A stretch of 57,758 nucleotides of DNA, counting the filler, from Dugesia japonica (taxonomy: Eukaryota): the NCBI GenBank assembly GCA_001938525.1. It is 4 parts of 4 records of this genome, joined end to end, with 100 filler letters (N's around TTAATTAATTAA, not from the genome) between each part and the next. Parts side by side here need not be neighbours in the genome. Positions count along the whole stretch, not along the records: positions 34,268 to 48,561 come from MQRL01623286.1; 3 more parts are not named here. One strand, written 5' to 3'. The first letter of the stretch is position 1, and every line of letters starts with the position of its first letter. Positions 1 through 57,758 of this stretch are shown one piece after another. Below the pieces are notes generated by a model that saw nothing but the letters and a program-made list of their open reading frames with translations, had not been told where the DNA came from and did not search any database. A program made the position numbers and the translations under genes.

Positions 1-1939
1 AAATCAATCAGTTGATAGTTAAGAACTAAAACAACCATCGAAAACACTTCAATTTTCATGTCATTTGAAATTGTAATATAGAATTTAAATTTAGTAGTTA
101 TCAATATACAATGTATTTTAAATATACTATAGCGAACTCTATTAAGTTGGTTGTAAGAATTTTTACCTTCATTTGTTTGCCAATTATTTGAAATTTTTAA
201 CAATATGTCGGTAAATTTCAATCTCCTAATATAATTAAACCGTATCATATAACTATTCATATAAGAACATTTTGAAAACACTTTACTAGTATATTGAATT
301 ATAGTAGGTTTTAGTATAATTTATAATGGGTATATTGCGAAACGTTTGAAAAGGTAATGTAGAAACACGGTTTTGTTCCAATATTAAAATGTGTCGAATA
401 ATAATAATATTGAAAATCAATTCTATATATTGAAATTTTTCATGGACTAGTGAAATCAAAACAATTTGTTAAAATTTTAGTATTTTTTAGGCTTAATGAA
501 TTTTTATTTAATGTGTTTATAATCAAATTAACTTTATGATTGCATCAAGTTTGTCGAACTGAAAAATATACTAAAGCTGTGAATAAAATATGACCACATT
601 CTATTAAAATTAAAAGCATTTCTCACATTATATTTTGAAAATCTGATATTACTTAGAAGATTTATAAATATAATTAATGTAAATTTAATTTGCTATATTG
701 TAGGCGGATAGTTTTTCTTTCATTAAGTGTGACCAACGGAAACGGGAAACTCGAAATAAAATTTTTCGAAGCGAAGTTGGAAACAACTCGAATAAATTAG
801 TTTTAGTATTTTCAGTAGAAAAGGTTTAGCGGAATTAATTTTAAATTAACATATTTTTTAGAAAAATTAGTTCATTTGAGATATTGTAGAAAATATATTT
901 AGCGTATTTTCCGCTGTGATTTTGATTTGATAATTGTGTTGGCATATTTTTTAAAATTCGTTTTCTCTTGACTTGCGCATAACTTCTTTAAATTAACTTC
1001 AACAGAAATACTACCCACAATTATTTCTATCCGTCAAATATATTCCATTTCAAGTATTTATGTTGAATAAATATGTGATTGCATATGTTCAGAAAATTGC
1101 GTGTGTATGTAATAAGGATCATAATATAAAATGAACATGTTGACTTTTTGCAATTTAATAAATATATAAAAATAAATAATGGTAATATTAATTACAATTA
1201 TTTTATTATTAATAGTTTATTTCTGAAATAGAATAAATCTTTTATTGTTATTTTAGAAATTAAAGAATTTAAATTACATATTAAGAACATGTCACATAAG
1301 AGATTTGTTGGGTATATGAACATTTGGCTTATTAATTGACCCGATTAATTAATGTATTAATTTAGGTATTTAAATGAATAAAGTGTAAACTATATATTTT
1401 ATTCATAAGTAATTAAAAGGAAATAATTTGAACTGGAGTTTAAAATAAAAAAAATTTACCAAATAATAAACATATTTTAGATTTTAGTGCTTCCAAAAAT
1501 GCATCTGTTCAACTGATTTTATTTTTATATAAGTCTACATAATGTCTTAAATAATTCATTGGTTTAAAATTTCTCCGTTGAATTAAACAAAAGAATTAAT
1601 AAATTAATTTCACATTTTCAGTTAAAATTGAATGTAATTTTAATTTTATTTCCTATAGTTACTAGAATATTAATTTTAATAATCAGGTTAAATAATATAT
1701 GTTGCTGAATTCCCGTTATCCGGAGTTATTATTTAAATTATTTATTCGATATATTATAATAATAATCCATTTATTTATTAATACATATCATAGCATTACA
1801 TATTTTATTCATATAATTTAATCAAATTTAATAATGGATCTATTCATTGTGCTTTCAATCTAAATTATCATTATGTGTGTTAGGTGTATGTAAAAGTAAA
1901 TTACATTGATTATTATATAAATTAATAATATCAAGTTAC

Positions 1940-3449
1940 GTAGGGTATTTGAGAACATATTTGATGTTACTTTTATATATTACTTCTTATAAATTTCTAC
2001 TTATTTATTACTACTTATAAATTTCATTTTGAAATAATAGTAAACAAACTAATGGAAGACATTCAAATTACTAAAGAAATGAAAAGGCATGCTGTAATTG
2101 TGGCTTTAAAAACTGATCATAGCGATTTAGAAATCGGACTATCTTTTACAAGTTGCCAGATCTTTTGTTTTTTATATTCTTAAAGTGCTAGAAAACAAAA
2201 ATAAAAATAAATCAACGAAATGTAAAAATCATGCCAAACGCTCTGATATCGTCAAAAAAGCTGATTTTATCCAAGAAGGGTAATGACAATCCCAGAAAAT
2301 CCATGAGATCATTTGCTAAAAATCTCAAAGTCTCAGAAGGAACAATCAGAAATATTGCCCATGAAAACATCGGATATAGGTTTTATGTGTTGAGGAAAGA
2401 ANNNNNNNNNNNNNNNNNNNNNNAAAAAAATAGGTTAATCGGGTGAAAAGTCTCTTAAGCGCCTCTTAAACAAAAAACCAACAGAAAAGATGCAATTTAG
2501 TTTTTTTCGGATGAAAAAAACTTTATCTAGGATCTGAAGGTTAACAGGAGAAATGATTGTTGGTTATGTAGATACTTTAGTAAAGTTTCGAGAGTAATAC
2601 ACAATAAATTTTCCTGCAACTGTCATAGTTTTTGGGGTAGTCAGCAATGAAGGACAGATGATACCCCCACTTTTTAAAATGAACTTTTCTGCCTATAATG
2701 AGATCCTGAAAAATTTTGTTAAGCCTTGGATATGCCCAGTACGAAATGGAAGACCTTATATTTTTCAACAAGATGGCACCATCACACAAGGCTAAATTAA
2801 TGCTGAAATTGATGACTGAAAATATTTTTGATCACATCACTCCTGATATTTGGCTTCCTAACTTCCCAGACCTTAATCCAATGGATCACTACATATGGAA
2901 AGTTATTGAGAAAGAAGTTAATCAACATTATCACAATATTATAGATTCTTTGAAAGCCATCATAGTGAAAGTAATGTCAAACTATTTAAATGCCGTCTAG
3001 AAGCAGTTCTTGAAGCTGATGGTGACTTCTTTGAATAAAACTATTAAGCAGTTAATAAATTTCATACTTTTAGAATTTTTCATTTTATTATTTTTTTCCT
3101 GTCGCGATGTTAAAGCGTCAAAGCNNNNNNNNNNNNNNNNNNNNNNNNNNNNNNNNNNNNNNNNNNNNNNNNNNNNNNNNNNNNNNNNNNNNNNNNNNNN
3201 NNNNNNNNNNNNNNNNNNNNNNNNNNNNNNNNNNNNNNATTCATAATATATCAATACCCGCCTATCAATCGAATTAAAAAAGTACCATAGTCAATCAAGC
3301 TCAAGTTGCCTTAAACCCAATCAATAATAACTTAATTCCATTCCAATCGACTTCTTGATAAACCTCAAGAATAAAGTTATTATTTGTCATTATATATTTG
3401 TTTACCTATAAATCTCATATATGTTCTCAAATACCTTACACACCTTGTA
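1940..3449 (+). mobile_element. Decayed Tc1/mariner DNA transposon, maT/DD37D-type transposase pseudogene with inverted repeats
   Basis: Frameshifted transposase from ATG ~2052 (MEDIQITKEMKRHAVIVALK) through the HTH (NPRKSMRSFAKNLKVSEGTIRNI), FFSDEKNF, FQQDG/APSHKAK and WLPNFPDLNPMDHYIW. After repairing one frameshift, 37 residues separate the 2nd and 3rd Asp. Inverted repeat gtagggtatttgagaacatat (1940-1960) vs atatgttctcaaataccttac (3419-3439). Confidence 0.85.
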
Positions 3450-6400
3450 TATTGATATTATAATATAATGGATAAATAATAATATTTAAAAAATATTATA
3501 ATGATAACATTAATGTACCTATATTTTTCTTAAAATATATTTTTTATTTACTTAAATTACATTAACTACATGCATATTCTTTTGGTTTTTTATATATGGT
3601 CTCAATATTTTTCTATACAAAAGTCTTTTTCCAACCAAGAAAATTTAATAATTATAAAATAAAATAAATTGTATTTTTGCCGACAATTTTATTAATGATT
3701 AAGAATAATATTTGAAAAATGAAATTACATTTTGTCATTGAATAAGATTAATTAAGTAACTCTGTAACTACCGCTTTCCAGTTTGATTTTCCTAAGTAAT
3801 TTCTCGCGTCAAAGTATGTTTTATTAATGAAGAAAGAGAAAAATATTAAATTTCTATAATCTAATAAGGAAATTTTATCAATCACGTTGTAATCATTTTT
3901 TAAAATCAATGTTGACAGGCTGTATGCTTATATGTAAAATGTGAGCAGTTGAATAATTTTCAAAGCATTTATCTAGAATTGATATATATGAAATGAATGT
4001 TATTTTTTTGATATTTCTGATAAAATGTCTTTTCTATTAATTATTATTTAATATTTCTTTTTAAAAATTCATATATATATATATATATATATATAGATTA
4101 AAGACTGCTTTTTTTAATTAGCAAAAATATACTTCATTTTCTCTATTAGGAATCTACATTAATACAAATTATAACCAAAACTAAAAGTTTTTGGTTAATC
4201 GTATTAATCATTTACGCAACGATAATAGATTAGAATATAATTCAAATATAACTAACCTACGTAAGATTTGCCCAACATATTTCTCCAATAATTTCTCTAA
4301 TCTCATGCATAGAGAAAGAGTATTATCGATAATTATGTTAAATTATGTACGAGTTCTAATTCAGTAATGTGTAATGTTTGATTATTTATTTGTTGCCTAC
4401 CGTTATTAAATTTACCGGGGAAATACTGTGAATTTTCATCAATTGCTAACATTATAAATATTTTATTCTAATTTAATGGTAAAATTTCATTTATTTTTTT
4501 TATTGGCTTAATGATCCTTTTATATTTAGAAATACAATACATTGATGAAATTTCATTTAATTTTTTCTACTTTTCAATTTTTTGTTGAAAATAGTTTATA
4601 AATAACTTCATTTTTCATAAGCGCATCCTAAAATAATTTGAAAATATTAACCCATTTGACATTTATCAATATTCAATTTTTGTTGATTTCATCAGTGAAA
4701 AAAGTGACAATATATAAAATTTAATGTTATTAATAGTTNNNNNNNNNNNNNNNNNNNNNNNNNNNNNNNNNNNNNNNNNNNNNNNNNNNNNNNNNNNNNN
4801 NNNNNNNNNNNNNNNNNNNNNNNATAATAATAATAATAATAATATTTGTTTTTAATAAAAGTAAAAAAGTTCAATAATTACTCAAGAAATAAATTATAAT
4901 TATAAAAATTCATTCTTTAAAATATGAATGTTAAAAAATTATTTTTCGATGAACATGCATTTTACATAATTTAATCCAATCAGACTTCATTAAATAAGGA
5001 CGCCATTTTTATTTTTGTAAACAAGATTTTTATTTGTAATTTGATAATAGAATATTTATTAAAAATAGAAAAAATGTGATGAAACATAACTGTTTTACTA
5101 TCTGCATCTATCTATCATGATAAAATGAACTGTGTGTAAATCAATCACATTATCAGATCCATAGAATAGATTTATTAAGTAATTAGAAATAGCTTTCTCT
5201 AGTGGAAATATATTAAGTTTCATTAATTTAAGATGTTGGAACTGGTCATTTTTTCATCGTGATTCTGCTATTCGCTGACGACATTTTTTATTCAAGAAAA
5301 TCTATAAATTAACCTCAACTACCATTTTGTTTCAGTCATTATTGATGCATTTGTCTGAGATGCATAAAACAGTGTATATTGCAGACATGCCTAATTAAAT
5401 GATGCATCATATTTGGAGAAAGAGTGAGCAGATATTTTTCTCCTTTATTTAGTTTGCACGTGGTTCTTTTTCTGCAAATAATTCTTTTGAGTTGTGTATG
5501 CAGTAAAAATCACACCAAAATTTTAAGGATGAGAATGCATTTGCAAAATATGGTGGCTGAGTAAAACTGCATGAGCATACGATAATTAAAAAAAAGAACT
5601 AGTTTCAATTTGAAATTGCATAATTTTCAATTTGAAAAAAAAATTATTTAAAAGAAAATGAATTTTTGATTATGATTCGAAATTTACAGTTAATAAACTA
5701 TTTTGAATAAAATTTAAATGTATGAACTGTTAATTTGCCATACTCGATAAACATTTCTTTAGCTAGACATCGATGTATTTTACATAAACCTAAATGCCGA
5801 TTGTGTGGGTGTACTGATTGACTCATTACTCATGAAATTTGGCACACTTAATTTGGCACACAAAATGTGCATTTATTTACTTCTACTAATACACTACCTA
5901 AACCAATCATACAACTTTGTTTTAACATTTACGTTTTATCGTACTTCATTATCGTTACATCATCTATTTAAAACAAAAGAAATTTATCATATTTTATAAG
6001 ACTCATCCACGGTTAATTTAACGATTTGTTAGTGTTCTAAATAAAAGAAGCAAGATTTTTTGCAGTAAATAAATAATATAAACATTATTATTCGTATTGT
6101 GTACTTTATTTCTAGAATGTACTTATATATTAAAGATTATTGTAGTAAAATCGCAATTATTTAATTTGTTTAAAATGATTTCATGAGAAACTTGTTTCTA
6201 AAATAACTAACTTAAATTAGTAGTTGTACTACGGTCTTAACGGATTTCGTTTTTCACTGAAAAATATTTTTTTGTTTCATTTATATTGAATGAATGTTCA
6301 ATATTTTAATTTTATTCTGTATGATTATTATCAGTTATTGATTATTCTCGTTCTTTATCGCTACTAGTATCACAATGACTATTACGATTGGTGATACTAT

Positions 6401-8869
6401 TGCAATCTATGAAAAATTGCATCTTAAAATTTTTGTTTTTCATTGTTTCATGTTAAAACGTGGTTGATGTGAAAATTTTATGGTTATTTTTTAATGAAAG
6501 TTTATTCTTTTTACCTAAATTTAAATTTAAATTGGAAGTATCTAGAAATAACTCATTTGGTTCGATGCAATTTTTANNNNNNNNNNNNNNNNNNNNNNNN
6601 NNNNNNNNNNNNNNNNNNNNNNNNNNNNNNNNNNNNNNNNNNNNNNNNNNNNNNNNNNNNNNNNNNGATCGAAAATTTAATTTTCATCTATGTGATTAAT
6701 GTTTGTCAAATTTATTAAAAATTTTATCACCCATTCAAGGACATGTTTGTCAATAGATTTAATTTTATTTTCAAGCATGTGCTATATTAATAATTTACAA
6801 ATCTCAATGAATCACAAAATATCAAAGATATTGATTATTGGTAGATGAAAGTGTTACTTTATTATATTGTCAAATTTGTAATTATAACTGTATTTTTCAT
6901 TTATTTTCTCAAATCAAATCATCAACCGTGATTCTTTCCATAATTTTTTGTAGGCCTTAAATTTGACTCCAGGCAGACTTGCATGATGATGAAAAATGCA
7001 TTCTGAATATCTAACGAATTCATTTTTTTTTGCCATAAATGCCTTTGGTTACATAAATTTTATTCGTTCTTATAATTTTAATGAAAAATTTTAATTGAGT
7101 ATTATCGATATCCAAATAAAAACATGTGTTATTTTGTATATACAATTCATTGATTGATAAAATATTTGTTGATTATTTCCTTTTATATTATATTTCATTT
7201 TAGATATGAATACTGATATGTTTCGGATGTTCAATTTTTAAAATAAATAAATTTCTGGGTGGGCTATTAAATATTTAAATAATATCTGGTATATATTTAT
7301 GGATTTAATTAATTACATCATTCAATTAATTTTTTACTGTAATGCTGTTTCAGTTTCTATAGATAAATTAAATGTATTAAAAAATATCTTTCGAAATATT
7401 TAAGGTGGCAGCTTTTGATTTAATTATGCTTTTAAACATGATATAGTATTTGTTGTTGAATATTTGAAAGATTTCTTTTATTTAATATTTTTGTGAATTT
7501 NTTAATGTTAACTGCGATAAATAATTTCATATAAAAATTGTATAAGCATCAAGATTTATATTTTGAGTATAAATTTAATTTGTATCCGAAATATTATTTA
7601 AAGGTTAATTTATTGCATTTTAAACGATGTTAATTACAAAACAAAGAAAGCCGGAATAGGAAAATAATAATTATAAAGAGAATTAATTTAAAAATATTCA
7701 AAAGGCAACGAGAATTTCAATTAAATATCTAAGCTATTTATAAAAAAANNNNNNNNNNNNNNNNNNNNNNNNNNNNNNNNNNNNNNNNNNNNNNNNNAAT
7801 TTAAAATAAAACTCATTAAGTATATTTGTGCTTAATATTCGCCGCTTTAAAAGAAAATTAACAGGTTAACATGTAGAAATAAATTATTCAACATTTATTT
7901 GGTTGCATTTCGCTGGCAATAGATTTACTTTTAATATCATTTTCTCGACGATTTTTTCATTGAAACTCTTTTATTAAAATTATTTTTTATTTTTGGAAAT
8001 AATATTTTAATTATTTTCTTAAAAGTTTTACTTGATATTTTAGCTAAATATTTAAAATTTTATAAATTATTTATTATTATTTAGTAATTCAAGTCTTACT
8101 TTTTAAAATTATTTTTGTTAAGTAATTTTTATACCGCACTACTTGAATAATGCTAACTTACAAAATTTCTAAACATTAAAGTTTCTCTTTATATTTTAGA
8201 ATTTAATTAGAATTTCTTTTTAATCAATGTAGCATTTACCGCCATTTTTTCTTTTATCAACTTGTTTAAACTCTACATATTTTTAATAACTTTTAGTAAT
8301 CAAAATTATGTTTTTGAATGAAAAATTTTCCATAATTTTAGATGTACAGCAAATAATGTATATCAAAAATATTGATAAAAAATTAAAAATTTTCAATAAT
8401 GTTAATCTCAAAATATATAATGTTTCGGAAATTTGGTTCCTGTTTTAGTTTCTTACTACTCAATTTTATTTTCAACTTGTTTCTCTTGTAAACGTTTTAC
8501 GTTAATAAATTATTCAGCCTTTAATAATTTATCAAAGCGATATTTTTAGACAACAGTTAAATAATTTTCTCTTATTTTTAAAATAAATAAAAAACGAAAT
8601 CAATTTTTACAAAATTTTATACTTTATTACTAAATGTTTTAGCAAAGACATTAAAATAAAATATGTCAAGTGCAAAGTAATTTAATAAATGATCAAAACG
8701 AAAATTATTAAAGTACCATATTCAGGTCATGAGTGTGATCCATACTTAGCATTCAATTTTATTATTTTTTCATTGATTTTTACTATTATGTATACAAATA
8801 TGACTCCGGCTTTTTTGAGAAGTGTTTTTTTAGAAGACTTTTTTGAAAAGTTTTATTTAAAAACATTTA

Positions 8870-9690
8870 TTCAAAACATTTGAAGCTACAACCTTCGTCA
8901 TTTTTCAGGGAACGAATAAATTCCGCGGTAAAAAGAAATCTGTCTCTTTTGAAGCAATCCAGCTCAATTTTGATGGTCTTCATCGGAATTGAACCGTTTT
9001 CCAGAAAGTGCTGATGGCATTGAGGAAAACAAATGATAATCCAAAGTAATAATATCCAGTTAATACGGCAGGTGATGTAAGACTACTTCCCAGTTTACTC
9101 CTTCTATGTAATTCTTAACCGAATTAATATGTGGCTTAGCGTTATCATGTTGCAAAATTATCTTTGTATGTTTATTCTCATACTCTGGTCTTTTTTCGGC
9201 CAGAGCTCACTTCAAACTAATTAATTGAAATCAATAACATTCACNNNNNNNNNNNNNNNNNNNNNNNNNNNNNNNNNNNNNNNNNNNNNNNNNNNNNNNN
9301 NNNNNNNNNNNNNNNNNNNNNNNNNNNNNNNNNNNTCAGTTCCATAATTTTCAAATCATTTCTATACCTTGTAGTCGTTGCGAAATACATTGATGGGTCA
9401 CATTTAATGTAGAAGACAGTTCAGATTTGGTTTGGCATGGGTTTTCTACCAGCAACATTGTCAATTTATCTTCAAATTCATTTAGTGGTTTTCCATGCTC
9501 TTTGTCCTTATTATTGTAATCGCCATTTCTAAATCAACAAAACTAATCCTTGCATGTCGTAGCTAAAGAATTATGCTCACCATAAATTTCTACAAGGAAG
9601 TGGTACGTTTCCACTGCCGTTTTCTTGGCAATATATTAATGAAGCATGATCTTCTGCAAATATTACCTTTTGAAATATATGTGGACATTT
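8870..9690 (-). mobile_element. Decayed mariner (DD34D) transposase remnant
   Basis: Minus-strand translation gives an HTH region (KKTAVETYHFLVEIYGEH), ILQHDNA, and WEVVLHHLPY*LDIITLDYHLF, a decayed form of [21 protein letters not shown]. Contains stops, frameshifts and an N gap. Confidence 0.8.
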
Positions 9691-12600
9691 TGAATTGATA
9701 TATTATTTAATCAATAAAGATATGAACAGCAAAGACTTAAACAAATATCACGTGCTAATATTTATTACACGATATTTGATTTTACAAATACTTTTAATAT
9801 GCCGGAATCATATTTGTACACTTAATATTTTTCATTGGAAAATTAAAAAAATTATTAACTATTGTAATAATTTTTTTAAACAACTGGAATTACAGATAGG
9901 TCTCGGTAATTTAAAATAATTACTTGAATTTCATGTTTGAAATGTGATTTTTATGCATAAAAAAAGTAATGATTTTGGACAACGTTTTCGAGTTATCCTG
10001 AAAGTAAATGTACGTGGTTAAATAGAAATTATTATTTTTTTATAATTACAATTATTTATTTTATAATTACTTTTTNNNNNNNNNNNNNNNNNNNNNNNNN
10101 NNNNNNNNNNNNNNNNNNNNNNNNNNNNNNNNNNNNNNNNNNNNNNNNNNNNNNNNNNNNNNNNNNNNNNNNNNNNNNNNNNNNNNNNNNNNNNNNNNNT
10201 TATAATTTATAGTATAAAGTATTTATGTATTTATAATATTAATTGTTTATACATTTAAATAACTTTAGAATGAATTTTTTAATTTCTTCTCATGCAAAAT
10301 ATAATAAGCAAGAAAATTTTCAGTAAATTTTAATTGAATCCATTCTTTCATGACGCACTTTAAATCCTTCGCCGCATCCAGTTTGATAATCACTGAAATA
10401 ATTGAAGAATTTCTATTCAATTTCTATTTGTAAAAAATCAATTTTAGTAGTTTATTTCAAATTACATTGATAAAATACTTCAAAATTTAATAATAATTTA
10501 TAAACAAAAGTTTTTTTGTAATAATAACATGTGTTACTACACGGGCATTTTCTTTTAGATGTATAACATCAAACTTTTGCAAATTAAAATTTGAATTAAA
10601 TAAAAGTAAAATTCATTTTCAAAATTTTCATCGAATTATAAAACTTTTTCTGTCTTTTTATTTGTTTTGATATAGAAACATTACAACCCAAAGATAATGT
10701 TTGGATTTTTCAAGAAAAATTCCAAATTCGTTTATTTTACGTTGATTATTATTAATTCTTCACTGACTAAATTAATATTTCCGAATATATTTTGGCGTTT
10801 TCAAAACCTCAATTTGGATTTATAAAAGAATTCGGGTTGAATTATTGCTTGTTAAATCCATTTTATCCGGTAGGTGATATAATAAAACTAACCTTTTATA
10901 ACTATCGAGTTAATATTAAGTTCGGTTTTTATATATTTATGTATCGAAAAATTATGATATTCATATCAGTTCCAAGAATAGTATGAAAAATCTCCATTTT
11001 AATTAGAAATTTAGATGAATGTTTGATTTAAGATTTTTAACAATCGATAAAAATAAGAAATAAATATTTTTTTAAAGCCTCGATAATTATTAAAGTACAA
11101 TTAAATTAGAAATTTCAAAAATATCTTTAACGACAAGTTTAACAAACTTAAAATTCTAACTTCAATGAAACTCAATTTTCATGTTATTGAATTTTTTATT
11201 ATAATGAAAGACTAATTTAAATGATTTGTAATTAATAGTAAAATAAATTAATTGTTATATAATATTTAATATTTTATTATTTCGTAAATAGTGAAGAAAT
11301 TCAATATTAATTTAATCTAATAAAAATTTCGTATCTTTAGTGTGCAAAGTTGTGCACTATTCACACAGCATAATATTATTGCATAAATTGTTCAAATAAT
11401 TTACTTATTAAACATAAATAAATTCTCAATTTTCTATTCTGCAGATTTGTAAACTTGAAATAAATTTATTGTTATATCCGATGTGATAAGAATTATCATA
11501 GATATGCAAAATTAATCAAACCATAAATATTACATATGCAAAACAGATAAAAAAGGCGCGGATTTCAATAAATCTTTTGAAACAATTTACAATTAATTTT
11601 TGCGATAAATTTAGTTACTAATTGGTAAAATGTTTTATTATTCATTTTCTACGTATTCAATTTCTTTTGCATGTTAAATTTCTATTGTTATTTTCTATAA
11701 TGAAAATTCTTTATTATCTCTCACAATAATTGTTTTTATCTTTAATTTAATTAACTTATTAATTTTGAATATAAATTACTCATTTTTCATGTATTAAATA
11801 TCAAATGTTCATTTATTTACAATTTATTCACAAATTTCTCAATATCATCAAAATACATGTAATTTAATCAATAAATTTTATTTTACCCTCACTAATAAAT
11901 TATTATAGAATGCTACAATTAAATAAGTCCATCGTATTCTTCAACTATTTTTATATCAACTTCAAAATTTTAATAGTGAAACAATTACAAATCCAATCCA
12001 TTTCAATATTAAGTATTCATTGAAACATCAAGTAAAAATTTCCGATACAATGCTATTTTTCCAATTGAGGTTTAATTGATTTTTGTGAATAATATAGTAT
12101 TTGTGCCACATATGACCCACCATGCGGTAAGGGTTTAAATATACCAGCAACTTCTTGATTCATTTTTCAATCAGTAAATAATATAATTGGCATGTTATAA
12201 ATGGATTTTTAACTATGGAAAGTATTTAAATAAAAATCTGTGTAATATATTTTTTTAAATTCATGAAATTAAGCAACACGTGACCTATTAATAAGTCATT
12301 ACTATTTTGGTTTGTTGACCGCATGTCCACTGATTCTTAATTACTTGAATTCATCGCCACATGGATATTTCTCTGGATGAATTTTACAGATATTTTGTCT
12401 CGAAGAATGTGTTTGTAATATCTGAAATTGATAAATACTGCAATAATTTTGAATTTAAAATTTTTTTTATTAGAAAATTCATCAACTTCAGTAGTGATGC
12501 TGATTATTGGAAATATTATTAGATATTAATTTTGATCATATTGATTTCGCAACTTTTAGAGAATTTAAATTATACGAATTTACTATTGAGAAAATTACTG

Positions 12601-15270
12601 CTTTTTAATCAATAAAATCTNTCAAATTAATTGTTTTTGCTAAATAGTGTGTAAAGAAATAATTTTAATAAAGTTCAATTATTTTTGAGAAATAATTATC
12701 TGTCCCTCATTTTTTAGTATGAATATAGTTTTAGATAAATATGTATAATTGATATATTCATTATAAATTTAAGTAAAAGTATGTGGATAAAGTTATCATT
12801 TTTATTTTGATAATTTTTTCTCGCGTTAAAAGTTATTTTACTATACTCAAGTTATAAAGAACAATCTTCTATATTATTAATAAAGTGTAGTTGATGATTC
12901 TGAATGTGTAAGACGAAGAACTAATACTTTCCATTTAAAATTGGTACCAAAATGAAAAATAAAAATGGAACTACATTAAATATTAATATTGAAAAACGCA
13001 ATTGAATTTTCATGAAATTGATTGTTAGGAAGTTGTATTGCAGATATTTTCACCTGCTTTTGAAATACAAAAAGTGAAAGATGAAAATTTTCTATCGGTA
13101 ACACTTGGGAACTATGTAAAAGCATATTTTGTTCTAAAAAGAAATATTATAAAGTCATTAAATATAAATCAAGAAATACTCATTTAAATGGACATTCTTG
13201 GAAAAATATAATCCTTTTCGAATAAAAGAAATCTCATGCAATATAGGTGCACTTTTCAAGTTTTCCCATCATCGTTATCTAATAATATTTAATAAAATTC
13301 TTTAAAGTATTCATATTATTTAGTTAAATTAAAAATGATTTTTTCGTAAATAATTTGAAAACTCGTAAAATTTCTGATTAAAATATATAATTTAATGGTA
13401 TTGATGATAAAAAAAATTCTTTTAAATGTATTTTATTTGTTTTCTTAATTAAACGGCAATAAATTATTTAGAACAAATCAAATCTTTGGAAAATAANAAA
13501 TGATATTTCATTTCAAGTTTGTCAGAGCGTAATATCATATTTAAATTCTGTGATTCATTTCGACAAAAATGACGATTACATTAGTCAATATTTCACACTA
13601 GATGAAATAACTTAATCTATATTCAAATACTTCGCTGTCAATAGTTTTTTTTTTAAAAATTCTTGAAATAAAATATTAATAATCGATTCACGATAATCAC
13701 TGAAACTTTATTAATAAAAATTTTGTTTCTGTTTTTGGTCGAGATTAGTTTTGATTTAACCGCAGGGGTGTGAATTATGAATAACCAATTTTTGCTTTTT
13801 GAATATTTTTAATACAATGATTTGTAAATAATTTTGCGATCATTGTCGGTATACACTACTATGAAACTAATAACATTATTATTTTTTCAATTAAGTGATA
13901 ATTAAAAAAAGGTTCAATAATATAATGTACATTTTTAGTTTATTAATTATGTTTTTAATAAAAAATGACCAACCGAAATGAATTATCGGACTACTTAGAA
14001 AAATTCAATTTTGTTGGGGTTTCGTACAGATAAATATATAAATATTTAAAGAAATGTATTGATATTTGTGTATACTCATATATCACTATACGACCGCTTA
14101 CTTTTATTAGGGTAGTTTTTCGATTTACAACTATTATACAACTATTAAAAAACAATGTGCACATTTTACTGCGTTGCCACTTTAGTGTAGTTACATATGA
14201 TTGTAAGTAGACGTGTTATTCCTTTTGAATTTGCATGGATATGTATAAAAATAATTGATTTCTTATACTGGTTTTAGCTTAACGGCTAGCTTTCTGGAAT
14301 ATATCTAGACTGTAAGTATTATGAGCGTATTTATTTCAATTAAAATAAAGTTAAGCTTATTTGATGGAACCGTACTGAAACCAATAATTCACAAAGATTG
14401 TCCAGGACTGGTTTTAATTATTATTTTTATTTAATTTTAAAAGCATTTTTAATAAATGGTAAATTAGTTTACCAATATTAATTACTCCGAAATTATTTAA
14501 CACTACGATATATCGAATTAAAATTTTCATCAACATTTCACTAAATTTATGATTTTCTGTGCCTAAGAATTAACCACAGTTTTACTCAAATAAATAAATA
14601 AGCTTAGTCTATTTTCTCTCTACTGTTAAACTGATCGTAATCTTGTGTATAAAGTTATTTTTCGTTTTGGCGAACACCAAAATCACACAAAGCCTATATT
14701 TTATTATCAAGGTAGTGCTAATTTTTGTAACATACATTAGTCAAATATTTCATATAAGACATTTTTATAGATGACAAGTGACAGCGTATTGTTTTATCTT
14801 TCTTGTTGTTCAACTGTATTCGAAAATTTGTCTTGATTTTAACATCAGATTTATTTTGTAATCAGAATAAGAAATCTTCTCGTTGAATTTTCATGTGTAA
14901 ATGAAATTTTATTTTTTTTGAATTGAATGATATAAATCCCGAAGGAGTGCTTGAGTATTTTTATCAAACGATAATGGAGAAAAATCAATTGTATCAAGTA
15001 AAACAAATCTTTTTTATAAAGATTTATTAAGGCCTTAAATTGTATTTTAAACATTTTGAAGGATGAGAATTAATATTAAAGAAAATCGTTAAATAGGTAA
15101 GAAATTAGATTTGAATAAATCGCTATTTTTTAATTGTTGCTTTGATTAATATTTGTCGATTTCGACTCTACACTAGAATTTTTAATTTTAACTAATAATT
15201 ATTTATAAAATATTTGAAAATTTGATTGTTTTCTTTATTTTAAAAATAACCAATTTGGGATAATTTATGA

Positions 15271-15621
15271 CAGTGTTGCTCAAAAGATGGTCCCAAAGAA
15301 AATTTCAGTGGTCAGCAAAATATAGTAACAGAATATATTAAATTTACAAACAAAACTTTTTAACTAAAAATTTAATATTTTTTTAAATTTAATTCAAATT
15401 AATGTTATTTGTTATATCTAAAAAATACATACGATTTGTAAAAACTACATCTTCACTGTAAATCAATAACGAAAATTCAATTATAATTTTCTACATATAA
15501 AATAGGTTTATAGGTAAATCCAACATATTTTTTTCGTAAAAAAATTTTATTATTATTATTGTAAAATTAGCAAATTATATAGTTTACTGATTCTCGATGT
15601 GTTTTGGGTTGAGATACACTG
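15271..15621. mobile_element. Non-autonomous hAT-like (Charlie-type) MITE
   Basis: Imperfect terminal inverted repeats cagtgttgctcaa ... ttgagatacactg around a ~350 bp AT-rich non-coding interior. The 8-bp flanks are only loosely similar. Confidence 0.55.
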
Positions 15622-16137
15622 GTTAAACATAAACTCGTTCAATATTATTTTTAAAATCATTGGTGGTTCTATTTTCAATTTTACACTTTTCTGGTCAAAC
15701 TGTTTTTAAATGATAGAATTGTTTCATTTATCAATTCGAACTTTTGAATTATTTATATTTTCATTAACATTTTGTCTAAATATTTTTATGCAATTTTTGT
15801 TATTATGTTACTATTTAGTTCTTAATATGGTGTTAAAATGTATATTAAACTAAATGTCAAAAAGTTATTTACCTCAATGTTCATTAAAACCGAATATCAA
15901 TCGTCCTTATAATTTAGTAATATATTTATAGAAACTTCTTGTAGCATCATTTTAACATCATCAAATTACTGTTCATATTTGTATATATGACAAAATTATT
16001 TGGCAACTCTTAAAATTTCGATAATTTTAGAATCAAATAGAATAATTGTATCCAACCTTCTATTAAGATAATTAAAATTTCGTATATTAAATATTTTCAA
16101 ATGTTATTAAATTCTTTTGATTGATATAATTTTCTAG

Positions 16138-16224
16138 ATGGAGATAGCCGCTCAAGTCCGTCAGATGAATTTGTTGATGTATCTGGGCCGTTCAAAATTG
16201 AACAATTGCAGCAATATCGTTTAG
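16138..16224 (+). CDS. Candidate internal exon of an unidentified gene
   Basis: GC-richer island bounded by tttctag| and |gtaaat; 87 nt, phase 1/1; reads GDSRSSPSDEFVDVSGPFKIEQLQQYRL. Phase-compatible with the exon at 23966. Confidence 0.5.
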   Translation: MEIAAQVRQMNLLMYLGRSKLNNCSNIV

Positions 16225-17799
16225 GTAAATTATTATCCAAATAAAGTATTGGAAATATGTAAATCAATCCAATAAGTATTTAAATCAATTTATAATCCAT
16301 TCATATATTATTATATTCCATATATAAAGTAATATAATAAATATTAAAATTTTAAAAATTCTTAAAATAGTAATTTTTTCACTAATTCTACGAAAATTTT
16401 AATTTTTACACTTCATAATTCTGAATTTGTTCTACTGTATAATATTTTATGATAATTTCGATTGTTATTTTATTAATACGTTAAAATAACTTTAAACTTC
16501 ACCAATTTTTAAAAATGAACTCATCAACTTAACTTATAGAGTAATAACATAATTAAAGCTATTTTAATGAAACCTTAATAATTTTAAATATTTTATAATA
16601 TCAAGAAGCTGCTGTGTTTTATATTTAATAATACATTCGTTTCACGTTTTTCTTTGATTAGTTAATGTTTGAAATTTGTTTAATTACTCTTATTTTTAAT
16701 TTTACAATATAGAGTTATTCGAAACAATTGAAAATAGATTTATAATGATAAAAAATAATATAAAAATGTGCTACTGATTTATATTATAGGTTGAATGTTC
16801 TTAATTGTGTTCTTGACCAGCTCATGAATTTTTAATAACAATAAATAAACAATATTGTTAAAGTCATTCTGGTTATTCAGGTTAATTAAAAATCATTCTT
16901 TATATTTACTAATTGCTTAATTGTGAAATAAATTTTGAATTTTTCACAACAAAATAGTAACTGCTTTTAACAATGGATTAAAGGAAATCAATATTCATGG
17001 CCTATTAAAGTCGATATAAGTTGCAGAAATAATTTTTAAAATAGAAATTATTCATTTTTATATTAGAAAAATATGAATAATTTTGTCATGAAATGCAATT
17101 AAAACTGATTAATTAAAAGTTAAAAGCAGCAATTATTCTTAGAATATTAAAATAAAATATAATTGAAATTTACTGGCAAAATGGAATCGCGTTTGAATAA
17201 TCAGTGGTTTTAGAAAAGATAAATGGTAAATATTAAACCGATGTAAGGCATTTTTAAAAAATATATACATATTAACAATGGGTTTTTTATTAACGTTTTT
17301 CAAATAAAAGTTGCAAGTTAATAAAATCATTGTTAATTGTAATTGAACAATAATTGTCGTTTTTATAATAGAGATTTTAGTTACACGTATTATGTATAAA
17401 AATTTATTTCATCACTACATATTAGCATCTATTATTAATAGTACTATTTTTGTATTTATTATTTAAATGATATATTTTTCATTGTAAATACAATGGTCTA
17501 TTTTTTTCAATAAATTATTTGATGTTTATTTTGAGACAATATAGTGATTTCAAAATATATAACAAAATAAAATTAAAATTGATCTTTTCATTAAAAATTT
17601 CATTGAATAATGATAAATAATCAAAGAAAAATGNNNNNNNNNNNNNNNNNNNNNNNNNNNNNNNNNNNNNNNNNNNNNNNNNNNNNNNNNNNNNNNNNNN
17701 NNNNNNNNNNNNNNNNNNNNNNNNNNNNNNNNNNNNNNNNATGGATCATGGACTCTTTCCTCTTCATATTTAAACTCTTGTGAGAATATTCAAAGTTTG

Positions 17800-18550
17800 A
17801 ATTTGTTACTAAATAAAAATGGATATTGTAAATAAAATATGGAAAAATTAACTTAAATTAAATTATTATAAAAATAATAATGAAAATAAAGGGGTTGATA
17901 AGAATGGTATTAATAATTTAAATGGAGAAAGTATTATCAAAGTATTATCTATCAAATAAGATTGATAAGTTTATTTATGTATTAACTATTCTATATTCTG
18001 AAGGATTCAAATAGTTTAAGAGCAGGTTGTTAAAATATAGAAATTACTCTTTTAATTTTAAAGTGGTTTCACAGTATTAAAAAATCATAAATATTTTTAC
18101 TAATAATTCTAAAACACTAATTCAGTTGTGTTCTGATCTTGTTTTTTAAAAATAAATTTAATGAGTGTAATACCACATACATTGGAGAGACTTTCCCTTA
18201 TCTCTGTACAAGAATTCAGGAGCATCGTCGAGTTTGTAGTGGAAGTAATACTGCTGAACATAATAATAGTTGTAAATCAGTTTTTAGTATAAATAATTTT
18301 AAAAATGTTGTGCAGAAAATTTAAAGATTATTGGGAGAGANNNNNNNNNNNNNNNNNNNNNNNNNNNNNNNNNNNNNNNNNNNNNNNNNNNNNNNNNNNN
18401 NNNNNNNNNNNNNNNNNNNNNNNNNNNNNNNNNNNNNNNNNNNNNNNNNNNNNNNNNNNNNNNNAAAACTTCTAATATATAAGAACTTTTAAATAAATTA
18501 ATTATTATATCTGAAGATGACAAATGTTCCGTCGAAACATGTTATAGAAA
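17800..18550 (+). mobile_element. Penelope-like element (PLE) 3' remnant: RT thumb/linker, GIY-YIG endonuclease and hammerhead motif
   Basis: Decayed frame LLNKNGY...LTILYSEGFK...KVVSQY*KIINIFTNNSKT, then ECNTTYIGETFPYLCTRIQEH (the C..YIGET..L..R..EH signature of PLE GIY-YIG). Hammerhead core follows at 18511. Confidence 0.85.
18503..18550 (+). ncRNA. Minimal type I hammerhead ribozyme motif (PLE-type)
   Basis: CTGAAGA-T-GAC-aaatgttcc-GTC-GAAA, then palindromic ACATGT stem III; weak stem I (ttatat/atagaa). Lies downstream of the GIY-YIG remnant. Confidence 0.75.
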
Positions 18551-21500
18551 AACTATATTATGAAATTGAGTTTAAAAGTTATCAATGATAAATATCTTCG
18601 TAATATTTGGTGTTAACTGTTTATAATTTATTACATATTTATTAAAATACAAGATAGATTATATCAAATAAACTTCATAATATTATTAGTCTTCAATCAA
18701 AAAAAATCCAATTTTCTAATATAAATTAAACAAAACCAAATTTCTTAATAATACAATAATTAGACATGCAATAATACAATATGCAATATTACAGTAATAC
18801 CATAGTATTATGTAATAATACAATTGTATTATTTCACAATACAAAAAATTAAATAACAAATTAAATTTAAATATACTCAATATTATATAAGGAAATTACT
18901 TCATACAATGAAATATAAATATTTCTAATTCGATAAATCTTCTGTAGCATATAATACAAAAATTCCGCAAAATATCGATAGTTAAAAGTGTCATTAAAAA
19001 TATTTTTCAAATACCACATTAACTTTCACGTTTTTAAAACATCTGAATATTCAAACAATAGTTTTAAAACAAAACCACATTCTCTCACATTTAATTTATT
19101 TACAATTATAAAAATAAGAAATACCACTGAAAATTATTCATTTGAACTTTTCGTTATAATAATAATAATAATNNNNNNNNNNNNNNNNNNNNNNNNNNNN
19201 NNNNNNNNNNNNNNNNATTATTATTATTATTATATTTTTAAAATCATCGACATATTATAAATATTTGATGAGTTTTAAAATTAATCTCTAACTACTTAAA
19301 TATAACTGGATATCTTATTTTTATATATTATATAAATTTAATATTATTGATCATTTTTATTTATATAATATTTATACAATTAGCATATCCCTTATCTGTA
19401 AAATCTTTTGAAATAAAGTGATCTGTGCATATTTAATAACAATATGTATTGATAATATGAATTTTTTTCGTATTTCTTTGAAGTAATTTTGGAATACAAA
19501 AGTAACTGTTATTTTATAATTTACAAAATGAATCATTAGGATATAGTATTTCTCAAGTACTGGAGGCCTGTAAGTGTCTTTAACAAATAACTTGCTGATA
19601 TTAAATTCTTGGTTCATTATTGATTTGAAATAATTTTTTAAAAAATTTATAAATAAATTTTCTTTAAAAACATTTTGTGATTTTTATACTTTTCAGTAGA
19701 TTTAGATGTTAAATATGCTAACTCCATATATCACCACACGGNNNNNNNNNNNNNNNNNNNNNNNNNNNNNNNNNNNNNNNNTTAATTACCTGTTTGTGAA
19801 ATTATGTGGTGAAATATAGTTTAAAGATTGAATATGATAATTTATTACATAATTATTACATTACAATAATTTTTTGCAATTAAAATTTGCTAATTTTCAA
19901 CTAAAAACAAAATATGTTTTGCATAATACTTTCTCATGATTTTTGAGTTTTAAAAAATTTAAATTTTGGTAAATGGTAAAATATTTCATATTAATATTAT
20001 TGCATAATGAAACACATTAAACTATCAACCATATTAAATGTTTAATATTTTTTTCATATATTAATTGTGAGGAAATATTAATAAAAATAATGTTTTAAGC
20101 TAATGTTGACATAATTAAATTTAGTTATACAATTACAATTATTGCGATAATATTTGCTGGACTTAACTATTGATCACATTTTTAAAATGTCAATAAATTA
20201 AAAAGCTTANNNNNNNNNNNNNNNNNNNNNNNNNNNNNNNNNNNNNNNNNNNNNNNNNNNNNNNNNNNNNNNNNNNNNNNNNNNNNNNNNNNNNNNNNNN
20301 NNNNNNNNNNNNNNNNNNNNNNNNNNNNNNNNNNNNNNNNNNNNNNNNNNNNNNNNNNNNNNNNNNNNNNNNNNNNNNNNNNNNNNNNNNNNNNNNNNNN
20401 NNNNNNNNNNNNNNNNNNNNNNNNNNNNNNNNNNATATGGTAATTATCAAATTTTATGTAAACTTTAATTAATTCTATTATTGATATTAGTGTATTTTTA
20501 TTCGATTTAACATTTTATTTTGTAAGTCTTTATTAATATTTGGTAATAGTTTTATAAGCGATTGTTACTTCATTGGTATTTTTTTTATAATATTTATTTA
20601 ATTCTGATTAATCTATATTTTCATTAAATTAAAAGCTTCGATCAAAATGTTTTGTTTTTTAATTTAAGAAATCTCGAATGCGATCAATAGTGTTAAGTTC
20701 AACAATTATTCATTGTTGGATAATAACCTAACTCAACATAATCATTGTTTGTTAAAATAATATTTTATATTCATTTATATTATTATTTTATATTAATCCA
20801 TACTTTTTTAATAATTTTGCGGAATTTAGCATAGGTGAAGACATTAAAGTTGTTGAATTATTTAAAAGAAAGAACATTTTTTTAAAATTTAAATTGATGT
20901 TGAATATAATTGAATTAGTTCTTAATGAAGTTTATGTAGGCCCAGCTCCTAGCATTGATAAAATTTGAATATTTGTAATGGATTATGTATGTTATAATAT
21001 AGTTATTATAAGGTAATATTAAAAAAAACATTTATTTTTAAAATTTTTAGAAAATATTTTTTAAAAAGTTTGCAAATTTTAAAACTGAAGGTGAATTAAT
21101 TGTGAAAAATTTTAACCAATTAATTTGATTTAACTAATTTTAATAAGATTGGCTCAATTTTTGGATATTTTATTTTATAAAATTATCCTTGGATTTAGTT
21201 AAATAAAATGTCTGAAATTAATTGTTTTCACATTAAAAATAAATTGTCTTTAAACTATTTTCCTAACAGTTACAATAATAACAAATAAATAAAAAAAAAA
21301 TAATAACAACAACAATAATATAATTTTAAGAATTGAAAGGTTTGTTTTAAAAAAGAGGATTTACATTTTTTGTATATTGAGACGAAATTTATTAAAAGGA
21401 TATTTATTAAATATTTCAAATTAAATCATTAAAAAATATGTAAAATAAATATTAAATATTATTGTAAACAAATGTTTAAAGAAGACAAATTTTTAAATTT

Positions 21501-23965
21501 AAAATTTGTAATTTACAGTTTATAACAAATTTATAATTTTAATTCGTAGTTTATAAATTCTATATTTTTTATGTATTAAAAATTGAAATGGTTTTACAAA
21601 ATAATTAATATTAATTATTTTTGAGTTTTTGTCAAATTTTTTAATATTTAGCTTGCAAATTATATATACCTTTACATTAATGAATTAATAAACTAATAAT
21701 TTGGAAATGTTAACAATTTCAAATATAAATTTTTTTAAAATGACCAATTTGTATTCTTTGTTTTTTGTATTGCCTTGTATTGTAATAAATGTTGTTAATG
21801 AAAAGTGTTGGGCTTATGAATTCAAAAAGGAGTGTAAAAAATAATAATAATGATAATAAAATTCTTGGAAACCACTTAAAAAATATTGCAAATCCCTTAT
21901 TTAATAGTATTCGTCTTTTTTTAAGAAAAAACTTCGCCTTAACAGTTTTACAATTATTTAATTTAAAAATTAATCATAAAAAATAAGTTTAATTATTTTA
22001 AGTTATTAGGTAATTGGTCATTACTCTTTATTTCATATTATGAAAGCTTTTCATTTTATTATGGAATGACAGTTGAGTTGCAGAATTTATTAAAAATATT
22101 TTCAATAAATGAAAAACATAATAATTTGTAAAATCTCATCATTAAATCTATTAGTTTAGTGTGAAAAAGAAAATTTTGGTAATCTTCACTAAACTGAAAA
22201 GTAGTTGAGAATTTTAAGAGTGGTCTATTACAAGCTGGTTAATTTTTAAAGCTTCATCAAGTACTTGATTTAAAACGTGAATTTGCCCTGTTTTATCAAT
22301 TTTACAAGCAGTTGTCAAATTATAACAACATTAAATTTCGTCGTTTTTAGAATTTATTTCATTTAAATAAAATTTTATATTTCTTGAAGTAAAAAAAACT
22401 TTATAAGGCATTCAAAATTAGTAGCGTAATAGAATTATCAATTTCATTACTTCATTAAATTCGAGTAACAGTATTGCATATTCAATGACGTAAATTAATC
22501 CTTATGCAAAAATAATTTATTTAAGAAAATTTGAATTTCTGTTTGTAAATATCCTCTAGTAAAAGGATTAAAGTTTTAATTTTGTCATACTTATATTCAT
22601 ATGTTGCATTTATTTTTCCAGATGTCTATGTTCCAATATATACCTTTATTAACAACTTTATTGCTTTTTATTTTTTAAATTTGATTTAAATAAACTGATT
22701 TCAAAATAAAAAGAAAATTCGTTAATTTATTTCATGATTTGTATTTTACAATAAATATTTTTTTGTTTGCAGTTTCAATGTCACAATCATTTAAAATTTA
22801 CGCTTTAATAATGTCTCATTATATTTAGTATTTTTCTTTTAATTATTATTTTCTAAACCATGTCTGAGGAAACCATTGATGATTTCAATGCAGAATCAAT
22901 ACCGTATGATGTAATTTGTCCTGAGAATTTCTATCTAGTCACATGCAGTTGCTTCAAACACGAGGAGCTAATAGTAGTATGTGAGGTTTATTCGTCATTA
23001 TCATGGGAAAAAGAGAAATTTTCATTTAATAATATTCAGGAAAATCCGATTATTTTCATCCACTCAGGTCTATTTCTTTTTTTAAGTTTCTGTCAAATGA
23101 TGAAAACAGCTTCGTGTGCTTCGAAGTCTACATCTCTTATTCGTGTGTTTGTGTGAATTTATTTGTTATACCTCAATTTGTGACTCAATTTTAATCGTAT
23201 CAAGGCACAAGTTCAACAAGATTTCCTGAATTTTTTTTAATTATCCATATTTCTACATCTGTCAAAATAGATGCTTTTTTCCTCGCATTAATTATCGATC
23301 GTATTGGTGGATTTTATTTTTCTAATAACAATCATAATAATTAATAACTATTATTATTTTTTTTATTTTATCGACTTATCTCTTAATATTTTTACGTTTT
23401 CTTGTTTTGGCTTTGTGATTTATAGATAAAATATAAACAAAAGTATAAAAGTAATTAATTTGATATTTTTTGTTTAAATATCCTAACTGCAATATATTTA
23501 CGAATATAGTTAATTTAAAGCGTCAATAAATAAGCGTTCAATTAAAAAAAAAACCTTTATAAAATTAATTTTAATTTCAAAACAATCAAAATTTTTTTTA
23601 CAGCGTTTTCCAGATGTTATGCAATTTATTTTTAAATAAATTAAAATAGTTCTATTTCTTAAACTTTGCTATAAATTATTGATAATAAAAGAAAAATTAT
23701 TCTCATTATATAAAGTAATTAAATATTTTTCTCTGAGGTGTAGATTTTTCTTAACCTAGTATTTGTTTTTTTTTTAAATGAAGCATATGATAATATCGAT
23801 GCAGAAGTTTATAAAGATGTATATATCTAATTAATCAAAAATAAATCGAAGTGAAATAAGGAATGTTGGATTCTGAATTTCCGAATAATAATTTTTAATA
23901 AGATTTCTGTAATTATATTTTTATTATTTTTTATTTGTTAATTGCTTTTTTCTTAACAATTTCAG

Positions 23966-24069
23966 AAGAACTCAGACCGTGTGAACAATCAATGGGTAAA
24001 CTCAATTCTAGTTCAACAGACATCAATCTGCTAGATACATATCCATTATTGAAAAATTATTATCCTACG
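23966..24069 (+). CDS. Candidate internal exon of an unidentified gene
   Basis: Long polypyrimidine tract and ttcag| acceptor, |gtatat donor; reads (E)ELRPCEQSMGKLNSSSTDINLLDTYPLLKNYYPT. Starts in phase 1, matching the 16138-16224 exon. Confidence 0.5.
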
Positions 24070-24759
24070 GTATATACATTTGATATATACATAAATATAT
24101 ATAAAAGTTATATATATAAACAATTATGAATTTTTGGAACTAAAATATCCAAATTTGTAATTTTAATATTTATTTAAATTGTAATAAGAACTTAAATGGG
24201 AGTTTAATGTCGATTTCAATTTAAATGAGAACTTATTAATATAAACAAACGTTTTAACTTAAAAATCGATATAAAAATCACATAAATCAATAATTATGAT
24301 ATATTTAGTAATAAAAGTTTTTTCTTTTATATTTTCCTTTTGTTACATGGGGAACAGGCAGACATGATCGTGCATTTAATTTTTATTTTTGAATTAAAAG
24401 AAGAATGAAAGGTAATAATATTTTACAACACAAATCGTGTCAATTTTAAAATAAAATGAATTTTTTTAAATTTCATAAACTTTAATATTGAAATCTGTTT
24501 AATAGACAAGAAATTAAGTTCAGATAATACATTTATAATACGTTTTAATACGTTATCGAAATTTATAATACAATTATAAATTATAAAAACAATCAATAAG
24601 TGTTACAATTTTGTAATATGAATTTAAATGTTTTTTTTCTAATAATTTTCAAATTTTAGATTTAAATATTTCTTATTTAACTTAAACTTAAGAAAATAAT
24701 GTTGATTTATAACCTTTATTTTATAACTCAAATAAGTCATATCAAAATAATATTTAATT

Positions 24760-25179
24760 ATTGAAATAATACCCATTGTAATTGATACATACTTGTCAAC
24801 TGGAAATAAGTTGATTTATTCCGGTAGTATAGAATTCCATTGTCCTGAACTCAATAAACTGTTTGGAGACATTTTCTGCACATTGATTATTAAAAATTTC
24901 ACTTTGCAGGAAAGTACTCGAGATGTTTAAAAAATGATAATCCGTAGATGATAGATCAGGCAATATAGTGGAAGCTTCAAAATTTCCTACCACAACACAT
25001 GCATCTTTCTTATCGTCATTGGTTCAACGTTTGTTTGGGAATTGTCACAAATATAATAGGATCTACTTTGTTGACTTTTACTGGACGAAGGTTTTTGCAT
25101 TTTTGATGCATCTTATTGATTTCCTGGCAATACTTATCATTTGTAATTATTTCTCTAGAAGTCAGAAAGTCATAATGAA
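24760..25179 (-). mobile_element. Mariner (DD34D, Hsmar1/cecropia-like) transposase C-terminal remnant
   Basis: PDLSSTDYHFLN...FLQSEIFNNQCAENVSKQFIEFRTMEFYTTGINQLISS*QVCINYNGYYF matches the mariner C-terminus PDLSPTDYHFF...FYATGINKLISRWQKCVDCNGSYF. Confidence 0.85.
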
Positions 25180-25279
25180 NNNNNNNNNNNNNNNNNNNNN
25201 NNNNNNNNNNNNNNNNNNNNNNNTTAATTAATTAANNNNNNNNNNNNNNNNNNNNNNNNNNNNNNNNNNNNNNNNNNNN
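25180..25279. other. Artificial scaffold spacer (44 N + TTAATTAATTAA + 44 N)
   Basis: The same 100-nt structure, with a six-frame stop linker, occurs three times in the window. Confidence 0.95.
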
Positions 25280-25289
25280 GCTAACTTAC

Positions 25290-25460
25290 ATTTATATTGG
25301 GATGATAGGTAAGTCTTGCATCACTTGTCAATGTTACATACTTTTTAGTTCTTTCTTTTGCCAATGTTTTATCCCCTCGCCTTTTGTATAATAATCCTTG
25401 TTTCAATGGAATTGCTCGACCAACACCAATTCCGTTAGCACTAGTTTTCTTTTCAGTTTT
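25290..25460 (-). CDS. AGAP1: AGAP exon 8 (N-terminal PH domain)
   Basis: [57 protein letters not shown]; donor |gtaagt just before the gap. Confidence 0.92.
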
Positions 25461-28400
25461 CTACCATAAAAATAGATTTCATTTTTAATTACATAATTAC
25501 AAAAGCAAAAATCATTATAGGGTTCATTTTACAAAAGAAAATATATTTTGTTGTATAATAAAAAGCGAATAAGCCCAAATTAAAAAAACAAAAAAAATAA
25601 ATTATTTCTAAATAAGTTCACATAAATAGTAAATTATTTTGATATAATTAAACAGAGAGGAAAACTAGACATTACTAAATATCAAGCAATTTTTCCTATC
25701 ATACAATTCATAATAAGAAACAAACTGTGAAAACCATGACAACAGACTGACACACTAACACCAAAATTATAATAAAGAAGCGATGCGTGCGACTGACAAA
25801 TGACTATGAAAACTCACAAACAATGTGGAGCGCCTTCTCACTTTGCGTACTTGATTAGGAGTTCCAGAGGCAAAGTTATTGGACTTCTCATCTATTTCAA
25901 TATCCTACGGATGAAAAGAATGGAAAGTATTTAATTTTTATTATTTTCTTAATAAAATATATGAAATTCAAATCAAAATCGTACCTGTACAGACTGTTGA
26001 ACATTTGTTGATCCTTGGCCTGTTTTTTCACGTAATGAAACCGAGGTAGTTGATGATCTGTTGAATTGAGTGCTAGGAGGTGATGATGAGGAATGTTGAT
26101 GAAATGGAGCAGTTGACATACTGGGATCTGTGACTTTATTATTAGTATTCATTGACGTTTCATTTGGATTCGAACAGCTTATTGCTGTAAATGGATTTGC
26201 AATATTATTGTTCGTCGGAATCGGAGATGAGTTATTAGATGGTAACTGTTTCGTTTTCATAGTATGCTATAAAAACAAATCAAATGATTAACTTTTTTTC
26301 TAATGTTGTTGTACTTATTGAAACATGAATTGTAAAATTTTAAAACTCCATGTAACTTTACCATGAATAAAGTTATCCAACAGCTAATATTCATTTTAAT
26401 TCGTCCAATCATTTAAGGTGCTAAATTTTTAAAGTTCCATTTAATTGTATTAAATCAATATACCGAATGAATATCCATATTATTAAGAACAAATCAAAAC
26501 TGTCTATACATTTTCTAAAGGACTAGTAGTAGAAAATGGGTGCAAGTTGGTTCAACAAATTGATAAATACAAATTTCCTATGATAAATTCATGTTCAATA
26601 GAAATCAAAAGAAATATATAAATAATATAAAACTTGAATTTGCTTTCTCAGAACCAATAAGTATTACAACAATTAACGCTAATAAAAGTATTTAGATTAA
26701 TAATTACCGTGCAACGGTTATTTTACTAAAAAAACAATCAAATAACCTTGCTTGTTGCTTTCATAGTTCCAAAATTTTGAGTTTGAATAAATGACTGTGA
26801 CGAATCTCGAGTTGGAGGAATTGGGGGAGACGATACTACAGGATTATAAAATGTCTGCTGAGTATTGGTTAATTTGTTCATTAAACTTAATTGATTATTC
26901 GGTTTATATTTAGACATTGTTCCCATTCCAGAATTATTGAAAGGTTTTGACTGACTTTGTTGTTGATTTAATTGAGTCAAAAACGAATTTCCAATATTAA
27001 TTGGTTTTTGTTGAAGTCTCATTGAAACTTCGCGTTGGATTCGTCGAATACGTACTTGATCGAGAGAAATTGCTCCTTCTTGAAAAACCTTTTCAACATT
27101 TAAACCGTATGTGGCACACGTTTCATAATAGGCACTCATTTTTAAATCTGCAGCAAGTTTCCTGGCTCGAGAATCATCAATAACTCGGGGATTCGATTCA
27201 CTTATATAATCTAAAGTAAACATAATATTAGTATTTAAATTAATAAAATGTAATAATAAATTTTAATAAGACTTAAACTTTAAAGCTTTCCCAAAATCTT
27301 ATTTAGCGTAATTTAATTAATGATTTCATGTTATTATTATTACTATTTGATATTTGAGAATTTAATCAAAATAAAACAGTGTCCCAATATTACTATTAAA
27401 CACTAAACATACTGTAACCGGTCAAATGAAAGATTTTGAACTTTTGGATTGAAAATCAATATATCATCTTATCGATTTTGCACATTTGACTTCATGACTT
27501 TTTCTATTAATTATATACAGTTAATATTCTATCATTATTATTTTTTTGTGTTTTGTTTATTTTAAGTAATACTTGTCGTATACCATTATCTATCACAACC
27601 GGTCATTTAACCGAAAGAAAATTTCTGCATTTTTTCAAAATAACTGTGAATTAAAATTTCAAGTATCAAAATTTTAGATTGAAAGTAGCATTTTAGTGTA
27701 AGAAAAGGTAACAAAAACTGAAAGTTTTGTTAAGTAGCTTATATTTTATTTTGATAGCTTTACCCCATTAGTAATACAGGTCATTTTTTACTCAGAAAAA
27801 TGTCGAAACAATCAAGACAGTGCAAGTTCTTAGAAGATATAAATGTATGGCGAAGAGTTTTCGGAAATTGATGAGATTGAATGTACAGATACTGACGATG
27901 AAGATGAAAATATTGTGAATATATGCCGTGGACGAAAAAGAATACTCTTAAGTTTTGAAGAGAGAAAAAAATGAACAAAATGTTGCGAATGATGGATCGG
28001 TTTGGAAAGAAATACAAATAGGTAATATATAAAAAATATAAAATAACACTTCATAACATTTTCAGGCAAGAAGTAGGCCCAACAGGTTATGCAAGACGTC
28101 ATATAACGAAAGGTAAAGTTAGGACTGCATTTTCGTTGATAGTTGACCACTGTGTTATGAACTANATAAGAACATGCGTAATAGAAGAAGCAAAAAGAGT
28201 GTTAGGAACCGATTGGAGAAATTAGATGCATTTATTGTATTTTGTATGCACGAGCTGCATATGGAGCAAATAATTTGAAAGTTTCTTTTTATATGGAATA
28301 ACATATGGGGGCCTAAATTTTTCTCAGAAACTATGAGCAGAAATAATTTTACAGAAATTTTTAAATTTATCCGTTTTGATAAAAAAAAGTTAGCGGAGCC

Positions 28401-31400
28401 AACGTTTGAAAACAGAAAAATTCGCTATGGTATCTACGATTTGGAGTACATTCATTGAGAACATCCAAAACTGTTACAAACCGGGAGGTAATATTACTGT
28501 AGACGAAAAGCTATTTTCGACTAAAGTGAGATGTAGATTTACACAACACATGCCTAATAAGTCTAATAAATTTGGAATCAAATTTTGGTTAGCATCGGAC
28601 TTCGATAGTAAATACATCATAAATGCACTTCCATATCTAGGAAAAGATGAAAATATACCCTCTTCAGTACAACTATATAAATATGTTGCACTCAAACTCA
28701 TGGAACCATTTACGGGTTGCAGAAGAACTGTAACCACAGACAAATTTTTCACAAGCCAATCCCTAGCAACACAACTACTAGCAAAAAAAACTACGTTTGT
28801 TGGAACTATCCGGTCAAATAAAAGGGAATTACTAATAATTGCGAAGCAAAAGAAAGATGATATGGAACGCTTTTCATCAAAAATTTTCACAAAAGATAAT
28901 TGTACTCTTACAATCTATAAAAAAGGTACTTGTACTTAGTTCTAAACATAAATTTGTAACAGTAGAAAATAATGATAAGTGTTTACCTGAGTGTTTGGCG
29001 AGGAAATTTACTACATAATCTAAGTCTTGCAGATGGCCTCATCAAGTATTTTTCAATATCCTTAATTTAGCTGGCATAAATACCTGGATTTCAGGATAAA
29101 ATAACTCGAGTCAAGATTTTTTACTTAAGTTAGCAGTAGAATTTGGCGCCGATTTTCGAGAAGTCTATGAACATCCAAAAGAAAGAAAACATACGAAACG
29201 ATCGTTGCCTAAGTCTACGACAAATGCTTATCAACGTAAGACGTGTCAAATAGGATATTGTAACAAAAATAAAACCAACATAATTTGTTCTAAATGTAAA
29301 AACATATGTTTGCGAAAAATGTACAATGGAGGCACCATGTATATGTAAAAAATGCGATGAGAAATGAATAAAAAATTCTTATTCTTTGCGCTTGTAATAT
29401 ATATCGACAATATAGAATTTTGTTTAATTATAATAAAGTTAATTTTTATTTTTATTTCCTTCCTAACATACATCAGGAAACATAAAGTCTGGTAATATAG
29501 TACAAATAGTTATTTATTAAGTGTTGGTATGTTTAGTGTTAAAACTCATACCATACTATACGATATTTTATTAATTTTAGTCAACAAATATACAAAGTTC
29601 TCGAAAATATTCATTATTCAGCTATTTGTACATTTTTTCTTATATTTTTTCATTAATCTCACATAAAATACTGTAATTATTTCAAGCATTTGCTCAAGAA
29701 CTATCTCGGAATTTTTAACACAATGATGCACTCCATGATTTATGAAATATTGATTAACGTTTAGTTGTTATTTATAGATATGGTTAATTTTGGATAACTC
29801 CATTTGAACAAATCCTTTTATGTAACCCAAAGATTCGCATTTTCACATACCAATAAACAATTTCACAATATTTTCATTCATTAAATCGTTGTAAAATAAA
29901 GATAAAATTTAACTATTATCTGTCAAAAAAAGCAGTATAACACCACATACAAGATGTTTTCATTTTCAATATTTTGTATTAACAGTTAATTTACAGCTTC
30001 AAAGTCTATGATTGTCTGATAAATTAATAATCATGCAATATTTTACTAATGTATTCCTGGAAACTATATTTGGTTTTTCAAATTGATAGACAGTTTCTTT
30101 GATATTTGCATTTTGTAGTCATATAACGAAATCTATTCCAAGAAAACACAAGAAACATTAACAAAAGCTGGACTTGTGCAGCTGGATATCTCCTTACAGT
30201 CCAGATCTTGCACCAAGTGATATCTGGTTGTTCAATCATCTGTAGATACATTTGCAAGGACATAAGTTTGTTTCAAAGGATTATATGAAGGACAAAGTGA
30301 CGAAATTTCTCATGCAGAAGGATCAAAATGTCTTTAGAAGGGGCTTCGATGGAATGCTCGACCGCTGTTAAAAGTGCGTCAATGTAAACGGGGATTATAT
30401 CGAGAAATGAGACCTATGAATATATATTTATTGTTAATAAAAATTTTTTTGAGTTAACTTAATTATTTCTGGTAGATTCTAAATAATTTTAGCCTTACCA
30501 CGTATCTAAAGAAAAATATTATTTTGACTGGGCGGATAATTAAATTATTAAATGTTTTACTATAATATTGATTTAATTTGTACCATTTTTTACCAAGATT
30601 TTAATTTCTTGAGATAAAATGAACATTTTATCTACTGAATTAACTCATCTATATTTCTTATCCAATTCTGATAATATACATGTTATAACATTAAGAATCT
30701 TTAAAGCATTCCATAACACTATGCTCCGTCTTTTAGCAAGTTCTGAATAGCGTCATATTTACTTGATTACGCACAAGATCTCAGATAAATTTCCAAAATA
30801 TTATTTGGCTATTTCAACGACTCTGATTTGAAACTTGTTTCACTTTTAGTTGATTTCAAATAGAATAGATTACATTATAAATTAAATAAGATTGCTGTTA
30901 AATTTAGATTCTATCTAATGCATCTGATTATGTAGTATTTAAAATTTAATTATAATTTGTTTTAAATATTAACGAAAATTTGGATTAGTCTATTAGACCA
31001 ATTGTTTAATCAAGCACATTATTTTAGAAAAAGAAGAGATAAAATAAAAATTTTAAATAATTTTCTAGGTACCAATTACACTAGTGGTAATTAAGTATTA
31101 CTACAATTACTTATACAAAAAATCAATATTTTTACTGCGTAATAATAATCAAATGTATACTTTCAAGTATTTACAAACCATGTAATATCATAGGCTATGA
31201 ATAATCGATTTGTGCAATTTTTACCAAGTTCCACTGTGTGTAATGTAAATAATACCTATTTACAGTTAAAAAATATAAATAACGAATACAATTTTTCAAT
31301 ATTACTTTTTAAATTTACCCAATTTAGTGGTTTTCAAAATATAGCTAAATGGTTATAAATTAATATTATTCAAAGTTTTGAGTTTTTCTTAAACACTAAA

Positions 31401-32285
31401 CGATTTATTTATTTTTAAAAACACGTAAAATTTTTTAAAAAGCATTTTTCTTGTATACTAAACCATTTTAATAGAATTTTTTAATATATTAAATACTTTT
31501 TTAAGCTTACAAGAACATAAATTTTATTTTAGTAACATTTTTATAATTTTTCAATAACTTATAATGATAAAATTTTTACCTTGTGTTCCAACTAGAATAC
31601 ACGGCAGTTCCCCACATATAGAATTATTTCTCAATTTAAACAGCTGTTCATGCAACTTATATAGAACATTTAAACTTTCTTCTTTTTCTAAACTAAATAC
31701 AAAAATAACACCATCAACCCAATTTGAAAATTGATAGTCAGGAGGTTCAGCACCATCATCACGAATCATCATTAAATAACTATCATCGCCATCTAATATT
31801 ACTTCTTTTTTGAAACGACCACCTAAACAATTTTATATTAATTTATATTATTTTAAATTAACCTTCATCATATTCATTCTGAATGTAAGTTCCAGTGAGG
31901 TACCTATGTATTAAAGATGATTTTCCACTACAGCTAGCACCAAGAACTCCCTAAGAATTGACTTATTTAATTATATTTAAATTTTCATCAAATTACAAGT
32001 CTTATTTCGTGAATTCCATGAGTAAGCGTCCACTCTTGACTATTAATAAAAGAATCTAGAACAGAAAATAAAACTATTTAAAAATAGGGTTATTAAACCT
32101 TCAATACAATGCACAAATTCTCTTATTTGACTAGAAATTTTTAATTCTGAAATTTGATCTAACAGGTCATAAATTTCGTAAATACATGGATGGACGCTTT
32201 CAAATCGATTTATTTCTTGTTTGATCGTTTTAGACTTAATATATTTATATTTTGTTGTTTCGTCAGGTTCTTGATATGAGTTCAT
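25290..32285 (-). CDS. AGAP1: AGAP / centaurin-gamma (GTPase-like domain and start of PH domain); 8 coding exons, 3' part missing at the spacer
   Basis: Exons 32285-32099, 32055-31997, 31950-31863, 31822-31580, 27210-26747, 26266-25985, 25904-25818, 25460-25290 are all GT-AG and phase-consistent. The spliced protein has AGAP hallmarks: [113 protein letters not shown]...LTYHP. The symbol denotes the family (AGAP1/3-like). Confidence 0.95.
25818..25904 (-). CDS. AGAP1: AGAP exon 7
   Basis: [29 protein letters not shown] (compare AGAP TPTPVRKQSKRRSNLF); ccgtag| and |gtgagt. Confidence 0.88.
25985..26266 (-). CDS. AGAP1: AGAP exon 6 (S/T/N-rich linker)
   Basis: 282 nt, phase 0/0, between ttatag| and |gtacga; open frame HTMKTKQLP...QQSVQ. 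Confidence 0.8.
26747..27210 (-). CDS. AGAP1: AGAP exon 5
   Basis: (D)[44 protein letters not shown] followed by a low-complexity linker; tttag| and |gttatt. Confidence 0.9.
27401..29538 (+). mobile_element. piggyBac transposon with both ends, decayed transposase, inside AGAP intron 4
   Basis: 12-bp TIRs cactaaacatac / gtatgtttagtg; TTAA follows the right end and ttaaa precedes the left. Transposase motifs [47 protein letters not shown] and a Cys-rich C-terminus; multiple frameshifts. Confidence 0.93.
28406..28939 (+). pseudogene. piggyBac transposase core fragment (DDE_Tnp_1_7-like)
   Basis: Longest surviving open frame, containing the first two catalytic Asp motifs (TVDE, TTDKFF). Confidence 0.9.
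30130..30504 (+). mobile_element. Mariner 3' remnant inside AGAP intron 4
   Basis: [17 protein letters not shown] ... [24 protein letters not shown], followed by a TIR-like end ...ccttaccacgta. Confidence 0.85.
31580..31822 (-). CDS. AGAP1: AGAP exon 4
   Basis: (G)[23 protein letters not shown]...[12 protein letters not shown]...ILVGTQ between tttag| and |gtaaaa. Confidence 0.92.
31863..31950 (-). CDS. AGAP1: AGAP exon 3 (P-loop)
   Basis: [29 protein letters not shown] between cttag| and |gttaat. Confidence 0.92.
31997..32055 (-). CDS. AGAP1: AGAP exon 2
   Basis: (D)[19 protein letters not shown] between ttctag| and |gtaatt. Confidence 0.9.
32099..32285 (-). CDS. AGAP1: AGAP exon 1 (coding part)
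   Basis: MNSYQEP...[22 protein letters not shown]...IREFVHCIE, donor G|gttta. Confidence 0.9.
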
Positions 32286-32939
32286 GCTATATACAAATTA
32301 GAATACCATTTTAAAATTCATAAATAATAATTTAATAATAATAAATATATTTTAATTTATTTGATTTACATGTGATATTTTAAACAACTCATTCAATATA
32401 AATTTGAAAATTTTTTATTACAATAGATAAAATTAAATTAATTATTAAATTTAGTTTTACACGATCTTAATCGCTATAAATTTTACGCGATTATTTTAAA
32501 AAACATAAATGAATTGTTTAAGCTTCCTATTGAATAATTTAACATGTAACATCATTCATGATAATGATGAAATATTATTTTCTAGTTTTATTATTGCAGA
32601 ATTTTGATTCTGCACATTCAAAGATAGTTATTTAGTATTTTTTAAATATTTATGAGATATTTTTGAAAAGTTTGTTTTTCATAGTTGCAATTTAATAAAT
32701 CAACTCAATATACTGTTTATTTTTTATTGAATATTCATTGTTGTTATTGTGGTGAAACACTGGCCCACGAAATAAAAGAAATCGACAGGGGCTTGAAGTA
32801 ATGATAATAAGAAATAATAAAGCCAGGAGGCCCCAAATAAGGAGTGGTATTTCAAAAATTAAAAATAATTTTAACAATAAAGTCAATAAATAAAAAGAAT
32901 CAGGGAAATACCAAAATTAATAAGAAATACATGTTATAC

Positions 32940-33358
32940 TCAGCGCAATGACGTCCAACTGATATTCAACTGATTTGAATATTTTTGTGTTGACGTTGTC
33001 GCATATTCCTCTACACTGGTCCTCACCAACTGAATATTTTCATTGGCTCTTGAGCATTTTGGTCTAGCAGACCTGTTGCTATCTCCAACTGATCCAGACT
33101 TTTGAAATTGACAAACAATTTCGCGAATATTTGCACCAGAAGGTGATTTCTTTACATAAAATTTTCTATATTTCAATAATGTTTTATAAATATTCCTTTG
33201 ACTTTCAAAATAAAATGTCATTATATTGATTCTTTCTTCTATCATACATTTTTGCATTCTTAATCTAGTTTATCTAATAAAGAAAATTTGAAAAATATTT
33301 ATTATTAAAAAAGTTATGGTTATTTTTTGGTAGGAAGTGACTTTTGGCCCATCTTGTA
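32940..33358 (-). mobile_element. Tc1/mariner 5' remnant (DUF4817-like HTH, rosa/DD41D-like)
   Basis: EERINIMTFYFE...PSGANIREIVCQFQKSGSVGDSNRSARPKCSRANENIQLVRTSVEE...TSTQK; TIR-like start tacaagatgggccaaaagtcac; catalytic domain absent. Confidence 0.75.
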
Positions 33359-34730
33359 GGAAAAAAAAATTAAGAGATCGAAATTTGGTCAACAATAATT
33401 AAAAAAGGTAAAAGCATAATGAATTCGAATCGCTAAAGATTTTTAAAAAAAACTGAAATATTACAGAAAAAATTAAATAAGTTTTCTAGAAAAAGAGATT
33501 TAATTATGCAGAAAATCAATAAAAGAGGAATAACGTCCTTCAGAATAGTCAAAACAGGATGGGAAAGAAAAAATCAATAAGCTAACGTCACGAGAAATGC
33601 AATGTTGTTAATTACGAAGCAATATCATCACCAGAAGGGTTGGAAAAATGACTGTTAAGATTGGGCCAATAAGAGACCATTGAAAAATCAAGAAATAAGG
33701 AATAAGAAAGTCACAAGGTGTCCAAAAATAGGCACCAATTAGAGATATTGTGAAATAGAAAAATCTAGAAATCAGATACAAGGTAGAAAAGCAGAAGAAG
33801 AGTCTAAAAATACTAAATTAATCAGATGGTAGCAGTGGTGCAAGGTAAAGGTATATAAATCCCCATTTTTTAGACAAAAGACACCCTCATTTTTTGAATC
33901 ACTTTATGTATTTTCGGCTTAGTATTATTGTTGGGGTCCCACCTGAGTTGGAAAAGTAGCTGGGGAAAAAACAGCCCTCAGGGGAACCCTTTCAAGAATT
34001 TACCCTACCGTCCCTGCGGTAGGTACTGAGTTTACTGCGGTTGACTTCACTCTTAATGGGAGGTGCACACCAGCAAACCTTTAGTTCGGGTTTTACATAC
34101 TTTCCCTAATCTATTTAAGAAAAATTAATAAATCCACTCCAATTCTAATTGCAATATTTATTAGTAANNNNNNNNNNNNNNNNNNNNNNNNNNNNNNNNN
34201 NNNNNNNNNNNTTAATTAATTAANNNNNNNNNNNNNNNNNNNNNNNNNNNNNNNNNNNNNNNNNNNNTTATTTAAATAAATAAATTATTTATTTTATTTT
34301 CTTGGTGTATCTTAATTAATTGTTCATTCTTTGTTTTTTGAGACAAATATTAATTAAATTCTGCTAATTTCTTCCACTAATTAATTCGTTTAATTTATTT
34401 TCTGTAGGTTGATTATTTCCTTTAACTTCTTTTCTTTTATTTAATGAATTATTTTCTTCCGTTATTAATTTTCCCTTCTTTGTTCTTTCAGTCCGTTTTA
34501 TTTTCTCTTCCAACATTTCTTTTCTTCCTTCGTTACTTTCTAGGTTACGGATCATTTCCCATATTTAGTTCCTTTATTTCGGTTTTTTTTCAATTGTTCT
34601 TTTTGGTAACTGGTCTAACTCCTTCTTTTACCTGCTTTTCTCTGTTTTCAATCTTAGGATATTCTTCCACATTTTGGTGTACCTAATCGCTAGTTTGTTT
34701 TCCCTTCTCAAGTGTTTCACCCCAACACTA
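33356..34730. mobile_element. Probable LTR-retrotransposon LTR fragments, including a tRNA-iMet-like PBS
   Basis: Purine-skewed non-coding DNA; TGGTAGCAG at 33827-33835 after ...atcaga; TGTTGGGG starts at ~33928 (+) and ~34727 (-). Boundaries are uncertain and the region spans a spacer. Confidence 0.35.
34168..34267. other. Artificial scaffold spacer
   Basis: 44 N + TTAATTAATTAA (34212-34223) + 44 N. Confidence 0.95.
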
Positions 34731-35186
34731 GTATTTGCAGAAAAACCTATATACGCCAGAAACAATATGGTTGATAAAGATTTCATTATGGGGAGCATAG
34801 AAAATTTGAGGAATCAACCGTATAAAACATATTACTTCTTTAATACTGCTGAGCAATTAGAAAAATTAATTAAATTAAAATAATAATAATTAGTTGTTTT
34901 CTTGTTAGTTTTACTTTAAAGCCAATATTTAATCGATGACTTATGAAAATTTTAAAGTCTTTCAGTGATAACATTATAAATATGTTATCATATAAAAATA
35001 ATTCTTTACAAATTGAATAGATGAATTTGAAAATATATTCTTTGTACAAAAAATAATTTTACTGCAAATCAACATTTGTACTTTTACGGTCAAATAAACA
35101 TGTTAAATTTTCGTTAGAAAATTGCAAATAAGCGACACATATATGATTTCCATAGAAATAAACGTGTTGACAGAAAATTAAATACG

Positions 35187-35324
35187 TACTTACCCCATCC
35201 CATAAAAAGTGAATTTATAAAAAAATTAAATTTGTATTTTTCAAATATATACGTGATAAAATGTTAATATTAATCATTTAAAATTAAAATTAAAATATCC
35301 ACTTTTTATGGGATGGAGTAAGTA
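35187..35324. mobile_element. Tc1/mariner-type (Stowaway-like) MITE
   Basis: 25-bp inverted repeats tacttaccccatcccataaaaagtg / cactttttatgggatggagtaagta (1 mismatch), TA at both ends, ~138 bp in total. Confidence 0.8.
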
Positions 35325-35567
35325 TATTAATAATTTAATTTTAAATTACTTTTGCGATTAATTTTTAAATAAAACTTCGAATTTTCAAAATTAATAAAAT
35401 CAGTCCNAAATGTAATTTTACTGGGTAGTTTAAATGAAATTCAGTATTCATGTTTTAAAATTATGCACAATTTATAAATCAAATTTTAATTGTTTTTTCA
35501 ATTATTAAAATTATACTTGTTTTAATAATCGGAATTTGTACGTAATTTTTGAATCTTTAGCTTGTGA

Positions 35568-37268
35568 ATGTCAGATTTTCAACCGAAGTGTTCAAGGAAA
35601 CGTAATTATAAGCCTGATTCTTCCAGTAATTGTGTTTCTTCCTCATCAAAAAGAAATTTCAAATCTTCAGAATTATGGAATAATTTTTTATCAAATTTAT
35701 CAGTCGATTTAGAAGGTTCCAAAACTAATACAAATGCAGAATTAGTTTCAACAGAAAATAAATTATTGAAAGCTAATGAGGCTTTATCAACTGAGTCATT
35801 AATTTATGAAAAAAATAAAGAAAATGCAGTTAATAGTTCATCATTATCTACTGTAGACCCAAATTTTTCATTGAACATTGTAAGTAAAAATGCAGTTAAT
35901 TTATCTTTATCTACAATTTTGTCAAAGAATAGCGAAGATGGTTTGCCAAGTGAATCCTGGTCTGAAGTTTTGGTTAACATATCCCAAGATGTAATCAAAG
36001 ATACTTCTCCAAAAATTTCCAGTGAAAATCAAATTAAAATCGAAAATTATCAAAATATTAAAACTGAAAACGATACCAACAATTTATATAAGATTACTTC
36101 TTTAAAGCTCGAAAAACATATGAAAACTGAGTCAAGTTCCGATATTTTCACCAAAACACCACAAAAATTAGATAGTGATAAAACCGATTGTAATTCAAAT
36201 AAAGAAAGTCTTTGTTTTAAAATAAAAAATGAAATTGATATTGTAAATCTAAATTATTTAATTGAAAATCACAAAACTTCTACACCGGTTAAAAAANCTC
36301 GTATTAAAAAACATTTAGAAAGTTTTTCTTCAGATGTAAGCTGTTCTTCGATTTGCTTATCGAATCGTAGTGTTCGAGACAATTCCATTTTGGAAAAAGA
36401 GGGAACTACATTAAAAATGTTTCGGGGAGAAATTCCAATGAGGAATCACATGAAAATGGTTCATTTGAATGACACATTTCCCTGGAAATGTTCAGAATGT
36501 GGGGAATTGTTTTCGGTTTTTATTGATTTTGTTGCCCACGAAAAAGTCGTTCATAACAAACACGAAAAAACTTGGAATTGTTACATTTGTGCTGAAATGG
36601 GGGACGGAGTTTATCAATGTCATTATTGTAAATACAGCAATGCATCATTGTTGCATTTTGAACGTCATTTGAACAAGCACAAGGTTGATAAATCGATAAT
36701 TCAGTGCCATTTTTGCGATAAAAAGTTCGATAAGAAAAACGTTATGATGGACCATATCAAGAGTTTCCATCGAGAAGAGAAGCTCGAATGTCAAATTTGC
36801 GGAATAAAATCGACAAATTTGTCGCAACACATCTCGTTGGTCCATAAGGGACCACCGAAAACATGTTCGATTTGCGGACAACAGTTCAAATATAAACGAG
36901 ATTTGCAGCAACACGAAAAGAAAAAACACAATGCGAAGCCGTTGACAAAGTGTGACATCTGTGGGATCATCTTGACGGATTACTACTATCAGAAGAGGCA
37001 CATGCTGGTACACGACAAACATCTCGATGAGAATGGGCAATATTTGCCGATTCCAGAATCTGAGATTAGGAAACTCGATGGAATCATCAACAAACGTCGA
37101 ATGAATAATCCGTATCTATTTGTCAGTACTTTGTCCGGTCCAGATCAACCTAGCTATTGTTCTCATCTGGCAACCGATGTTGCTAGGCAACAAGCAAATG
37201 TTCTAATCAATTCTAAAATGACAGACACTTCAGATTTGAAATTCTTTGTGACGCAGAATAATAAATAA
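35568..37268 (+). CDS. C2H2 zinc-finger protein (6 complete fingers and 2 half-fingers)
   Basis: 566-aa ORF: S/N/K-rich N-terminus, then CSEC..HEKVVH, CHYC..HLNKH, CHFC..HIKSFH, CQIC..HISLVH, CSIC..HEKKKH, CDIC..HMLVH. AATAAA overlaps the stop. A splice acceptor (ctttag at 35560) just upstream suggests an earlier exon. Confidence 0.9.
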   Translation: MSDFQPKCSRKRNYKPDSSSNCVSSSSKRNFKSSELWNNFLSNLSVDLEGSKTNTNAELVSTENKLLKANEALSTESLIYEKNKENAVNSSSLSTVDPNFSLNIVSKNAVNLSLSTILSKNSEDGLPSESWSEVLVNISQDVIKDTSPKISSENQIKIENYQNIKTENDTNNLYKITSLKLEKHMKTESSSDIFTKTPQKLDSDKTDCNSNKESLCFKIKNEIDIVNLNYLIENHKTSTPVKKXRIKKHLESFSSDVSCSSICLSNRSVRDNSILEKEGTTLKMFRGEIPMRNHMKMVHLNDTFPWKCSECGELFSVFIDFVAHEKVVHNKHEKTWNCYICAEMGDGVYQCHYCKYSNASLLHFERHLNKHKVDKSIIQCHFCDKKFDKKNVMMDHIKSFHREEKLECQICGIKSTNLSQHISLVHKGPPKTCSICGQQFKYKRDLQQHEKKKHNAKPLTKCDICGIILTDYYYQKRHMLVHDKHLDENGQYLPIPESEIRKLDGIINKRRMNNPYLFVSTLSGPDQPSYCSHLATDVARQQANVLINSKMTDTSDLKFFVTQNNK

Positions 37269-38899
37269 ATGTTTTTCACATTATTTTTATCTGTTTGTGT
37301 GCGTGTGTTCTCACCGAAACGGTAAATGGGGATCTACAGGGGTATTGTAACATATCAATATTATGTAAATAAATAATTTCTTGCATTTGATTACAATTTG
37401 CACGAGTTTTAACTTACGAATTTATTTTATATGAAGCTGTGTAGTAGAAACGGCACAAGTTATAAAAGTGTACAATCCAAATAATTAGGCTCAGTTATCA
37501 ATGAAAAATGAATTCAATCAACAATAAATTTCATGAATTTTGTGTATTCGTTTTTGTATAATTCGATTTTATTATTATATTTTTGAAAAACTTTCAACTG
37601 GGTCAATCGATTTAAATGAAATTTTATATACAAAGTTTTCGCGGACCACGTACTAAATACAACCAGAAATTTGATTAATTTAAGATGAATTACTTTGTAT
37701 CTTTGTGTGCTTAATAAACGAAGAGTGTTTATTTTCGATTGATGTTTTTAGTTTGTCTGAGAACTAGAAATTTTGTTATATAAATGTTTTTGTTCAGCAT
37801 TTTCGTAATTTTATTTTTTACTATAACGCTGTTAGAAATAATTATTGATATCAATACAACCTGGAAAATACTCCACAACAGTATTAGGCAAATAAATCAT
37901 TTATATCTCATTTCATTGATAAGGATTAGTATGAGTTTTCAATTACGTATTTATTTTATATAATGAAACAATTTATCATAATCCGCTATTCAGTTAAGTT
38001 GAAATTCCAAGATGAATTTTTTTGAATATTTAATTCATAAAAGTGAACCATCTGAATTATTATACATTATTTCCTACTAAAAAATTAATCCATTTTTTAT
38101 CATCTTCAAGTTTTCGTTTTTTGCTCGTTTCGAGTCTATCTAAACAAATGTTTATAAAACAAATCAGAAGAAAATTATTTTTCGGTCGATGCAATCAATA
38201 TTTATATTTAAAATTACTGCTTATCTTGTTATTTAATATGGTTTATGCAAACAAGTCAATACAGAATACGCCATATTAGAATTGAGAACTGCTTTTAAAT
38301 GTATTTATTTTGGATATTTAATGGATATCTATTATTTTGGTAATAAATTTGAGCTGTCAAAAAGTAAAACTTTGACGGGTGACGCGTTGATTATCCCGGA
38401 ATAAATGAAACAAGAACTTTGATTAATTTAAAGTTTTTATTTTTATAATCTCGGATTGATTTTAAGAAAAATAAATTTATTGGCTGCTTGTAGAAATATT
38501 AATTGAGTTATTGTAGAAAATCTTAAAAATATATTTATTAAAGTTACTAGTTTATTTTCCATTATTTTCTTTTCATTATCATGTGAAATAAGTTGTATCA
38601 CAACTTTACAATGATATTAAAGATTGAAATTCTCTGTTAATAGATTACATTTCTATAAATAAATAGAGCCTGTGTGAATAACATGATCAAAGATTGATTC
38701 AAATCTAATAAAGATTCATAAATGTTGCGGAATAATTCATGAAACAAATGATAAACTATTAATCGTTTATTGCAGAGTAATTTTTACGGTACAACAGTAG
38801 ACAGATAGTGGCACACTGTTACAATTCTTATTTATTAAATTTCCATTGATTTCCTTAATTTCTCTAATTTTTATAAATTTCAGAGTTTAGCAAGAGATG

Positions 38900-40120
38900 C
38901 AGGAAGGCAGTAAATAATAATAACCTGTTTACTATTATATTCTTATTTCAAGATAGTATTTTGATACCACAACATGATGCATAATAATATTCAATATCTG
39001 GGTCTCGCTCTTCATTTATTGATAGAGTTGATGTTTCTACTGTTATATCGTCATCTGGAATAAATACAGTTTCCATTATATTGCCTGGATATAAAGTCAA
39101 TGATTTCATATCTAAATTTTTAACTTATATTGAAAATCTCCCATCTGTGACATTGCTAACATTGCAAGTCCTAGATATACAATATTTTCCCATCCATAAC
39201 GAATTTGATTCGAAAAATATTTTCCTTGATGTTCATTAGTGGTATTAACTACACACACCGCTTCTGTCAAACGGTGGAATAGTGATTAGTTGATCCACAT
39301 AAGCTATATGTTCATCATAAGCCTTTCTACCAGTACGTGACGTCTTCACTAATTGTTCAGTTACGCAATCATAAACAACGTTTTTAAGTTTACACATTAC
39401 ATCCATCCCGAGTACATATTCAAATGGACATCTTCGCATAACTTTGATATTGTGTTTCATCTCTTGATCACATAATTTAATGCTACATTCCAGATAGCCA
39501 ATTATATCTAGTACTATTTCGTTTACTCCGGTAGGTTTGCTGATTATTTATACTTTAAACTCCGATTCTGATTTATTCAAAAGATTAGCGTCTATGATAG
39601 TGATATCTGATCCTGAATCTATCCTAACATATATGGTTTATGAGAATAACTGTTTACATTTACCATACAAACGGTTGATTGAAATGCTGTGATTCCCAAC
39701 ATATTTTCTCTTAGTGTATCAAAATTCGAGTCTGATTAATTACCATGATTAATATTTGTCTGATGTTTTTAGTTTACTATACCATGGATGACGAGTTCTG
39801 GATTCGGATTAGGTAAGTTTCTTGTCCACGCTTGCTCTTTCTCCCAATCTTGGAACTCTCTCGCTACATCCTCTTGAGTGAAATTTATAGGCAATTGTTG
39901 ACTTGAATTCATTTAAAAAAAAGCTTCGATCAAAATTTTTATTTTAAATGAATTCTGTAAAACGATCAATGGTTATGTCCAACAATTATTCTCGTAATAC
40001 TTGCAATTGTAAAATTATTGACCTCTATGTTTTTCAAATAGGACACGTATTAAACTTTGTGATCCTGGTTTTGCCTCCTCATATGCCAGAATTCTCTCCA
40101 TATCTAAATTGTCAATGTTA
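38900..40120 (-). mobile_element. Gypsy/Ty3-type LTR retrotransposon gag-protease remnant
   Basis: Aspartic protease motifs VRIDSGSDITIID (~39595-39630) and EYVLGMD, with decayed gag-like sequence upstream; no RT. Confidence 0.7.
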
Positions 40121-40474
40121 GGTAATTATAAAAATTTGCAAATATTTTTAAAATTTAATGCAATGTTATTAGTTTACATTTTTTACTGTAAATAATTAGT
40201 AAAAAATTTTAATAATTAAATTTTATAGCTTCATTTTTTAAATTACTGGAAATTCGAGGTTTTAGATTTAAAAAAAATATTTTTAAAATATATATCCAAA
40301 TTTGTTTAAATTTTTTATTTATTCAAATATATAAATTGGTAAAGGCAAGTTTTGAAAGAAGCGTTCAAAAAGAAAGAAGAATTTCAAAGAAGAATTAATT
40401 GTAATTGAAATAAAGTATTGAATTAAAAGTCTTGTTTTAATTGATTTAAATGAAGAAGAAAACAAATAAAACTA

Positions 40475-41045
40475 ACAGTCTTAATTCATCCAATTCTTTT
40501 GTTGGACATCTTGGAGGGGCAGTCGGTGGATTTTCCATATTTATCCGTGAATTGTAAGGTCCTTGTCCTAGTAGCCATCATTTGCGATCCCTTTTGTTTC
40601 GACTAAATTTTACATCTTGTCAATCAAGAAATTTCTTGCCTGTCCATTTTCTTGAACTTTGATTAGTCTCCGCATCACGTTTGGATCCATCACTGCCAGT
40701 ATCACTATCCTACAGATTATCCTCGGATTTTAATCATACAACCGTATGTCTATCAGTTCCGCTTTTTAATTTCAACTTTTTAAAATCATCGTTATGTCGC
40801 TTAAGCATGATAAGCTTTGTTCAAAACGGAAATAGATGCCATGTCCAACCACTCATTCTAAATATTCCATAGGTTGATAAAAATTGAGTGAGTATTGTTT
40901 TTTGATATAATCAATGCAAAGATTACTCTTGAGAATCCAGACATTATTGTACCGAAAGAACTAAATTTACCCAATATCCTATTTATTAACCATTTTGCTG
41001 CATGTTTGTAATGCTCAGGGCCAAATAATAAATTGTAATTTGGTT
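40475..41045 (-). pseudogene. Putative chuvirus-like glycoprotein (env-like) C-terminal fragment
   Basis: With one frameshift: NYNLLFGPEHYKHAAKWLINRILGKFSSFGTIMSGFSRVIFALIIS/KTILTQFLSTYGIFRMSGWTWHLFPF*TKLIMLKRH, then a charged tail ending NPPTAPPRCPTKEL. Resembles the recalled chuviral G pattern GKF..FG..S.G..[TM]..K..I......Y......GW(S/T).HL. Recognised by eye only. Confidence 0.55.
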
Positions 41046-41810
41046 AGAATATCTTGCGGGCATGCGGTCACATCAACCGTTTATTGTTTTAACTAACACT
41101 TAAGTTAATTTAGCGGGAAATTCAAATTTCCAAAAATGTTTCTTGAAAATTTTATTATCTTTTTTTCTATTTTTATTGAAAATTTTCTTGGGGTCAAATT
41201 TTAAACTTTCTTTTTTTATTCTTTTTCTTTCATCTATCTTTTATTATTTTTATTTTTTTCGGGTTTCGATGATGTATTTGTGTATGGTTCGTAAATCTGT
41301 TTAGACAATGTTTTACAGAAATGTTCCTGTTGTTTACAGTTACAAATGAAATTTCGGTTTAACGAGTCTATGTAGCGATTTTTTTGTCAGATTTGTATAA
41401 CTTTTGATGTGATAGAAAGAGGAACACAGAGGACTAATGATGGTGTAAAGGCTTAATATTTTTTAGGTGATGGTGTGTTTGTGTAAAAATGCAAATTTTT
41501 TAAATGAAAATCGCGACATAATGAGTGTCGAATGATAATTTTTGGGTTTCCATAATATATTTGAGTTAGCTATCAAAATCAATCTATAAGTTGTCCTGAG
41601 TGACCATGGGCTAAAATGATTGTGTTGCACGAAGGCAGCTTTTGCGTTGCAAATATTAGTTTCGATTTTATTTTTAAGGTTTTATTAGCTTAAAAATATG
41701 AAATAAGACATTTATTTAATTTTTTTAAGTTAATAGTTTAAATCAATAAATTTTTAATGAATATTAATTAATTTAATGGATAGTTTCAGTTACAGTCTTG
41801 TTTTTATTCA

Positions 41811-41860
41811 ATACCATTACATTACCTCCTCTGATATCAGAGGAGGTAATGTAATGGTAT
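41811..41860. repeat. Perfect 50-bp palindrome
   Basis: ataccattacattacctcctctgat|atcagaggaggtaatgtaatggtat; no spacer, no mismatch. Confidence 0.95.
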
Positions 41861-42499
41861 ATGTACGGTCTAACGTTGTGAATTCATCAAGGTCCTTAGC
41901 ATCCGATTCGAGTCCGTTCAAAGTTGAACTTATCGATTAGCTTGCGTAGTTTTAACTAGGCTTAACTCAATTATAGTATGTGCATCTCCGTAACAATGCT
42001 TTGGACCGTTCACACCCGGTCATAAATTGAATACTGCTACAATTCTTTAAAAACAATCAGTCACCATTGTCAATAATTGACTAGACTTATATCGGCAAAA
42101 TGACCAGAAATTCCATCGCAACTGTTACTTATTCAATACATATCATAGTTTATATAATTTAACACATTTTAGATCATATTAATAGAACCTTTAAACATCA
42201 TTGACCATATAAAAATGGAACCTTTTAATAGATTTACTTAAATTTCAATTAACAATAAATTAAATTATCTTACAAAAAAAATCTAATTAAAATTTAACTT
42301 CAAAAAAAATTTATCATATAAACAAAATAAACTTACTATTTCTAATTTCAAATATATTTATAGTATTATGAAATTAAAAATCAATATATTTATTGACTTT
42401 TTAATTTCATATTATCATAATTGATATTATGAAAATTATGAAATTATGGATGAAAATGATAAGAATATAATAGAATATAATATAAATTTAAAAATATTT

Positions 42500-43310
42500 A
42501 TTATTTACATCGTAACCGTATAATATTTACATAGTTACAGTGTATTCTTTGTATTATTTACATAGTAAACGTGTATTATTTGTAATATTTACATTGTTAC
42601 GATGTTTTTTACATAGTTACCTTGTATTATTTACCTAGTTACGATGTATTATCACAAAAAGGGAAGTCTTTATGTTTTTTATTACAACATAACCACAGAG
42701 GGGAGTGCATAGATATTTACATGATAAAATACTTATATTATATAAAATATTCATAGAGGGGAGTCTTTGTATTTTTATTAAAAATGTATATCTATTAAAA
42801 TTAATTATACATGGGAGTTCATGGGTATTTACATTACAGAATATTCAAAGAGGGAAGTGTGACATTTCTCTTAAAAATAGCAAAGAGTGGAGTCCATAGA
42901 TATTTACATATTTTATTATGGAATATAATAAAACATAATCAAAGAGAGGAGTCTTTGTATATTTTTTGTTATAAAATATATATTTAAAAAAATCATAAAA
43001 GCTTAGAACTATTGTAGAATTTTTTTCAAAAATAATGCAAAGTGTCAAACCTTTGTTTAAAAAATTCATAAAGAGTGGAACTTTTCCATATATATAACTT
43101 AAAAGTTTTGTATAAATACCATATAAGACTATATAACAACTTATAAGTAAATATAATATTTTTTTAATGAGTAAATTTTAAGTAATTTTTATTAAAAAAG
43201 TAACTAATTTTATTAAATTCTTTATAAAAAACTTTAAAGTAAATATTTTTATGACTGTATAGGGTTTATGAGTTTATTACTTTCATAGTAACCTTGTAGT
43301 ATTTTCATAA
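42500..43310. repeat. Compound degenerate tandem array
   Basis: About six copies of tatttacatagttac..tgtat (42500-42650), then about eight AGAG(G/T)GGAGT-headed units roughly 40-60 bp apart (42655-43085), then more catagtaac-type units near 43285. Confidence 0.75.
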
Positions 43311-44464
43311 TAATCGTGTTATATAAGGTAGTCATGCAATTGTATGCTCGCGGCATGTACAATTCATGTAAAATGCATGCTTGAGTCATGTTTATAAATA
43401 TTGGAATATATTTAAAAATAATGTCCTATTTATAATTCAAACAACAAATTATATAATTTAAAACGAATTACATCCAATCATATAAATTAAAATGAATAAT
43501 AACCATACATTTCCATTAAAACAGGTAACGTCTAATAGAAACTGTCAGATTGAAACTGACAAATAACAAGTATGTATGTATCGTTGTGAGTATATAAGCA
43601 GTAGTTTTTTTAAAATTAATTACTTTTATAATTCAAAATGCAAGAAAATATTATGAATAAAGAAAATGTCTCTACAATTACTTTGGAACTAGGAAACGTT
43701 TCAGATTTTTATCATCACAAAATATACTTCCTGAAGACACCGATTTATTTTACGACTCTAAAGTAATTTTTTATTTCTTTTTTATAATTTAATTTTGTTT
43801 TAGAAATCGGTTACGATTAAAAGTTCAAAGTATAGTTTTTTAACATCTGGAAGCCACGAAAAAAGACAGAAACATGCTTGAAGCTCTATTTTCAAGAGTG
43901 AGCAAGGATATTGAAATAGTTTGAAGTAGTTTTTCTCAACTTTAAAGAAAGAGATAAAAACACATATGGTAATGATATAAAATGAATGATTTAATATAAA
44001 AAATAAAATAAATATTACTTTTTTCTTTTTTAAAAACTTATCATTCAAACCATGTGGTACCAATGGGTTCTTACAACCCATTATTCTACATTTTCCTGAT
44101 CTGAAGAATATAATTGTAAACTTGTCACTTTTGACTTAAAATTGACATGGTTTACCTATAGGAAAGCTCATTTTCTTTGTAAATTCTTGAGACACTTTAC
44201 CTCTGTAATTAATATTTGTTATCATAATTAATAAATTAATGAGGAACATTGGGGTTTTGATGGAGTTAATTTAATTGATCGGTTAAAACCAATATAAATA
44301 ATGTACTGAATAATTAATAAATTAAAGAAAAAAATGATGGGAAAATTAAGAGATGAAGCAGTCTATAAAATTGTTGGGCCTAGACGTAGTAGTAAAACTT
44401 TGTATGCAAACTACTGAAATCAAATTTATTCAAATCGAAATTTAAAAACATATACTGACAAAGA

Positions 44465-47400
44465 GAATATGCTATTCATCTTTCTAGTATAGATTTTGTG
44501 ATCCCCTCTGCGATAATATTTTTCATCGGGATTAATGATACATACCTATTATGCCTAAGATGCAGGAATAGCCGGCTACTGTTGTTAATGGTCCTGTGAT
44601 GTATACGCATATTGTTTCAAATGGCTCTGTGGCGGTGAATGCTAATTTGATCTTACATCCTAGTTTATTTCCTTCTTTTCTTTGTAACTGGCTCAGAACT
44701 GCCCCCATAGCATGGTGCCTAGCATCAGTATCCAATACAAAAATGTCTGTTTCATTTGGGAATACTAGAACTGGTGAATTTGTCAAAGTGTCTTTTAGCT
44801 TTGAAAGTGACATTGTGTGTTCCTCTTTCCATTTTAGATTTACGATCTTTTTCCTATTTCCAATGATATTAGCTTCTCTAANNNNNNNNNNNNNNNNNNN
44901 NNNNNNNNNNNNNNNNNNNNNNNNNNATTTTCTGTAATAGTTACAGAATCCTAAGAAACATTGCAAATCTTCATTTGTTTGTGGTGGCTGCCAATTTTAA
45001 ACCGCTATAATTTTATCTGGATCTGTTTCAATTCCTCTTTTAGATATAATATGACCCAAATATTTAACTGAATTTCGTAGAAAAGTGCACTTTGTAGGTG
45101 ATGATTTGACTCCTGTTTGTCGTATTTTCTCGAATACTGTTTTTAGTCTCTAGTTATTTTCTTCAAAATCTTTTCCAAAGATGAAAATGTCATCTAAGTA
45201 TAGTACACATTTTTCAAAATTTTCTTCTCATAAAATGAGATGAATTAATCTCTGAAACGTTGCGGGTGCTCTACATAATCCAAAAGGCAATCTGTTAAAT
45301 TCATATTGTCCTCTCCTAGTTGCAAATGCTGTTTTTTCTTTATCATGTTCATTTAACTCAATATTGTAGTAAGCGCTTGATAAATCTAAAGCGCTGAAAT
45401 CTCTTGCTCATGATAATAAGTAAAAATGTTGCTGGTTGTCTGCAATTGAGAAAATGGGTCTTTTCGTTACTGAATTAAGTTTTCGATAATCAACGCATAG
45501 TCTTATATCACCGCTCTTCTTTTGACAAATAACGATTGGTGATGATCATAGGCTTGAGCTCTCTAGGACAATCCTATTGTTTTTTAATTCATTTATCATT
45601 TCATCAACATGACTTTCTTAGTGAAGTGGGGTCTCGTCTCACTGGTTGTGCAATAGGTATTCGTAGCTAGTGATTTCAAAATACATTGAACACGATCTGC
45701 ATTTCCCTTTTCGTAACTTCTAAAGACTTCTTTGATGTGATCTGTCTCTATTAGTGGTTCCACAGTACCAATTTTCGTGTTTTTAAATATCGTAATCTCT
45801 CGATTTTTTATATTNNNNNNNNNNNNNNNNNNNNNNNNNNNNNNNNNNNNNNNNNNNNNNNNNNNNNNNNNNNNNNNNNNNNNNNNNNNNTCTATCTGCC
45901 AACATATCTTTGTATGGACTAAATAAAACATTATCTAAATTAAACAAGTCGCTATCAATTCTAGTTAAAACGTTTATTTCTTCTCTTGGACTGACTACCA
46001 CAGTTCTATCTAAAAGTATAATAATATTACAAATTTGAGCCCCCTATAATGGTTCGCATCAGCTTCTGGACTCTCATAAGCTGAGCGTTCTAGTTTTTCG
46101 TCTCTCTTACTTTAGAGATAAACGGGATTTGTTCTTCATCTGACATCACCGCAATATTCAGACTTTTCATTTCTTTAATGCCTATAATTACTCGAAGAAA
46201 TAATTTATCAACTACTATTATCTTAACTCTCTTAGTTTTATTTCTTATTTTAACTTTTAATATAGAATGACTAATTACCTTTTTATTTGAGCCATTCGCA
46301 CAATTTAACACTTTGTTGGATCGATATAGCTTGAGTCCTTCTCTTTCTCAAAGTTTCTGGAAAATTCCATAGTCGATATTACTTGATTCTGCTCCTGAAT
46401 CTATGAATAGCTTTTCATATTTATCTTCTATATAACCTCTAATAATTGGTTATTTTGCCACCGGTCCACTTCTGCTCTCTGATATCATCGTTTTTGTAGC
46501 CGCATTTATTGGATTTCTTTACCTTGATCCGTTGATGAATTGTTCAATTTGAATAATATCGTCTGGATATTTTATTTTTAGGCTACAATTTTTTATAGTT
46601 TTTCTTTTACTTGCTACTGTTTTAAATAGTCCATTTTCTTCCTCGGTTTTACTTTTATAATCAGNNNNNNNNNNNNNNNNNNNNNNNNNNNNNNNNNNNN
46701 NNNNNNNNNNNNNNNNNNNNNNNNNNNNNNNNNNNNNNNNNNNNNNNNNNNNNNNNNNNNNNNNNNNNNNNNNNNNNNNNNNNNNNNNNNNNNNNNNNNN
46801 NNNNNNNNNNNNNNNNNNNNNNNNNNATGTGCCCTTCTTCTTTGCAATTATAACATTCAATTCTATTCTTAAAATCTTTTGATGTTTTTTCATGGTTAAG
46901 TTGATTTTTTATATCATGATTTTTTCTATCTGTTTTATTTTATATTCTAAATCGGATATTCGTTTCTTTAAAATTTCTATTTCGTTCGATCTTTGACTGT
47001 CCATCTCATTGGTAATCTTTCTCACATAATAATTTTCTGATTTTTGTCTTCTTAATAAGATTAAACGCTTCTTTAAGTGATTTTGGTTTCATAAATTTAG
47101 TCGATTTGGCAGCATTTCGATTATTTATGCCTTTTAAAAATATATTAATAAGGATCTTTTCTCGTTCTATATCATCATGATCTTGCAATTGTTTCATGCC
47201 TGCAACTCGAACTGTTGGTAAATATTGGCGAAAAGACATATTTTCCTGTCTGCAATTAAGCACATTAATTATTGGAATTACTTTAGTCGTTTTTGTGAGA
47301 TTTAATTTAATTAACTCCTCTTTAATTCAATCATAATTTGATATATTGTATCTTAAATTTGGAATTGATCTTAATTCTAACATTGCATTTTCTTCCAAAC

Positions 47401-47670
47401 TGTTCATCAATTTTTCAGATTTTTCCGTTAAGTTAGTTATGTTTTGATCTGTAAAAAACTTCTCTAAATTCGATATATGATTATGAATATTTTCATTTAT
47501 CTGGAATTGTTTGTAGAAATTCGTATTTCCTTGAAGAAATTGGAGAAGTTCTTCCAAACCTGCTCTTGACGCCATGTTGTTTTATGACTAAAAGGAACTA
47601 AATAGACAAAATATATTTAAAAAACTGCCAATTACATATTAGTTCGACTAAAAAAACATCTATTTCTACA
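44465..47670 (-). mobile_element. Gypsy/Ty3 LTR retrotransposon: 5' LTR, PBS, gag, protease, RT, partial RNase H, partial integrase (decayed, 3'-truncated)
   Basis: LTR end ...CAACA then PBS TGGCGTCAAGAGCAGG; gag 47575-~46500; LFIDSGAESS; IRLCVDYRKLNS, LPFGLCRAPATFQR, VLYLDDIFIFG; FLGFCNYYRK; FVLDTDARHHAMGAVLSQ; EPFETICVYITGPL. The PR-RT-RH-IN order is Gypsy-type. The LTR outer edge is a guess. Confidence 0.92.
47557..47574 (-). promoter_or_regulatory. Primer-binding site, tRNA-Ser-like
   Basis: TGGCGTCAAGAGCAGGTT directly after the LTR-terminal CA; similar to the complement of tRNA-Ser(CGA) 3' ends (TGGCGTCACGAACAGG). Confidence 0.7.
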
Positions 47671-48561
47671 CTCATAAAGTAATTTAAAAGTCATGAAATC
47701 AAATTGTAGTTTTAATAGGGATTATGCATAAAAATGCAAATAAAAATATAAAATAACATAAAAATTAATAATAGTCAATTATATAATGCTCAAATAAATA
47801 ATAAGCAGATCATCAGATTTATTATACTGTACAAAATAATGTAGATACAATTTTTATAAAAAATATCAAATATGAATAAAATCGATATTAGAACTTAGTG
47901 CGAGACAGCACAAAATGGAGATCAAAGTATGTATAATCAAGATGTAAGAATTAACGGACCGAAAACATAGGTTAATTACAGTAAAAATGACATAAAGTTT
48001 GAAAATTGATGAGAAGACATTTTATATTAAATTTTGGAGTTTGACATTATAAACCGAATTGAGAAACTAAAGTTTAAGAAAATAATAAAATAACATGCTT
48101 AATCAAATTGAAGGAGGTTATAGACTAATATTAATAATAATTTGGATTATTATAAAATTTTGGTGATTCAAACCAGAACCCGACATTAGAAATAAAAGTT
48201 AGAAGTTGTTGTGCGACCAATCAAATAGCAGTGTTATTAGTTCTTTCGAATATATAACTTTAATCTTGATGACATTTTATTTGAGAGAACTATTTTTATT
48301 GGTTATTTTACGAAATATGATTTGTGAATGTGCGTAAAACTGGTATATATAATCAATTGTAAATGATCATAAAATTTGTTGAAAGTGCATATACACCCTA
48401 GCTCTGTTTTAATGAGAATAGAAATTTGTTCGAAAATTTTAGGGATATTATTGATTTGAAGTCAAGATTAAGGAACGTTAGTGTTGGGAATTCTTTATGC
48501 GTATGTTGCTACAATATTATATATTTGCAATATTTTATCGAAAATTATAGATAAAGTAATA

Positions 48562-48661
48562 NNNNNNNNNNNNNNNNNNNNNNNNNNNNNNNNNNNNNNN
48601 NNNNNTTAATTAATTAANNNNNNNNNNNNNNNNNNNNNNNNNNNNNNNNNNNNNNNNNNNN
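48562..48661. other. Artificial scaffold spacer
   Basis: 44 N + TTAATTAATTAA (48606-48617) + 44 N. Confidence 0.95.
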
Positions 48662-49579
48662 TATTTTAATGTTATATTTATTTTATGTAAACTTTAAAAA
48701 ATAATTGCCCTGTTTCGATAAACATTTTGACTCATAAGATTTTGTTTTGTGTAAGTAAATGTAAGTCATATCCCTAAAACGTTTACCAATTGCAAAATTA
48801 ATGTAATACCGGAAATTTGGTAATATTGCAAAGTCATTCAAAAATATCAAAATTTAAGCAACACTTTTTGTAGAAATACTGCGATTTATTAAAATTGTTT
48901 TTTTTATTTATTTTATTATCATTATAGCGATATGCAAATAATACGGTTAGAAATATTTATTTGAACAACCTTTTTACCGATATAAACTTTATTTATTTCT
49001 TAATGAAATATTTCTTTTTTTTTGAAATATTATAAATATAATTACATATGAATATTTTGTTTTAATATATTAAATCTCAAAATATTGTTATTTTACTGAG
49101 AATTGATATTAACGAAAATTATCCTGACATTTCATCAGGACAATATTCAATACAAACAATTAGAACCAATTTTTTGTTTTCTTTAATGGTTATTTGAAAC
49201 ATTTTAAAAATGTCTTTTGAAAAAAAAAATTAATTTCACATAAATCAGAATTATTTTCATTAGGAATTTTTATCGATGTTTTTAATTTATTTTCAGTTTT
49301 CAACTAACCAAAATTAATTGAAAATCTCAATTTTATTTCAGTTTGAATAATTTTGTGAAATTTATTGATTTTTATTTAGTAAAATCTCGGATTTAAATTT
49401 AATAATAAAAGATCAAAATCAGGAGATGATTTAATTGATTTGAAATAAATACGGAAATTTATAATTAATGAAAAAGTTTTTATTTCAACTATTTCTGTTA
49501 ATTAATTGTTTTCAAATTGAGTTTTTTAATTATTTGTATTGCTAAATTACAGAGGCGTACAATAAATTTATAAGATAAA

Positions 49580-49875
49580 TTCTCACCATGGCTCCTTCGC
49601 CCTAGGCATCACAAATTTCTGCAGCAGTGGCTCGTGGACTGACTCCTTTTTTCCAATGAAATCTAATTAAGACTTTAGTAGCATTATTTTCATTATTAAA
49701 TCTAAAATAGCGTGAATAATTTAAATCGATGAAAAATAAGTATACACACCAAATATACGATAAACAATGCCAAACATGCATTGATTTGCACAATAATACA
49801 TGATTATGTGACAGAATAATCAATTGATAAAAAGTAATTTATTGAATGTTTACAAACTTATGTGAAACCATATTA
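49580..49875 (-). mobile_element. Mariner 5' remnant (HTH)
   Basis: KVLIRFHWKKGVSPRATAAEICDA*GEGAM matches the mariner N-terminal HTH; TIR-like sequence near 49855-49875. Confidence 0.75.
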
Positions 49876-50019
49876 TTTACTCGATTCTTTTATTTTGAAC
49901 TCTTACTTGTGCATTAATACTTAAATTATTTTATTAGTTAGAAATAAGAAAATTTGTAAATTTAGTATTTTTAATCAAATAATACAAACTATTTTGTTCT
50001 AGAAATATGTAAAAAATGA

Positions 50020-50780
50020 TGGCAGATGTTTAATAAAATATAAATAACAAGACAATTGATAAAATATTGGTTGATTTTGATAAAAGGATTGAAACTGTGT
50101 TAAATAATCGTGAACCTGATAACACTTTATCAAACTGTATTGGGTCATTGGTTTTATCGATTTCTTATTCCTGAAGGTTTTAAAAAGTTTAAGAAATTCG
50201 ATTCTGAAAGCTGNTAAGGATCTTCTTTTATAGAAAATTGTTTCTACGTCACATAAAATTGTTAATAGCTTTGTTAATAAATCTCATACACCAATAGTTC
50301 TTGAAGAAGGCATAACCGAAATAATCAAAAATGAAGAAAAGAAGAACAACAATTCTGATCTTTTGCATTTAAAACATTTTCTTTTAAATAAAATGGTTTA
50401 TTTAGTTATTTTCACAGATTAGTGGTTAAATTTTTTAAATTTTTTTATGTATTTTTTTTTTAAATTTATTTGTATTTTATTTTTTAAAATAATTTTCAAT
50501 TTAATTATTTTAAAGGTTTGGAAAATTTTTAAATATTTTTGTAAAACTTCTTTGATTTTATAAGTTTAAAATAGTAATTTTAATAAAATATTGTTATAGA
50601 AAAAAATTTTGATTAGAATATAAATTAATTTATTATTGAAAAAATTGTTAAAAAATTTTAAAAATTAAGAATTNTAGCCGTTTTATATTCAGTAAAATAA
50701 TATAGACTGAATAAATTCATTTTTTTCTCATTTTTGTCAGATGATGACAGTTGATCCGTCGAAATAAATAACAATTAAAT
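50020..50780 (+). mobile_element. Penelope-like element remnant with terminal repeat and degenerate hammerhead
   Basis: Frameshifted LSISYS/EGFKKFKK and KIVSTSHKIVNSFVNKSHTPIVLEEG resemble the RT-to-GIY-YIG linker at ~18.0 kb. 50660-50770 is homologous to 54145-54274. Confidence 0.65.
50730..50780 (+). ncRNA. Degenerate hammerhead ribozyme motif
   Basis: tttttgt-CAGATGA-T-GACAG-ttgat-CCGTC-GAAA-taaata-acaa. Core U4 is mutated to A and stem II has one mismatch; stem I ttgt/acaa is intact. Confidence 0.65.
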
Positions 50781-51104
50781 TTTGTTTTACATGGCCCTAT
50801 TTATTGTTTTTTGTTCTATTTGATTTTTGATTTGAAAAAAGTCAATTCCTGACGAAGACACAGTCAAAATATTGATTTAATCTAAAAAACCAAGAAAAAA
50901 CAAATTTTGGTCGAATCTTTTATTTTAAATGAATTACTAATATTATTATAATTAATTGGCCATAGTTCTTATTAGTTTTCCTTAATATTAGTACACTTAT
51001 TACTGTTTCTCGTGTTATTATTATCGTTTTCGTTACTCTTATTATTATTCTTGTGTTATTGCAATCGTTATTGTTGTCATCATTATTTTTATTATTCCTA
51101 TAAT

Positions 51105-52742
51105 TGATCATTATTATTAATATTACTTTTTTCAAACCTGAATTTTCGATTTGATTAAAAACTTTTTTCAATCTTTTTGTATGCTCTTTCTCAGTTTTAG
51201 AAAAAATCAGTATAACATCAAGATAAACAATTGTTTCCTTCCCATTTAATGGTCCAAACACTTTTGTCATTAAGTTTTGAAATCTTGCTGGTGCTGCTGC
51301 TATTTTAAATGGCATTCGGTTGAAGCAAAATTGACCAAACTTTGTAGAAAATACAGTTTTGTATTTTGAGCTTTCTTCTAATTCTACCTGATAATATGAA
51401 TTACCCAAATCTATCGTTGTAAAATATTTTGATCCATTCAAATTGTCACGCATTTTTCCTATATTTGGTATTGGGAACAAGGGTCTCTTCGTGATATTAT
51501 TCACTTATTTAAAATCCAAACAAATTATAATGTCTTTCTTCTCTTTCTTCCAAACACAAACTAATGGACTATTTCACTCAGAGTCACATTGTTTAATTAT
51601 ACTCTTTTCTTCCATTTCTGAAATAGTCTTATTAATTTTATCTTCTAAATGAATAGGTTATCGCCTAGGATTTACTACAACTGGACCACTGTGGGTAACA
51701 ATTTCATGTTTTAATAGTGTTGTCTTACATACATCCCATTTATCTTTCATATAAATTTCTGAAAATCGTTCAATTATATCCCTAATAATTTTATTCACTT
51801 CATTTTTAAAGTTCATAGTTTTTATTTCCAACATTTCTTTATTAATATAATTTAATTTTTAATTTTATAATATTAGGTCCTGGATTTTTACAAAGTGAAC
51901 ATTTAACATTAGTACATTGTGAGCTTATCTGATCTTCTTCTTTGCACGCCCAACATTTTCTCACTCTGAAAGTTTGAATATTGTGTTCATGGTTTCCTCT
52001 CAAAGAATTTATGGTATTTCTCCAATATATCTTGGAATCATATTTTTGCTCATAATTTTTACTTTGATTAAATTTTCTATTGAANTTTGGTTTATTAAAT
52101 CTATTATTTGAATTTTGAATTTTACACGCTACTGTTGCGTATGTAATTGCTTTCTACAACGCTGATATTCCATATTCTGGTTCCATTTCTTTTTTCAATC
52201 CATCAATTTTAATTATAATTTCTTTCATTTTTTTACGATCTTCTATATCTCGCATTTATCATTCATTGAATTTTGTAAAAGGAATTTAATGAGTTTTTCC
52301 TTCGTTAACTGNNNNNNNNNNNNNNNNNNNNNNNNNNNNNNNNNNNNNNNNNNNNNNNNNNAACTGGTGACGCAGAATATTATCTGCTAATTTTTCAACT
52401 TTTGAAAAAAATGAAATTGAGGATTTATTTAGTCTACGATATTTCAGGGCATTAATTAGATCTTTACCAAGGTCTGCAAGCTCTGAAAATGCTTCTCTGC
52501 ATCTTGTTTTAAAATCTTTAATCTTTGAATCAACTGTTTCATATAATTTGACTGCTTTTGTTGTCTTTAAAAGCTTTTAAAATTATTTTCTTTAACTGAT
52601 TCAATGGAAATTCAAAAAGTCTTTTTCCTTCTTCAATAAATTCTTCAATATTTTCTCCTATCTTGAAAATCTTGGGTGTTGAAATCCACGAGTTTAGGAT
52701 TGGTGTGGTTGCCATGTTAGACTTGGAAAACGAATTAAGCAT
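51105..52742 (-). mobile_element. Gypsy/Ty3 retrotransposon gag and RT remnant
   Basis: Gag-like STPKIFKIGENIEEFIEE; RT YFTTIDLGNSYYQV...FNRMPFKIAAAPARFQNLM...IVYLDVILIFSKTEKEH (YLDD mutated to YLDV). Truncated into AAT-rich low-complexity DNA, and protease not seen. Confidence 0.88.
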
Positions 52743-53569
52743 ACAATATATATTCTAAACATAAAATGACTTTCTAACAAATATATTTAGTTTTTGAGGA
52801 ATCAGTTATGCAATAATGTCTGAGCACTAAAATTCATACACACATTCAAACAGTCAATCACGCATTCACCAATTATCGCATACATATATTAATTTACTTA
52901 TATAAAGGTCAATATGAAAATATTATATTATTCTAAGANNNNNNNNNNNNNNNNNNNNNNNNNNNNNNNNNNNNNNNNNNNNNNNNNNNNNNNNNNNNNN
53001 NNNNNNNNNNNNNNNNNNNNNNNNNNNNNNNNNNNNNNNNNNNNNNNNNNNNNNNNNNNNNNNNNNNNNNNNNNNNNNNNNNNNNNNNNNNNNNNNNNNN
53101 NNNNNNNNNNNNNNNNNNNNNNNNNNNNNNNNNNNNNNNNNNNTACCATTATTATTAATACCATTATCATTACTACCGTTATTATGGCAATAATTATTAT
53201 TGTTATTATTTTCATAGAGATATCATCACTCTTAAAATTAAAATCATTATTTCATAGTGTTATTAATAATATTATATTAATCATGACTGATTTCAAATGA
53301 TCACACCATACTTGTTATTGTTATCGATAGGATTAACGTTACTATTATGCACAAGAATAATTCTCGTTTTTATTATTGCCTTTAGTATTCATATAGACAA
53401 CTCTTGTTCAGCATATATCAATGGTATTAGTCCGTCGTTACCATATCAAAATCCCGTTATAATATTGCAATGTTATTATCATGATTATTTTTTATAAGGT
53501 TTTCGTCTTATTTTGTTAACGTTACTATGAATACTTACCATAGTTACTGTGAATAGTACCACCGCCGGA

Positions 53570-53985
53570 TCTTCATTAGATTCCCACGTACTATATTTCA
53601 TTATCACATAACTAAATTCAGATTAAATACGACTTAGTCTGGTATATTTAGATGGGTGGAAATGCCCAACAAAACCTAACAAATCAGCATATATTCCCAT
53701 GACGACCAAGTAGAACATTTAGACTTGAATTACAAATTGCAGCCAGGTTTGACGGACAACTGAAACCAATTGGTTTAGAGCTTGCAAGCATAGCTCCGGA
53801 AACAAAACGTTGAATATGATAGGAGAGATGAATCCCAGAACCTTTAAGCTGGGAGCTGAGGTCGATTGGACCTGTGAGGAAAATGATAACATGCGGAGTC
53901 TCCAATTAAATACGTTTACCTACCAACGTAAATTAGGAAGATTTTTGTTGACCTCTGTTCCGACGACGAACAATGAATATGTATT
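53570..53985 (+). mobile_element. Possible RTE-clade non-LTR retrotransposon 3' remnant
   Basis: GC-richer island with decayed KR*I* (compare KRRWxWIG), *IPE (compare WxP) and terminal RKIFVDLCSDDEQ* (compare WRxFVxALCS). Confidence 0.4.
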
Positions 53986-54232
53986 AAACTTTAAATATAT
54001 TATATAAATATTTATAAAAAATACGATAGTTGTATTACTGAGTTTTATTCATTTGATCAACGTATGACGTGTGATTTTATAGGTAAAAGTAATAAAATAT
54101 TATTATATAAATTAATTTTTTATTGAAAAGATGTAAAAAAATGTAAAAATTAAGAATTATAGCCGTCTTATATTCAGTATAATCGCATTAATGTTTGTTC
54201 GAATAATATAAACTGAATAAACTCATTTATTT

Positions 54233-54274
54233 CATTTTTGTCTGATGATGACGGTTAATCCGTCGAAATATATA
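54233..54274 (+). ncRNA. Minimal type I hammerhead ribozyme motif with intact core (PLE terminal repeat)
   Basis: tttttgt-CTGATGA-T-GACGG-ttaat-CCGTC-GAAA-TATATA: perfect 5-bp stem II, palindromic ATATAT stem III, AUA site. The 3' strand of stem I is lost in the N gap. Confidence 0.8.
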
Positions 54275-54372
54275 NNNNNNNNNNNNNNNNNNNNNNNNNN
54301 NNNNNNNNNNNNNNNNNNNNNNNNNNNNNNNNNNNNNNNNNNNNNNNNNNNNNNNNNNNNNNNNNNNNNNNN

Positions 54373-54437
<65 letters not shown>
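54373..54437 (+). repeat. (TTA)n microsatellite
   Basis: More than 20 uninterrupted TTA units emerging from an N gap. Confidence 0.95.
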
Positions 54438-54438
<1 letters not shown>

Positions 54439-55349
54439 GTATTGTTGAAGTATGGATTGGATTTTTTTTTACTTGAATCTAGGAATTAGTCATACCCAGT
54501 CTTCCTGTAGTTGGTCTTCATGGCAGCATCGTTGACTTTTATTGAATTTCAGGTGCGTACCGATTTAGCATATGTTATTTTTTTGTGAGCTATAGACTCT
54601 CTAAAATGATCAAAATAAAACGTTGCCCAGTATTTTGCTGATTTTCAACATAAAGAAGAGTAATAACGATATAAATATTTAATACATGTACCATGAACAC
54701 AGGATACATAAAATAATTTCCAGGTCTAGTGATGTGTGTAAGAGTGATTCATAGATTATACATATCTGGGAAATTTCTTAATTTTTATATTTATGTTATA
54801 TTATATTAGAATTTATTTTTTGAAACATTTAAATATGATTTCAAATATTATAACAGATTTTTAAAATATAAAACCTTTTATAAAGGCAAATTAATTTAAA
54901 TAATTTAATATATTATATTAGGCAAAATTATGGAAGTATAAAATTATTTTAAAGAAATTATGTAGAAAAATAATTAAAAATATATGTAAAGTATAAATAT
55001 TTGGTAAAATTAAAATCTATATTTTGAAAATATTTTATTGAAATTTGAATTAACTTTCTCAGATTATTTGTTTAATTACTATGGATTATTTTTCATTTAT
55101 TTTTACTTTAATGACAAAATTTGTGATAATTATCAAAAACCTATGGAGAGTTGTGAGGTTTTGAATTTAACTAATAATGTGGATATGATTTCATTTATGT
55201 GTTTCTATCGGAGTGTATGAAGTGTTCTGTGATTTTGGCTAAGAGCATAATATCTTTATAGATTTATTTGAGAGCATTAGATCGTTATTAACTTTTTTGA
55301 TTACATTATATCAATTTTCCCTGAAAAATAATTCATCGGTTTTCATTTA

Positions 55350-55900
55350 TCCTTTTGAGAACCACTCATGTGTTTATATTGTTTACTCTCTAGGAGCGTA
55401 ACATGACNNNNNNNNNNNNNNNNNNNNNNNNNNNNNNNNNNNNNNNNNNNNNNNNNNACATTTAAACATAATGAACTTGTTTTAGCATATACTAGCATAT
55501 CTGCAAATCTTGGAATATATCTGAGTCCAATGAGTGTATTGAAAATATTTGAAAATATCTGAACATAACCAAATATATTGAGAACAATAAGCACATTCAA
55601 AGAAATCTCATGTTATTAGGATATTTCTGAGCAAATTTAGTTTATTGATGACCATCTGTGCATGTAATAACTGAGTCTATTGAGAATGTCTGAGTATATT
55701 TGAGGAGATTTGAGTCCAGTTGAGCAAAAAATAAGCATGTTCAATAAATTCTGAGCATTTTGGAATATATTTGAGTATAATAAACCTGTCTGAGCATATT
55801 GGAGTACATATGAGTAGGTGTGAGTACATCTGAGTCCAGCTGAGTATAATAAGCATGTTCAACAATAAATATTCTCTCTTTGCACGATTACTGAGAGTCA
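55350..55900. repeat. Degenerate minisatellite built from (tc)tgag-headed ~10-14 bp subunits
   Basis: Recurrent tctgagcatatt, ctgagtcca and ataagcatgttcaa; higher-order similarity between 55711-55750 and 55831-55870. Confidence 0.75.
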
Positions 55901-57574
55901 TTGATTGAAAACTTTCTATCTTTTCCCAAAAATTATTCTGTGTTTTTTTACTTTTGTTCTGGAATTTTTTTTAATTAATTTTTTGCGAGTACTTATACTC
56001 TTTTTGAGAATCTCGTTTAAATCTGAATTAATTTCACTGCCAATTTCATTTTCTTTTACAAATCGATTTAATTTATCATAAATTCCGCGAATTCCTTCTG
56101 TAATTGATTAAACCATCTAATAATTTGTTGATTACTTGCTTTCTCATAATTCATCGATTTTATTGGAATATGAGGTTTGATAAATTTTAAATGGTTTGTT
56201 TTTCCAATATCAGGTTTTCTATTTAATTTTTTCCTGTCTAAGTTCTTTTAGTATAGTAGCTTATTCGTGGTTTCGACGATTTCTTTACGTAATTATAGTT
56301 GGACTTTGTTGAAATTAATTTGTTGGGTTCTGTCTCAACAGTATTATTATAATTTATTATTATTGCAGTATTTTATTTTTATAAGTTATTTCAATTTGAT
56401 AAACAAGTTTGAATAAAAATAAATATTTTTCTGAAATATAAATTTTAATAAGTAATTAAGAATTATCAATAAAAAAAAGTTGATAAAATATTTTAATTAC
56501 TACTGTTTTCTAAAGAAGAATCGATATTCCAAAACAAAATAGTCTACTTGTAGACTTTTTGCAATTATATTTACTTTCGTTCCATTTGGTATTTCATAAT
56601 ACATTTAGATTTCTTAGGAAAAATTTTTAAAATTGGAATATATTTTATTTATTTCAGAAAAATTATCATTTTATATTTTAAAAAAAATAATAGCTTAAAG
56701 ATCTAAATAGTGAAATTGTTGACAAAAATTTTCTTTGTAATTTTATTATAATTTGAGTTTTATTGATGTAAATATCACTGCACAGTGAAGAAAATTAATG
56801 AAATATATTCAATGAAAATCATTAACTGAGAAAAACAATATTTGTTTTCATAAATAGGATTTCAATGCATCGATAGAGAAAACAAATTTTGTTTTTGATA
56901 GATTTGTTGAATAAAATAGGTATTGTTTTGTTGGTAACTTAAATTTCGCAAATTATTCATTAATGGAATTTCTTTGAGATTTATTCAGTTCAATTATTTT
57001 ATTTGATTCTTTATCAAAATTTTATTTGTTTTTATTTGATTTATCATATTATAACAATATTATTTTATATTATTAATTTAAGCAATTATAATGTTTTTTA
57101 TCAATTTAATAAAATAAAAATAGTTTTTGATTTGGATTAATTTATTTGAATTATGTAAATTTTCCAATTATGGAAAAATCAACATAAATTAAATACAAAA
57201 TAAAAATCTCATTTATCATTAATAGAAATACTTAATGACACTTTCAAATAACAAATTCGAGCATTGTTTTATTAATAGCAAATAAATATTAAAATAATCA
57301 ATTTTAAATGTATCAATTTTTTGTAAATTTTTCGAGACAGCTCCGTTTGTTTTTGTTTCTTATTCGATATAATTGAGATTAATATTTCTTTAAATTTCTT
57401 TGTAAGCAAACAAGTTTAGTTAAGATTATTAAGAAATCTTTTTTTTGGTACATTTCTTTTTGAGAAATTAAACATTTATTTTTTAACATAATATTACATC
57501 AATAATTTCTTATTACAAACTAATTTATTGATAACAAATNAATATTGATTAGAATATTGGAATATTATTATTTT

Positions 57575-57587
57575 TGATAATAATAAC

Positions 57588-57619
<32 letters not shown>

Positions 57620-57635
57620 CAATAATAATAATAAT
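57575..57635 (+). repeat. Imperfect (AAT)n microsatellite
   Basis: AAT/AAC/ACT trinucleotide run that ends abruptly at TGTTGGGG. Confidence 0.85.
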
Positions 57636-57758
57636 GTTGGGGTTTTACCCTTTTTTCGATGATTATTTATGTGATTAAATCTACGGGGGTCGATCTTTAT
57701 TTAAAATCAAGTCTAGGGTCATTGCTTTGGTAAAAACCCCGCGATGAATTTAAATCTG

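Follow-up and report, generated by a model that had tools for sequence, protein, structure and literature searches.

A decayed chuvirus-type fusion-protein fragment beside a retroelement protease remnant in Dugesia japonica: a candidate ENV-POL junction of a Ty3/Gypsy-like element

The window, by which we mean the whole 57,758-nucleotide stretch of Dugesia japonica DNA analysed here, is AT-rich eukaryotic sequence (15-31% G+C per 2 kb) with N-flanked linkers at 25224, 34212, and 48606. An envelope-like (env) fragment and the two retroelement ORFs on either side of it lie together in one assembly block, 34268-48561, bounded by two of these linker gaps, as the first-pass annotation had proposed. 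No Rfam match was found in 38500-48561. The same block contains a 566-codon ORF with C2H2 zinc fingers at 35568-37268 on the plus strand, which has single-copy depth and some RNA reads. Outside the block, exon-like pieces of a minus-strand GTPase-domain gene that resembles AGAP/centaurin-gamma occupy 25973-32297; in Pfam they match Ras alone, with E=0.015 and 0.082. A piggyBac-like DDE_Tnp_1_7 remnant (28394-28939, plus strand, E=6e-30) is found between these pieces. In the next block, two direct repeats with 77% identity, 50612-50770 and 54099-54274, stand 3.5 kb apart with a Gypsy-type reverse transcriptase (RT) between them at 50920-51504 (RVT_1 E=5e-18), and are possibly an old LTR pair of another element.

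Pfam matches and depth identified a high-copy, decayed Ty3/Gypsy-type gag-pol at 44535-47581 on the minus strand, upstream of the env fragment. It contains gag, a zinc knuckle, protease, RT, and the start of RNase H (RVT_1 E=3e-28, RT_RNaseH_2 E=1.4e-12, Retrotrans_gag E=0.0012), and its last codons resemble what we take to be an integrase start, with no Pfam match. A co-oriented Gypsy gag-pol ending upstream of the fragment had been reported in the first-pass annotation; the element is present, ~3.5 kb away, while its supposed end is not a natural one, the 3' part having been cut off near 44535. Between it and the env piece lie other repeats (41423-44400), in which Pfam found no gag, pol, or env similarity in the frames scanned. 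A perfect 50-bp palindrome at 41811-41860 borders a very-high-copy repeat, and short repeats of 22-31 bp, both tandem and dispersed, occur in 42496-43324. At 43808-44400 there is a very-high-copy repeat (bin depth 80,000-103,000) whose minus strand has a short stretch resembling TBP (Pfam E=0.057, below the cut-off); a degenerate P-loop-like stretch was noticed by eye near 44350 on the plus strand.

The env fragment itself is read from the minus strand. Frame A (41043-40900) gives PNYNLLFGPEHY...IFALII and corresponds, by Pfam and the alignments of relatives, to the membrane-proximal segment of a PF24664 fusion protein (40900-41046). After a one-base shift near 40900 the reading continues in frame B as KTILTQ...GWTWHLFPF to a first stop at 40823, a segment (40821-40901) recognized by tblastn and by a profile of three relatives. 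Frame B then runs on as a charged tail (40446-40820) of ~125 codons past 40823, interrupted by four more stops (40736, 40712, 40622, and 40580) and closed by one at 40446; charged residues account for 36% of its first 113 codons. The quoted peptides, the frameshift, the several stops, and the charged tail in the same frame were thus all where the first-pass annotation had put them, and the ORF track does miss the fragment, with no stop-to-stop ORF of at least 70 aa listed between 39547 and 41463. A hydrophobic stretch at ~40947-40890, lying across the frameshift, had a maximal Kyte-Doolittle 19-residue mean of 1.87, which is consistent with the C-terminal transmembrane segment of PF24664; on hydropathy only, the stretch is likely to be transmembrane. 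On the 5' side of 41046 no homology was detectable, and three frames of 41046-41800 had no Pfam match, from which we conclude that the ectodomain is gone. The combination that marks a functional gB-type fusogen, ectodomain domains I-V within an open frame, was not found. An idea formed by eye, that env similarity reached ~41200 in another frame, was dropped; neither Pfam nor the profile shows anything 5' of 41046. Between the window and the long contigs over the fragment there are 3-6 letter differences and a single gap of unlisted place, so that some of the frame breaks may be peculiar to this assembly or strain.

To identify the protein we read frames A and B through as one query of 72 residues, with X at the shift. 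This query matched Pfam PF24664 (Monjiviricetes fusion) at positions 527-588 of 653 over 62 residues with E=1.1e-5 and a score of 24.1 bits, below the curated cut-off of 27; frame A alone and frame B alone gave no Pfam match. When frame A was compared by phmmer with 1.84 billion representatives, two proteins matched with E<=0.001, P0004 (41%) and P0005 (48%); these and their cluster mate P0006 are ENA proteins without names, and all three pass the PF24664 cut-off (33.2, 45.4, and 72.2 bits). Relatives found in this way also aligned to frame B (tblastn E 3e-9 and 3e-10), and because they had been found using frame A only, this alignment is independent support. A profile made from the three relatives matched the window at 41046-40906 (43 bits) and 40901-40668 (33 bits), the next best match scoring 6.7 bits. 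As the profile and tblastn alignments reach 40668, the gene itself is read in the tail frame for ~50 codons beyond the first stop; similarity to the relatives ends at ~40668-40680. The membrane-proximal motif of chuviral glycoproteins is GW(S/T)xHL, and at that site the relatives have GFTWKL and SWKMI. At the level of sequence, these comparisons confirmed minus 41046-40668 as the membrane-proximal end of a gB/chuvirus-type fusion protein, and the earlier call of a chuvirus-like glycoprotein stands. The term "chuvirus-like" denotes a protein class and is not proof of a direct viral source, since the Atlas clusters nearest to P0006, which were PF24664 clusters (0.94 and 0.93, values of low recognition worth), are 98-100% eukaryotic. 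Word-seeded homologue searches for longer proteins found none for the env piece, the downstream protease, or the relatives' alignment, which is weak evidence. Searches of viral contigs, metagenome contigs, and prokaryote genomes found no relatives (the viral scans being of low sensitivity), and no solved structure matched with E below 0.19.

Downstream of the env fragment an AT-rich spacer (40130-40445; 16% G+C over 40130-40470), with 7-10 stops per frame and no Pfam match, leads to a decayed ORF on the minus strand (39000-40101). This ORF begins with a Met at 40101 and reaches, after ~125 codons, the DSG (39619) of an aspartic-protease remnant, for which the Pfam matches were weak (Asp_protease E=0.012, RVP_2 E=0.033, both below cut-off). 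Ahead of the DSG neither Pfam nor Atlas revealed a gag or zinc knuckle, in the same scan that detected the gag of the upstream element; a 43-residue stretch ahead of the protease gave a best Atlas value of 0.82, which is uninformative. No RT or integrase followed the protease ORF beyond 39000. The first-pass annotation had placed a "gag-protease" ~0.4 kb downstream of the fragment; of this the protease remnant survives scrutiny, at a distance of 0.35 kb, and the gag, none being detectable, does not. Within the ORF there is a partly palindromic, very-high-copy, MITE-like insertion of ~110 bp (39905-40014), with a second copy at 20620-20711 (76%), bin depths of 170,000-286,000, and loose ends at 40014 in 331 (X1) and 316 (X4) contigs. 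The distance from the env tryptophan to the protease DSG is 1,228 nt on the same strand, or ~1,120 nt without the insertion. Compared with one another, the upstream and downstream retroelement ORFs are not significantly similar (best E=1.3), and the locus is therefore not a tandem of one family.

Copy levels were compared by aligning to the window three contig sets, DNA-type or unlabelled, and a single RNA run, the summed contig depth being a rough relative measure and not a copy number. The env fragment had a depth of 8-82 at its five listed sites, contributed by 1-4 contigs; every contig set has a single long contig, of depth 12-14, that covers 40641-41105. Bin values over the env piece, in two bins, were 130-1,018 and are probably inflated by the flanking repeats. 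For reference, the zinc-finger gene and its flank gave bin depths of 17-67. The upstream Gypsy element gave 17,500-39,000 in bins and ~2,000-42,000 at listed sites, and the intervening region 3,500-256,000 over 41423-44284. Depth at the listed sites of the downstream protease was 228-414, several-fold to thirty-fold above that of env, which indicates that many relatives of the protease are without a closely matching env. Among the 24 long pieces listed (of ~97,000), not one spanned both env and protease. In a quarter of the reads of a poly(A) run, the env-bin depth was 0.5-2.8, and 90% of the aligned reads continue in sequence unlike the window.

We think it fairly probable that the fragment is the env half of a decayed ENV-POL junction, from a Ty3/Gypsy element with the order GAG-ENV-POL; its partner is likely to be the downstream protease ORF, 0.35 kb away, instead of the upstream gag-pol. 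In favor of this assignment are the PF24664 match, the lack of gag similarity ahead of the protease DSG, the low depth of env relative to the upstream Gypsy, and the occurrence of such elements in Platyhelminthes (PMC13524379). The top hit P0004, further, runs from the same env segment (residues 4-72) to a retroviral aspartic protease (residues 237-279), 173 residues on, in one ORF without gag, Pfam finding no gag family or zinc knuckle in between; moreover, the 1,228-nt same-strand spacing in the window falls inside the 2 kb ENV-to-POL distance by which ENV-POL elements are defined in the methods of PMC13524379. Against it, no listed piece spans env and protease, the protease is of greater depth than env, the protease part of P0004 (~50 residues) did not align to the window's protease (best E=40), the two parts are separated here by a non-coding spacer of 16% G+C as opposed to the single ORF of P0004, and the argument from order draws on one informative relative of three. 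Since the RT, integrase, gag, and LTR of the env's element are all gone, membership in Gypsy rests on the weak protease match. The same lack of a spanning piece among those listed, the unequal depth, the AT-rich spacer, and the failure of the P0004 protease to match would also fit a piece of an endogenised jingchuviral or monjiviral glycoprotein gene, or the env of an unrelated element, orphaned by chance in a repeat graveyard, with the protease as a separate insertion. The block is dense in unrelated repeats, and glycoprotein EVEs beside fragmentary Gypsy copies, with capture unproven, are described as common in arthropods (PMC10084718). We regard such an orphan as possible, if on the unlikely side: the nearest relative is element-borne with the order ENV-PR, which the strand and spacing in the window fit, no N or L remnant was present in the scanned frames, and the viral contigs, at low sensitivity, gave no relative.

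The remaining explanations join the fragment to other partners. The Met-initiated stretch of ~125 codons ahead of the protease could be a very short gag, in which case env and the downstream ORF would belong to one element of ENV-GAG-POL order, as in the short-GAG elements of the mites Medioppia and Oppia (PMC13524379); since neither Pfam nor Atlas showed any likeness to capsid or zinc knuckle, and P0004 has none either, this is very unlikely. Pairing with the upstream Gypsy as GAG-POL-ENV, the downstream ORF being a second element, had been the suggestion of the first-pass annotation, and it agrees with the shared strand and block and with an arrangement known for this glycoprotein in arthropod Gypsy (PMC13524379). 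The depths of the two are two to three orders of magnitude apart, a gap so large that the upstream family is an improbable owner of this env, and 3 kb of other repeats lie between them; in addition, the upstream pol is cut off and no LTR-like repeat pair flanks the env fragment. The pairing is hence highly improbable, and of the earlier proposal of an env from a Gypsy-type element the likely Ty3/Gypsy-like origin is what remains. Chuvirus G has been captured by BEL/Pao elements of mosquitoes (PMC7642597), and an Anakin-like remnant was considered on that account; the specific Pfam families are absent from all scanned frames of 37500-47581, leaving this with a very small chance.

On the favored assignment, the intact ancestor of the ENV-POL junction would have encoded a membrane-anchored class III fusogen that coated the particle and served cell-to-cell spread, and its pol would have been translated either from a start of its own farther downstream or from spliced RNA. 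Gag, ectodomain, RT, integrase, and both LTRs would have been lost later, and the MITE-like insertion gained. The fragment in its present state presumably makes no protein and does nothing; read from the DNA, it is an endogenous PF24664 fragment and not an intact errantivirus, having neither LTRs nor gag (Pfam found no gag family upstream of env in 41046-43800), though it probably stems from errantiviruses of the published gB type. In P0004 the env C-terminal segment and the retroviral protease share one stop-free ORF. This suggests that some ENV-POL elements may make an Env-Pol polyprotein; the ORF could also be a product of gene calling or of deletion.

A chuvirus-like env on a Gypsy element outside the arthropods, suggested in the first-pass annotation, has already been published: Chary and Hayashi (eLife 2026, PMC13524379) report that the gB-type, Chuviridae-like glycoprotein known from BEL/Pao of mosquitoes also adjoins Gypsy POL in 114 arthropod elements, that many phyla other than arthropods have elements with gB-type ENV, and that such elements in Nematoda, Bryozoa, and Platyhelminthes have the order GAG-ENV-POL, for which Sacco et al. 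2022 is cited in the case of nematodes. Neither the pairing of such an env with Gypsy pol nor this order in the three phyla is therefore new. The same source gives six gB-type elements in Schmidtea mediterranea, with 1-215 copies, and its table counts 253 ENV-POL-type ENV ORFs in Schmidtea mediterranea, along with 20 in Girardia and 5 in Dugesia. Like its gB-type GAG-ENV-POL errantiviruses, the window has an env piece directly upstream of an ORF with a weak protease remnant, on the same strand within less than 2 kb, a likeness drawn from layout, since the available ENV rows of that source cover domains I-II and the window has only the C-terminal end. Of what an intact element contains, only the 3' end of env and part of a protease are left here, with gag, RT, integrase, LTR, and PBS gone. 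Arthropod Gypsy elements with a chuvirus-like glycoprotein join the same glycoprotein class to Gypsy pol, in the default order GAG-POL-ENV (PMC13524379), whereas the evidence in the window favors env before protease. Anakin, a BEL/Pao element of mosquitoes, also carries such a glycoprotein in an LTR element (PMC7642597); the window has no BEL/Pao domains. The Jingchuvirales glycoprotein EVEs of PMC10084718 are likewise broken fragments flanked by fragmentary Gypsy copies, but the nearest database relative of the present fragment is fused to a retroelement protease and is not viral.

P(T/S)AP binds TSG101, and a PTAP motif had been pointed out in the tail. It is present in the tail frame, within PPTAPP, at 40526-40515 (minus strand, 40515-40526), past one frameshift and five stops and outside the part of the tail aligned to relatives, and is the only P[TS]AP in the six frames of the window. 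When the tail was shuffled, PTAP arose with a frequency of 0.0009 (residues) or 0.0001 (bases), the motif having been chosen post hoc, and any of four late-domain patterns with a frequency of 0.014. None of the three relatives has P[TS]AP; P0004 has ASAP, and P0005 and P0006 end before the equivalent position. The sole difference listed inside the PTAP codons in other runs was silent. The terms PTAP, late domain, and ESCRT are absent from the main text of PMC13524379, a thin basis on which a late domain in such env tails appears not yet to have been described. That a GAG-ENV-POL Gypsy lineage carried its ESCRT-recruiting PTAP late domain in the env cytoplasmic tail and not in Gag, so that the envelope drove budding, seems to us doubtful and decidedly unlikely. 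The fragment adds one more decayed env remnant to a kind that was described across animals in 2026; it would gain wider significance only if PTAP proved to be retained in the env tail of copies in better condition, which would offer a testable exit route for these invertebrate elements.
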